From Nemertoderma westbladi (lineage: Eukaryota; Animalia; Xenacoelomorpha), in contig JAUCBJ010005728.1 of the NCBI GenBank assembly GCA_032718475.1, forward strand, positions 1-48,729: DNA of 48,729 nucleotides. The letters run 5' to 3'. Both the position numbers and the translations under genes were made by a program. The notes under the pieces were generated by a model. That model was not told the origin of the DNA. It did no database searches and was given only the letters and a program-made list of their open reading frames with translations. Positions 1 through 48,729 of the stretch are shown here, in pieces. How positions within the stretch are numbered: position 1 is the first letter of the stretch; each line of letters begins with the position of its first letter.

Positions 1-787
1 GATGGCCATAGAGTTTCGTAAATAGCGCATTCTTTAGGAGATGCTTTATTATCTTTCACACTACTTCACACGACTTCACACTACTTCACACTACTGCACA
101 CTAATCTGCCGACCGTCACTGAATTTGATCATATATAAGGAAGATCGCAACTGACACTCGTAGGGATTATGAAATAGCATTTAATTCACACAAAACCACT
201 ATAATTTAAGTCGCAGTTGCTACCAGTAACCTGTTCCTCTCACCTTCAGTAATCAAGAAGATTGGGGGTTTTATGATTATTCATCGGTATTCTCCAAATA
301 TATCAGCAATATACATCAATATAACAATAATTAATAACAAAAGTAAAATAATGTGGTGAACAGTCAGTATGTGTTACAATAGTAATTAAGCAATGTTACG
401 AGTAATGGGCCAAGATAATAGATTTACGTTCTTGTAATCAAAGCCATCAGATGTTTAGGCCAAAGTCTGAAACTTCCAAAACAGAAGTACAGAAGAATTC
501 CAAGCCGGTTCTGAGGCTCAGAAATGTAAACAAAGACCGTAATGCATTGCGCGGTTTTCTATAGGCCTCTGTCCAACATAAAGTGAAAATCGCTCTGATT
601 GGCTGAATAGGCAGAACAAAGAGGTTCAACGTCTACAGGAAATCAGCTGACAGATTTCGTCATCTGAGCTCCAATATTTTAGAGTATTATGCGCATTGCG
701 GAAAAAATGACTTGTTATGTCCGCAAAAGCACCTACACTGCGCATTGTGTGGAAAAATGACTTGTTATGTCCGCAAAAGCTTTTACA
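1..787 (-). repeat. 3' LTR of element A (partial, continues beyond window start)
   Basis: Minus strand reads TGGGAGCGG|TGTAAAAG at 787, the same GGAGCGG|TGT junction as the 3' LTR of element C. About 40 bp duplication (691-730 / 740-780) near its start; CCAAT near 597; CTACTTCACA tandem at 51-100. No partner copy in the window. Confidence 0.7.
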
Positions 788-795
788 CCGCTCCC
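788..795 (-). other. Short polypurine tract of element A (GGGAGCGG)
   Basis: Abuts the LTR TGT; same GGAGCGG as element C (42486-42492). Confidence 0.65.
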
Positions 796-865
796 AGAAA
801 ATGGGATTTAAGTCTATAAAATATAAAAATCACAGTTTCTAAAATACAAAAAATACTCTATACTA

Positions 866-3064
866 CTAGTCCTTCTTACGTGAACGGCGTTTACAAAGTT
901 TTTTGAGGCTAGCAAGAGTCCTTTTCTCTTTGGGGCGAGCCACTTTACTAGGAGGGCTATAACTCCTGGGTGAGGGGTGCAATACAATTGCATCGGAAGG
1001 TTTCGGGTTACGGTCGGTGTATCCGCCGGTCGAGGTACCCGGTTGATCGATATCAACCTCAGTGGAACGAGGTCGAACAACATTTAGAGCGCGTTTCAAG
1101 ACAGCAGCTCTTACTGGTCCCTGACGGGTCGTTTGCACGAGAGTGGTAGGCGGACCGTGAGTAGTGAGAAATTGGTTTGATGGTTCTTTCCAATTCGCGT
1201 TCTCGGGCTCTATATTCATATGGTCGTCTATGAACTTCTTGTAGCTCTGGATGCGAGTTTATGAACAAGTCACCGCATGATTTATCAATGGTAGAAACTT
1301 TAAACTGTGTGTAGGATCTTCTGGTTTCACCATATAATATTGAGTTAAATTGACATAATAAGGGTGGTCTTTGATCTCATAAAATGAGTTCGGCAAAGGT
1401 CTAGCGCATAGGTTGACCTCGTGTACCATACGACGGACAAGATCCGCTCGATTGTCCGGAGGTTCAAAGAGTATACCGTCGACACGAGCAGCCTCGATTG
1501 GCGGACGTTGTAACATAGGAGCGTCAGCGATAAGATCTCTAGATCTTAAGTTGATATCAACCGGTTGGGGTTGTACCGTGGCGAAGAGTTTGTCTCCAAA
1601 ATGGGGAACCATTGAAGGATGAATAATGGTCTTGGAATAGAGATCAGTCATAAGGATTTGAGCTTCTGGCTGGGCTAAAGCTGCTTCTTCTCTCTCGTCT
1701 ATTTCGATGTGCTTCTCCTCGAGCTGATTTTCCTCCGCTTGTCATTGGAAGCGTTCGTCCAAAAACTCTTGCAGAGAGTAGGTTCGTCCGAGTTCGATAT
1801 CTTCTTCGAGGTTCTGGATTTCTCGATCGAACTGGGGTAAGTCTAATTCCTTTACCGCTTGGACTTGCTGCTGCAATTTACGTTTATCTAAACAATCGTA
1901 GGTTCCTTTTCCGAATTTTTGTCTAATAGCGTCTAACGCGTTTGGTAAAACGCTCTCCTCCACCTCGGTGACGGGTTGTATCGGGGTTAAACCGGGACGA
2001 TTATACGGGTTGAACGGCGATATTAGGTGTCCGCGTCCCAATCTGGCTAGGTAAGATGGGCGAATATCTAGGGAGCCCACAACTGGCGTGCCACCGACTA
2101 ATTGTTCGGGTAACACTAGATCTTTGAACAGTGAGTACAGTTCAGGAGGATCCGTTATACTATTAGGATCAAGAGTTTGAGGTCTCACCAGCGAATGAGG
2201 AGGTCTGACCGAGTATTTCGGAACTCTGATCATCGGTTAATTTAAGGATCGTTTGAGTCGAGCAAGCGTAGGTGATACGTCGAACAAGTTTTGCTCAAAA
2301 CTCCCATTAGTATAGCGAGTAAAACTGTGTTTAGAGCAACGTCTCCTCGGATGTTTATGTCTTTCCATTTGTTGGTTGGGTCTAGGGCATTCATCACAAT
2401 AATACCAAAGACGCATATCTTGTCGGGGAAACGCGGGTGATCTTTCTCCAGTTTTACAATATTCCTCCATCTGTTCGAAGCTATCCGGTACAACAGGTAG
2501 CGGTCGATCGGCGGTAAGATACATCATAGTGAAATAGAGTCGTTTGAGTTCTATCATAGGGTCATGATGTATACCTTGAGGATATCGAGTTTCTAGATTT
2601 TGTTGACTGGCTACATTGAGATATGTTTCTCTCAAGAATTCCAGATATTCGTTGAAATCACTGCGTTTATCCGGTTCTTCAACGTCTTCTCTTTCGAGTC
2701 GGTTTCGAATAGAATTTTCATGTTCGATTCTCAGTTTATCGTTCCGACTCCGCTGGGTATGATATTTAAATAGGACCATTTCCCTTTTGGTGTCTACATC
2801 GTCCGTATCGTGTAAATCGATAGGATGACCAGTAGTTAAGAAGACCATATACGTACCATTACGATGCGTATAGCGAGCGGTGAATTTTCTATAGTCCAAT
2901 TCACGCGTGAGCTGTTCCTTTGACATTGGCGGTTCGATATAACGGCCATCGTCCTACGTAGTGGGTTGACTAGCGTCGCAGCTTATTAAACTATCAACAA
3001 ACGCTTGCAATGGTAGGGTATATCGCTCCCTGATACCAAGATCATCTTCTATCAACTCAGTCAT
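866..3064 (-). pseudogene. Accessory ORF3 of element A (about 732 codons, putative Zn-binding protein) broken by four in-frame stops
   Basis: ORFs 2237-2926, 1742-2233, 1259-1651 and 866-1219 share one frame, with open linkers and an in-frame ATG at 3064. Stops at 2954-2956, 2237-2239, 1742-1744 and 1259-1261. Collinear similarity to the 40.3-41.6 kb region of element C. Confidence 0.8.
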
Positions 3065-3946
3065 AGCTACTATATGAGTTTATCGATATTATAATTAATT
3101 ATATTTAGGCTAGCTGTCGTAGCTGCCTCCACCTCAATGCCCCCGGACAGCGCAAGGTCCTCAGCGCTGATGTACTGTCGTCGCTGTGCCTCTCGCCAAC
3201 GTAGTAGCTACACAACGACAACAATAACCAGAGCGAGTCACTCCACTGTCCGTCCCAAGGGCTTAGAATTACTTCAGGTTCTTGCTGCAGAGGTAGGGCA
3301 ACTTTCACAACTGTGACTCGCTACTGTAAACACACTTTAGTATTAACATTCACTTATAAACGCACAAATTCCACACAACTGTCACAAATTGTACACATTC
3401 GGGCCATTTGTCCATTAGTCAAGTGCCTTCCAGAATGCCACGTTATTATTATGTATCCCTGGATACTGGCAGTGTGCTATTTGTTCCGTATGCTATTCAA
3501 TGGGGCAAGCTTTCTATTGTTCTTTTAGCTCGCTTCTAATTCTAGCGTGGTTGTTGCTATGGTGACATTATGGAAAGCTAGCAGTAGAATTAGGGTAATT
3601 CTCATGCATACATATCTGGGATGCTATTTAATAGTAATTCTTTAATTGTCAATATTCCCCTTTATACATGATTTTATGAATTTTATCGGCTATTGACTAT
3701 ACATTGGAGATTCTCGCACACTAATATACTTAATAGGGTAAATCTCCGCTCCCATGATCTATTAATTAATGGAATTTTGGGAATGTTATAAATTGTATAA
3801 AATGACAATTTATCAAATTCATGAGAGGATATGAATTTAAATTTATTCCCGTAAATTTTATTATTTGACACTAAAATAGACACAATTTTATTCCAGAGCA
3901 TGTCTGGGGCCTAGGATCCTTAATTCTAGGAAATTTGTCTTTTTAA

Positions 3947-4658
3947 GGGGGGGGTACACCATTTTGGTCAAAAATATGTCGAAATTTTTTTTATGATATA
4001 TTATAATGCACCATTGAATGGTGTTTCCAAATCTGAAAACCGCTATTTAATTGGTATTTTAGTTTTTAAGTTATAACAATTTCCATTTAGGGATTCCTAT
4101 TGAAATTACTATTACTATATATAATGAAAGGTCGATTATCTCAAAATATTTTTTTTATGAAATTGTCAACTTCAAAACCCTACTACTTCTACAATTTTTG
4201 AGCAATTAGTCTGAAACTTTCTGTGGGTGTCTACATAGCCACCCTGCATAAAAGTATCAGACAACTTTTCGAAATTATTTGTTAATAAAATTTAATACTA
4301 TTTATAACAAACCTAAAAATTAGGCATAAATTTGCAGCGCCACCTAGCGGTGCAGAATTATTTTCAGAAAATTTCGCCTGATAGTTATGTTGCCCCATCT
4401 TTGATCTATCATATAAAAAAACTTTCATGTGATTAGATTCAAAACTGAAAAAGCCTTAGGGTTTTAAGCGCAACCAAGTTTTTTTTGTTGTTAACTAGTA
4501 TTAACTAATATTAAATAGCGAAAAATAAAAATTTTCTAACCTGTCATGTAGAATAGCATCTTAGGCACTTATATTCCAAATTCTAGCCAAAACCAAACAA
4601 TTTTGAAACGCTGAGAGTTAAAAATCGAAGAGTTGTCCGAAAATGGTGTACCCCCCCC
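3947..4658. mobile_element. Non-autonomous DNA transposon (MITE), Kolobok-like
   Basis: TIR GGGGGGGGTACACCATTTT...AAAATGGTGTACCCCCCCC flanked by TTAA (3943-3946, 4659-4662), RR..YY ends. The rejoined flanks match an uninterrupted repeat copy at about 4863-4990. Partial second copy at about 47545-47870. Confidence 0.85.
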
Positions 4659-5238
4659 TTAAGAGTATCGGTAAGTGCTACGATATCTTAATCGACTAGA
4701 ATTTTAAAGGATCTGAATTTTAACAGATTTTTTATTTATAGATTTTCTTGGTTTACAAACTCCTTAGAGTTTATTTGTCTGCTTTTTTACTCTATTATAA
4801 CATTTGTTTTAATAGATTTTATAAATATTTATTAAATATTTAATATTTAAGATGGGCACCGATTTATTCCAGAACATGTCTGGGGACGTTAACCACTGAT
4901 TCTAGAATTTTGACTTTCAAGTATATCGGTGGGTGCCGCGATATCTTAATCGACTAGAAATACAGATGGTCAAAGGGTTTAACAGATTTATTTTGCGTAA
5001 GGAAAGAGAAAATGAATTGTTTCTCGCCATTAAACTAAATATATAATGTTAAGTAATTAAGTAATAAACACGAATATATATATTGCACTAATCTACTAAA
5101 TAATCGCTAAAATAATATTCTACTAAATAAAATTTAAGAAAACGATTATAATAAAATTACATAATAATACATACATAAGTATAAAAATAATAAAAAACAG
5201 ATATAAATAATGTAGTCACACACCCACTCCAGACGCTG

Positions 5239-6846
5239 TTACGTTGGGGAGTCCCTAGATGTTTGTTGGATTAGGGAGGTGGTCGTGGGAAGAGTATCTT
5301 GCCTTCCATAGTTTCCGGATAGCTCTCTGTCTCTTTCCAGTAAACATAAACGACCAACTGGGCGATTGAGTTGCTGTGTTTCGAATACAATTCCAGGTTT
5401 CTTAAAGTTACGTCGCATGACGACGAGTTCTACCGATCGCACTAAACCATCATCGGATATATGAGTCTTGATGATACGACCTGTCTGCCACCGCTTACGT
5501 GGAAGATCTGATTCCGCAATAAGGACCATGTCTCCGGCACTGACGTTTTCTTGCTGCGCAAACCACTTGGTTCGAAGTTGTAGCGTAGGCAGATAATGTT
5601 TTTCGAAATGGTCAGCGAAATGACGGGATAATAACTGCATAATTTGCCAAGTTTGTCGGCAGTATTCGTCTCCATCCGTGATTTCCGATTGCGGGAGCAT
5701 GGCTACAGGTTTCTTTAGTAGGAAATGCGCAGGTGTTAGCGCTTCTAGGGAGTCGGGACTCGATGAGACTGGCATAAGCGGTCTCTCGTTAAGATAGGCG
5801 GCAATTTCTTCCATTAACGTCCACAAAAGTTCGTCGGTGAGATACGCGCGGCAAGGCACTATAAAGTGAAATGCGGTCTTCATGCTCCTTATTAATCTAT
5901 CCCAACTTCCTCCCCACCAAGGGGCGTCGGCGGCGTTGAAGGTCCAGCTAGATGCTGTTACCCTTAGCTGATCGTCCACCTGTCTTTGGTTCCAATCTTT
6001 CACATAAGCTTTGATATCATTATTGGCGCCAATGAAGTTCGTTCCCTTGTCGGATCTCATCGTATTGCTAGTTCCAAAGCGAGCGATCTGTCGGCGTAAA
6101 CTCAGTATGAAGCTGTTCGTAGACAGATCGTTCACCATATCTAGATGGATCGCTCTACAAGTCATACAGACAAAGATGACACACCATCGCTTGAATATAG
6201 TCCTAGCACGATATACTTCAATAGGGCCAAATAAGTCCACACCAGTATTAGTAAAGTGTGGTTCATAGAAGCTTACTCGTTCCCTAGGTAATTCTGCCTC
6301 TCGCTGTGTTAAAGGCCTACTGAATGCTTTCCTACAGGGTATGCAGTTCCTAAGAACTTGGTTCAGAGCTCTACGGGGTTTATGGAAATAATAGCAAGTT
6401 CGAATTTCGCTAAGAACTCGTTCTCTACCAGCATGGTAAAGCCTACTGTGAACATCTACATTCATCTTGATTTGTATTTCAAGATTTCTAATGAGTATGG
6501 GAAACTTAGTGTCAAAGGATAATGGAGCATTAGTTAGTCTCCCTCCAACACGTATTAACCCATCTATCATTGTGCTAGAGAAACGATCCCTTAAGTGCAT
6601 CTGTGGATTTCTCAACAACAGGAAATACTTATCGGAAACTTCATAGCATTGCAGGAGTCTCAGTATCTGCTTATTGGTTTCTTCATGCTCTTGATAACTG
6701 ATCTTCTCCGTCAGAAACCTATCCGACACTTTGTAAGTGGGAAGATCTTTAATAGCATGGACCAGTTCGGTTATCATCTGAGCGGTATCATTAGCAATCT
6801 TCGTCCTGGAATAGTGATGATGGAAGCATCTTTTGATATACACCAC
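5239..6846 (-). pseudogene. pol: Integrase region of element A pol
   Basis: HHCC zinc domain (H..LYHAG...CIPC), GVDLFGP, SDKGTNF, PWWGGSWDRL (expected catalytic E appears as D), LTPAHFL, GLVRSV C-terminal domain. Confidence 0.93.
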
Positions 6847-6852
6847 GGCCTT

Positions 6853-9603
6853 TCAAAGCCGATTCCAGGAGCTATAATGATTTATCGCTCCTTGCAAGAC
6901 GTCTTGTGTTCCAGATTTCCAGTCTCTTTCTCTGATTTCTACAACAGATTTATGTGTGGTGGGGGTGTTTAGATCCACAGCGTCGTCTCCGGAGGTGTGT
7001 AGTACAGACAGATCTATCACGGGTTTAAATAACTTTGATTTACTTGTCCGGGTTTTAGGTTTGACTTTCTCCGCTCCCTTGGCTTGTCTAATCTCAGCCG
7101 TGGTGAGATGAGGAGGCCATTCATCCCCTTCTTTACTCAGGAAGTCGGGTCCACCTAACCAGTCTGGAGTATCTATCAATTCTTGCGGGGTTGCTCCTCT
7201 AGAGGTGATGTCGGCTGGATTAATCGTCCCAGGGCAATGTCTCCATTGATCTACATTAGAGCGACTAAGTATAATGGCTACTCTGTTGGTAACGAAGACT
7301 CTGAAATGACAGACTTCATTGGTTATATACTCCAAAACGAGTAAAGCATCAGTCCAATATACAGTTTTCTCCAGTGGATAGTCAATCTGTTCTGTTACAT
7401 TCATGGCTGTAGCGTATAGAGCCACCTTTAACTCCGCTCGAGGAACTCGTAGTTTGTTGTTTATCAAGGCCTTAGAGGTGACCAAGGCAACTTTGATTCC
7501 ATCCGGAGTTTCATACCTATTCCCATATCGCTGGCGTCTCCAAACACATGGAGTTGATAGGAATACGTGGGGAGAACGTGACCAAAATATGAACGGGAAA
7601 TCGTAAAGTTCTCGATGGATGGTAGAGAATCTTCCCATTTCATCCACTTCTTTAGTAGTTCTCCCTTAAGTGGATCATCCCACGATTGGTTTTCAAGCCA
7701 CATTTGTTGCACTAAGCTCCGAGCAACCAATATAACTGGACTAATGAATCCCAATGGATCGAAATAAGTGCTCAGGATACTTAGACAAATCCGTTTGGTT
7801 CTAACTGGATTATCTCGCTGTTTTAACTGGAAAAACAATATATCTCTCTCCGTGTCCCATTTTAAACCAAGTGTTTTGGTTTCCGGAAGATCGTCCTTGA
7901 TGAGGTCCAGATCTTTAACACCTCGGTCTTCTACCGGGATCGATTCCAGAAACTCACGGGAGTTACTAGTGAATTTGGTTAGTCGAAATCCACCGCGTTG
8001 CAAGCACTCCACCGTTCCCTTGGCAACATCAATGGCTTCTTCCACCGATGGGAGGGACTTTAAATTGTCGTCCATGTATATATCCCGTTTGATGTTGTCG
8101 ATAACCGCTTTAGGGAAGGCGTCTCGGTTGTCATCAGCAGTGGTACGCACTACTGAACAAGCGTTCGAGGGGCTCGAGATGATCCCGAAAGCCTGGATGG
8201 TCATCCAGTACTCCACCGGTTTTAGGTTGAGATCTCCTTCAGGCCACCACAGAAATCGTAGGCTGTCTCGATCCCTATCCAGCGCCTTGACTTGTAAGAA
8301 CATGCCTTCTATATCCGAAGCGAAAGCGATAGAATATTGCCATAATCTTAATAGTATTCCCAACAAGGATTGAAGTAAGTTGGGTCCCGGCAACAATTCG
8401 GAGTTCAGGGATTGACCCACGTAAAGGGCGGAGCCGTCGAACACTACCCGGACTTCGTTGGGTTTACCGTGTTTGGAAACGTAATGATGTGTTAGATAAT
8501 ACGTTCTCTCGGTTATGGGTGTTTCTTCCGGTACTCGCTCCGCGTATCCCTTGTCAATAAATTTCTTCAGCTGGGTTTATACATTTCCCTGGCTGAAACA
8601 TTGGTCGTAAGACGCCGATGTAGTTGTGCGATTCTCTTTTCCGCTAAAGGTCAGTTATTTATAAAGTTGGGTTCTCGCCGTCGGAACGGAAGACCAATCT
8701 CATAGTGACCTTCATCTTTCAGAAAACGGGTAGTCGTTTCCTGAATCTGCTTGGCTCTCTCTTCCTCGACGGACAAGGCCTTGTCGTAGGAATTAGGCTC
8801 TACGGCTTCTTGAGTAAAGAATCGTATGGCGTGTTCATCGCGAATTTTATTGTTGTATCAATCTATCACTTCGTTTAATTCGTCGTTATATGTGAATTGT
8901 CCACCCTGTTGATCGATAAGATGGCACAAGTTTACTTGGTTTATCCAAGTTTGGTTTTCGGTGAGGAGGTCGATTGTATTTTCCTCATCATATAATTGGG
9001 TGATATCGTCATTGTCTGAGGAGTATGGTGTTCCCTCAGTTGTGGTTTCTCCCTCACTGATTTCTTCTTCCCATTCACTCACCTGATGTATCCTGTCATT
9101 AGGGAGACTTTCCATTAGGGTTCTATGGGAAGGTCCAGTGAAGTACCATAACCCACTCTCGACCTTCCCGCGTACGTTTGTAATGGTTGCGGTCGAGCAG
9201 GCCGTTTTTCTAAGGTCTCAAGCGCTTCGTGTGCGTTTTGGCCAATTAATATCTGAACCCCTGGGTAATCGGTGTTGAATCTAGGGATATCATGTTGCTG
9301 GGTAAAATGGTCTTCATCCCAGTTGTAAGGCTCCACTTGGCTAGTAGCAAAGTTCTTTATCGCCACCATTTATACCGACCTTACGCTATGTTCTCCTAGT
9401 TCGTCCTGGGGAGTGGACAACGCACCCACATAGTAATCTGTAGCTACTGTGGATTTCCAAACCTGCATAATTCCTTAAAGGTTTAACTTAGTTCGGAACT
9501 TGGGTTGTCCAGCAAAGATGTCTTCGGCTAGTTCTTTGTCGATCAATGTACCTGTGCTGCCAGAGTCAAGGAGGGCGTTTACTATCCACTTGCGTCCTTC
9601 TGG
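6853..9603 (-). pseudogene. pol: Protease, RT and RNase H region of element A pol (frameshifted)
   Basis: VNALLDSGSTGTLID (about 9540-9585), SLNSELLPGPNL, SDIEGMFLQV, IYMDD, LGLKWD, FDPLGFISP, LHVFGDAS, PRAEL, YWTDA, NPADITSRG spread over several frames. Confidence 0.93.
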
Positions 9604-10906
9604 GCTCCTCCCCGAGGCGCACCAACAAGGCGGACGCTGTCCCACCACCCTTGGGGCCAGTCCGACTCCGTTTTATCAGACTGGGCCAGAGGGTAGCCCG
9701 ATGCTTCCCGGGTTCAATTTTCAATCCCCCGATCACACCGGCACAGCTCGTCGCACGTGTAGCCAGATGGTCGGCTACTGTCAACTTACTGTGGCCTGAC
9801 TGTACATTGAGCCAACTCAGAGAGTCAACCGGCGGGTGGACCAGTCGATAGCGATCGAGCATCAAGGTCGCCCTTGAGCCAAACCGACGGTCTTGACCCA
9901 AGTGGGCTTGCGCTACCCAACATGGAATATTGACACGTTTTCACCCGCCTCGCCGGCAGTATTGAGGGGAAGTCGGTTCCGCAAACAATACTGACTAGCT
10001 CGAAAGCTAGGAACAAGTAACCACTTACCAGTCACTGTACACATGTACTCAACAGATGCTCACGAAATCAAGTACACAATGGTAAACACAAAATCGGACA
10101 CATACCATGCACACACAGAGGACATAATCTGGAAAGACAAATCGGTGACAAAATCAGAGGGGACAAAATTGTATCGACTGATAAAAGAGTCGAGAGTACC
10201 TTATTTTGCCATCAGGGCAAAATAACTTTGTGTGCACATAGTATGCTGGGGCGCAGTAAAGATATGGTCCTACTAATAACCAGCGGCGACTGAACCAACC
10301 GGCAAGGTTTCCCACACTCACTCGCAGTGGCCATACACACACTCACGTATACCACGTACCCACAGCAACAGAAAGCTCAAGCAAACTGCCACTGATCGTC
10401 CACACACAAACCACAGATTCCAGAGTATCATTCACTGGGACCACACTACAACACCACCCCCTCCTTTCAGCAGATATTCCAGGTGCTACCTCCATTCCAA
10501 TAGTAGTACCAACAGAATCATCAGAATCCTGCCCATTCCGATGCAACACCTCCATTCCAATAGTGCTACCCTGGGAAAAGACACGTTTCGGCAACCGATC
10601 GGAGACAGCAAAGAGTCTGGTCAACTCATACATACCAAACATAGACCTACCATATAGACCACATAGACCACAGATCACACCAAGCCACCACCCCTGCTGT
10701 GTATAGGACTAGCAGTATGGGAACAGGCCGACTAGATGGTACCACGGCACCATGTTGATTCATGGTTCGCAAGACACGAGGGCCTTCAGTAACTCCCTTG
10801 CACTATAGAAAAGATTGAACGTGCCCCCAGACCCTCACGAGTCCGCCGCCGCCTGTTGAGCTCACCCCTATAGAGACCTCACCTCTTTAGGCAAGCTCTT
10901 CCCTAG
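9604..10906. mobile_element. Unclassified 1.3 kb insertion in the protease of element A
   Basis: Removal restores VQLRVHG-PEGRKWIVNALLDSG in frame. No TG..CA ends, TIRs or recognisable ORF; internal repeats at about 10490-10565 and 10640-10680. Confidence 0.7.
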
Positions 10907-12407
10907 CCCGTGGACTCTCAGCTGCACTACGGGGAATTCCCGGATTCCGACGTTGGAAGTTCGAGCTTTCCAAGATGGTTGTCGGTCCAGAATAGTCAGT
11001 CGAGGCTCTTCATTTTCAGTTTCTGTCTCATATGTAAGTGCTCGATACACCGCGGTGTTTATCATATAACAGGATTCGTTTTAGTTGGAGAATTCGTCCG
11101 TGTAGAATCCTTCCATCTCAGAGCTGTGGTCAGTGTCGTTCACATCACTGAATTGGACATGTAGTTCGGGCTCACTTACCTGACTCGTGCGGGTTCTGTC
11201 AAATTCTGTGTGCAGCAAGATATGATGTTTCGCGCCGCACTTAGCACACCTAGCATCTGAGTAACAGGTCCGCCGTTGGTGTCCTCGTCTGAGGCAATTA
11301 TAACACAACCGCTTATCCCACATGACATCACGTCTATCCTTAAGGGATTTCTTCAAGAATTCATCACACCCACTCAAGCGATGTGGCCCGTCGCACAATG
11401 CACATTTGGGTTTGATATTACTTACTTTAACCTGTGTGGTGTTGTGCACACTTGTTCTTTCCTCGGGCTTTCTTCCATGAATTCTCTTAGGAGACGTGGG
11501 AGGAGTTGTTGATACCTGTTCTCTCCTGTCACTGGTTCGAGACTTAGATTTACTTACGTCTTTCCGAGTTTTGTTGACATAATAAGATCTTTCGGTGTCT
11601 TTCCCGCTGTTCTCCTCGTAGGAGGTTTGGCTTTCGCGGTCGTCTGTATAACACACTGGTGTTACCTTTCTCCTAGAAACGGGTTTTTCACTCACCTTAT
11701 TTTCCGGTATCTTCTCTCGAGACTGCTTTAGGAGCTGTAATCTTACCTCTCCATTTAAGAATGACATGAGATCAGCCATGGTAGGGTCTCTTTGTTGCTG
11801 GTCCGTCATATAGAGAACTCTTTTGTCCCAACGAGTACCTACTCCACCCTTTGGTAAATTAGATGCTACGGCTCCAACAACCATGGAACTCTGATATTCC
11901 TGAGACTTACCTAACCAATCTAGCTGTCTACAGATCTCCTGAATCTCATCGGAAAACTCTATAATCCCGCTGCTAAGAAACTTTCGGGGCGCTACTAATT
12001 TCCCATACAAGTACCTAGCTATGTTAGTCCTATTACCATACCTGATATTTAGTGTATCCCAAACTTGTCTTAATCCATCTGGATGTCCAATAAACTTTAA
12101 CGCCATTAACTTGGGAGGTCCTTCCAAGCACTCGATGAGGAATCTAAGTTTCTCTCCGTTAGATAGTACAGAGTTCTGTATGTTATCTTTATAATATTCA
12201 TTAAAAGGTAACCATTTCATCTCATCTCCATTGTACTTGACGACCTCTCCCACCTTTACCGCTTGACAGGCTTCGGTTCTAGCCATTTGACGTGTAAAAC
12301 TTTCTTGAGCCATCATATTATTTAATATAGAGTTATCGGTATATAAATTTCTCGGATTATGATCAGATCTGTATGGGATATCATTATCAACAGGTTTATA
12401 ATTACCC
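10907..12407 (-). pseudogene. gag: Gag core of element A (capsid-like domain, three Cys-His motifs) and gag-protease linker
   Basis: KYNGDEMKWLPF...EKLRFLIECLEGPP...LNIRYGN; CALCDGPHRLSGC, CYNCLRRGHQRRTC, CAKCGAKHHILLH. In-frame stop at 11081-11083. Confidence 0.92.
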
Positions 12408-12411
12408 TTAA

Positions 12412-13889
12412 CCCTATTAGTACCGGGCTATAAAATGTTGTACAAATACCGGGGGGGGGGTCATATTGACCCCCCCCCTCTAAAATCTACAAATATTTAC
12501 GAAAACGTCTGATTTTTTGTTTGTAAGTAGGTATCACTTGTCTGGATCCGACCGAAAAAAAAAATTTTCGAAAAAATGTACTGGGATGGTTAAATTGCAG
12601 CACCAAAATTACAAGTAGTGCACAATTTTCACCAAATTTGAAAGTTACATTTTCGGCTAATTATTTTTCAATACAGGTTTTCTGGGGTGCAAAATACATT
12701 GGAAAATATTAAAAAATGATATGATTACTATAAATGGCTGTTTAGTCCTCTCTGTGTAGGAAAAAAATGAAAAAAACAAGTAACCAGCACTTTTCAGTTA
12801 GAACACAAAATTTTTAATTCACTTATACGATGCTATAAATTCACATTTTCAGGTTTTCGAGGGCGCTGATTCTAATGGAATACATTTCTAATTTGCCAGA
12901 TCATTGCTACTTGTATTTTTCGGCGTAATTTGGCAAATTTTGGTGCTAGCACCAAATTTCGTACCCATCACCAAAAAGTACAAGTTTGCGATGTTCAGTG
13001 CTGTTTTTATTGATTCCATCGGATTCAGGACCCTCATAAACCCGTATAACGCAAGAAACAAGGTGATACTATCTACTTATCAATTTGCATATTTTCCAAA
13101 ATTTGGTGCTGGCACAACAATTTTCACCCACCGGCGAAAAATACAAGTTTGAGAACTCTTATGAAATTTTTACTGATTCCATTGAATTCAGAACCATCAC
13201 AAACCCGTATAACGCAAGAAACAAGGTGACACAATCAATTGATATATTTGATGGTTTTCAAAATTTGGTGCTAGCACCACATTTTGCACCCACATCCGAA
13301 AAATACAAGTTTGAGATGTCTAGTTCGATAATTATATTTTCCATTGAATTCAGAAAAGCCATAAACCTCTAAAACGCAAGAAATAAATTGTCACAAGCAA
13401 TTTTATCTATTGAATGGATTTTCAAAATTTCGTGCTAGCACCAAAATTTGCACACAGCACCGAAAAATACAAGTTTGATACGCTTGGTGCAACTGGTATA
13501 TATTTCATCGAATCCAGAACCCCAAAAAACCCCAATTGCGTAAAAAACAAGTTTCAAACAATCAATTTACAAAATTGACTTATTTCAAAATTGGTGCTGG
13601 CACCAAAATTTGGCACCCACCGAAAAAAACAAGTTTGAAATTTCTAAATCAATTTATATGAATTCCATCCAATTTCTAACACCAAAAAACGGTGCTATAA
13701 AAAATGGTGCTATAACTCGAAAAGTACCCAATATTTTTGAAAACGGTTTTCACTATTAGGAAGACAATAGATTTTTAGGAAAAGTCATAAAATTTCAGAT
13801 TCCCAACTATGTTTGTTTCAGAATTATAATAAAAAAACCACGGGGGGGGGGGGGGGGTCATATTGACCCCCCCCCCGGGTTTAATAGGG
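12412..13889. mobile_element. Non-autonomous piggyBac-like element
   Basis: TTAA TSD (12408-12411, 13890-13893), CCCTATTA...TAATAGGG termini, subterminal G(n)TCATATTGAC(n) palindromes at both ends. Excision fuses ...PIVNPI-KGNYKP...NNMMAQE in frame. Confidence 0.88.
12930..13680 (+). repeat. About 163 bp tandem array (about 5 units) inside the piggyBac-like element
   Basis: TGGTGCTAGCACCA-like palindrome recurs at 12941, 13104, 13266, 13430 and 13592, each followed by AAAATACAAGTTTG-like sequence. Confidence 0.85.
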
Positions 13890-13893
13890 TTAA

Positions 13894-16238
13894 TAGGGTT
13901 TACTATAGGGGTTTCTACTTCACTAGCAGTATAGATGCGTGTAGGCTCCACACCTTGTGCATGAAATACTTCAGACCTAACAGGTTGACACATTGTTACA
14001 GGGGGTGGTGGTATACCCATTTGTATATTTACTAATTTATCGCACTCTAAAGCGATACTCTGCTGCACTTCTTGCAACTCTAACCTACTCTCTCTTACTG
14101 TTCCCTTTAACTGCTGAACAGTCCCTTCCAACCCTCGGACCTGCTGGGAAGAACGTAGTTTATATTCCTCCAGCTGCCCGAGCAGGGTCCCCCGCCGTCC
14201 CTCGTCTACCCACTCAACCGCCGAAGCGGGAGCCGCCAACATAGTAGCGTGGTGACGCGTAGGGACGAAGGGCGACAAGTTATTTATGTCTTGCTCGGTG
14301 TCCAGGACCGGGAGTGATTCAGGGGCTATTCTACTGGGCACAGGTAGTTTAGTACTGTGCAAAGGGAATTTAGAGTTAGGTTCTAGAAGTACAGGGGTCT
14401 CTAAAACCGGTGTGGCTTCAATGACAGGCCTAATTATTTCGGGCTCATCTACTATAGTAGGGAGTCTTTCTACTCTAATAATTTGGTCTGTGGGCTCAGG
14501 ATTACTTAAATCTACACTAGCTAGTTGCCTTCTCACAGCCGGAGGCAAATTAGGCAACTTCTGCCGGTGTGGCACTCTTCTACGTCCGCTGGAACGAGAT
14601 TTATTTCCTCTACCTTCAGGATCTGTTGTATCGCCTTCATCAGAGGATATAAATCCCTGTCTCCTGGGTGTAGATCTACTTAGCAACTGCATCTGAGTAG
14701 CTGTCCTTTGTTTCTTCAAATAATCTTGTTTCGCATGAAGGTTCTCCAGCTCTAGTTGGGTAGTCGCTTCAGACGCTTTCAGTTCTGCTTCTGCCACTGC
14801 CGCCTTTCTTTCAGCCTCTGCAGCTAACGCCTTCCTCTCAGATTCTGCCGCTGCTGCTGCCTCTGCAGCTTTTCTTTCAGCCTCTGCAGCTGACACCTTC
14901 CTCTCAGCTTCTGCTGCTGCCGCTGCTGCTGCTGCTTTTCTTTCAGATTCCGCCGCTGCTGCTAACCTTCGGTCTTCAATTTGCTGTTTCTTTAATTGTC
15001 CTTCTTGATCCATTGCTATGAGGATGCTTTCATCAAATTTAGCCTGCTCCGCGGCTAATATTTCTGCATCTAATGAGTCCAACACAAATTTGGCTCCCTC
15101 ACTATTAGGATGAAGTCCAGCTAGCCGTCTCCTTAGCTCTTTGTCACCTATAAATCGTTGATAGTCCGACAGATAGATGTCAATAGCATCCTTCTTCTGA
15201 GGTTTTTCGGATGTAGTTTGAGAAAAGGTAGCGTCTGTTGATTCTCTGTGGGTCGCGCGCTCAGTTAGCTGAACTTTCCATTGCGTCGTTCCCTGGACTT
15301 TAAGACTCAAGTACCAGTTAAATAACTGGGAGCAAATCATGGGATAGGAGTAGCGCCCACCCCTACCCTCGGGTAGCAGTTATCGAAAGAGGAGCCTTCG
15401 GGTCGCCTCCGGCTTCGGCCGACTGTTTGCTCTTGCTTTTTGCTTGTAACGACGTGTCTTGGCTTCTCGTCGAGGCTTCCTCAAAGGCTGAAAGGATTAA
15501 CCTGATCCGTAAGGTTCGTTCTCGCACTTGATAAAGCAGCTCTCCCTGCTCTTGAGGTCCTTGACATTGTTGAAACAGGTGTTCCTCTAATCGCTCCAAA
15601 GAGCTGAAGAATCCCTGGACATATCCTGCTGCCGACCTCTTCCACACAGCTGGATCTCGAGTGTCCCTTACTACTCCCATCCTGTGTAAGTCCTCCCAGG
15701 CAGCTTCCGATAAGTTAAACGGGAGTCCAGGTCCGGGGAAGTTCCATTGCGTCTCTACAATAGACCTCAGTTCCTCCATCGTATATCCCGCATAACTGTC
15801 CCTGGTCGATCGCTTACTTCTCGCCCAATCGATTTGATGTTCTTCCACAGCGATCAATACTCTAGTGAGTACGGCTCCAGGGAGAATTAGAAGTGAATCC
15901 AGATAAACCGCTTCTGCCATCCTTGCTCCGATTTCGGGTGTCAACTCTACAGTGTCTGAACTACTGGAGTTATCGGGCTGTTGAGAAATAAGTTCTCGGT
16001 TCGGGTACTGCTGCTGTTTAACAGCTGCCTCTTGGTCCTGCTTGACTTGAGCCCTAGTGCCTATAATAGACCTATGGTGCTTTACTAGCCTAGGGTCTGA
16101 CACTACTACTGTAGGGATGACCTTTCTTACAGTAGGAGGGGACTTGGACTTCGGTCTCAGAATTTCTATACTCCTATCTGAATCACAGACTGTTCTTTCT
16201 AGGAGACTATCTGACAGTGTTTGCTTTGTGTCAGCCAT
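13894..16238 (-). pseudogene. gag: N-terminal Gag extension of element A (coiled-coil, Ala/Glu-rich), frameshifted near 15350
   Basis: ORFs 15363-16238 and 13775-15340; the latter joins the Gag core in frame after MITE removal; AAAAEAERK repeats. Confidence 0.75.
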
Positions 16239-16377
16239 GATTCATAATGCAGTTGAATGCCTACTACTATAATGACAGTTAAAGTAAGTCTAGTAATTCA
16301 GTATCAACTATAAGCCTAGTAATTAATTACCGATACCGTTACTCAGTGTAACGTGATATATATATATAATATATTAA

Positions 16378-16622
16378 AATACCGGTATACACTTATAGTA
16401 TATATATAAGTATTATTACAGACTAGATTTAATCACAGAATACCGGTATATCATTTCAGCCTAAATTTATATAAATATATATAATAAGCCTACCGTTAGT
16501 ACTGGTATACACCTATAGTATATATAAGTATTATTACAGACTAGGATTAGTCACAGAATAGCGGTATATAATTTCAGCCTAAATTTATATAAATAAATAT
16601 AATAAGCCTACCGTAAATACCG
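16378..16622. repeat. About 120 bp tandem duplication in the leader of element A
   Basis: TACCGGTATACAC...AAGTATTATTACAGACTAG...TCACAGAATA...CAGCCTAAATTTATATAAAT...AAGCCTACCG present twice. Confidence 0.85.
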
Positions 16623-17678
16623 GTAATGTCAATTATTTTATGATAACTGAATTTCTGAATTTTAGGGTTACTTCCCTTTTACTTGTTACCGTAATTAAGC
16701 AGTAGTCCAACTGATATTAAGACCTAATTGATGTATAACAGGCCTACTATTTTATAAATCTGTTTGAGTTGATTTATAATATATATATACCCGTACAAGG
16801 GGTTTAACAATATTTGAAATAAATGTTATTATTTCTGAATAAGGAGTCACTATACAGAAGCTGAACGCTCTCAGTGGAGTGCTACTTGTTGGACACTATT
16901 ACTGATAATTCTACTTTACTAAGTTACTTATCACTACAAATTACTTACAATTACAATGGGTTGAGATCACAATCTCTAAATAAACAATAACAAGTTACAC
17001 GTACAATTTGTTAGGGTAATTTTACAAGAAATCTACAAACCAGCCTAACAAGGAGTTAGAATTTCTGGTTCTTACAAACTGACAGGAAACTACGGTATTT
17101 GAAAACAATAAAGCAGTAGTAAGTAAGTTGCGTTGTGCAGATAAGAAAATACCACCGTCTGACGACTTATAGTCTTAGCTCTATAAGTACTACATCATGT
17201 ACCCAGAGTGTCCTTACCTAGAGGTTAATTACCGAAGCCAACCAAAGCTAACGTGCCTATTAACCACTTTACAACATAAATATACTGCCTACACACTAAA
17301 TTAATTTCGGAAAGTACTGTACTCTAAACCCTAAATTAGGTACAAGTACTTATACAACAAATAACTAGCAGTTAAATATACTTGAACAGCCAAAAGAACC
17401 ACGGTATCTGCTGGAGTGACCGGAGCACAAAATCACCAGTCTTTACCTATGCCAAGTAGCCCTGATGTGGTACCGGGGTTAATTTAACTATAACGGTATG
17501 TATAACAAGCACAATTACTGTAAGAACCAACTTGGGGAATTGAAGGTTGCGAATACTCGCATAGACTCTGAATAATAAATATTACGCTACCCGTGCAGAC
17601 TATACAAACAAAATACAGACCAAATGCTGGCAGACTACTGTCAAGTCTAAATAAACTACAGTATAAGCAGACTCCGAA

Positions 17679-19479
17679 ATGGGTCCGAAGTGTCAACAGA
17701 GTTTACGATCTCGTATTGAAAATGATACTAAGAATGCGTTTCCGAAGGTCAAAGTTCGTGACAGTAAGAAATCTTTCAATGAGTCACTCATTCGATGTCT
17801 AGTTCAGTGTCAGGCGAAGTTCAAAGTTACAACTAATGATCTTCTGGGCATTTCGATGGCTCTTGCAAATACTGTTTTTGGTCAAGAATGGGGAATGTCT
17901 CCAGATGTTGAGGATAATGAGTCAGATAGTAGTGAAGATTACGATTATGATGAATGTGATAACATTGGGAAGCGCCATCGAAAGTGTGTAGATTATTCCT
18001 ACATTTTGCCTAGCCGAAGGTCAATTTTAAACTATCTTGAAGATGCTTCATATCTAAACTTAGAAGTGGTTGCACGTCATTTGCTTGGAAAACAAGATGA
18101 TGATGCTGTCACAATAGGAATTGATGATACAACAAAGGCTGCAGGTCACAAGGTGTTCAATATTAAAACAGATTATATTACGATTGCTGGACCCTCAACT
18201 AATCGAGAAACATATACCACTGGTTATATCGAGAATCTCTCTCATTCAGGGGAAGATGCTGCTAAAGCATACGAATTCAAACTGACATGCCTTGCCCTAT
18301 TGACAGATAGTTCTGTTGAAGAAATTATGGAGCATGTCGACTTTTGGATGAGTGATCGTGGCAGTGATTGTAAAACAATGCTGGAAACGTTGGGTGTAGA
18401 GAAAGAAAAAACTTTGAAATGTTGTGCTCACGTTTACCCTTGTTTTAATTGCAATAGCAAAACTGTTGTCACCAAGTCATTCAGCACATTCTGTTTCTTT
18501 ATACAATGACTTTGTGCACTGGTTGGAAGTAAATGAACTAGAACATGCTGGTTTCAAGGGCTTTGTTTCAAATCGATTTGGTCGCATTGCTGAACTAGCG
18601 AAATTATATCTGAGACATCAGCATGATATACAGACTTTCTTTGATACAGTTGTCGATTATAATTCTAACAAGCTAGTTTTAGCAGTATCCACTTTTCTAA
18701 AAAACGACTGGTTTCAATGTGCTGTCGAAGTTTACTCATTAATCGGTGAGATAGTGATATTTCCTATTATGACATTCCTGGGAATTGACAAAAAATCTCA
18801 GTCTAGTAATTGGTCTGCTTCAAAGGTGTTTTTCAAAGATATGATAGCTAAACTCACAACTCTGAGAGAACGATTTGGGAGTAAGATAACTGGAAAGGCG
18901 CAATTAATAGGATCAGTGCTTGAGGAAGTGAACGATGCCTTTAATCGACAACTTAATCAGGTAGACTACTTTTTTAACGATGAGACAACTATGGATACTG
19001 AAAAATTGAGTCGTGCACCTTTGACTAACTTGGGTTGTGAATCGCGTTTTGCAACTCTGGACAATCAGCTGAAAGTTTCTGGAGGGATGACTACAGTAAA
19101 AACTCACTCCCGTAAATCAATTGTCGCAACAAACAAGTTCCTAGAGAAAGATGAGTTTATTCAACTTAGCGAGGTTGAAAAACGAAAAAAATGGAAATGG
19201 GCTAGAAGCAGCGAAGCAGTGAAAAAAACAAAAAAAGTAGAAACGGAATTCCTGATGAAAGTTAAAATGAGTAAGGCATTGGCACTAAAAAAGAAAGGAG
19301 AACTCAAGCAACAGAAGATGAAACGACTGCAGCTGGTTTTGGAGGATTGTAAAAGACACCAAGGGCCAGTCACTTGCAAACGCATCTCATGCTGCACGAA
19401 GGCCCACAACGTGTTTTGGTTTAATTGTAGGCCATGTGTGTATATGTGCTTTAATAAAATGCATTTTCCTATGCAATAA
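17679..19479 (+). pseudogene. Truncated, frameshifted DDE transposase with a C-x2-H motif (hAT/Mutator/P/Kolobok-type group); superfamily unassigned
   Basis: VTIGIDDTT (D1), WMSDRG (D2), CCAH, helical insertion with SNRFG, PLTNLGCESRF (E). Frameshift near 18430. A possible right end lies near 19752. Confidence 0.6.
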
Positions 19480-20115
19480 ATGTATGAATCGTTTCAACTA
19501 TCGTTATTTCTTCATTGATATCTCTTAAAATCTGCAGAATTTTCTTTATTTTTTTTAAATTTATTTACATTTTAGCGGTCACATCAAAATGCCCCCAGTT
19601 CCGGCATAAAATGATGTCATATGTCAAAAAGTCCCCCAAATTCGAAATCTGCACTTAATTTTGCCTAAGATATACCCCTGCAAATACTTGTATTTAGGAA
19701 ACCCGGCGTTCTAACCCAGTAGTATGACTTATTCTTTCGGGGGGGATTTACCTTACAACACTGGATGCCCCCAACTTCCTAACTAGCACTTTATCGGACA
19801 GACACTCTACACACACTGCAATCGCTTCAGACCTAACAACAGTTAGACAACAATCCGGCCTACAAATTATTTCTACACTCTGAGCAGACTTACACGCCTT
19901 CTGCTCAATATTACACTTACAGATAAATAAAACTGACAGAAATAAATAAGCTCCAAAAGAAATAAGGGGTGTACAGTCCCTACTCTCTTAAACAGCCTAC
20001 CAATATACAATATATCACAATTGAAATAATACTGGATAGTGGGTACCGGTAAGTACCAGTTTGGGTGGTTAGGTAGTTAGGCCTACAGTTTACCGTCCGA
20101 CCGGTACATTAGACT

Positions 20116-20280
20116 TTATTGCCTACGGTGCAATAAAGAAACTAAAACTATTAATGTTCTTACCAGAACATTAGACAAAATATATTTATTGCCTACTGTG
20201 CAATAAAGAACAAAATCTATTATTGTTCTTACCAGAACAATAGACAAAATATATTTATTGCCTACTGTGCAATCAAGAGA
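20116..20280. repeat. About 68-70 bp tandem repeat, 2.5 units
   Basis: TTTATTGCCTAC(G/T)GTGCAAT...GTTCTTACCAGAACA repeated. Confidence 0.8.
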
Positions 20281-20659
20281 AAATCTAATATTGTTCGCGC
20301 TTTTAGACCTTTAGCAGTTTAACCTGCCAATTTTAGTTGTCCTCTTGTTTATAAATCGACTTTAGCCTATATCAATTATTTAATGTACTGAAGTTAAATC
20401 AGCCGAAGCCAGTCTGTGCGCGATCATTCACCCACTGTTAAGGGAGACTGGATTCGGGTGCTTTGAAAGTTATTGCTGCGTAGACCTACTGTATTATTCG
20501 ATTGATCGTTACTATATAATCTCTGACAAATATATTTACTTTCGTGGAAATATTAACAGTTCCTTTAGGACATGGCGCTTTAAGTATAAAAACAGAGTTA
20601 TGACAGAGTTTTCGAGCAAAAGTCGGTACCCACTGGTACGGATTTGCCACATTACCTTT

Positions 20660-20759
20660 CGCTAGGGAGGGGGCAAGCCCCCCCCCCCCCCCCCCCCGAT
20701 ACCTGGGGAGCGGCAGATGCCCCCTTGCCCCCCCCCCCCCCCCCCTAGAACTGCCACTG
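20660..20759 (-). mobile_element. Single terminus of a hAT-like MITE (fragment)
   Basis: Minus strand CAGTGGCAGTTCTAG followed by G tracts, resembling the complete MITE at 47955; partner end and TSD not found. Confidence 0.4.
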
Positions 20760-21084
20760 TACATACTGTAAACCCATAATGGATATTGAGTTCCGTTTTG
20801 GAGTTCGACTTGCAGATAACTAAGTTGCTATAACTTTTGAGTGCGTGCATGGATTTTGTTCGAATTACTTGCAAACATTTTCTACTTCCACACTGCTCTT
20901 TCAATACAATTAATAAAAAAGAGAATGGAAGAAATTCCACCAAAAAATACGTAATTCTCCGGGAAAAAAGCAAAATCTTTCTACTTCTTTCCCTTGGGAA
21001 AAAGTACTCCTCTTTTCTCCCGATTTTGGGGTATTTTAGAGCGAAAAAAGTAACAATTTAAGTATAAAATTTATAATGTAAATA

Positions 21085-21277
21085 ATTAAGTTAATATTCA
21101 AAGGTCGAATAATCGAATCGAAAGTTGAATTTTTTTACCTGAGTCGAATCGAAATCGAATCGAAATTGTTCTGAATCGATTATAAATTGTTCTGAATCGA
21201 ATCGAAATCGAATCGAAAAATATATGGGAAATCGAAGACGAAAAATTGCTTTCGATTCGATTCGATGCCAGTCCTTA
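21085..21277 (-). mobile_element. MITE terminus fragment with GAATC/AATCG subterminal repeats
   Basis: Dense GAATCGAAATCG repeats on both strands ending in GATGCCAGTCCTTA. Confidence 0.4.
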
Positions 21278-22137
21278 AACATAATAGCTATATTCCTCTT
21301 GAAAAATTCTAGGACCCTCTACGTATATTGTGTAATTATATTACAGTATAATGCTATTAAAAACTTTATCGCTGTTTATCATCTCTGGCACACTATCAGT
21401 ACTGTTAGTACGGTAAGGGACCAGCTCCAACAGGTCTAGGTCAGTGGCACTTAACAGGCTGATGTCAATCCCTTTACCGCTTGAGGAATTATCTTGAGGA
21501 ATACTGTACTTGGAAACTGCAGTCGATTTAAGACCTCACAAAAACTCTGTATGAAGTCTACATTATAATATGTTATAATAAATGGCGGTAGGTTTTCATT
21601 TCAGATATTTCTAAAAAATCTTAACTTTTGGCCTAAAAATCATCTCGAAAGCTTTAAATCCGACAAAGTTATTAGCATGTCAAATTGGAAACAGCGACGT
21701 CTACAACCATTATTGACAGGTCCCCTAATATTGTCAGTTCGATAAGGCTCCGCCGACTTCATGGCTCGCCCCACAGATTCATTATTGTTTGGTTTTGAAT
21801 GTTGATGTGTTACATGCAGGAGGCCCCGCACACAGTAATTCCTAACTTTATTCCAAACGTTTTGTTTATTTCCTTGCAGATGCCTGGTTTTACATGTGCC
21901 CACAACCGTACAATGATGTCATTGAAAGGCAGTATGGCAGTTCCTGAAATCAATTTCAGCGATAAAGAAGTCATACCAGCCGTTCCTGTCCATGGCTGTG
22001 ACTCATGCAGCAAGGTATTCTTCCAACTAGCCGGGGAAGCAGTGAAAATGCCATTCGTCAAAGTTCTCGGTCACGTCAGTATGGAGGTTTGTATATATAG
22101 TGTATATATTGTATAAAATTTAAATTTATTGATGTAT

Positions 22138-22749
22138 TGTGACGGGATCAAGGGATCCCGACCGGGTTAAATCCTTACGCGTCACACAGGCTGATGGTGG
22201 TTGGTAAAAGGGTTTGAGTTTGGTGTTCAACTGATAATATAATGTATAATATAAGATAGTGATAGCACGATTGAATGACCGGATAATAAATCAGTATATG
22301 GAATAAGGCAGTACTGCAGTGACGGTAGAACTATATTGCCGGCCTGCACTGAAACTGACCACTACTGAGTAAACTGAGTCACGGGCCGGTAACAAATAGA
22401 TAATATATATAACACACCGATATTACTCTACCGCTACATTACTGTGGCCATTCACCCAGCGGATGCCCTCCTTCGCCCCTATTGGCCAATAACCTACTTC
22501 ACGCCTCTCACTCTCTCTGGGAGTGTTTCCCCCCCCCCCCCCCCTGTTGGCCCCTGCTGGTTGTTTCCCCTTTCGAGGTGGATTGACCTCTAACCTCCCT
22601 TTGTGTGGCTTTGGGGTTTGTGTTCTCCCCGGCGTTGGCTGTGATACGAGATTGGTTATTGCCAATCTCGTATCTCCAACATATTGCTGAAAAAGGTGCC
22701 ACTTCCCAACTTTGTGAGGGTAGTGCGGCGGAATTGAATCCGCATCACA
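22138..22749 (-). repeat. 3' LTR of element B
   Basis: Direct repeat of 45864-46460; preceded on the minus strand by the polypurine tract. Confidence 0.95.
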
Positions 22750-23319
22750 CTCCCCCCCATGCTATCTTCCCGGTGAGAAGATAGCATCACCTACAAGTGC
22801 GCTTCAATTCCGCTGGAACCCGATCTACTATCGGGTGTGGGGTGGAGTTCTTTTCTTGGAGTCGGCTTTCCAGGCCGCTCCCTCTGGGTATGATATTACT
22901 ACCCCTTCTTGGTGCAACCGCAACCTATGTTGCACCAAGACATCTGACGTCTCTGTTTGAGACAATTGTGGAATCCTCACACAATTTTAAAAGCTCTCTC
23001 ACTCTGAACTCTAACTTCTCACTCTAACTCCACTCCAACTCCACTCTGCTCGCCGCCCCACATTCGAATTGCACTCCTCTCACTCTCTCTCATCCTGTCA
23101 ACACCTCCTCTCCATACTTCCCTGTGCTCCTCTCATACTCCCAAAGTGTCAACTTTCTTATGCTACCCCTCTCTGTGCTATCATTCTACCTACCTTGCTA
23201 CTTACTTCTTACTTACTACTTACTATGCTAACTCTCTTGCTACTTACTTCTTACTTACTACTTATTGACTCTACCTACTAACTCTCTAACCCTACTAACG
23301 GTACTACTGTACCCTCTTA

Positions 23320-23450
23320 CTCTCTTTCTACGTGGCCCTTTCGGTGCCCACAACCCCTCTACTCTCTTTCTATGTGGCGCTTTCGGTGCCCACAACCTCT
23401 CTACTACTACTTTCTACGTGGCGCTTCCGGTGCCCACAACCCCTCTGCTA
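23320..23450. repeat. About 42-45 bp tandem repeat (3 units) in the purine-skewed 3' region of element B
   Basis: TTTCTA(C/T)GTGGC..TT.CGGTGCCCACAACC.CTCT three times, within a C/T-rich plus-strand tract at 23000-23740. Confidence 0.8.
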
Positions 23451-23922
23451 CTACTCGTGGTATCGTCAATATACCATACTCCCTTACTGCCTACTTCTAA
23501 CGCTAACGGTACTACGTACCCCTCTACTCCCGTGGTATATTTATATACCACACTCCCTATTCTGCCTACTTCTTACTCTCCTCTTACTTTCTCTTACTAA
23601 CTTCTATCAACTTTCTAACTACTTACTAACTTTCTAACTTTCTACATACTATCTAACTTCTACTAGCTATTACTTTCTACTTACTATCTAACTTTTACTA
23701 ACTACTACTTCTTACTAACTTCTACTTATTTTATTATTTTATTTTATTTATATTTCTTATTTGTGTGGGAAGGGCGTCTCGCCCTCTTTCCCACCCCCTT
23801 CAGTCCAACACATTGGATGACTAAACTCTAAGGGATTCCTTGATCTTCCATCGATCCTTCCAGGAGGCACTTTCCCACTGCCCCCCTGTAGGTCCTCTTA
23901 ATCCTTCGTCCCACTCTCCTCG

Positions 23923-26900
23923 TCAATTCCAACTCACTAGGAATTGATTCTCCCTCTTCCGCCACTTTAAGATCGGGTCTTTCCGCCGCCTTCTTGACTT
24001 CCTCGTCCCCTGGCAGCAAAATGCCACCCCACCTTGTCGTCTCCCTGCGGCAGAATGGAAACAAACCGAAAGGACAGACAAAACAGAACGGACAATAGTA
24101 ATCCTAGCCCTTTCCACCCTGTCTTCTTGTTTGACCTTCCCCTTCTCGGTATGCCTCTCAATCGGACGCGGCGTCTCCTCCGGACACTCCTCCAGACACT
24201 CCTCTGAACACTCCTCCGGACATCTCGCCGTCCACTCTTCTCTGTCCCCATACCGATACTTGCCGGGAACATCCTTGTTCCATTCCATCGTCTCCAAGTC
24301 TTCCGCGTCGAATCCATTCTCCACCACCCACTCTCTTCCTATGACTTCCCCTCCTAACTTATCTACCGACGGTATTCTTCTGGAACTATCCTCTATCCTT
24401 TCAACACGCTCCACTGTGCATGGTTCCAGATCTATAGCCAACTCCTGGTATATTTTCTTGGGCCGCTTCTCACATGGGACTTCCCCATTGCCCGTCTCTG
24501 GTTTCTTCTCTACGTCCTCAATGGTGCCTGGTAGCATGCACCCTGATGTCTCCGACACCCTGTGATGGAACCTTGGTTTTAATTGGGCCGCTAAGCGTCC
24601 ATCCGAACGGCGTGAGAATCGCCGCCGGATCCCGCTGTCTGTCTTCCCCGAAGATCATCTGTACTCTTTCGTGGGCCGTCGGGCAGTCCATTCCCACTAT
24701 GATGGATACTTTCCTGATGTCCACCTCCGGTATCGAGAAATCGATATCGTCCAGGAACCGGTATTGCTCGACCTCGATCTTAGTTGGTCTCCTGGCATTT
24801 ATATTGATCGATTCTATGATCTGTATGGGTCGATAGTCGCCCCATAGCCACATCCTGGTGCTATTGCTGATATCTCGCACCGTCCCGTCCTCATCTCCAG
24901 GACCTCATCCTTACTCGAGATAGTAGTTACCGCCATCCTACTCGACCTCGTCTGTAACCCTATCTCCTCGGCCACCCAATTCTCCACCAGCATGAAGGCT
25001 GCTCCGCTGTCGACCAGCATCAATGTTGTGACTGATCGGCCGCCCCTTCCTGTTATCTTCACTGGCACTACCCCGAGTAGTACTTTCCTCTTACTTCTTG
25101 CTCCTGTCATCGCTCGTAGCCATTGCTTGGCCTCCAGTCTCATCGTCTCCTATTGGTGATTCTCTACAATCTCCGGATCTGTGTCCTTCTACCACGCATC
25201 GATGACATAGTCCGTTTGCGTCCAGCGTAGGCTACACGATCTTGTTTAGGCAACGCTTGCCAATGCTTACAACTCATGGTCTTATGGGTTCCATCCCTAT
25301 GCAATTGACATTCGAATCCTGGATCGTAGCGTTCCCTGTATAGTCCTTCACGTATCGCGCGTAGGTTTATATCTACCGATTTAATGTTTTGGTTATTTGG
25401 ACTTGGCCTACTGGGTGTGTTGGGATTTTGTTTGTTCGTGGTGTTATTTTCTTTCTGTCCCTGCCACAGTGTGGCCCTACTCCCAGCTAACTGTGGGCTT
25501 GTAGCCCCCTGTGTGGCTGCGTGTGGTAGCGACTGTCTCACTCTCGGAAATGGATCTGCAGTGATTGTGTTCGGGTTTAGGCCTGTTGTGTTCAGTCTTC
25601 GGCGCCTTCCCCAAACTATCCTCACTGTAGACTGGGTCTGTAATCAACTCTGCTTCGTAGTTGAGGAAGTTCGACATTTCCTCTAAGCCCGGTTCCGCAC
25701 CTTTCTTCTCACGGGTGGAGAAGGCGATCTTCCTCCACTTGCTCCGTAGCCAGATCGGCAGTGCCTGCGCTATCGTGGTGATATTATTAGATACGTTGAG
25801 TTCATATGGCGCTTCTAGTGTTTTCAGCACGATTAACGCCTTCTCGACCTTGTTCGCAAAGGTCTTTATGCTAACAGGGTTATCCCTCAAGGTCTGCCGG
25901 ATGATCTTGGCTGGGTGTCCGTATTCCCTGTCTAGGGCCCGCCATGCAGTCGTGAAGCCACCCTCGACACCCTGATACTGCCTCACGATGTCGTATGTTG
26001 GGCCTCCTGTATATACCTGTAGATATTTTAGGCACTCCGCCTGCGTCAGGTTCTTAGTTAATATCTTGTTGCTGTACATGCGTCGGAATTGCAGGTATTC
26101 TTCCGGTTTGCTTCCATCGAATTTAAATGGTTCTACTGGTGGTAATTCGATTCTGGTCTTCAGCGCATCCATAAGTGTCGCCATTCCCATTGCCTGTGCT
26201 TCCAGTGGATTCGAGGGATGCTGTACAGATTCTTCTGTTGGGTGCGGTCCGCCCATAGGGCCTGTTGACTTACTCTGTCTCGGATATATCATTGGGGGTA
26301 ACGGCCCCCTCCATATCTCCGTGTCGCACGACCTGTTCTCGTCCAGGGGGTTCGATGTTCTTATTCCTGTTTGAGTGTATTGTTGATATTGTAATGGGGG
26401 AATGTCACCCTGCCCCCCCCCCCCCCCCCCCACCCCACCGGTATTATGTTTGGTACTGGGGTTGATGTTAATATATTGGGGCCCATACACCTATCCGCAA
26501 TAACTCTCCCCTCCCCTGGATATATGTTATGTCCCTACATATTATAGTCATGCTTCTGTGCTGGTACCGATATAGGCCTATCCACTTCTTGCCTACCTAC
26601 CGGTATATACGCGGCGACTTCCGGATCTAATCCCGTCATTCGCGCTACCCTATCACCTACACTATCTCTCCCAGCATGGCCTATAGTATGTGCAGTAAGG
26701 CCTACAGTATGTCCTGCAGTCTGCATGTGCCCTTCCGGACCGAAGTTTAATCTTCTCGAATAATTCAAGAAGTCCTCCCCGCGACTACCGTACTCTCGAT
26801 CAGCAGCTATATCCCGTCGGGAAGTTTCCCTTCGATCCCCTCTCCTGTTCTCGTCCTCGTATCGTACGTTCTGTACCCTTCTTCTGGTGTGCGGTGCGTC

Positions 26901-27128
26901 TCTCCGGTGCGACGGCAATCTCCCGGAGTTCGACCCCACTGACTCCCTAACTCCATCTCTCCCACTCTACTACCGACGGTTCACTGTCCGTCCTTGCTCT
27001 CCAGTTGCTCGTAGCAACGATTCTTCTATTCTCTTCACTTCTTCTCTCTTCGACCTCCCGGTTAAACTCTACCATTCTTCTTCTCTCTTCCGACTGACGT
27101 CTTCTCGCTCGCCCACTCTCGGCACTAA
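23923..27128 (-). pseudogene. gag: Gag core and aspartic protease of element B (frameshifted)
   Basis: LPPVEPFKFDGSKPEEYLQF...LKYLQVYTGG...LDREYGHP, ALPIWLRSKW; protease VVPVKITG...LVDSGAAF, IIVGMD, TPFGWTLSGP. Confidence 0.88.
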
Positions 27129-27392
27129 CTGTATAAAATGGATAAATTCAAAATATATGGGCGTTTTATTTTCCTTATCTAAATATAATTGCACATCTTT
27201 ATGGCTTATCTAAATAATTATACTGTATGACGGCTAATATATTATACTGTATAACGGCTAATATATTATACTGTATAATATATTAGCCGTCATACAGTAT
27301 AATTATTTAGATAAGCCATAAAGACGCGCAATTATATTTAGATAAGGAAAATAAAACGCCCATATATTTTGAATTTATCCATTTTATACAGT
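27128..27392. repeat. Fold-back palindrome at the 5' end of element C
   Basis: 27128-27271 is the reverse complement of 27273-27392 plus one extra 24 bp unit; centre at 27272. Confidence 0.92.
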
Positions 27393-29263
27393 ATGTAGCC
27401 CTACGTACATAGTTTTGTAATAAAACATAAATAAATGGCTTTATGGTAGCAAGTTTCCTATAAAAACCTTGATGCAAGCTTGCTGTTATTGATTTCATTG
27501 TATTTGTCTTTTAAATTAGCTTTATATTAGATTGTGCTTAGTGTACTTTAAATATCGCGAAATTAATGTTAGGGCCAGCATCCAGGGACGCAATCCTAAC
27601 CATTCAGCAGCCAGGGACGTGATCCATTACCATATATGGTAATAAATTGCGATTTGGAAGCCCTGAGGTTCACAATTCGGCTTCCTTATTGGCCCAGCTG
27701 TTCCAGGTTGGTCTGATGGTGGGGCGGATTGGGGAACCAATGAGAGGAATATTGCGTCATCCCTGTTGCATCACCTATAAATTGGCTGTATTTCCGGTAT
27801 GTGCATCTTAATATCTCAATTGTTACAGCAGTACCAGTGGCAGTATTGTAGTTTTGTTTCTGGTTAATTGTTAATCTTTCGTCTATCTTTCTGTATTTCT
27901 CAATCAATTACTGCAAATTACAACTTTGAATTATGATTTCTACTTTGGATTATTAATTCCTACGTGATTTAAGATGTGATAATCCCACGGGATTTCTTTA
28001 GACTGTCAGACTGTTTATGATTGCATGCGCCGCTACAGTGGCTATTCATTCTATGTTCTAATGGAGGGCTAAGGTACCGGTAGGCGGGCGCACTGGGAGG
28101 AAGCGACGGAAGGGAGTGCAGAGGATCCAAAGCGGGGCGATGCTGGCGGGGGCCACCGTTGCGGTCGGAGCTAGTCAGTTGAGGACCGGGGACCAGCCGC
28201 TGTTACAGTATTAGGGGGCTGACGATCCAGATTTCCGTCCCTACTTTGTAGTTTTAGGGGGGCAGAATTTGGGTTTAGTTAGGAGTCCCATGTGTGGCTT
28301 TGGGTGACCTGTGGTTCTTACACTGACTGACTGATTGACTGATTGGATGACTAATACTGGTATACTGATGTACTAATGTATGGGTATTTAGTGCACTAGC
28401 TGATTGGTGTAGTTAGCGCTATCTGCCGTACTACTAACTTAGTGCTACGCTATTTGTGTTGTGTTGCTAAAGAGTGCCTGATTCTTAAATGTGAATGCTT
28501 AGATAGGCGCCTTTCCCTTTGATTGATTTCCATTTCTTAGTTTATGCTTATTAATTGCTAATTAGGTCAAAATAATACCGTATTTAGACTGTTGCTAGTA
28601 TAAGCCCCAGTACGTAAAAAATTAGAAGTACGTATTCTGGAATATCTAGTAATTAGTACGCGAATTTGTATTTATGACTGTAATTAATTTAGCGATAAAA
28701 TAAAATAAGAATTTGTACGCAGCATAGCGGAGAGCAGTTTAAGTAATTGTTTTAGAATACTGTAGACTATTCACGCTAGGCGGTTATTTGAAAATAGCGG
28801 GGCAACGGGCTGACAGCAGTGTCCAGTATACAGTACAGCAGTAGTAAGTTTGCTGATTTAAAACCAGCCAAAGGCCAAGTTTCAGCACCTAGGAAAGTAA
28901 CAGATCTATCCCCCTTAATATTAAAACATTCTCACAAATTGTTCTGCCAGTGAATTCCAGTATTTTGCGATAAGTGAACTCCGAGTGCTAGGTCACCCGC
29001 ACTCGTTTTAAGTAGTTTAGGGAACCGATTCGGGTTTATTGTTTTGGTTATTCCCGCGTGGCTCATAGATTCGAACAGTTAGCTCTCTGTTGAGCGATCA
29101 ACAGAGAAAGGAACAAGCGATTTGCAGGAGCCGTATAAAATTAGTAAAATATATTAGCGGACTGCCAGGTTAGCGCCATCCAGCAGTGAGAAGCAGTTTT
29201 GTGTTTAGCAGCAGTGCTGCAGTGCGGCAGTAATAACGCGCTCCTGATCACCCCTGTTTAACA
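27273..29263 (+). repeat. 5' LTR of element C (start replaced by an inversion)
   Basis: Direct repeat of about 42560-44548, identity ends at CCCCTGTTTAACA. Confidence 0.93.
27721..27781 (+). promoter_or_regulatory. Putative LTR promoter of element C
   Basis: GC box GGGGCGG (27721), CCAAT (27737), TATAAA (27776); conserved in the 3' LTR at about 43010-43070. Confidence 0.5.
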
Positions 29264-29273
29264 GTAAGAACCA
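29264..29273 (+). other. Non-tRNA primer-binding site candidate of element C (GTAAGAACCA)
   Basis: Immediately follows the LTR end; exact reverse complement of TGGTTCTTAC at 28312-28321 in the LTR. Confidence 0.6.
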
Positions 29274-30186
29274 TTTTTTTACGTTTATTTTTTACTGTTG
29301 CTTTGCAACAGTGAGAAGTAACATTTGTTCACTAATCGCGAAATACAGCAATTCATTTGGGCCATTAGGGTAAATTGTAAATTAGTAAGTTTTTGAAAAT
29401 TTTAGCTAGGTTTGTGAGAATTCAGTTTCGACCAAAATTTATATAATAAAATCTAGAGTTTTTGTACTGGTATGTTGGATAACCGCTTAATTATTTTATA
29501 CCATCTGGAGATACATGGCGAGACGGTGCTTCTGAGTTTGGGGTTTGTGTGGGCCTGCGGGTTCGGTTTGCAATCAGCGAAAAGACTGAAACTTTGGACA
29601 CAGACGTGGAATCTCACAGCAAACAAGGTTAGTTGTTCTGTTGGCACTATAGTATTTGTGGAAGCAGTAAAAAATTACCGGTTATTTAACTGCGAAGCTG
29701 AACTCAATTTATTAGTTAGGTTAGTTAGGTTTAGCCAGCCATGGTGTTTTGGATTGCTCAGTTAGAGAGAGAGAGAGAGAGAGAGAGTCGCAACCCGAAG
29801 GTGTAGCCACGCGCTAGTGGATATAGAAATAATATTTAAAAATAAAATTACATTGATTTTGAGCTATATATATATAAAGTTAGAAATATTTGGGTGGCAA
29901 ATTCATTTTTGAATATTTTGAATTAGATTCAGAAATTATTTTTGCGTCATACCGGTATTTAAATGCTATATAATAGCTATATAATAATATTTTTGTTTAA
30001 ATATTATACCGGTATTTGCTATAACTATATATCATTAAATTCACAATATTATATTGCGAATTTATTTTGACATTTGAGACCAAATAATTTATTTGGTACA
30101 TAATTTAATTGTATTTTCGATTAAATTAATACATCTCGAATTTTGTGAGATTTTAGCCGGAAGGCAAATAATTATATACTTAGACA

Positions 30187-33100
30187 ATGAGTGTCTCAGA
30201 CAAGGAGGCACTAGAGGACAGCTATGAGACGGCGGCCGGACCGCCGACTGATAACAGTGTAGACATAACTGTCGATGACAATGCTGACTATGACGATGCA
30301 GCGAGTGACGCTGACGTAAGTGAACAGGAGGACGAGACAGTAACTAGTGAGGAAGAACAACAACCTCAGGTAATAGTATTAGGATCCCCTACCACTACTG
30401 TAAGGAAGGATTGTACAGCAGCCCGACCAGAGGTGAGTGATAAGGAGGGTAGAGTAGCAGAAGCGAGAGCCCGGAGCCCGGTTTCCAGACCTGTGGGTAT
30501 GGTAAGTGCCGTGGCCCCAGCGGCTATAAGGAGTACCCGTAGTTCCCGAAATAATCCTTCAAGTCCACCAAGTGTGAGTCAGGTAAGCGAACAGCAACTG
30601 GACATCGCGATAAAGAAGAAACTTCGCGCGCATGCCGGACATATAACTCGGACGACGGATAAGGTAAGGAAGATGCTAGCCGACTCTGGTAACATCGGAA
30701 TGGAAGGGTTAGTAGAGATTAGAAAGGGATATAACTCAGCATTATTCAAGCAGACGGAGGAGCTTGCAGTCCTACCAAAGAGAGCAGTGGAGTCCCAGTC
30801 GAGCGACGTGGCGACGAGGGTTTACGACAGGGTTTTAGCAGCCTTGTTGGAGCGTTATCGGAGCGATTTCGGCGAGTTAGGACGGAGAACTGGTTGCTAT
30901 TGGCATCACAAGCGCAGGCGACTCAGGTGAGTGACGCAGAGTCAAGATCCTTAGTGGAGCGGGAAGAGACGCAGGATAAAGAAGAGCGCCATTATCAATG
31001 GGAAGTTACCAGCTGGCTGATGCAGAGTGGTGTGGTGGTACCGGGCCAGGTGCTACCAACGACGGACAACATCCAACAGAGAACGTTAACTCCACCCGAC
31101 GACGCATCTAGAGACAGTGGCGATTCCCAGGTTAGTCACGTGCGAGGGAAGGTTATATGTGCTAGATCCCTTGTTTCTCACAACTCGGTGGAGGAGAGAA
31201 GATGCCGACTAGATGAACAGCAGGCAGAAGTTTTGCGTGCATCGGAAGCACGGAAGGAAGCCGAGCGGGAGCGGGAGCGCACACGTAAGTTAGACGCAAA
31301 GTTGCGAGAGTTGGAAGACAAAGGTAAGCGTGAGCAAGCCGAACGCGAACAGGAAGAACGAGAACTCCAACTCGAACGCGAACTCCAACTCGAACACGAA
31401 CGCGAAGAACGCAAACTCCAACTCGAATGTGAACGGGAAGCCAAGGAACGCGAACAAAGGAGACGCGAACTCCAACTCGAACGCGAGCGCAAGGAGTGCG
31501 AACTTGAGTGCGAGAAGGAGCGAAGGGCGTTGTATGAAGAGAAGGCGCGTGTGGAAGAAGAGAGCGCAGCGAGACGAGCGAGGGAAGAAGAAGAACGTAA
31601 ACTGGTGCAGTTGGAAAGTGCGAGAGTAAACTTAGAGAGCGAAGAACGGACCAGGAAGGCGAATGAAATTGCCGAGAAGGGGATGCGAATGATCGAAGAA
31701 TGTGGGGCGAGTGTAGGTACTGAGTTGCGAGAACTGTTCGCATTGCAGAAGGCCGAACAGGAAGCGAGAACTCCGACTACACGCGAGTCGACGACGACCA
31801 GAATTCCTATACCTGGTCCAGCTATTACGAGTACTCGGATCGCTAAACAGTTCTCTACATATCGCACATTAGTGCTTCACCCATCGCGCAGAATCCGCGT
31901 CACCAGGTCACCGCACCACTACATACCGAACGAGACGATGAGGAGTTTAGAGAAACTCCGACAGGGCGAGTATTTGGCGAACTGAACCCGCGGGTTTGGA
32001 ATACGTGGACGGAGCGCCGACCCAGTTTGACGGAGAACTTCCTGGTTAAACCGGAAGAGGGATCATATGAGAGACAGCGGATTACTCAGATAGAGACGAC
32101 TATACAACAGAACCCTAGCCAGGAATTTATTACGAGGGATGAGTTAAGTGCTAGTTTAGCGCAAGCTATATCGCCGCACATCCAACCTATAACGGACATG
32201 CTTAGTAACCTACGGTTAAAGGAAGCAGCCCAGGTAAGAAGTAATTCAAATCCTAGCAGGCCTGAGTTAGATAAAGTCCAACCTAGTCAACAAGTACGCA
32301 TATCGGAGGCAACTATACCACATAGACCTCAGGTAAGGACGCCTGTCCTGACTATCCATAATCCCGATTTCGAAAACTCGGCCGAGAAGTTTATACAAGA
32401 GGCTTGGGTCAGGGCTTCGGCACGCAAACCAACGCGAGCGCTGAGGACTGATACTGACTCAACCAATGAAGAGAAAGACATGAGACGTCAGAAGTCCCGA
32501 AACTATAAGGAAAGAAGGACCGACGCGGAGCAGGTAAGTTTTAATCCCCGGGAAAGGACCAGACTTAATAACCCTGCAGAACTAAACCATTTGTTAACCC
32601 GGAACGACGCAACCCTTAGAGACATAGGTAAGTTTGCTGCTAGGCAAGGACTGCTGACGCAACAACCCCAGAAGTTTATGGGCAACCACAAACATTGGAG
32701 GACGTTCAAAACCTATGTCGACGAACAACTGACCAACAGCACCTTTACTCCCAAGGAGAAGTTCAACTATTTGCTTCAAATGCTCCATCGAGAACCTAGA
32801 GCCATTGCTGACATCTTCGTCGGCAATGAAAGAGCATTTGAGTTGGCAATGAAGACGCTTAGCAACATTTACGGGAATAAAACCAAGATGGCACAGTCGA
32901 TAGTGGAAGACTTGGGGAAGGGCAGAAGGATTACAACTCCGTTAGAGCTGTTGAACTTAGCGAATGCTATTTCGAACGCATTGGATATCTTGATGACGGT
33001 GAATCTACCTCATCATGGTGATCACGCCGAAGTTTTGAAGAGCGTAATTAGACGTTTAAACATGCGTTACAGACAGAAATGGCGCAAATTAGAGAATAAG

Positions 33101-33620
33101 TTGGAGGGTCAAGGTAAGGTGTTGACACTTCAACATATTCATGACATGATAGCCACAGACGCAGTAGCAGAGATGAAATCAAATTTCTCAGAGGAGAATA
33201 TGAGAGAGTCTAAACCTGTTGTTACCGGTAAGTCTATGGTAAGTTTTGACGATGACAGGACCACTGTGACATTTAACTCAGTAGACAGATATAATTCGAG
33301 TACCCCAGCCTTTAGATCAGACTCGCGCGTATGGTCAGGTGAGCGGTTAGATAGACCTAGGTTGAAGCAACAGGAGGATTTGTAGGTTGCCAATTCTGCT
33401 TACTAAAGGAGGTAAGATCTGACGACCATAAGTTAGATAGTTGCAGACGGTTCAAAGAATTAACTTCGGAACAGAGAAGAGTTCAAGTGCGGACGTTGGA
33501 CACCTGTTGAGCATGTCTTGCGCCAGGTCATGTACGGCGGCAGTGCCCGAACAGCAAAGATAGATGCATGGAATGCGGCAGACTACATCACAAATTGCTA
33601 CATGCGGATTTCCATACTCC
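30187..33620 (+). pseudogene. gag: Gag of element C (acidic N-terminus, ERE-rich coiled coil, capsid-like domain, three Cys-His motifs), frameshifted
   Basis: ORFs 30187-30930, 30894-31985 and 32027-33385 (KFMGNHKHWRTF...EKFNYLLQML...IYGN); then CQFC..H..C, C*AC..GH..C and CMECGRLHHKLLH at about 33390-33603. Confidence 0.9.
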
Positions 33621-33839
33621 AACGGACCATTACTTACAGCGAAATCCTCAAAGGAAAGGGAGCAGAGAACCCGTATCAACAAGGAGAAATACGTACACCG
33701 GCATTCAAGACGATGGTTATCAACCAGGTTCGTCGGACGAGGATGGCGAGTTGAGCGTGAGAGAGGTGACCTGCCAAGGTTTCACCGCGGATAGTTCATC
33801 GACCAGCGCGCGGACATATTTATCATCGGCCACGTCGGA

Positions 33840-36800
33840 AATATTTAGCGTGATTCCGGTGAAACTTACTGGCGATAAGGGATCTAAGCGAATATATGTG
33901 ATGTTGGACACTACGTCCACATTATCTTATATCGACGAGGAAGTGGCCAGAGCCGTTTCTAGCTTCCAGGACGCAGAGGAAATCCAAATAGAGTTAAAGT
34001 CTATGCACGGGGTAGGAGACCTCAAGGGACACAGAATTTCGGTAGAACTAGACTCCCTACTTCCGAGATACCAGCACACTCGACAAGAACGGAGAGCTTT
34101 GCCATTAGATGGATTTAAGTGTCTAGCTATGAAGGGATTCGGCAGGCAGTTAGGTAAGGTGCCGCCGATGAGTCCCATAGCACAGGAGTATTTTGATAAA
34201 CTCAGAGTACCGAGACACTAGGTAGGTTATAGGAATGTTTCTATGTTGATTGGTGCAGAACAGCTGATCGCACACCAAATATGGGAAACGAGACCAGCTG
34301 AGCCGCATGTAAATGGACCATATGCCCATACGACTATATTAGGTTGGTATACACGAGTACCCATGTCTTATGAGTTTACAGGTGGCGACAAGCCAATGGA
34401 TAGATACGACGGATTAAAGCCTATAACTGAAACACCGTTAGTAGAACCACCAGACATAGACGAGTTTAGGAGAACCTGTATTGACCATTATAGTGACGTT
34501 AGCGAGTCGGACGAGGAGTTGATTCCCGATAATGTTAGATTGTCGGAACCACTTCACAATGACCGGACAGATAGCGAACCCGAGGACTACTGTTATCAGA
34601 CCCGTGGGTCTGGTTCAGCGGCCCACGCTACTTATCTGAGCAACGTTTTGACTTATACCGACATAGTGGAGGGTCAAGTGGCTAGATATCGAGACCTTGA
34701 CATTTTCCAATACAGTGAGGAGGAGCTACAGAAGGAATTGATACGCCAGGACCTCAAGACAGGAGCCAGAACCGTCAAATGGCTGGATAGGGACGCAATG
34801 GAACCCAGTGGATATGACCTAGCCATGTCTGCTGATGAGAAACGGTTGCTAGAGATGATGGAAGGCACCATACGTCTGCTACCGACTGGACATTTTGAAG
34901 TTGGAATGTTGTGGCGTCGACAACCTCCTAAGTTGGAGAACAACTACAACTTAGCCTTGAAAAGATTGAACGGAGTAAGCGCTCGGTTGTTGAAGAATCC
35001 AGACATTAGGGAGAAGTATTGCACCCAGATCAACAACTATTTCGATAAGGGATTTGCTGGGAAGGTAGAGGACCCTGACTTAGTGACAGACCAGACTTAT
35101 TACCTCCCACACCACTATGTGTCTCACCCTGACAAGCCTGACAAAGTCCGAGTAGTCAACGACTGCGCAGCAGTCTACAGAGGTATGTCCCTGAATTCAG
35201 AATTGATGGATGGTCCCAACCTGAACAATTATTTGATAGGAATACTGTTGCGTTTTAGACAGCGGCGATTCGCATTTACTTGTGACATCGAGGCGATGTT
35301 CCACCAGGTAAGAGCCTGTAAGGAAGACCAGGATAGCCTTCGATTTCTCTGGTTTGAGAATGAAGACTTATCCGGCCCAGTGGTTACATACCAAATGTAC
35401 GTTAGGATATTTGGCACCCGCGATAGTCCAAACGGCACGCTGTTTGTTCTAAAGAAAATGGCAACAGCCCAGATTGGTAAGTATCCAGTAGAGGTTATCG
35501 AGTCCATCTTGAGAAACTTCTACATGGACGACGGATTGGTGTCCAAGGACACAGCGGAACAAGCCATAGAAGTGCCTACAGAAGTACGGCCTACAGAAGT
35601 GCTTGGCTACAGGGGGTTTTCCTCTAACCAAGTTCACTACGAACTCGGAGGCCCTATTAGAGTCGTTCCTGGTAAAAGATCGCGGGAGCGGAGACATAGA
35701 ATTAGGGGTAGAACCCATCCCCATGGCGCGAGTACTGGGACTCGCTTGGAACCCGAACACGGACAAGTTCCAGGTAAGAGTTAGATTTGAGCCCAGTAGC
35801 CCAGACAAAGTTTTGACAAAGAGAATTTGCTTATCGACATTGAGTAGACTATTTGACCCGATGAACTTTATCAGTCCGGTAATATTACAGGCACGAGCGT
35901 GCATGAGGAAAATTTGGTTGTCCGACCTAGAGTGGGACGAACCAATATCTCCTATACATACAAAGCAGTGGAGAGAGTGGGAAGCCGAGTTGCATGTATT
36001 GAAAAATATAGATGTACCCCGCTCCTACTTTCCGAATCAGCTGGTATTTCCAGCTGATCTCGAACTGCACCTATTTAGTGACGCAAGTGACACCAGCTTT
36101 GGTATGGTAGCCTACCTTCGCCGAGAGGTAAGTCAAGACAAGTTTGAGACGGCTTTTGTGACTTCTAGATCAATGACAATGCCGGTCAAATACATGACTG
36201 TCCCTCGTGCAGAGTTGCAGGCGGCAGTAGTTTCAGTCGAGGTAAGTAAGCAGGTAACAGAGGAGTTAGACACATCATTGACCTTATTCTATTGGACGGA
36301 CGCATCCTTAGTGTTAGTATACATTGCAGCCAACGATATTGCACTAAAGACATTTGTGGCCAACAGACGCGCTCAGATCGTCGACTTTTCGACGAAGGAA
36401 CAATGGAGACATTGTCCGGGAGTGTTAAACCCAGCCGACATAACTTCGAGAGGTGCAATGCCGGCGGAATTCTGTCAGAAAGAGTCCCAGGAGTTTTGGT
36501 TGCATGGACCTGATTTTCTAACGAGGACACAGGAACATTGGCCAGAGCGACTGAAGATAGTGACCAATCCGATGCCAGAGGATGCAGAAGTCAAAGTGGA
36601 GAAAGTCTCTAAGTCAAAGTCGAAAGCCAAACTCAAGTCATTGGAGCGGCCTGAAGAGTCATTGGAGCGGCCTGAAGAGTTATTGGAACGGCCCGGAGAC
36701 CTGTCAGACCAACAGACTTACGTGACTACTAGGTCCGGAAGGGTAAGTTATGACATAAAACCACCCTTACAGACTAAACCAGAGTCACAATTGGTAAGTG

Positions 36801-38324
36801 ACGGACAGAAAATGACCGACACAATGGAGCCTTTGGTTTCCAAACCTGCGGGTTTGGATTCGAAACTTCCATTAATTAGCGGACAACCGTCGCTGGCATT
36901 AGAGCCATGTAGTATTTATGACAAATTACTAAATTCGTCTGTCTCTTGGCTGACAATTTGTAAAAGAACTGCGTGGTTAAGCCGATATGTTTCGTACCTT
37001 TGTTTAAAACATTTGGAACATTTAGGAGAACAAATGAGCGCTAATAGTGAGCGAATTCAGAAATTGAAACAACCTCTGACAGAGGATGAGATTGATCAAG
37101 CGGAATTAAAGCATTTGAAACATTATCAAATGTGTGCCTTCCCAAAAGAATTCTATCTATTATCGGCTCAACGACCAGTTCTCTATAAACCCCTTAGAAA
37201 ATGGAGTCCATTAATCCATAAGGGTTTGATTTGTCACAGATCGAGAATCCAGACTGTCGACATAAACTCACAGTTTAGGGTCCCAGTGATAATCCCTAGT
37301 CACCCAATAGAATTGCAAAGAGCAATTCTATGGGATATACATAAGAGGTTGCATCACGCGGGAAAGTTACACTGTTTGTCGGCAGCGAGACAGCGATTCA
37401 TTATATTGCAGCCAAGCAGGGCAGTAGGCACTATGTATGACGCCTGTCTGGTTTGCAAGAGAGTGAACGCCAGAGTATTGGAACAGGAGATGGCTGAACT
37501 CCCGGAAGCGAGAGTGCAGGCATATGACCCACCCTTTACAAATACAGGGGTGGATTGCTTTGGTCCGATTGAGGCAAAGAGTGGACGGCTGACCCACAAG
37601 CGATGGGGCTACTGACATGCATGGCTAGTAGGGCCATACATATCGAGCGTGTAGCAAACATGTCGACCAAATCTCTGCTCCTGGCCTTAAAGAGATTTAT
37701 GGCCAGGAGAGGATTAGTAAAGGTGTTCTACTCTGACAAGGGTACAAACTATGTCGGAGGGAATAGCGAGTTGAACGCGGCTCACAGAGCAGCGCAGAAT
37801 AGAGAAATTTCTGCAGCACTTTTGCCGCAAAGAGTAGAGTGGAGATTTAATACTCCAGAAAGTCCTTGGAGAGGAGGAAGTTGAGAGCGTTTAGTTCACT
37901 CTGTAAAGCAGGCCATTGCCAAGACGTTGCCTGTAAATAAACAACTTACCGACGACGAGCTGGTCACAGCTTTCATCGAAATCGAGCATACACTAAACTC
38001 GAGGCCGATAGCTATGTTGCCAGACGGTGTTGCATTAACGCCGAATCATTTGCTAATGCAGATTCCAGCATTTCTTGTGCCGGCATCAGAACCCATTAGT
38101 GCCGACCTATACAGTCGTAAGAGCTGGAAGGTAACACAATTTGTGGCGTACACATTCTGGGAATATTGGCGGGAATATTATCTTCCCACCATATCTACCA
38201 GATCAAAGTGGTACAAACGGTTCGGAGCCTCCAAAGAGGAGACTACGTATTGATAACCGAACCGATTGTCAAGAGAAAATATTGGGAGACTGGAGTCATC
38301 TTGCACATACACCCAGACGTGCAA
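33840..38324 (+). pseudogene. pol: pol of element C (protease, RT, RNase H, integrase) with stops and frameshifts
   Basis: YVMLDTTST, YYLPHH, KVRVVND, CDIEAMFHQV, FYMDD, LHLFSDAS, PRAEL, NPADITSRG, HHCC, GVDCFGP, SDKGTNY, GGS*ERL. Confidence 0.95.
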
Positions 38325-39604
38325 CTACTAGGATCGGCATGCTGCATTGCAGCTGCATTTTTAAGAATGCTGTGCCGGCTTGTCAACAAAATTGCACCGC
38401 CACAACTCCCTATCACCCATGACATTTGCTAGATCATCCGCATCTTTAAGGCCAGTGTCCTTTAAGATGCGTCTCAAGAAAGTCATGGGCTGTCCACCAT
38501 GCTTATTCACTCCATGAGGCTGCCAAAGTACAAGATTATGCACTGGCTGGTCCTCACGGCGAAAGCAATGTCCTGCAAAGCGGAGGCGATTTTGTTCTAG
38601 TGTCAAGCTTGGGGGAACCAATGAGACACCTCCAATGTTATATAGTGTCTGGTTGGAGATGTGTGCATTGTACTTGACACAATGAACCCGGCGTAGCATT
38701 CTTGTGAATGTGCCATCCAGAGATTTGGTGTCCTCAGCAGTTAGAGCCCAGCATGGACTCCCGTAGAGGAGTACTGGAACTACTGCTGCTCTAAATAATC
38801 GGACCTTAAGTTTCCGATTAATTCTAGGTGACTTCCAAATCCTGGAAAGCCTATTCAAGGCTGCCCATGCCTTTCCCTTACGTATTCGAAGGTCCTCACC
38901 TGACTTCCGGATCCATGATCCCAGGTAACAGAAGTAGTCCACATGCTGAAGCATACCATCCTTTGAGCTTATGCTCATCCGATCAGAGACTTGCTGAGGA
39001 CTTTCAAAGTTAACTGTCAGAATTTTGGTCTTTCTGGAGTTAATAAAAAGACCAACACTAGAAGCAGCATGTTCTAATGAGCTGAGGAGCCGTTGGGCTC
39101 CCTCTAATGATTCTGAGAGTACTCCTAAGTCATCAGCAAAGTCTAGATCAGTTAGGTACTTGGCAGGATTTCCTCGACTTCTGGAGCCAGTAGGTGGAGT
39201 TATCATCACCCCATCATCATTATGATGATCTAAGGACATGCGTAGAACATAGTCTACCACAATAATGAACAAGAATGGTGCAAGTGTGTCTGCTTGGAGG
39301 ACGCCCCATAACACTTCAAATGGTTCTGTGTCACCGTCAACAGTAGACACAAATGTTGTCGAATCATCGTATACTGATCTGATTGTTGCAATAATTTCAT
39401 CAGGAATCCCATATAATGAAAGTATGCTGAACATACGTGACCGAGAGACTGAATCAAAGGCCTTGAAGAAGTCAACAAAGATAACAGCCAGATGCCTGTC
39501 TTTCTTTTTTGATAATTCTTCAATTATCCTTCTAAGAGCCAAAATGGGCTCCATGGTCCCACGACCTTTACGGAACCCATTCTGATTTCCACGGAGCAGT
39601 CTTG
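38325..39604 (-). mobile_element. 5'-truncated non-LTR retrotransposon (RTE/RTEX-like LINE)
   Basis: 9 bp TSD GACGTGCAA (38316-38324, 39605-39613); very short 3' UTR ending in TAGTAG; removal restores integrase HIHPDVQNIVRTVTV. Confidence 0.92.
38361..39554 (-). CDS. LINE reverse transcriptase, C-terminal portion
   Basis: FVDFFKAFDSV, GVLQADTLAPFLF, LDFADDL, FCYLGS, LLYG, RLRFAGHCFR. Confidence 0.92.
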   Translation of the reverse strand: MEPILALRRIIEELSKKKDRHLAVIFVDFFKAFDSVSRSRMFSILSLYGIPDEIIATIRSVYDDSTTFVSTVDGDTEPFEVLWGVLQADTLAPFLFIIVVDYVLRMSLDHHNDDGVMITPPTGSRSRGNPAKYLTDLDFADDLGVLSESLEGAQRLLSSLEHAASSVGLFINSRKTKILTVNFESPQQVSDRMSISSKDGMLQHVDYFCYLGSWIRKSGEDLRIRKGKAWAALNRLSRIWKSPRINRKLKVRLFRAAVVPVLLYGSPCWALTAEDTKSLDGTFTRMLRRVHCVKYNAHISNQTLYNIGGVSLVPPSLTLEQNRLRFAGHCFRREDQPVHNLVLWQPHGVNKHGGQPMTFLRRILKDTGLKDADDLANVMGDRELWRCNFVDKPAQHS

Positions 39605-39787
39605 GACGTGCAAAACATAGTGCGCACAGTCACTGTGAAAATTAGGTGCAAGTGTCCGCACCCAAATAAGTGTAAAACTAATGGTTTACACACCTTGGAC
39701 CGACCGGTCCAAGATATTGTGTTATTAGAGGAGACACGCATCGAGACGGGAGATTATAATTTGTCTCCTGCCTCAAACAAAAATTAG
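39605..39787 (+). pseudogene. pol: Integrase C-terminus of element C
   Basis: DVQNIVRTVTVK...LDRPVQDIVLLE matches the element A tail DGLVRSVELV...LNRPVGRLCLLE. Confidence 0.85.
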
Positions 39788-40289
39788 TGTTGGACGCAAC
39801 TCACTTCGTATGCATTCCTCGTATGCAAATACTAGGAAATGCATAGGAGCGGGTTTGTGGTGATTTGCGTTGAGAATTTGTCTGGTGGGTATCAAAACAA
39901 AATTTTATTTTCAAAATTTTTGAAAAATTAAAAAATTTAAAAAAATTAGAAGTGAACCCAAGACAATTCCAAACGCTGTGTATAGACGCGTTTTAGAATT
40001 CGTCTATAGATATACAGTAATTTGAAAAGTCGTGAAGCCTGGAAAATAGCATTTAGAAACCATGGTGACGGTTATATTACGTAGGAGTGTAAATTGAGTT
40101 TAGCAACCTCCACAGATTGGTGCCAACAGTGCAACTAAGGTGCTAAAGGTTAGTAGCACCAGAGGCGTACACGGACTCCACTCAGTAGTTTGCAGTGAAG
40201 TGAGATGTTCGATTATCAAACCTGTGGGTTTGGTATAGTCGAGCATTGAGACTATTGTCCTTTCTAACTACTGTAGTTTAGTATGAGTA

Positions 40290-41610
40290 ATGGGAGTAGT
40301 TTGGGCATCAAAAAGTGAGTCGGTCACGGCCAGTTTATCTCCGAAGTTTTTGCGCTATGCATGGGAATAGGTTAGAAGGTAGTTAGGAATGAGACGGGAT
40401 CTAGAAAGCCGAACCTGAACTGCTGGAAGGCGGCCGGGTAGCTCGGGAAGTTTGTCCCTCCGCACCATCTAACTGATTTTCCCACAGTGTAATTGGTTTG
40501 CGTAACGAACTATTGGGATATATGTATTTGCGGCACGATGAGCCGCTACCTGCCGTCCGAGATCAATTCGACGGAATGCATCTGCACCGGAGGCCTCGAG
40601 GTGAGGATTAGGAGACGCCAAAGGTCTTCAGAGTATATAAGTTGTTCTACAAATGCGGTGAATGCATGAATAAACAAGACGTGGCGATTCCCGATCGACT
40701 GAACGAGCAACATCCTGAACCGTAACGCGATGTCAAGCTCACCAGTTCCTTAGATACAACGAGGGAGGTTACCCGATGAGCAACCCGATGATCAGTATCG
40801 ACTTTAGCGGAAAGCGACCTCCGAGACCCATTACGCCGACCGTTACGACTTTAGATCCGTATTTGGAGATTAAACCCTGTTCGACACCCAGTTTGATAGA
40901 CACGGCGGCGGCCATTTCGCTATACCGAGCCTATAAGGACTTAGAGGCGCGGCGCGAAGCGGCACGGGACTCTAGTTCCTGGACCACGTTCACTTCGCTT
41001 CACCAGGAGAGGAAGCTCACACCTGAGTATCCAGACGAGATTCGCGCCGTCCATCTGTCTACTAACTATACCCACGATCCACGATTTATACGATATTTAC
41101 TCCAAATTATTTCGGGAAGTTTCGACGCACGCATTATTAAGCCCGAATATGTCCAATCCTTTATATATCATCGTCGCTCTGATATATACGTCTAGATTTA
41201 TTATCCAGCGCACAATTGGCGGCCTAAGGAGACTCGTTTGGGGTCATTGACCTCTGAACGAGTGGAGGAGCAACGGACCGCCGCGCCCACAGCCGGAGCT
41301 CACAGCTCGCGGCAAGTTCCAGAAGGAGGAGTCCTTGGCAAGCGTCAAGCCAAGGACGAGCAGTTCCATTCTATAAAGTTGCAGAAGGAGGAGTTGGCGG
41401 AGGCGCCCACAGGGACACAGTCAAATGGGACGAGGCCGAGGGAGGAGCACCAGTCGAGAGATAGTCGGTGACCAGGGAACGTCGTCGCCGGTTCCGGGAA
41501 GTGACGCCTCACGGACGCCGTCAACAGAGTCTACAGGGGGTAGACTGGTGTATCTGGGGATGGGACAAAGGAGAGGAGCGAGCCCGGGAGACCCAGGAGC
41601 TAGCCGATGA
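40290..41610 (+). pseudogene. Accessory ORF3 of element C, homologous to ORF3 of element A
   Basis: MYLRHDEPLPAVRDQFDGM, LFYKCGEC, HP..RCQAHQFLRY and NPMISI..RPP..TLDP..LY..YKDL align in order with element A ORF3; stops and frameshifts present; start approximate. Confidence 0.75.
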
Positions 41611-42189
41611 GACTATAATATCAGGGGGCGACAAACTCTAGACATATACATCATCGTCGCTCTGATGTATATCATAGGTTTTGATCAATCATTCGACTGG
41701 ACTCATATACACTAGTCGTATCCATATTTTAGAATTTTATTTTCGAAGGCCGAAAAATATTGAAAGGAAATACTTTCACTTTGTAGTCCGTTGGAAAAGT
41801 AAATACTTTATACTATATTTGATTTTGTGTATATGACTTTATTTGCTCTAAAGTTTATTGAAAGAGGCAAAGGAAGTGATTGGGGAGACAAACCCGTGGG
41901 TTTGGCTTACTCCTTTCACTTACCTGAGCAATCATCAAACCAAGATGATTTGCGTTTTTTATAAGAAATTAAGTAAAGTCCGAAAATGAAAGAAATTATT
42001 ATGTATTTTATATTTAATTTGATTATCGGCCTTTAATGCAATTTAGTTAAAAATTTAGCCTCAAATACGTTTATATTTAGTTTATCTTGTTAATGTTGAC
42101 CGTTAATTTGAGATGGGAAATGGGGGACATTGTCCTAGCCATGTTCCATTTCATTAGGTAAACCGTCAATTTGTAAATAAATAAAGGAA

Positions 42190-42372
42190 GTAATATTTTT
42201 GTAAATTTAATTTTGTATGTAGTAATCATTATGTAGTACGAACGAGAAAGCAGTATTTTTGTAAATTTAATTGTATGTAATAATCGTTAACATTGAGAGA
42301 GATAATATTTTTGTAAATTTAATTTTGTATGTAAATTCATTATGCAATATCTATGGCAATATTTGTAAATAT
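42190..42372. repeat. About 50-62 bp AT-rich tandem repeat in the 3' UTR of element C
   Basis: TATTTTTGTAAATTTAATT(TT)GTATGTA three times plus a partial unit. Confidence 0.75.
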
Positions 42373-42492
42373 TAGAATTATTATAGTACCAAGTTATTTA
42401 GATTATTTGAAAGCGAATTTGTTTGTTTATTTACATCGCCCTATACTCTTCTACAATTGGAGGGAAACATTGCTTGATTTCCCTTGGAGCGG

Positions 42493-44548
42493 TGTTACGG
42501 TATGTGGCGCTGTACCTACATTAGCCCGTATTATACAGTATAATATATTAGCCGTTATACAGTATAATATATTAGCTGTCATACAGTATAATTATTTAGA
42601 TAAGCCCTAAAGACGCGCAATTATATTTAGATAAGGAATAATAAACGCCCATATATTTTGAATTTATCCATTTTATACAGTATGTAGCCCTACGTACGTA
42701 ATTTTGTAATAAAACATAAATAAATAGCTTTACGGTAGCAAGTTTCCTATAAAAACCTTGATGCAAGCTTGCTGTTATTGATTTCATTGTATTTGTCTTT
42801 TAAATTAGCTTTATATTAGATTGTGCTTAGTGTACTTTAAATATCGCGAAATTAATGTTAGGGCCAGCATCCAGGGACGCAATCCTAACCATTCAGCAGC
42901 CAGGGACGTGATCAATTACCATATATGGTAATAATTTGCGATTTGGAAGCCCTGAGGTTCACAATCCGGCTTCCTTATTGGCCCAGCAGTTCCAGGTTGG
43001 TCTGATGGTGGGGCGGATTGGGGAACCAATGAGAGGAATATTGCGTCATCCCTGTTGCATCACCTATAAATTGGCTGTATTTCCGGTATGTGCATCTTAA
43101 TATCTCAGTTGTTACAGCAGTACCAGTGGCAGTATTGTAGTTTTGTTTCTGGTTAATTGTTAATCTTTCGTCTATCTTTCTGTATTTCTCAATCAATTAC
43201 TGCAAATTACAACTTTGAATTATGATTTCTACTTTGGATTATTAATTCCTATGTGATTTAAGATGTGATAATCCCACGGGATTTCTTTAGACTGTCAGAC
43301 TGTTTGTGATTGCATGCGCCGCTACGGTAGCTATTCATTCTATGTTCTAATGGAGGGCTAAGGTACCGGTAGGCGGGCGCACTGGGAGGAAGCGACGGAA
43401 GGGAGTGCAGAGGATCCAAAGCGGGGCGATGCTGGCGGGGGCCACCGTTGCGGTCGGAGCTAGTCAGTCGAGGACCGGGGACCAGCTGCTGTTACAGTAT
43501 TAGGGGGCTGACGATCCAGATTTCTGTCTCTACTTTGTAGTTTTAGGGGGGCAGAATTTGGGTTTAGTTAGGAGTCCCATGTGTGGCTTTGGGTGACCTG
43601 TGGTTCTTACACTGACTGACTGATTGGATGACTAATACTGGTATACTGATGTACTAATGTATGGGTATTTAGTGCACTAGCTGATTGGTGTAGTTAGCGC
43701 TATCTGCCATACTACTAACTTAGTGCTACGCTATTTGTGTTGTGTTGCTAAAGAGTGCCTGATTCTTAAATGTGAATGCTTAGATAGGCGCCTTTCCCTT
43801 TGATTGATTTCCATTTCTTAGTTTATGCTTATTAATTGCTAATTAGGTCAAAATAATACCATATTTAGACTGTTGCTAGTATAAGCCCCAGTACGTAATA
43901 AATTAGAAGTACGTATTCTGGAATATCTAGTAATTAGTACGCGAATTTGTATTTATGACTGTAATTAATTTAGCGGTAAAATAAAATAAGAATTTGTACG
44001 CAGCATAGCGGAGAGTAGTTTAAGTAATTGTTTTAGAATACTGTAGACTATTCACGCTAGGCGGTTATTTGAAAATAGCGGGGCAACGGGCTGACAGCAG
44101 TGTCCAGTACACAGTACAGCAGTAGTAAGTTTGCTGGTCTAAAACCAGCCAAAGGCCAAGTTTCAGCCCCTAGGAAAGTAACAGATCTATCCCCCTTAAT
44201 ATTAAAACATTCTCACATTCAATGTGTTCTGCCAGTGAATTCTAGTATTTTGCGATAAGTGAACTCCGAGTGCTAGGTCACCCGCACTCGTTTTAAGTAG
44301 CTTAGGGAGCCGATTCGGGTTTATTGTTTTGGTTATTCCCGCGTGGCTCATAGATTCGAACAGTTAGCTCTCTGTTGAGCGATCAACAGAGAAAGGAACA
44401 AGCGATTTGCAGGAGCCGTATAAAATTAGTTAAATATATTAGCGGACTGCCAGGTTAGCGCCATCCTGCGGTGAGAAGCAGTTTTGTGTTTAGCAGCAGT
44501 GCTGCAGTGCGGCAGTAATAACGTGCTCCTGATCGCCCCTGTTTAACA
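42493..44548 (+). repeat. 3' LTR of element C (2056 bp)
   Basis: TGTTA...TAACA termini; preceded by GGAGCGG; 24 bp tandem repeats near the start. Confidence 0.93.
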
Positions 44549-45712
44549 CTGTGAGTGGGGTATTAACAAACGTTTCCATTACTTCTGGCACCACGTAAGT
44601 ACTACCCGAGCCAGCCTCACTCTCTGATAGTCCCAACTGCGCCAGTTCTAGTCGGCGCTTCTGCTTGGCCTGATATTGCATAAGCCCCCTTAACCGGGCA
44701 TGTATATCATCCCGCATACGCTTTCCCGTTCTCTCTCTCTCTCCCTATCCTCTAGCAAACTTTGGTCAGCCGACTATGCCTCTCTCGCAATCCTCTCAAG
44801 CTGCCTCACCTCACGCTCTTTACGCTCGTTCGCCTCTCTCGCCTCTCGCTCCTTCTCCTCCCTTATTTCTCTCTCCTCACTCTCTCTAAAGTTTCTCGCC
44901 ACCCTTTTGGCCCTGTCTTTACACTCCCTCGCTAACTCTCTCTCTTTCTCTAACAACGCAGTTCCCTCGTCCAACTGCCTCTCTAAATCTTTCTGGTCTA
45001 GTGCCACCATGTCTAGTTGACATGCCAGATCTATCTCTAACACCCTTCTTGCTTTCGCGGAGGATGTAGCGGACTTATCGGTCGCGACAGACTCCCGTCG
45101 CCTCTCTGTCCTACTAACTTTCCCCCGCTTTCTGGGGTTCTCGCTAACCGACAAGACCAAATCCTCGGGGTTAACCTCGGGTTCGCCCTCATGCGGATCT
45201 GCGCAACCCACTAGCTTAATTCCCCTAGAATCCACTAAGTACGGCCCTACGTACACTACTCCTGGCTCCATAATCCCGGATCGCCACAGTTCGAATAGTT
45301 CGGTGGTGACCCCGCTCGCTCTCTCACTCGCCGGTTCTCCCTGCCCGAAACGAACTAGATACCGAAAATGTTTATTCGACTCACCTAGTCGCTGGCTCAA
45401 CTTCCCCTGATTTACCTTCTCTACCTCTCTGGCCTCCTTCAACAGTTTCTTGGTGGCGTTGTAGGCCCGTCGAAGCCGATCGCTGGTCCCGACGTCCTCT
45501 TCGCCGACATCTCCTCCTCCTCTCCTGGTTCGGCGTCGTACCGGCGGCCCCACCGTCGCCGTTCCGGTGGGCCGTCCATCGCCCTCGGCCTGTGGCTGGC
45601 TGGCGACTTCGGTACTCTGACCGCCATCGTGCGTCAACTCGTCCCTTCCTCGTGGTAGACGGCCGCCCTCCGCTTGGGGTGCTGGATTGTCCCTCGTCGG
45701 CGAATCCGGCAT
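44549..45712 (-). pseudogene. gag: N-terminal Gag region of element B (coiled coil)
   Basis: ORF 44774-45712 starts about 150 bp after the 5' LTR; E/R-rich; continues across the element C insertion site. Confidence 0.8.
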
Positions 45713-45852
45713 CGCAGGTCAATACCGTCTCGTCACGGCCTCGCGGATCGGTCGGTTGGTGTCGTCCGGGGTCCGCGGCGGTGTCCTCCCTGGATCTCGG
45801 GGCTCTCCTTAGTTCATCTTTACTCTCAGACTTGCAGTCACAGTTCTTTGGC

Positions 45853-45863
45853 TATAGTTCTAC
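45853..45863 (-). other. Non-tRNA primer-binding site candidate of element B (GTAGAACTATA)
   Basis: Immediately follows LTR end CGTCACA; exact 11 nt reverse complement of LTR segment 46052-46062 (22325-22335 in the 3' LTR). Confidence 0.65.
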
Positions 45864-46460
45864 TGTGACGGGATCAAGGGATCCCGACCGGGTTAAATCC
45901 TTACGCGTCACGACAGGCTGATGGTGGTTGGTAAAAGGGTTTGAGTTTGGTGTTCAACTGATAATATAATGTATAATATAAGATAGTGATAGCACGATTG
46001 AATGACCAGATAATAAATCAGTATATGGACTAAGGCAGTACTGCAGTGACGGTAGAACTATATTGCTGGCCTGCACTGAAACTGACCACTGAGTAAACTG
46101 AGTCACAGGCCGGTAACAAATAGATAATATATATAACACACCGATATTACTCTACCGCTACATTACTGTGGCCATTCACCCAGCGGATGCCCTCCTTCGC
46201 CCCTATTGGTCAATAACCTACTTCAAGCCTCTCACTCTCTCTGGGAGTGTTTCCCCCCCTGTTGGCCCCTGCTGGTTGTTTCCCCTTTCGAGGTGGATTG
46301 ACCTCTAACCTCCCTTTGTGTGGCTTTGGGGTTTGTGTTGTCCCCGGCGTTGGCTGTGATACGAGATTGGTTATTGCCAATCTCGTATCTCCAACATATT
46401 GCTGAAAAAGGTGCCACTTCCCTTTGTGAGGGTAGTGCGGCGGAATTGAATCTGCATACA
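45864..46460 (-). repeat. 5' LTR of element B
   Basis: Direct repeat of 22138-22749. On the minus strand: CCAAT near 46204, TATATATA 46128-46135, Inr-like TCAGTT 46096-46101. Confidence 0.95.
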
Positions 46461-47544
46461 TGTATTTTTCTCCGCTTTGATTTTCTCCTATATTTATATT
46501 ATGTCAAGGCTTTTACGGGAGGCTAACCCCACATCCGCTGCAACGTGAGTTCGTTTGTAACTCTTATGAGTGCTATCAAGTGCCTTGGGGTACCTGCCGC
46601 ATAGCAGGAACACTCACGAAAGTTTATGTATATATATATAATCTAATATATATATCTGGTCTGAATGAACAATCAATTACTGTAAGTAAATAGCTTCGGC
46701 ACTATAAACTGCTTCAAGGGAATAAAGTAATATTTACGTGTAAACCGTTCCATTATGTTGTGTTGTCGGTGGGTAAATGTACGTGTGACTTATATATATT
46801 ACAGGTAGGACACTAAGTTGGACCTAGTGCGCGGTAAGCGCACAGTTCACTCGTGCTGCATACATCATAGTATCAATAGATTATAGTTACTAGTTGGGGA
46901 ATAATATTGCAGTACTGTACTATGGATGCACACACTCGCACTAAATGAACCGAATCTATTACAGACAGGGCGCAGTCAGCACTAACCGTGTGGAAATCAA
47001 GTTGGTGTGATCTCTGGTCTTGTATATTCATCAACAAGGTAAAGCAATAATAATAACTATAACAATAAGATTAAATACGCATGGCAAGTTAATGATGCAA
47101 TGCAATAAGCAAGCAAGATAATGATGCAACACAGCAAGGTGAAAATTCATAGGTCCTGCTAGTTACATGACTCGTAACAGGCTTAAGATGTTATTAGGCT
47201 TGAGGATAGCGATAGCAACATCAACTATTATAGCACTGTAAGAACAGAAACAGCCAATAGGGCGCAAGAACTTTGTAGAATATGGCAACCAATAGGAGCT
47301 TTAGGATTACGGCAACTGATACTGGGCAACGGACAAACAATCTTAACAGTGATATACAACATGGATTTGAGACGAATATTATGCGCACAGAAGTTGAATA
47401 GTTCTCCGATAAAAATATAAGATTTCGATATGCAGTTAGCGTGTGCAGCAAAATATTGAGTTTACTTTATATACCATTTTACATATGTTATCTTGTATTC
47501 GGTATACGTTAGCTTTCACAATAGTAAAATTTAATAGTACTGTA

Positions 47545-47870
47545 TTTATAACAAAACTAAAAATTTAGCATCAATTTGCAGCGCCACATAGCGGTACAGA
47601 ATTATTTTTACAAAATTTCGCCTGATATTTATGTTACCCCATCTTTTGTCTATCCTATAAAAAAACTTTAATGTGATTAGATTCAAAACTGTAAAAGCCT
47701 TAGGGTTTTTTTAGCGCAACCAAATTTTTTTTGTTGTTAACTACAGGGGGTGTAGTATTAACTACTGTAATATTAAATAGCGAAAATAAATTTTTTTCTG
47801 ACCTGTCATGTAGAATAGCATCTTAGGCACCTATATTCCAATTTTTAGCCCAAACCAAACAATTTTGAAT
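47545..47870 (+). mobile_element. Internal fragment of the same MITE family as 3947-4658
   Basis: High similarity to about 4300-4607 (TTTGCAGCGCCAC..., GTGATTAGATTCAAAACTG, CCTGTCATGTAGAATAGCATCTTAGGCAC). Confidence 0.85.
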
Positions 47871-47954
47871 TGTTTGACTAAACTTACTAAATAAGTTCGC
47901 AATGAATAGACTGGAATCACTGTAAAGCAGATAATCAAGCAGTCAGGAGGTTAG

Positions 47955-48170
47955 CAGGGGCGTAGCGATAGAAGGGGGGGGGGGGGGACCTTCTCCCAGG
48001 CGCTCTCAGACAGGGGCGCTGAAATGTCAGGGAATTCGTGTAAACATAGGACAAATCAGTTGTGATAGGCCTACAGTATTTACAGGATCTGTGTCATAAG
48101 CGAAAATGTGGAAAAGGGCGCCATCTCAGCTTCATTCCCCTGGGCGCCAGAAGGGCTCGCTACGCCTCTG
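47955..48170. mobile_element. hAT-like MITE, 216 bp
   Basis: TIR CAGGGGCGTAGC...GCTACGCCTCTG and 8 bp TSD GAGGTTAG (47947-47954, 48171-48178). Confidence 0.88.
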
Positions 48171-48729
48171 GAGGTTAGGGCCTACAGCTACAACGCTATA
48201 AGACTGTCTGCTGGTATAGCAACCTATTGTCCAGTTTGGCCTGTCTACCGAATTTGTAGACAAATTTCCAAAATACCTAAGGAGTTGATCTCGAAAGCCG
48301 ATGTCGCCACACTTAAAAAAAGGGGAATTACTGTCGAGAAGTCAAACAATATAATAAACTAATAATAATTAACTTAGAGTTGTCTAGGTATTGGTTGATT
48401 TTTGTGTTGGATAACATTAATATAATAGTAAGTTCACAATTTCGTTTTTCGACCCCCATCAACGCATAATTATGCACTGCAAAAGCGCCACTACCCCCCC
48501 CCCCCCCCTCCTTAATTCAGGGAAAACTAGGCCTTTCAAAATTTTTTACATTTATTTTTACGATTTAATCTAGAGAAGATTTTTTATCATGATTCCAAAT
48601 TTGAAAACCGTTTAGCAAGATCTATCTTACTTCTAGAGATATGGCTGTCAGTCCATTTGACTGTCGGCCTGTCCGTCAGTATGTCTGTCCGTCAATAAAA
48701 TGTATACTGTCTGTCTAAAAATTCTCTAT

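Follow-up and report, generated by a model that had tools for sequence, protein, structure and literature searches.

The stretch of DNA analysed here, referred to as the window, comprises 48,729 nucleotides and contains on its minus strand the gag and pol genes of a retrotransposon, element A, with a long third open reading frame (ORF3) beyond them. The following features were assigned to element A.

11081..16241, minus strand: gag of element A, with DUF1759, a zinc knuckle and a long charged N-terminal extension (Pfam)
5239..8576, minus strand: pol of element A, broken, with integrase (H2C2, DUF5641) and RT/RNase H (Peptidase_A17 model) (Pfam)
3065..5238, minus strand: spacer between pol and ORF3, 2174 bp, about 1.46 kb minus an insertion
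3947..4658, no strand assigned: TTAA-flanked non-autonomous DNA element of 712 bp with 23-bp inverted ends, the site of which is empty in other copies
866..3064, minus strand: ORF3 of element A, 732 codons with four in-frame stops (frame analysis and shuffles)

Pfam analyses revealed the BEL/Pao gag domain DUF1759 in element A (E 1.1e-11) and in a second element of the window, element B (E 5.7e-10). Similarly, the pol model Peptidase_A17 was recognized in both (E 9e-23 for A, 1e-38 for B), and DUF5641 in A (E 5e-21). The integrase of element A is 35-42% identical to its closest database relatives, found across several groups of animals, and no LTR pair of element A was found within the window. 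Charged, repeat-rich N-terminal gag extensions are present in A (13775-16241, minus strand) and in B (30184-31985, plus strand); they show no similarity to each other, the one of A has no Pfam match and is interrupted by a four-copy array of 163 bp (12928-13674). Upstream of the gag of A, two overlapping ORFs of 280 and 353 amino acids (17667-19479, plus strand) gave no Pfam match above the cut-off and are possibly a frameshifted inserted DNA transposase.

On the minus strand, ORF3 runs from an ATG at 3064 to 866 and comprises 732 codons followed by a terminal TAG. The original prediction had joined separately listed ORFs into one 732-codon frame interrupted by TAG, TAA, TGA and TAA, and reading of the frame confirmed this order, with the stops located at codons 37 (2954-2956), 276 (2237-2239), 441 (1742-1744) and 602 (1259-1261). 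Each of the remaining five frames across 866-3064 contains 33-48 stops. When ORF3 was subjected to dinucleotide shuffling (n = 2000), an average of 38.0 ± 5.9 stops per frame was obtained versus 4 in the real frame, and four or fewer stops in any frame were seen in 0 of the 2000 shuffles, the lowest number being 19. Clearly, these shuffles rule out a chance open frame as the source of ORF3. Also, the GC contents at the three codon positions (0.56/0.39/0.41) are like those of the gag and pol of element A. Two details of the prediction had to be revised. The upstream piece, announced as 46 codons, has 36, since the first stop is codon 37, and the number 46 fits only if one counts to the next methionine (M48). 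The proposal that every stop derives from a single C>T change fails at codons 37 and 276, where the majority letter of other copies differs from the predicted one. Taken as a whole, ORF3 is very probably a formerly real, functional gene.

ORF3 lies downstream of pol, as had been claimed, but it is not adjacent to it, because 2174 bp lie between the two, 716 of which are an insertion specific to this copy. In all four sequencing runs compared (4/4), contigs jump over the DNA element with joints from 3941/3942 to 4659, so that 716 bp are missing from other copies and the ordinary spacer amounts to about 1.46 kb. The inserted element, perhaps Kolobok- or piggyBac-like, has a second related copy (85%) at 47522-47869. 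An AT-rich tract in the spacer ends with AG a few bases ahead of the ATG of ORF3, and this AG is a possible splice acceptor.

The ORF3 stretch, whole or in part, was found in 5 of 7 listed sequencing runs (4 studies), and in runs X1 and X3 the copy depth was very high. None of the listed runs with this stretch is recorded as RNA, and run X5 was dropped as evidence for expression, as its RNA nature was only guessed and non-coding parts were covered too. For the comparison of other copies, contigs of four runs were aligned with window positions 1-4700, which ends 540 bp short of pol, so that the linkage between pol and ORF3 in other copies is not visible in these reads. The numbers of contig pieces per run on 1-4700 were 30,790, 10,605, 478 and 133, most of them with less than 99% identity, which points to a repeat family of large size and high diversity. 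Both stop codon 37 and stop codon 276 have a different letter in 96-100% of the depth in 4/4 runs, and these stops are therefore private to this copy or to a small subfamily. At codon 441, two contigs of run X4 carry another letter at 1744, whereas no variant at codon 602 occurs among the best-supported 40 of 1180 substitutions. Thus, two of the stops are missing from nearly all of the other-copy depth and a third from two contigs, rather than the stops being present in all copies. The idea that this region consists of separate small ORFs instead of one frame was rejected, as other copies lack stops 37 and 276.

The best-supported 40 of 1180 substitutions, a non-random choice, include 26 inside ORF3, or 24 when the two stop positions are excluded. 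Of these 24 differences, 13 are synonymous versus 27% expected (p = 0.004), a lean towards synonymous change and not the neutral pattern. Within the same best-supported set, synonymous changes account for 8 of the 12 variable sites (p = 0.005) and for 5 of the 12 near-fixed differences, the other 7 of which are non-synonymous; the synonymous share is not different between variable and near-fixed sites (p = 0.41). None of the 12 best-supported of 103 indels falls into ORF3, which makes up 47% of the stretch (p = 5e-4). Among 32 of 42,206 pieces, chosen non-randomly as the longest or best-supported and with those outside ORF3 coming mostly from the inserted DNA element, 18 of 24 ORF3 pieces versus 0 of 8 outside were gap-free at about 16% divergence (p = 3e-4), with 2.9 gap letters per kb in ORF3 versus 36.5 outside. 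ORF3 was formerly under selection, with a divergence that preserves the frame. On the other hand, out-of-frame deletion derivatives with a joint from 1213 to 1704 inside ORF3 occur in runs X1 and X3, and this recurrent joint suggests a deleted subfamily.

Four parts of the ORF3 protein were distinguished.

2327..2407, minus strand: W-Y-Y-C-x2-C-x11-H-P-x3-C-x2-H motif, a putative zinc site, also in element B
2165..2557, minus strand: conserved core (aa 170-300), common to elements A and B (sequence comparison)
1715..1885, minus strand: acidic helical middle (aa 394-450), a coiled-coil-like candidate (net charge; block pLDDT 50-55)
869..907, minus strand: basic C-terminus (aa 720-732), an NLS-like candidate that was undetected in B (charge)

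The predicted WYYCDEC-x11-HP-RRR-CSKH motif was found at 2327-2407 with the residues W220-Y-Y-C223-D-E-C226-x11-H238-P-RRR-C243-S-K-H246, and element B provides independent support for it, CxxC, HP and CxxH being present in both of the two sequences compared. The charged middle and the basic C-terminus also sit where they had been placed, with net charges of -11 for aa 401-450 and +11 for aa 701-732. The AlphaFold single-sequence models of ORF3 are of low confidence (pLDDT 35.0 and 37.4), and the acidic helices are the only region in which a block pLDDT of 50-55 was reached. No named zinc-finger family was matched in Pfam by ORF3 at E ≤ 0.5 or by the pieces of element B at E ≤ 0.001. As judged from its sequence, ORF3 is likely to encode a soluble, zinc-binding protein.

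The claim that signal peptide and transmembrane segment are lacking agrees with the hydropathy scan, in which the best 19-residue Kyte-Doolittle mean was only 1.06 and the GRAVY value -0.77. The mean hydropathy of aa 1-50 is -0.5, and the protein ends with a basic C-terminus instead of an anchor. The hallmarks of Env include, according to the treatment in PMC5408684, a transmembrane anchor, a fusion peptide and a traceable viral origin. Searches in Pfam, PDB and protein representatives gave no traceable homology to a viral glycoprotein. A canonical Env, i.e. a class I, II or III fusogen as in roo, Tas and Atlas, could be suspected from the place of ORF3 after pol and from one RxKR (aa 269) and three N-x-S/T sites; however, the hydrophobic N-terminus, fusion peptide and transmembrane anchor are lacking, neither Pfam, PDB nor viral structures gave a match, the fold search having been done with a low-confidence model, and we regard such a fusogen as highly improbable. 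Lacking a transmembrane segment, ORF3 is very probably not an Env. The same position of an env gene might be occupied by a non-fusogenic particle component or nucleic-acid chaperone that replaces Env in cell-to-cell spread, and LTR elements that spread between cells without Env have been described (bioRxiv 10.1101/2025.03.14.642691, in the part that deals with such elements). However, the absence of any transmembrane or signal-like segment (best 19-mer 1.06), the content of only 9 cysteines and the basic NLS-like tail make such a structural role distinctly improbable.

Element B, on the plus strand, was resolved into the following parts.

27240..29263, plus strand: 5' LTR of element B, with an inverted duplication (27128-27254) in place of its left end
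30184..39787, plus strand: gag-pol of element B (BEL/Pao), interrupted by a LINE fragment at 38361-39629 (Pfam)
40465..41469, plus strand: decayed ORF3 homologue of element B, with stops and a frameshift between HP and the CxxH knuckle
42493..44548, plus strand: 3' LTR of element B, which from 42529 onwards matches 27240-29263 with 97% identity

The sole significant tblastn match of ORF3 elsewhere in the window was 40489-40859 (E 6e-5), sense-oriented relative to element B and situated between the end of its pol (39787) and its 3' LTR. In a frameshift-aware comparison, ORF3 of A scored 146 against B, while 60 shuffled proteins scored 46 ± 6 (maximum 67) and other blocks of the window 35-59. 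The similarity between A and B is confined to aa 150-310 of ORF3 (134 versus 38 ± 4), and the homology reaches at most about aa 382. The remaining four segments score like shuffles against B, so that the NLS-like tail and the acidic helical middle are not conserved in B. Retained in B are MYL-x2-D-x-PLP-x-V-x-D-x-F, Y-x-C-x-E-C, HP and C-x2-H-x-F; the loop between the knuckles has 16 residues in A and about 22 in B, where the frameshift precedes the last knuckle. The reverse transcriptases of A and B share 44-48% identity and form a pair (94/95) in a 54-row tree in which both form long branches and both are included. By these similarities and by its place, element B carries an ORF3 homologue at the equivalent position in a deeply diverged element. 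A sequence of about 30 nt occurs twice near the end of this homologue (about 41160-41195 and 41645-41680), and the LINE reverse-transcriptase fragment (RVT_1, DUF6451; 38361-39629, minus strand) sits in the integrase of B.

Element B is flanked by an LTR pair with 97% identity over 2.0 kb, the left end of the 3' LTR being deduced from TGTTA...TAACA. At the start of the 5' LTR an inverted duplication (27128-27392) has arms of 127 nt with 98% identity, and no clear target-site duplication is present. Directly after this LTR (29264-29275) we find a splice-donor-like GTAAG and no TGG primer-binding site. Instead of being internal, ORF3 could be part of U3 if the LTR were very long and started right after pol, a placement compatible with the functional readings discussed below. 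Just past the pol stop of A (5219-5230), TGT comes after a purine run, the pol stop of B is directly followed by TGTT, the lost left end of the 5' LTR of B hides its true length, and for A the window offers no LTR pair. However, in B a purine run with TGTTA at 42493, which forms a 5-bp inverted pair with TAACA, lies 36 bp left of the aligned start of the LTR, and neither A nor B has an ORF3-like sequence upstream of gag, which renders the long LTR unlikely. The purine run with TGTTA at 42493 favours an internal position of ORF3 in B. That ORF3 might be an upstream ORF of the next copy in tandem was rejected, as nothing similar precedes gag and an LTR follows the homologue of B.

The search for relatives of ORF3 was extended to large collections. 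In a word-index protein search with X-read ORF3 (length range 402-1281 aa), 0 of 7995 scored candidates reached E ≤ 0.01, and in a search with an A+B profile (47-417 aa) 0 of 257 reached E ≤ 1. With phmmer, there was no match at E ≤ 0.001 among 1.84 billion protein representatives. PDB sequences gave a best E of 1.5 in one ORF3 search and no match in another, Pfam a best E of 0.038, which is below the cut-off, and PHROGs a best E of 0.089. Language-model features of ORF3 compared with the ESM Atlas reached 0.83 and 0.85 at best, which is chance level, and Foldseek with the low-confidence model yielded nothing at E ≤ 0.001 among viral structures. The motif pattern gave 54, 1 and 36 matches in metagenome, viral and prokaryote contigs, none of which was confirmed. 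The searched collections are mostly microbial and perhaps without the repeats of this animal, and these blanks are therefore not proof of absence. A match to a known Env or host gene, which the original prediction had named as speaking against it, did not appear in the sequence searches. Nevertheless, ORF3 might have been taken over from a host or a virus, in the manner of the DEDDy and GDSL ORF3s of rotifer LTR elements, and its enzymatic or regulatory fold might since have changed too much to be recognised. Such capture is documented for LTR elements in the account given in PMC5408684, and only single- or two-sequence profiles were available as queries. However, the failure to match any of 1.84 billion representatives at E ≤ 0.001, Pfam, PDB or anything in the A+B profile search makes capture quite unlikely, and rotifer-type enzymes should be detectable, while no nuclease or esterase domain of the DEDDy or GDSL type was seen in ORF3 in the Pfam, PDB and protein-representative searches.

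Among 80 other BEL/Pao integrase loci, ORF3 had no tblastn match at E ≤ 1 (0/80), and the best HMM match had an E of 3.1. The motif pattern was absent downstream of the integrase in all 71 control loci with a locatable integrase end (0/71), of which 22, 14 and 9 offered at least 1, 2 and 3 kb of downstream sequence, respectively; with only 14 of 71 extending over at least 2 kb, this is a modest control. In eight control loci pol is followed by a new gag (DUF1759) within about 0.6-2.0 kb, the ordinary layout without a third ORF. Two sister BEL/Pao loci contain Arg-rich ORFs of 249 and 180 aa (L035:4298-5044 and L059:2474-3013) between the end of pol and the next gag; they have no Pfam match and are possible small accessory ORFs. 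In three further loci, uninterrupted host-like ORFs are located 1-2 kb past the integrase (L020:5221-6351, L074:5704-6495, L076:13470-15107), resembling an aspartoacylase, an alpha/beta hydrolase and a multi-pass membrane protein, respectively, and may be either cargo or neighbours.

ORF3 is best read as an orphan, lineage-specific accessory gene of a high-copy BEL/Pao lineage. The predicted soluble, possibly nuclear accessory protein is supported in part, namely as a once-intact, element-borne, soluble protein that is not Env and has a conserved motif. As for its function, the most attractive proposal, to which we assign a probability of about 0.45, is by analogy a nuclear zinc-binding regulator of the element's own RNA. 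The template for translating ORF3 would be a subgenomic RNA, produced by splicing or from an internal promoter, as suggested by its location 1.46 kb past the pol stop and behind an AT-rich tract ending in AG. C223/C226 and C243/H246 would form a two-knuckle site holding one zinc, considering that the loop varies (16 versus about 22 residues) while the knuckles and HP stay; this site is presumably of the treble-clef or ribbon type. The basic tail may carry the protein into the nucleus, the acidic helices may multimerise it, and the protein would then bind the genomic RNA or the LTR of the element and promote export or transcription, in a mode like that of CERV from Cer1 or of retroviral Rev/Tat, without being related to them.

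Plant VANC proteins are sequence-specific anti-silencers of transposons and provide a precedent for a different role, in which ORF3 would block host silencing (by piRNA or chromatin) of its element instead of handling RNA directly. Runs X1 and X3, in which the copy depth is very high, are in agreement with such counter-defence, and so is the nature of ORF3 as a fast-diverging orphan of which A and B have only a small core in common. However, no similarity to known suppressors was found in the searches, and the spacer of A contains just short dispersed repeats and no target-like tandem array, so that we consider counter-defence rather unlikely.

The regulator of the element's own RNA finds its closest described parallel in CERV of the C. 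elegans element Cer1, a nuclear protein of 517 aa which combines a leucine zipper with candidates for a C4 zinc finger and an NLS and which according to the relevant part of PMC10309623 is needed for the export of Cer1 genomic RNA. Like ORF3, CERV is an element-encoded accessory protein with a candidate zinc-binding Cys cluster, a putative basic NLS and a putative helical multimerising part (PMC10309623, same part). However, CERV is described there as made from a spliced mRNA, with an N-terminal part in common with GAG and a C4 finger, whereas ORF3 follows pol and has CxxC...CxxH. The database searches with ORF3 returned neither CERV nor Rev; the resemblance is an analogy only and not membership.

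Within BEL/Pao (Belpaoviridae, Semotivirus), roo, Tas and Atlas virus share with element A a gag-pol with DUF1759, Peptidase_A17 and DUF5641 and extra coding sequence past the integrase. Ogre and Grande, plant elements of the gypsy superfamily, also have extra ORFs, to which ORF3 showed no sequence relation. The env of roo is errantivirus-like and within a single ORF, as stated in PMC5408687, and those of Tas and Atlas are gB-like and phlebovirus-like, respectively, as presented in 10.1101/2021.11.23.469668. Unlike these fusogens, ORF3 of element A is separate, lies 1.46 kb downstream, has no transmembrane segment and matches no fusogen. Section 8 of PMC2774666 treats the BEL/Pao clades, calls some of their members retroviruses and describes no other extra gene. 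The ORF3s of bdelloid rotifers (DEDDy, GDSL, coiled-coil, TM), as covered in PMC5408684, are sense-strand, located after pol, non-Env and family-specific like ORF3, but most of them are recognisable enzymes or have transmembrane segments, whereas ORF3 of element A has no recognisable domain. The extra ORFs of Ogre and Grande are, like ORF3, of unknown function in the account of PMC6431247, and a study cited in PMC8220671 reports for Grande a nuclear protein encoded by an accessory gene within its long 3' internal region.

Extra ORFs of unknown function after pol are thus already known for LTR elements generally from the pertinent parts of PMC6431247, PMC5408684 and PMC8220671, and the extra coding described so far for BEL/Pao in the corresponding parts of PMC5408687 and 10.1101/2021.11.23.469668 is envelope-like. 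A non-Env orphan Cys/His ORF3 in BEL/Pao was not described in the literature searched, the scope of which excluded subscription journals, Repbase and supplements; passages of PMC8556966 and PMC6338049 yielded no pertinent information either. A soluble orphan ORF3 in two deeply diverged elements indicates that BEL/Pao can carry accessory genes too, and the core of ORF3 would be a small new Cys/His domain without known relative. It is possible, if doubtful, that we are dealing with an undescribed 'complex' BEL/Pao lineage that has had a non-Env gene since before the split of A and B (<50% RT identity), with a new zinc fold and nuclear control of RNA. If true, a solution like that of Rev or CERV would have arisen independently in Belpaoviridae and would drive the very high copy number. 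With ORF3, one can test whether regulators of the Rev/Tat or anti-silencing kind are invented over and over by retrotransposons.

A third LTR pair of the window (95%; 22138-22745 and 45853-46457) encloses a gag-only element C (DUF1759), in which neither pol nor ORF3 was detected. Element C is likely to be non-autonomous, and element B is nested in its gag.

Follow-up and report, generated by a model that had tools for sequence, protein, structure and literature searches.

In the DNA of Nemertoderma westbladi, the retrotransposon that we call element C carries, just past the end of its 5′ long terminal repeat (LTR), ten nucleotides that are complementary to a stretch inside that same LTR. This arrangement raises a question: does the element prime reverse transcription with its own RNA rather than with a host tRNA? 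BEL/Pao elements, which occur in animals only (PMC554778), are described as being primed by host tRNAs, and their replication has been called poorly understood (PMC8742986). An earlier note on this locus had proposed fold-back self-priming for C and for its neighbor, element B. We examined this proposal using the whole stretch of 48,729 nucleotides (hereafter, the window) and related loci found elsewhere.

Three BEL/Pao elements in the window

The content of the window is three BEL/Pao LTR retrotransposons: A, which makes up the left part on the minus strand; B, also on the minus strand; and C, which lies on the plus strand and is nested in B. In Pfam searches, all three elements matched DUF1759; A and C also matched Peptidase_A17 and an integrase zinc finger, and A matched DUF5641. 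In C, the Pao-type domains Integrase_H2C2, DUF1759 and Peptidase_A17 were found, and its homologs were proteins with Pao-type domains (best identities about 30–40%). The Pol pieces of A and C are 34–45% identical to one another. For B, a weak match in the protease region was the only trace of Pol found. ARAGORN detected no tRNA genes within the window, and a search of viral contigs returned no relative.

The gag-pol region of C (30184–38250, plus strand) is spread over several frames and contains DUF1759, a reverse transcriptase (RT) with the YMDD motif, Peptidase_A17/RNase H and the integrase zinc finger. Behind the integrase, at 38361–39629 on the minus strand, lies a fragment with RVT_1 and DUF6451, i.e., a piece of RT in reverse orientation. 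The two LTRs of C, which bear TG…CA ends, align over 2028 columns with 96.9% identity (27240–29263 with 42529–44548), and both halt at TGTTTAACA. The 3′ LTR (42493–44548, plus strand; TGTTA…TAACA) starts with TGTTA at 42493, directly behind the polypurine tract GGAGCGG (42486–42492, plus strand); hence, we regard the LTR end as the true terminus. From the 5′ LTR (27240–29263, plus strand), the first ~36 nt are absent. In their place stands an inverted copy of the LTR's next ~150 nt (27128–27280), recognized as an inverted match, with no target-site duplication (TSD) visible; the left end of C is a near-perfect palindrome of 265 nt (27128–27392) that looks like a snap-back duplication.

The LTR-gag-pol-LTR layout, DUF1759, Peptidase_A17, the RT-RNase H-integrase order and the polypurine tract of C are those of the Belpaoviridae, as is the DUF5641-type integrase end of A. 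We assign C, a broken LTR retrotransposon, to BEL/Pao. It departs from the family profile, in which the primer-binding site (PBS) spans 18 nt and fits tRNA-Arg or tRNA-Gly, and the LTRs are 0.2–1.2 kb long (PMC8742986): the LTR of C measures 2.06 kb, and TGG is absent from the first 94 nt of its leader, so that no such tRNA-Arg or tRNA-Gly site is present there.

Complementary stretches in C, B and A

The candidate PBS of C, GTAAGAACCA, starts at the first base past the LTR end (29264–29273, plus strand). As had been claimed, its exact complement, the candidate self-primer TGGTTCTTAC, occurs in both LTRs (28312–28321, plus strand, and 43601–43610); with the PBS it can form 10 Watson-Crick pairs plus one G-U. 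Pairing anchored at the element's own LTR end, as in Tf1, is therefore found in C. The distances reported earlier were also right: 942 nt separate the 3′ end of the complement from the LTR end, and 536 nt separate the TATA candidate (TATAAA, 27776–27781, plus strand, from a motif scan) from the complement. The start-site motifs conflict, since the initiator-like TTAGTT at 28275–28280 (plus strand), about 35 nt before the primer, is a rival start candidate. The 5′ part of C could also be shortened by an intron. Downstream of the candidate primer lies the first AATAAA past the TATA candidate (28699–28704, plus strand).

How easily could such a match arise by chance? We ran the calculation that the earlier note had suggested. 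When the LTR end was fixed and only contiguous matches counted, the 10-mer of C was equaled in 48 of 20000 dinucleotide shuffles. Under our widest rule (a spacer of 0–4 nt and one GT..AG excision), the count was 35 of 500, and C by itself is accordingly modest evidence. When the junction was left free, 61 of 200 shuffles did as well, which is not significant; the best ACA junction was the real LTR end. Among 1500 real leader offsets compared with the LTR of C, nine reached at least 10 nt. The case for C thus depends on where the match lies and on the relatives. In addition, GTAAG and CTTAC resemble splice donors and acceptors, which makes matches of this kind easier to obtain than the shuffles imply. 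In a survey of all contiguous and GT..AG-joined ends, with wobble allowed, 28312–28321 was the sole candidate in C that passed the cut-offs. A splice-built primer for C was considered and discarded: none emerged among 6586 GT..AG pairs, and wobble yielded none better. Inspection by eye for a U12-type intron ending in AC found no donor or branch match.

Element B provides a second case. Its 5′ LTR (45864–46460, minus strand; 597 nt) and 3′ LTR (22138–22749, minus strand) are flanked on both sides by a 5-nt TSD, which fixes the ends of the element. Directly after the LTR end is the candidate PBS GTAGAACTATA (45853–45863, minus strand), and the candidate primer TATAGTTCTAC is located at 46062–46052, with its second copy at 22335–22325. 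The claim that B pairs with its own LTRs through 11 letters unlike those of C thereby held, and the statistics were stronger: 4 of 20000 dinucleotide shuffles matched the 11-mer with a fixed end and contiguous pairing, and 0 of 1000 did so under the widest rule. Two of 1500 leader offsets reached at least 10 nt against the LTR of B, namely, the actual PBS and the offset shifted from it by +1.

RNA folding gave a mixed picture. The primer–PBS helix of B had a probability of 0.96–1.0 when folding began at the initiator-like site at 46101, and it was part of the predicted minimum-energy fold, where a second stem continues it and a hairpin immediately precedes the LTR end. This probability fell to 0.01–0.11 when folding started at the primer itself. 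In C, just 5 of the 11 windows that were folded contained the 942-nt helix, which was displaced when more leader was included. The fold-back proposal is favored by the position of the match, by B and by the differing letters of the relatives (see below); as a whole, the earlier interpretation holds in part. Two further structures compete with that helix: a 29-nt imperfect inverted repeat between U5 and leader (28953–28981 with 29327–29355) and a short hairpin across the LTR/PBS junction (29260–29267 with 29290–29297). The junction of B is likewise spanned by a short complement.

The dependence of the intramolecular helix on the folding window is what one might expect if the primer acted in trans, i.e., if an LTR transcript that is short or has been cut, and that derives from a second packaged RNA, the 3′ LTR or a solo LTR, annealed to the PBS. 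The duplex alone has a predicted energy of −12.8 kcal/mol, and a trans primer would make the 942-nt fold-back unnecessary. The helix of B, however, sits within a larger intramolecular fold, and Tf1 primes in cis (PMC7175516). We judge priming in trans to be distinctly improbable and favor pairing in cis.

Element A contains the same 10-mer pair as C (17066–17529, minus strand; 17529–17520 and 17075–17066), and its helix was likely in all four folded windows (mean probability about 0.6–1.0). We nonetheless rejected A as a third case, because the pair is missing from most other copies of A and its site is not established as an LTR/PBS pair. In contigs from four runs, representing at most three samples, 93–100% of the summed depth (by run and place) at 17523, 17527 and 17528 carried bases other than those of the window copy. 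The LTR end of A is not fixed, as the 3′ LTR leaves the window and a DNA-transposon-like insert interrupts the 5′ part at about 17683; with the LTR thus incomplete, 20 candidate junctions gave no convincing match. A rough two-fold step in depth near 17310 might mark a different LTR end, contig depth being an unreliable guide. The pair of A, at no proven PBS, indicates that such pairs can arise away from one. In the window copy, three differences within six bases complete the complement to the site 454 nt away and render it identical to the pair of C; templated conversion and a retained ancestral state are the candidate explanations. The insert (17683–19700; ORFs at 17667–18509 and 18418–19479) had no Pfam hit, and other copies of A are unbroken at its site, where they have a splice-acceptor-like signal. 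Nor did Pfam match a stop-interrupted frame of about 1.7 kb (1259–2953, minus strand) between the integrase and the 3′ LTR of A.

Self-complementary and TGG-type sites among related families

An alignment search supplied 80 metagenome loci and five loci from genome collections, which fell into 52 clusters; many had no LTR or leader and were left unscored. Five of the loci (L081–L085) are BEL/Pao Pol sequences in bacterial MAG records and are probably misbinned animal contigs. Seven families had an LTR end fixed by two copies; for another 17 loci, the scan left the end free. The splice and spacer rules were set after the data had been seen, the spacer rule from reading the sequences, and the same rules were applied to the shuffles.

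Four of the seven end-fixed families had a complement of 10–15 nt, contiguous in one and present in the other three only across a predicted LTR intron. The contiguous case, L023, reads ACA|GTTACTTCGA and pairs over 10 nt (2 of 1000 shuffles). Across a GT..AG excision, the matches were 12 nt in L027, 13 nt in L028, 15 nt in L032 (of one family with L028) and 11 nt in L074, with 0–3 of 1000 shuffles doing as well. In these three families, the site starts with GT 2–3 nt past the LTR end, and the predicted GT..AG intron is 72–97 nt long. L027, L028 and L074 had been tried as negative controls and turned positive once the 2–3 nt spacer was permitted; L004, a member of the L027 family, gave no signal under the zero-spacer rule. 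The remaining three families (L007, L009 and L060) have a TGG-type site instead, TGGTCC at 0–7 nt past the LTR end, and a self-complement of just 4–5 nt. Sites of the form TGGTCC…CGA, which would fit a tRNA-Tyr primer, occur at L007:2616, L009:63 and L060:7105 and also in L067 and L031; this tRNA is absent from the list in the ICTV profile.

The free-end scans revealed matches of 11–14 nt across a predicted intron in L005 (0/500 shuffles), L042 (11/500), L064 (2/500), L070 (4/500), L016 (1/300) and L059 (0/100). All six start with GT, although this was not demanded. L041 gave 10 nt (39/100, not significant). The free-end scans of L035, L031, L018, L067, L050, L052 and L054, several of which are cut short, produced no signal, L004 being the eighth such locus. 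Apart from these scans, L063, in which the middle of the LTR is missing, has a 9-nt match starting at an AG. In the 5′ regions of L056 and L069, the best LTR–leader complement was 14 nt long and did not begin with GT (0/300 shuffles each).

The PBS begins with GT in 13 of 13 self-type families; positions 1–2 are invariant, and positions 3–10 vary, with primer and PBS covarying between families. The primers of the tabulated self-type families all end in AC. By these predictions from sequence, the pairing stretch of most relatives would be assembled across an LTR intron, a feature that the earlier reading had missed. From the end of the primer to the LTR end, the distance is 65–284 nt in the 12 other families vs. 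938–942 nt in C, more than three times the longest.

That disproportionate loop is one reason to ask whether the lineage primes itself while the 10-mer of C matches by chance, given an LTR of 2 kb, the true primer having decayed or being the product of a non-GT..AG splice. The wide-rule shuffles, a branch-point-like TACTAAC at 28432 and the status of C as a dead copy all speak for this account. It conflicts with the result of the strict test, the lack of any other candidate in C that passes the cut-offs, the ready-made primers of B and L023, the AC end that the primer of C shares with all others and its retention in both LTRs. We therefore find it unlikely and continue to favor 28312–28321.

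Could the pairing instead be a regulatory structure, serving in packaging, translation or the masking of a splice donor, while a host RNA primes here or at TGGCGAG (29516)? GTAAGA at 29264 is compatible with a splice donor, TGGCGAG is present, and the family is listed with tRNA-Arg/Gly priming (PMC8742986). The earlier note had itself named two observations that would refute self-priming, a longer LTR followed by a TGG PBS and a GTAAGA that is a splice donor only and has no conserved complement, and neither was encountered. The LTR of C is not longer: TGGCGAG sits 252 nt past its end, those 252 nt are absent from the 3′ LTR, and the TGG sites of relatives lie 0–7 nt from the end. A G at donor position +5 occurs in just 2 of the 13 self-type sites. 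Moreover, a host primer would leave the match of each family to its own LTR unexplained. A purely regulatory role is, in our estimation, rather improbable, and priming by the element's own RNA is preferred.

Trees were built solely from the loci of this search, and none of the named clades (Suzu, Sinbad, Sparrow, Surcouf, Tas, Dan and Flow) was assigned. The L023 family adjoined A and C in a 315-column tree (support 84) and did not in an 1182-column tree; given this disagreement, we name no close relative of C. The branches on which A and C join are long. Families with self-type and TGG-type sites intermingle, with L059 placed among L007, L031, L060 and L067.

A model for self-priming and its implications

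By analogy to Tf1, we think it likely that the 10-mer of C at 28312–28321 is the primer of reverse transcription, acting in cis in place of a tRNA; our confidence in Tf1-like self-priming for the lineage is higher than that for this particular 10-mer. In Tf1, bases 1–11 pair with the PBS, and the RNase H cut falls between base 11 and base 12 (PMC7175516). The RNA of C would fold back over a 942-nt loop, pairing 28312–28321 with 29264–29273, and would be cut after 28321, 3′ of …UUAC, the predicted nuclease being the element's RNase H. Minus-strand synthesis would then start at 29263, extend into U5 and run back to the cut. Strand transfer would proceed via the segment that stretches from the cut to the poly(A) site, and whatever lies upstream of the cut would be regained from the RNA's 3′ LTR part. 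If the cut falls inside the LTR, the poly(A) site must lie downstream of it; the AATAAA of C at 28699 fits, and in 7 of the 13 families an AATAAA or ATTAAA follows the primer within the LTR, while in 6 none does. Because the upstream part would be restored from the 3′ LTR, an LTR intron could persist. In most relatives, the splicing of this intron would create the pairing stretch; the ready-made primers of C, B and L023 possibly stem from a spliced 3′ LTR that was copied once.

Known self-priming elements offer both parallels and contrasts. Like C, Tf1, Tf2, Tj1 and the Tf1/sushi group have no tRNA site, a PBS of 10–11 nt that complements their own LTR transcript and a need for a cut to free the 3′ end of the primer (PMC7175516, PMC4600332). 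Unlike the Tf1/sushi elements, which are Ty3/gypsy with a chromovirus-related Pol, C has a Pol with Pao-type domains and does not belong to that group. Also unlike Tf1, the primer of C is 942 nt from the PBS and is predicted to lie between 35 and about 500 nt from the start, the primers of most relatives span a predicted intron, and the PBS always begins with GT. Self-priming has likewise been predicted from LTR–PBS complementarity for the plant Tcn1 and TAR (Ty1/copia) lineages; these belong to other superfamilies, and the available text of PMC6317226 mentions no BEL/Pao case or splice-built primer. We tentatively suggest that priming in BEL/Pao may be distinct from that of Tf1, with a primer that would be excised from the interior of the RNA, would always end in AC and would mostly be assembled beforehand by host splicing of an LTR intron; in C, it would lie hundreds of bases from the cap and across the 942-nt loop.

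The literature searched, Repbase reports, subscription papers and supplements aside, contained no report of self-priming or of a splice-built primer in BEL/Pao. The Cer7-type BEL elements of C. elegans reportedly encode a primer of their own and would resemble C in this; they would differ in that it is a separate, tRNA-like RNA near the 3′ LTR and that the site is of the TGG type. The terms "PBS" and "tRNA" do not occur in PMC554778, PMC3118150 or PMC6238403.

The model makes exact predictions: an RNA should end at 28321, and the cut should follow a GT/AC rule. LTR finders that demand a tRNA PBS would miss these elements or place their ends wrongly. If the signature described here reflects priming, then tRNA-free initiation would be common in a third LTR superfamily, would be interleaved on the tree with the TGG-type mode and could rely on host splicing.

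What the first reader, a model, noticed from the sequence alone, without database searches (positions are those of the whole stretch)
40290..41610. Diverged homolog of ORF3 at the same position in element C
Seen by manual translation, A versus C in order: FLRETYLNV..NLETR / FLRYAWE*V..DLESR; MYLTADRPLPVVPDSFEQM / MYLRHDEPLPAVRDQFDGM; LWYYCDEC / LFYKCGEC; HPRRRCSKHSFTRY / HP..RCQAHQFLRY; N*PMIRV..RPP..TLDP..LY..FKDL / NPMISI..RPP..TLDP..LY..YKDL; weaker DQPGTS / DQGTS. C reads through the position of A's stop at 2237. Much of this is missed by the ORF track. Inference: ORF3 is an old, selected, lineage-specific gene that co-occurs with the non-tRNA PBS.
Basis: partly seen in the sequence, partly recalled or inferred. 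Interest (0 to 1): 0.8.

Follow-up and report, generated by a model that had tools for sequence, protein, structure and literature searches.

The report
Orphan third gene in BEL/Pao retrotransposons
Two distantly related jumping genes (BEL/Pao retrotransposons) in this animal genome share an extra third gene that matched nothing in the databases searched and lacks the features of a viral envelope, and it likely encodes a nuclear zinc-binding helper protein for the element's own RNA.

Summary
The homology is real, but narrower than claimed. Element A's post-pol frame aligns with C 40465-40943 (score 130, 43/151 identical; 0 of 300 shuffles reach it in each of two shuffle types, best other window tile 61). 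The core with MYL..PLP and CxxC..HP..CxxH is solid. The PMI..KDL block is marginal alone; FLR../LESR and DQPGTS are not above chance. Both families are multi-copy, and sites that vary among copies are mostly synonymous (A 12/17, C 9/13; at most 34% expected), so the frame is under selection. A and C group together in three Pol trees (RT 47% identical), which fits old vertical inheritance. ORF3 (about 730 codons in A) has no membrane segment and no database homolog, so it is not env. Best guess: a nuclear zinc-binding accessory protein acting like Cer1 CERV or Rev (about 0.35-0.4; untested). The 'non-tRNA PBS' is exactly complementary to a 10-11 nt word in each element's own LTR, a Tf1-like self-priming signature that this scan already noted in other genomes. 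It also occurs in element B, which lacks ORF3, so a tie between ORF3 and PBS type is not shown.

The parts
40465..40772 (+). Element C ORF3, conserved core (MYL..PLP block and CxxC..HP..CxxH motif); broken in this copy by in-frame stops at 40474 and 40609 and a frame break near 40722
   Evidence: 32 of 95 identical to A, 0 of 500 shuffles
40785..40943 (+). Element C ORF3, PMI..RPP..KDL block, in the open stretch 40719-41195
   Evidence: collinear with A; 24 of 500 shuffles reach its score when tested alone
40290..40464 (+). Possible upstream part of C ORF3 (FLRYAWE..LESR), different frame, stops at 40368, 40380, 40416; homology to A not shown; could be decayed coding sequence or partly intron
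   Evidence: 387 of 500 shuffles; acceptor-like word ending 40487
40944..41610 (+). Possible 3' part of C ORF3; no significant similarity to A; frame uncertain beyond about 41270
   Evidence: (173 of 500 shuffles)
866..3064 (-). Element A ORF3: 732 codons from an ATG at 3064, four in-frame stops, no frameshift, basic C-terminal tail
   Evidence: (4 stops against 33-48 in the other five frames)
5239..16241 (-). Element A gag-pol (broken into several ORFs)
   Evidence: DUF1759, Peptidase_A17, Integrase_H2C2, DUF5641
17066..17075 (-). Element A PBS (same 10-mer as in C), not tRNA-like
17520..17529 (-). Element A word exactly complementary to its PBS, 444 nt upstream, in the presumed 5' LTR remnant
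788..795 (-). Element A polypurine tract; presumed 3' LTR starts at 787 and runs off the window (no matching 5' LTR found)
27240..29263 (+). Element C 5' LTR (about 2 kb; its 5' end is disturbed by an inverted duplication at 27128-27392)
   Evidence: 96.9% identical to the 3' LTR over 2028 columns
28312..28321 (+). Element C LTR word exactly complementary to the PBS (also at 43601-43610 in the 3' LTR)
29264..29273 (+). Element C PBS, directly after the LTR end; begins with a splice-donor-like GTAAG
30184..39787 (+). Element C gag-pol, interrupted near the end of the integrase by a LINE fragment
38325..39604 (-). LINE-type RT fragment inserted in C's integrase tail, 9-bp target duplication
   Evidence: (RVT_1)
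42494..44548 (+). Element C 3' LTR, preceded by a PPT ending GGAGCGG as in A
45853..45863 (-). Element B PBS (different sequence from A and C), directly after its LTR end at 45864
46052..46062 (-). Element B LTR word exactly complementary to its PBS (11 nt; also in the other LTR)

Best explanation
C 40465-40943 is a broken copy of a third gene shared with element A and lying between pol and the 3' LTR; it is under purifying selection in both families, and it likely encodes a soluble nuclear accessory protein with a predicted zinc-binding site that would act on the element's own RNA, in the manner of Cer1 CERV or retroviral Rev. Shown: homology of the core, position, stop depletion, synonymous bias among copies, no membrane segment, no database homolog. 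Inferred: vertical inheritance from the A+C ancestor (about 0.8); zinc binding by CxxC..(H)..CxxH (about 0.65); nuclear location from the basic tail of A (about 0.5); expression from a spliced subgenomic mRNA (about 0.5). Committed mechanism: the protein binds full-length element RNA in the nucleus and promotes its export or expression, which an element that splices out gag-pol to make ORF3 would need.
For: Homology. Selection in A: 4 stops in 732 codons against 33-48 in the other frames; 12 of 17 variable sites synonymous against 22-34% expected (p=0.002 at 34%), while sites where nearly all depth differs from the window are 4 of 11. Listed small indels in runs X1-X3 all fall outside the ORF, and 7 of 8 listed pieces from run X5 (coded as another organism) have no gap at roughly 12-19% divergence. 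Selection in C: 9 of 13 variable sites synonymous (p=0.01). A and C in one small clade in three Pol trees. Highest 19-residue hydropathy 1.06 in A, under 0.8 in two C pieces. Cys/His motif kept in both; K/R-rich tail in A. Analogy: CERV is a lineage-restricted 517-aa nuclear protein with a Cys finger and candidate NLS, made from a spliced mRNA and needed for genomic RNA export (PMC10309623). LTR-element ORF3s are typically expressed from spliced messages (PMC5408684). The A/C PBS begins with a donor-like GTAAG, and C has acceptor-like words ending at 40276 and 40487.
Against: The function rests on analogy only: no homolog, no usable model (pLDDT 35.0 and 36.5), no expression data. Only about 150 of 732 residues align between A and C, and the basic tail has no significant match in C. 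The same acceptor scan found no site upstream of A's ORF3. The motif differs from CERV's proposed C4 finger. Only 40 of 613 (A) and 40 of 120 (C) variant rows were shown, so the synonymous counts come from a subset chosen by the tool. Some copies carry larger deletions inside A's ORF3 (table 5). For three of A's four internal stops and most of C's breaks the shown rows do not say whether other copies are open.
Confidence: 0.38

Rival explanations
1. ORF3 is a counter-defence or trans-activating protein: it blocks host silencing or restriction, or drives LTR transcription, rather than exporting RNA.
For: The same features fit (soluble, Cys/His motif, basic tail, fast divergence outside a small core). 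Both families are multi-copy. Retroviral accessory proteins with small zinc motifs have such roles (recalled, not tested).
Against: No homolog or fold evidence; no sign of positive selection was tested; nothing in the data separates this from the best explanation.
Confidence: 0.27
2. ORF3 is a captured host or viral gene that the lineage keeps for some other benefit, for example an enzyme too diverged to recognise.
For: LTR elements capture enzymatic ORF3s such as GDSL esterases and DEDDy exonucleases (PMC5408684). The protein is long (732 codons).
Against: No Pfam family at its curated cut-off (best E 0.0096-0.035, DUF7009), no PDB sequence hit under E 1, 0 hits in 1.84 billion representatives.
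Confidence: 0.15
3. ORF3 serves self-primed reverse transcription (chaperones the LTR-PBS duplex or processes the primer), which would tie it to the non-tRNA PBS.
For: A and C share both ORF3 and an identical self-complementary PBS 10-mer.
Against: Element B has a self-complementary PBS and no ORF3 homolog (scores 34-41, background level), though B lacks pol and may be served in trans. In Tf1 the cleavage needs the element's RNase H (title of a reference listed in PMC4600332; the paper itself not read). Earlier scan notes report this PBS type in BEL/Pao of other genomes without mentioning an extra gene (unchecked).
Confidence: 0.1
4. ORF3 is an env-like or fusogenic protein, as in the described third genes of BEL/Pao elements.
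For: It sits in the env position; ICTV lists env-like third genes in this family (PMC8742986).
Against: No hydrophobic segment long enough for a membrane anchor, only 9 Cys in 732 residues, no fusogen Pfam hit.
Confidence: 0.05
5. The A-C similarity is chance or comes from non-coding or antisense constraint.
For: Two of the five quoted blocks are not above chance; C's region has 13-24 stops in every one of six frames.
Against: Core score 117 against a shuffle maximum of 46; no DNA-level similarity between the two post-pol regions, so the match is at protein level; third-position bias in the sense frame; all antisense frames of A are full of stops.
Confidence: 0.02

Closest known systems
BEL/Pao LTR retrotransposons (Belpaoviridae) with a third gene: Tas, Cer7, roo, mosquito elements with chuvirus-like glycoprotein
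   Same: Gag (DUF1759), Pao RNase H region (Peptidase_A17), integrase with H2C2 finger and DUF5641, LTRs, PPT, third ORF between pol and 3' LTR (PMC8742986, PMC13524379, PMC554778).
   Different: The described third genes are env-like fusogens; this one has no membrane segment and no homolog. ICTV gives an 18-nt tRNA-Arg/Gly PBS, LTRs of 0.2-1.2 kb and 4.2-10 kb genomes; C has a self-complementary 10-nt PBS, 2-kb LTRs and about 16 kb without the LINE.
CERV of C. elegans Cer1 (and, by function, retroviral Rev)
   Same: Lineage-restricted, non-env accessory protein of an LTR element with a Cys-rich putative zinc finger and a basic NLS-like word (PMC10309623).
   Different: CERV shares its N-terminus and peptide sequences with GAG, is made by splicing and has a proposed C4 finger; ORF3 lies after pol and has CxxC..CxxH. 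No sequence link was found (CERV not compared directly; the library-wide search gave 0 hits). A functional analogy only.
Non-env ORF3s of bdelloid rotifer LTR retrotransposons (GDSL, DEDDy, coiled-coil, TM)
   Same: Extra ORF after pol, family-specific (PMC5408684).
   Different: No GDSL or DEDDy Pfam hit here; this ORF3 is shared by two families with only 47% RT identity.
Tf1/Tf2/Tj1 self-primed LTR retrotransposons
   Same: PBS directly after the LTR, complementary to a 10-11 nt word in the element's own LTR (PMC4600332).
   Different: Those are not BEL/Pao (Ty3/gypsy group, recalled). Here the word lies 188-942 nt before the LTR end and its position relative to the transcript start is unknown.

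Membership tests
BEL/Pao (Belpaoviridae) | Gag DUF1759, Pao-type RNase H region, integrase H2C2 + DUF5641 in gag-RT-RH-IN order | tested here: met
   for A and C; 260 relatives at E<=1e-10, the 120 listed all with BEL/Pao Pfam sets
BEL/Pao (Belpaoviridae) | Paired LTRs and PPT | tested here: met
   C LTRs 96.9% identical, PPT before the 3' LTR; A's LTR pair could not be matched inside the window
BEL/Pao (Belpaoviridae) | 18-nt PBS complementary to the 3' end of tRNA-Arg or tRNA-Gly (ICTV description) | tested here: not met
   The PBS does not begin TGG and pairs with the element's own LTR. No host tRNA set was available, so an internal tRNA match is not excluded. Filed as a variant on the strength of the Pol domains.
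BEL/Pao (Belpaoviridae) | Genome 4.2-10 kb, LTR 0.2-1.2 kb (ICTV description) | tested here: not met
   C: LTR about 2.0 kb, element about 16 kb without the LINE
BEL/Pao (Belpaoviridae) | Placement in a named lineage (Pao, BEL, Tas, Suzu, Sinbad, Dan, Flow, Sailor; names recalled) | not tested
   The trees held no named reference elements
env-like third gene | Hydrophobic signal or membrane anchor | tested here: not met
   max 19-residue hydropathy 1.06 in A, 0.47 and 0.75 in two C pieces
env-like third gene | Similarity to F-type, gB-type or phlebovirus-type fusogens | tested here: not met
   no such Pfam, PDB or library hit
CERV/Rev-like export factor | Cys-rich putative zinc site | tested here: inconclusive
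   CxxC..HP..CxxH kept in both A and C; only two sequences, no confident model
CERV/Rev-like export factor | Nuclear location and requirement for export of unspliced RNA | not testable with these tools
   only a K/R-rich tail in A
CERV/Rev-like export factor | Expression from a spliced mRNA | tested here: inconclusive
   donor-like PBS start in A and C, acceptor-like words in C but none found in A; no raw RNA reads available
Enzymatic ORF3 (GDSL, DEDDy) | Pfam match | tested here: not met
Tf1-type self-priming | PBS adjacent to the LTR and complementary to a word in the own LTR | tested here: met
   3 of 3 elements (adjacency clear in B and C; A's LTR end is uncertain); background rates 17 of 9000 (C), 1 of 4371 (B), 8 of 11791 (A); B differs in sequence from A/C and keeps the pairing
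Tf1-type self-priming | The word lies at the RNA 5' end and is cleaved to give the primer | not testable with these tools
   only contigs were available

The most novel reading that the evidence does not exclude
A BEL/Pao lineage has independently become a 'complex' retroelement: one 10-nt word after the LTR serves both as the partner of a self-made RNA primer and as the splice donor for a subgenomic mRNA, and the product of that mRNA, an unknown zinc-binding protein family, exports or licenses the unspliced genome as Rev does. That would explain why A and C keep an identical PBS although their LTRs no longer align, while ORF3-less B pairs with a different, non-donor word.
Probability: 0.15. 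Interest if true: 0.85.

Novelty: new variant of a known kind. Interest (0 to 1): 0.52.

Why it matters
The third genes described for BEL/Pao elements in the papers read are env-like fusogens. A long, selected, non-env accessory gene shared by two deeply diverged families would be a new protein family and would show that this group has evolved regulatory genes, as complex retroviruses and Cer1 have. Because both families are multi-copy, dN/dS, splice junctions and primer use can be tested directly from sequencing data. Extra ORFs in LTR elements are a known theme and the function is untested, which caps the score.

Tried and rejected
No whole genome is held for the window. Homolog searches for ORF3: 0 hits among longer proteins (333 candidates), 0 among near-length proteins with the A-C alignment (257 candidates), 0 at E<=0.001 in 1.84 billion representatives (a relative as distant as C would be near that threshold, so this does not exclude remote homologs), Pfam and PHROGs only sub-threshold hits, PDB best E 1.2, ESM Atlas best 0.83 and 0.85, below the lead level, viral contigs none for ORF3 or integrase. 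The metagenome scan gave 2 loci of 135 pattern matches; both are 21-35 residue matches inside bacterial DNA with no BEL/Pao genes and were rejected as chance. ORF3 is not fused to any of the 120 listed Pol relatives (best E 0.88). AlphaFold models had pLDDT 35.0 and 36.5, so no fold search was run. No RNA holder was listed with certainty; run X5 is only guessed to be RNA and is not used as evidence of expression. No tRNA gene or Rfam family in the window. The gag tree placed B near A with weak support (0.815, 42 rows; C fell below the length cut), so B's lineage is unresolved. A's 3' LTR has no match upstream in the window. The FLR../LESR and DQPGTS matches were rejected as evidence. Literature searches listed no paper whose title or abstract start describes a non-env third gene or self-priming in BEL/Pao; the library lacks most subscription journals and Repbase reports.

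Full report
Setting. The window is repeat-rich DNA, animal by the named relatives of its integrase, with three BEL/Pao-type LTR elements. A lies on the minus strand (gag-pol 16241 to 5239). B lies on the minus strand (LTRs 45864-46457 and 22137-22745), has gag-like ORFs but no pol signal (scores 39-65 for three Pol queries), and is interrupted by C. C lies on the plus strand with LTRs at 27240-29263 and 42494-44548, 96.9% identical. Pfam finds DUF1759 in A, B and C, Peptidase_A17 and Integrase_H2C2 in A and C, and DUF5641 in A. A LINE RT fragment sits in C's integrase tail with a 9-bp target duplication, and the integrase resumes to about 39787. The finding therefore lies, as stated, between pol and the 3' LTR in both A and C. 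No whole genome was available.

Observation. The quoted motifs are present. A frameshift-aware alignment of A's frame (stops as X) to C 39630-42494 scores 130 over A residues 125-279 (from 2953) and C 40465-40943, 43 of 151 identical with one frame break. None of 300 full shuffles (max 65) or 300 local shuffles (max 69) reaches it, and the best of the 60 tiles that do not hold C's ORF3 scores 61. Tested alone with 500 shuffles each, the core scores 117 (0 of 500), the PMI..KDL block 39 (24 of 500), the upstream part 27 (387 of 500) and the downstream part 39 (173 of 500). So about 150 residues are homologous; FLR../LESR and DQPGTS are not evidence. The two post-pol regions have no DNA-level similarity (best E 0.14), so the match is held at protein level.

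Is it a selected gene? A's frame runs 732 codons from an ATG at 3064 to 866 with 4 internal stops, against 33-48 in the other five frames. Public runs hold many copies: 13,438, 17,706 and 6,298 contigs were laid on A's region from X1, X2 (same sample as X1) and X3, and 71 from X5, coded as another organism. The tool showed 40 of 613 variant rows; 29 fall in the ORF. Of these, 17 vary among copies and 12 are synonymous, against 22% (all changes) to 34% (transitions) expected, p=0.002; 11 differ in at least 95% of X1 depth and 4 are synonymous; one lies in the stop at 1742-1744 and differs in 61% of X1 depth. Of 12 small-indel rows shown (of 14), those seen in X1-X3 are all outside the ORF and four inside it come from X5 alone, one contig each; 7 of 8 listed X5 pieces have no gap. 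Some copies carry larger internal deletions at low depth (15 of 46 joints shown). For C, 1,160, 1,602, 815 and 2 contigs were laid. Of 40 rows shown (of 120) I scored the 24 from 40284 to 41204 and left out 2 upstream and 14 beyond 41270, where the frame is uncertain. Nine of 13 variable sites are synonymous (p=0.01 at 34%; 8 of 11 without the uncertain upstream segment), and the stop at 40284 differs in all X1 depth. Other copies part from the window near 40387, 40498, 40723, 40972, 41273, 41419 and 41473, so several breaks may be specific to this copy, but the shown rows do not settle this for most stops. The counts come from rows chosen by the tool, and contigs cannot give copy number or expression.

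Age and inheritance. A and C are 47% identical in RT-RNase H, 44% in RNase H, 37% in integrase and 26% in gag; the ORF3 core is 28-34%. In FastTree trees with relatives found by A's integrase (120 listed of 260), the smallest clade with A and C has 3 of 115 rows for RT (support 0.94), 2 of 87 for RNase H (0.989) and 2 of 54 for the integrase N-part (0.923). The sample was chosen through A, roots are midpoints, no named lineages were included, and attraction between two decayed copies is not excluded. Vertical inheritance from an old A+C ancestor is the simplest reading.

What the protein is. No search found a homolog; the two metagenome loci are chance matches in bacterial DNA. Structure prediction failed. 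From the sequence: no membrane segment, a conserved MYL..PLP.V.D.F..M block, a CxxC-x(12-18)-HP..CxxH motif, a proline-rich block, an acidic, probably helical middle and a K/R-rich tail in A. This rules against env, the only third gene named in the ICTV profile (PMC8742986, whole text read) and in the BEL/Pao passages of PMC3118150, PMC13524379 and PMC554778 (passages only). Non-env ORF3s are known in rotifer LTR elements and are typically made from spliced messages (PMC5408684, passages). The closest functional model is CERV: a nematode-restricted nuclear protein of Cer1 with a Cys finger and candidate NLS that is needed to export unspliced RNA (PMC10309623, abstract and passages). I commit to a nuclear zinc-binding factor acting on the element's own RNA at 0.38, with counter-silencing or transactivation close behind (0.27). 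These steps are inferred by analogy, not shown. Supplements were not opened; the element sequences in the supplement of PMC3118150 could hold ORF3-bearing relatives.

The PBS. In all three elements the word after the LTR is the exact reverse complement of a word inside the element's own LTR region: C 29264-29273 with 28312-28321 and 43601-43610; A 17075-17066 with 17529-17520; B 45863-45853 with 46062-46052. Background rates for such a match are 17 of 9000, 8 of 11791 and 1 of 4371, and B keeps the pairing with a different sequence. In B and C the 3' end of the putative primer would pair with the first base after the LTR, the geometry needed to start minus-strand DNA. This is the signature of Tf1/Tj1 self-priming (PMC4600332, passages), against the tRNA PBS given by ICTV. 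I saw it; a later look-up showed five unchecked scan notes on the same signature in BEL/Pao of other genomes, two with a splice-made primer, while look-ups for ORF3 by place, sequence and words returned nothing. B has no ORF3 homolog (scores 34-41), so ORF3 is not needed in cis for this PBS type, and A plus C are one inherited event. One possible link remains: A and C share an identical PBS that begins like a splice donor (GTAAG), B's does not, and C has acceptor-like words ending at 40276 and 40487, the second just where the alignment to A begins. The same scan found no acceptor upstream of A's ORF3, so this is a hypothesis only.

Verdict. ORF3 is a real, selected, orphan, non-env gene of a deep BEL/Pao lineage: a new variant of a known kind. 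Its function is inferred, and its tie to the PBS type is unproven. Interest 0.52.

Noticed in passing
window 29264-29273 / 28312-28321; 17066-17075 / 17520-17529; 45853-45863 / 46052-46062: All three BEL/Pao elements have a PBS exactly complementary to a word in their own LTR region (Tf1-like self-priming signature), with a changed but still paired sequence in B.
   Followed up: partly
window 41162-41188 and 41645-41671: A hairpin occurs twice near the 3' end of C's ORF3 region, with the same 9-nt loop and a compensatory change in the stem (predicted -5.8 and -10.9 kcal/mol); a candidate RNA signal. No counterpart was found in A.
   Followed up: partly
window 40469-40487: Acceptor-like word (branch-like CTAAC, pyrimidine run, CAG) right where the A-C alignment starts; some of the stops upstream of it may lie in an intron rather than be decay.
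   Followed up: partly
window 22746-27127 and 44549-45863 (-): Element B is gag-only (no pol signal) and carries its own unexplained ORFs at 23923-24654 and 44774-45718; the first has no Pfam hit and no similarity to ORF3.
   Followed up: partly
window 27128-27392: C's 5' LTR start is replaced by an inverted duplication (127-nt arms, 98% complementary), so the insertion in B has no clean left end.
   Followed up: no
window 38325-39604 (-): 5'-truncated LINE RT fragment with a 9-bp target duplication inside C's integrase tail.
   Followed up: partly
window 3945-4662: MITE-like insertion between A's pol and ORF3 with G-rich terminal inverted repeats flanked by TTAA; part of it recurs at 47522-47869 (85% identical).
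   Followed up: no
window 17667-19479 (+): Two overlapping ORFs (280 and 353 aa) upstream of A's PBS that look like a DNA-transposon protein; only weak Pfam hits. They may interrupt A's 5' LTR.
   Followed up: no
window 12928-13674: About 163-nt tandem repeat inside A between two gag-region ORFs.
   Followed up: no
window 13775-16241 (-) and 30184-31985 (+): Both A and C have unusually long N-terminal gag extensions with coiled-coil-like repeats, with little similarity to each other.
   Followed up: no

What the first reader, a model, noticed from the sequence alone, without database searches (positions are those of the whole stretch)
45853..46062. Self-complementary PBS in BEL/Pao element B: candidate tRNA-independent self-priming
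Seen: directly after the 5' LTR end (CGTCACA) the sense strand reads GTAGAACTATA rather than TGG. Its exact 11 nt complement TATAGTTCTAC lies in the LTR (46062-46052; also 22335-22325), roughly 40-50 nt downstream of a TATA/Inr-predicted start. Established: LTR elements normally prime on a tRNA 3' CCA end (PBS starts TGG); S. pombe Tf1 and related Tf1/sushi-group chromoviruses instead self-prime with an 11 nt 5' segment of their own RNA. Inference: this BEL/Pao lineage self-primes, apparently from a transcript-internal segment. I am not aware of this being described for BEL/Pao, but could not check the literature.
Basis: partly seen in the sequence, partly recalled or inferred. Interest (0 to 1): 0.9.

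Follow-up and report, generated by a model that had tools for sequence, protein, structure and literature searches.

The report
Self-priming BEL/Pao retrotransposons, splice-built primer
A jumping gene in an animal genome lacks the usual tRNA landing site and instead carries an exact complement of that site in its own terminal repeat, so it likely starts copying itself with a piece of its own RNA; in most relatives read here that piece would only be formed when a predicted intron is spliced out.

Summary
Observation confirmed. Element B (LTRs 46460-45864 and 22749-22138, 5-bp target duplication, BEL/Pao gag and protease, no pol found) has 11 non-TGG bases directly after its 5' LTR whose exact complement lies in both LTRs. 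A distant BEL/Pao element nested in it (C) has the same arrangement with other letters. Of 34 related loci read (of 90 fetched), 4 show the same contiguous match. In 22 the 10-15 nt complement exists only across a predicted LTR intron (20 exact, 1 with G:U, 1 with a mismatch). Two have a TGG site and 6 were unreadable. The letters differ between families but the pairing is kept, with a double compensatory change between two sister families. Best reading (0.8): tRNA-free self-priming by a transcript-internal segment, cut after a conserved AC/AU; in most relatives the primer is likely assembled by splicing. No RNA evidence: start site, splicing and cut are inferred. ICTV lists host-tRNA priming for this family; eight literature searches found no report of this. 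This scan's agents noted the same idea in three findings on other DNA.

The parts
45864..46460 (-). Element B 5' LTR (597 nt, TG...CA)
   Evidence: 95.5% identical to the 3' LTR
45853..45863 (-). Element B primer-binding site (non-TGG, no spacer after the LTR)
46052..46062 (-). Element B candidate self-primer segment, exact complement of the PBS
   Evidence: paired with the PBS in the minimum-energy and centroid folds
46128..46135 (-). TATA-like run; Inr-like TCAGT at 46101-46097 (predicted start)
   Evidence: read from sequence; not mapped
46046..46051 (-). 6-nt segment after the primer that can pair with 45911-45906 in U5 (possible accessory stem, weak support)
   Evidence: fold; variants mixed
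44774..45718 (-). Element B gag, N-terminal part (no Pfam hit), interrupted by nested element C
25477..26490 (-). Element B gag, DUF1759 domain
   Evidence: Pfam E 4.8e-08; 22% identical to gag of C
24814..25149 (-). Element B aspartyl protease piece; no RT, RNase H or integrase found after it
   Evidence: Pfam Asp_protease_2 E 1.1e-06; no pol hit
22750..22758 (-). Element B polypurine tract
22138..22749 (-). Element B 3' LTR, with the primer-segment copy at 22335-22325
27240..29263 (+). Element C 5' LTR (start rearranged by an inverted duplication)
28312..28321 (+). Element C candidate self-primer segment (copy at 43601-43610 in the 3' LTR)
29264..29273 (+). Element C primer-binding site GTAAGAACCA, directly after the LTR
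31847..38214 (+). Element C gag-pol, broken into several frames
   Evidence: DUF1759, Peptidase_A17, Integrase_H2C2; tblastx to element A
42529..44548 (+). Element C 3' LTR
17520..17529 (-). Element A possible primer segment (same 10-mer as in C)
   Evidence: LTR of A not confirmed by a second copy
17066..17075 (-). Element A possible PBS core, 4 nt after a TGTCA that may end the LTR
   Evidence: upstream of A's gag at about 16240

Best explanation
Element B is a pol-less BEL/Pao-type LTR element whose primer-binding site is the exact complement of an 11-nt segment of its own LTR, and it likely primes reverse transcription with that piece of its own RNA instead of a tRNA. Shown: the complementarity, its position abutting the LTR end, and its retention with different letters in element C and in 26 of 28 readable relatives. 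Inferred steps: (1) transcription starts near 46100, so the segment lies about 40 nt inside the RNA; (2) it pairs with the PBS 188 nt downstream; (3) the RNA is cut after the segment's last base, probably by the RNase H of a reverse transcriptase supplied by a full-length copy, as in Tf1; (4) the new 3' OH is extended into the LTR's terminal CA, giving a strong-stop DNA of about 190 nt; (5) plus-strand synthesis would copy the primer and so keep PBS and primer matched. In most relatives the same primer is split by a predicted LTR intron and would be assembled by splicing of the 5' copy. The cut lies 4-8 nt into exon 2, so the intron would be inherited from the unspliced 3' LTR copy. B, C and four relatives carry the primer ready-made.
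For: Window: B 11 of 11 nt; C 10 of 10 with other letters, gag only 22% identical to B's. Relatives, 34 of 90 loci read. Contiguous match in L039, L040, L041, L058. Match of 10-15 nt across a GT...AG junction in 22 loci. L071 and L072 are about 92% alike here and differ at two exon-1-end positions and at the two PBS positions that pair with them. In host contigs, the one listed variant inside B's primer (46055) and a PBS variant (45860) are the two sides of one base pair, G:C to A:U; the other PBS variant (45861) gives G:U (unphased). The paired segment ends in AC or AT in 24 of 26 loci and in B and C, and the site starts 0-5 nt after the LTR, where the TGG sites of L066 and L085 sit. Tf1 mechanism: passages of PMC7175516.
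Against: No RNA was available, so start site, splicing, cut and primer use are unobserved. The whole-leader fold of B is not unusually stable (z -1.43, 18 of 200 shuffles as good; L058 z -1.37 and its centroid lacks the helix). Tf1 uses the first 11 bases of its RNA; an internal primer with a 40-500 nt 5' tail has no tested precedent that I found. B shows no AATAAA/ATTAAA between primer and LTR end (read), so the repeat needed for strand transfer is not located. The accessory stem is not consistently kept. L082 has one mismatch and L063 a G:U. Splice sites were called by eye; LTR ends were checked against the second LTR in only 8 of the 26 matching loci. Several loci are close kin (about 17 distinct junction types among 22). 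Host tRNAs could not be searched.
Confidence: 0.8

Rival explanations
1. The primer is the same sequence but comes in trans, from a separate short or spliced LTR transcript (for example from solo LTRs or a subgenomic RNA) that is packaged and processed, not from the genomic RNA folding back.
For: DNA copies keep the intron in both LTRs (repeat spans), which is easy if the genome is unspliced and a second RNA gives the primer. B-like LTRs are abundant in host contigs. The cis fold is not significant.
Against: Tf1 precedent is in cis. The cut position in exon 2 already explains intron retention in cis. The trait persists in contiguous forms where no separate RNA is needed.
Confidence: 0.1
2. The pairing is a structural switch (packaging, dimerisation or translation control) and priming uses something else.
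For: Long-range leader pairings are common in retroelements (own knowledge). No priming product was observed here.
Against: No TGG site at the LTR end in B or C; the helix always ends 0-5 nt from the LTR end with a fixed AC/AT end, the geometry of a primer; the two TGG-type loci have their tRNA-like site in the same place.
Confidence: 0.06
3. A host small RNA (tRNA half, tRNA fragment, snRNA piece) primes, and the LTR match is chance or a by-product.
For: Half-tRNA priming is known in copia lineages (PMC6317226 passages). A and C share an identical 10-mer, which hints at an outside constraint. Host tRNAs were not searchable.
Against: About twenty different site sequences each match their own LTR, often only across an exon junction, with compensatory changes between sister families. 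A fixed host RNA cannot follow these.
Confidence: 0.04

Closest known systems
Tf1/Tf2 of Schizosaccharomyces pombe and the Tf1/sushi and Tcn1 chromoviruses (Ty3/gypsy)
   Same: About 11 nt of the element's own RNA complementary to a non-tRNA PBS beside the 5' LTR (PMC7175516 and PMC6317226 passages).
   Different: Different superfamily. [quoted passage not shown] The cut is shown for Tf1, only inferred here.
TAR lineage of plant Ty1/copia (Houba, Osr-1)
   Same: Self-priming predicted from sequence, arising apart from Tf1/sushi (PMC6317226 passages).
   Different: Copia, plants; no intron-split primer in the passages read.
Belpaoviridae / BEL-Pao as defined by ICTV (PMC8742986, passages)
   Same: LTR-gag-protease order, DUF1759 gag, polypurine tract; full Pao-type pol in C, A and the relatives.
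   Different: The profile gives an 18-nt PBS for host tRNA-Arg or tRNA-Gly and host-tRNA priming. B, C and 26 relatives lack such a site; only L066 and L085 have a TGG site.
C. elegans Cer7, a BEL element said to encode its own tRNA-like primer (recalled, not read)
   Same: A BEL/Pao element supplying its own primer.
   Different: That primer is a tRNA-like gene; no tRNA or other Rfam family was found in this window.

Membership tests
BEL/Pao (Belpaoviridae) | Paired LTRs with TG...CA ends, target-site duplication and polypurine tract | tested here: met
BEL/Pao (Belpaoviridae) | BEL/Pao-type gag followed by aspartyl protease | tested here: met
   DUF1759 and Asp_protease_2 in B; DUF1759 is on most full-length Pao-type hits
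BEL/Pao (Belpaoviridae) | RT, RNase H and integrase of the Pao type, placing the element by phylogeny | tested here: inconclusive
   Absent from B; present in C and A (Peptidase_A17; integrase zinc domain; DUF5641 in A). No tree was built and no superfamily (Sinbad, Suzu, Sailor...) assigned.
BEL/Pao (Belpaoviridae) | 18-nt PBS complementary to a host tRNA 3' end (ICTV profile) | tested here: not met
   No TGG at the site in B or C; met in form only by L066 and L085
Tf1/sushi self-priming group | Ty3/gypsy chromovirus polyprotein | tested here: not met
   BEL/Pao domains only
Tf1/sushi self-priming group | PBS complementary to about 11 nt of the element's own LTR RNA | tested here: met
   and 26 of 28 readable relatives
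Tf1/sushi self-priming group | [quoted passage not shown] | tested here: inconclusive
   TATA-like runs lie 50-190 nt upstream in B and the relatives inspected, which points to an internal primer; no start site mapped
Tf1/sushi self-priming group | RNase H cut that frees the primer | not testable with these tools
   needs cDNA intermediates or an enzyme assay

The most novel reading that the evidence does not exclude
A widespread clade of BEL/Pao retrotransposons has dropped tRNA priming and uses the host spliceosome to build its reverse-transcription primer: an intron in the LTR is removed from the 5' copy only, the exon junction pairs with the PBS and is cut after a conserved AC/AU. Elements B and C are the ready-made branch of this system, with an internal, unsplit primer.
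Probability: 0.65. Interest if true: 0.9.

Novelty: new variant of a known kind. Interest (0 to 1): 0.8.

Why it matters
It would extend self-priming to a third LTR superfamily that is officially described as tRNA-primed, and add two features not in the Tf1 model: an internal primer and a primer made by splicing. Replication would then depend on host splicing, giving the host or the element a switch. It also explains why PBS finders that look for tRNA matches would miss these elements. The prediction is sharp and cheap to test: a defined RNA-DNA junction at a named base.

Tried and rejected
No host genome is held, so host tRNAs and other B copies could not be searched. No RNA holder listed; this is no evidence on expression. 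Two viral-contig scans gave no relative. Searching the 90 loci for B's and C's own site motifs gave 3 and 1 hits; the one upstream hit, L079, lies in coding sequence. ARAGORN and Rfam found nothing in the window, so no element-encoded tRNA. An upstream intron ending inside B's primer was considered and rejected: there is no room after the predicted start and no pyrimidine tract. The repeat at 4283-4607/47522-47869 is not the LTR pair of element A. The broad read-laying did not list the site. The global protein alignment (9 rows, 28-36% to C) was too coarse to place clades; rows with stops were left out and no tree was built. Loci L044, L045, L061, L067, L068, L079 could not be scored (LTR cut off); L067 shows the exon-2 half only. 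55 of 90 loci were not read; L006 was read only for the LTR end. PMC554778, PMC3118150 and PMC6238403 have no hit for PBS, tRNA or priming. Supplements of these papers were not opened.

Full report
Observation. The window holds three BEL/Pao-type elements. Element B lies on the minus strand with LTRs at 46460-45864 and 22749-22138 (95.5% identical; alignment), a 5-bp target duplication and a polypurine tract. The 11 bases after the 5' LTR (45863-45853) are the exact complement of 46062-46052 and of 22335-22325. The 11-mer occurs 3 times against 0.04 expected. The geometry is that of a primer: the 3' base of the LTR segment pairs with the first base after the LTR's CA. B encodes a DUF1759 gag and a protease piece. 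No RT, RNase H or integrase was found in it by Pfam or by tblastx against A and C, so its family assignment rests on gag and protease.

A second case in the window. Element C (plus strand, nested in B, Pao-type pol) has its LTR end at 29263/44548, followed by GTAAGAACCA. The exact complement is in both its LTRs (28312-28321, 43601-43610, 5 matches against 0.09 expected). The gag domains of B and C are 22% identical. The same 10-mer pair flanks a 444-nt stretch upstream of element A's gag, but A's LTR has no second copy in the window, so A is only probable.

Relatives. An alignment of 29 homologues of C's RT region fetched 68 metagenome loci (best 80 of 628 confirmed stretches) and 22 loci from genome contigs. 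Named homologues are mostly from molluscs, corals, an echinoderm, a tunicate and a fish. After the script machine was lost I located LTRs with the repeat finder (58 loci) and read 34 of the 90 loci by eye. Two have a TGG site: L085 directly after the LTR and L066 after 5 nt. Six could not be scored (L044, L045, L061, L067, L068, L079). Four have a contiguous self-match like B: L039 10 nt, L040, L041 and L058 11 nt each.

Split primers. In the other 22 loci the complement is not contiguous. It appears when the bases before a GT donor (GTRAG in all but L077, GTATG) are read on into the bases after a pyrimidine-rich AG acceptor in the LTR. Match lengths and positions after the LTR: L001 15 nt (+4 to +18); L003 12 (+1; 103, 104); L004 13 (+4; 59); L008 10 (+1; 47, end supported by L006, 122); L009 11 (+5; 76, 94); L018 11 (+4; 42, 43, 58); L019 11 (+4; 60); L023 11 (+6; 61, 66); L026 12 (+4; 48, 57); L031 11 (+3; 68, 69); L033 13 (+4; 70, 71); L036 12 (+3; 44); L038 11 (+4; 62); L048 11 (+4; 72); L064 11 (+3; 75); L071 11 (+2; 64, 67); L072 11 (+2; 96); L074 11 (100, 121); L077 11 (+6; 108, 109); L083 11 (+1; 95, 98); L063 11 with one G:U (46); L082 10 of 11 (73, 81). 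For L003, L023, L026 and L083 the junction was read before the PBS and predicted it; for L074 the PBS predicted the donor, found about 1 kb upstream. A hand estimate allowing 2000 junction, phase and offset trials per locus gives about 1e-3 per locus for an 11-nt match; no shuffle test was run. The loci are not all independent: about 17 distinct junction types. LTR ends were confirmed against the second LTR in 8 of the 26 matching loci (L001, L018, L031, L033, L036, L039, L082, L083); the others rest on the terminal CA and position.

Covariation. L071 and L072 are about 92% alike in these regions. They differ at positions -1 and -3 before the donor and at PBS positions +10 and +12, which are the partners; both pairs stay Watson-Crick. 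Among B-like copies in host contigs of three DNA runs (two samples), the only listed variant in the primer is 46055 and the PBS variants are 45860 and 45861. 46055 and 45860 form one pair (G:C to A:U); 45861 gives G:U. These are unphased, and variants near the LTR end may partly come from flanks of other LTR copies. The paired segment ends in AC or AT in 24 of the 26 loci and in B and C; L071 and L072 pair one base further. This suggests a defined cut or start point.

Mechanism. In Tf1 the first 11 bases pair with the PBS and RNase H cuts between bases 11 and 12 (PMC7175516, passages). I infer the same chemistry. Differences: TATA-like runs lie upstream of the segment in B and in the relatives where I looked for one, so the primer is probably internal; and in most relatives it needs splicing. 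Several loci keep the intron in both LTRs (for example L036, L063, L071, L083). This fits, because the cut lies a few bases into exon 2: strong-stop DNA would copy only what is downstream of the cut, and exon 1 with the intron would come from the unspliced 3' copy. Splicing of that 3' copy would yield the contiguous form; whether B arose this way is not shown, and B still has an intron-like stretch downstream of its primer. The leader of B folds with the primer-PBS helix plus a 6-bp neighbouring stem, but overall stability is within the shuffle range (z -1.43).

Limits. No RNA run was listed and no host genome was held. Start site, splicing, cleavage, cis versus trans supply and host small RNAs are untested. 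No tree was built.

Prior knowledge. The ICTV profile (PMC8742986, passages) states an 18-nt PBS for host tRNA-Arg or tRNA-Gly. PMC6317226 (passages) lists self-priming for Tf1/sushi, Tcn1 and copia TAR only. Keyword look-ups in three BEL/Pao surveys (PMC554778, PMC3118150, PMC6238403) found no mention of PBS or priming; PMC3601003 (passages) did not model BEL/Pao LTRs. Eight full-text searches (listings only) showed no title or abstract on self-priming in BEL/Pao; (self-priming with splice junction) returned nothing. The library lacks most subscription papers and Repbase notes. Three earlier notes of this scan on other DNA reach the same reading; I saw them after writing the idea down, and they are not counted as evidence. 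No look-alike of B's DNA is in the scan's index.

Verdict. The feature is real and far beyond chance. It works like Tf1 self-priming but is not a member of that group. It is a new variant of a known kind, with the splice-built primer as the most novel part. Interest 0.8.

Noticed in passing
window 46041-45958 (minus strand): Intron-like 84-nt stretch in B's LTR just downstream of the primer: weak GT donor, acceptor followed by TTGAAC like exon-2 starts of several relatives. Other host copies differ over nearly this interval (joint 45955-46032). Its junction does not match B's PBS; possibly a relic of the split-primer state.
   Followed up: partly
window 45864-46051 (minus strand): No AATAAA or ATTAAA between primer and LTR end in B, unlike several relatives; an AATATA overlaps the primer's 5' end.
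   Followed up: no
window 17066-17075, 17520-17529 and 28312-28321, 29264-29273: Elements A and C share the identical 10-nt site and complement although their pol segments are only about 33-52% identical.
   Followed up: partly
window 17667-19479 (+): Two overlapping ORFs without Pfam hit, transposase-like by eye, sitting in the region where A's 5' LTR should continue.
   Followed up: no
window 27128-27392: 127-nt inverted duplication at the start of C's 5' LTR.
   Followed up: no
window 38361-39629 (-): Separate reverse-transcriptase ORF (RVT_1, DUF6451), probably a non-LTR element inserted in C's 3' region.
   Followed up: no
L041:120-130 and L048:2318-2325: A contiguous-type and a junction-type locus share the same exon-2-side letters and PBS start, as expected from precise intron loss or gain.
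   Followed up: partly
L069-L090: BEL/Pao elements, several complete, lie in contigs filed under bacterial genomes; probably host-animal contamination of those assemblies.
   Followed up: no
L049:1-15890: Tandem 6138-nt repeats of one BEL/Pao element, 100% identical; an LTR circle or an assembly artefact.
   Followed up: no
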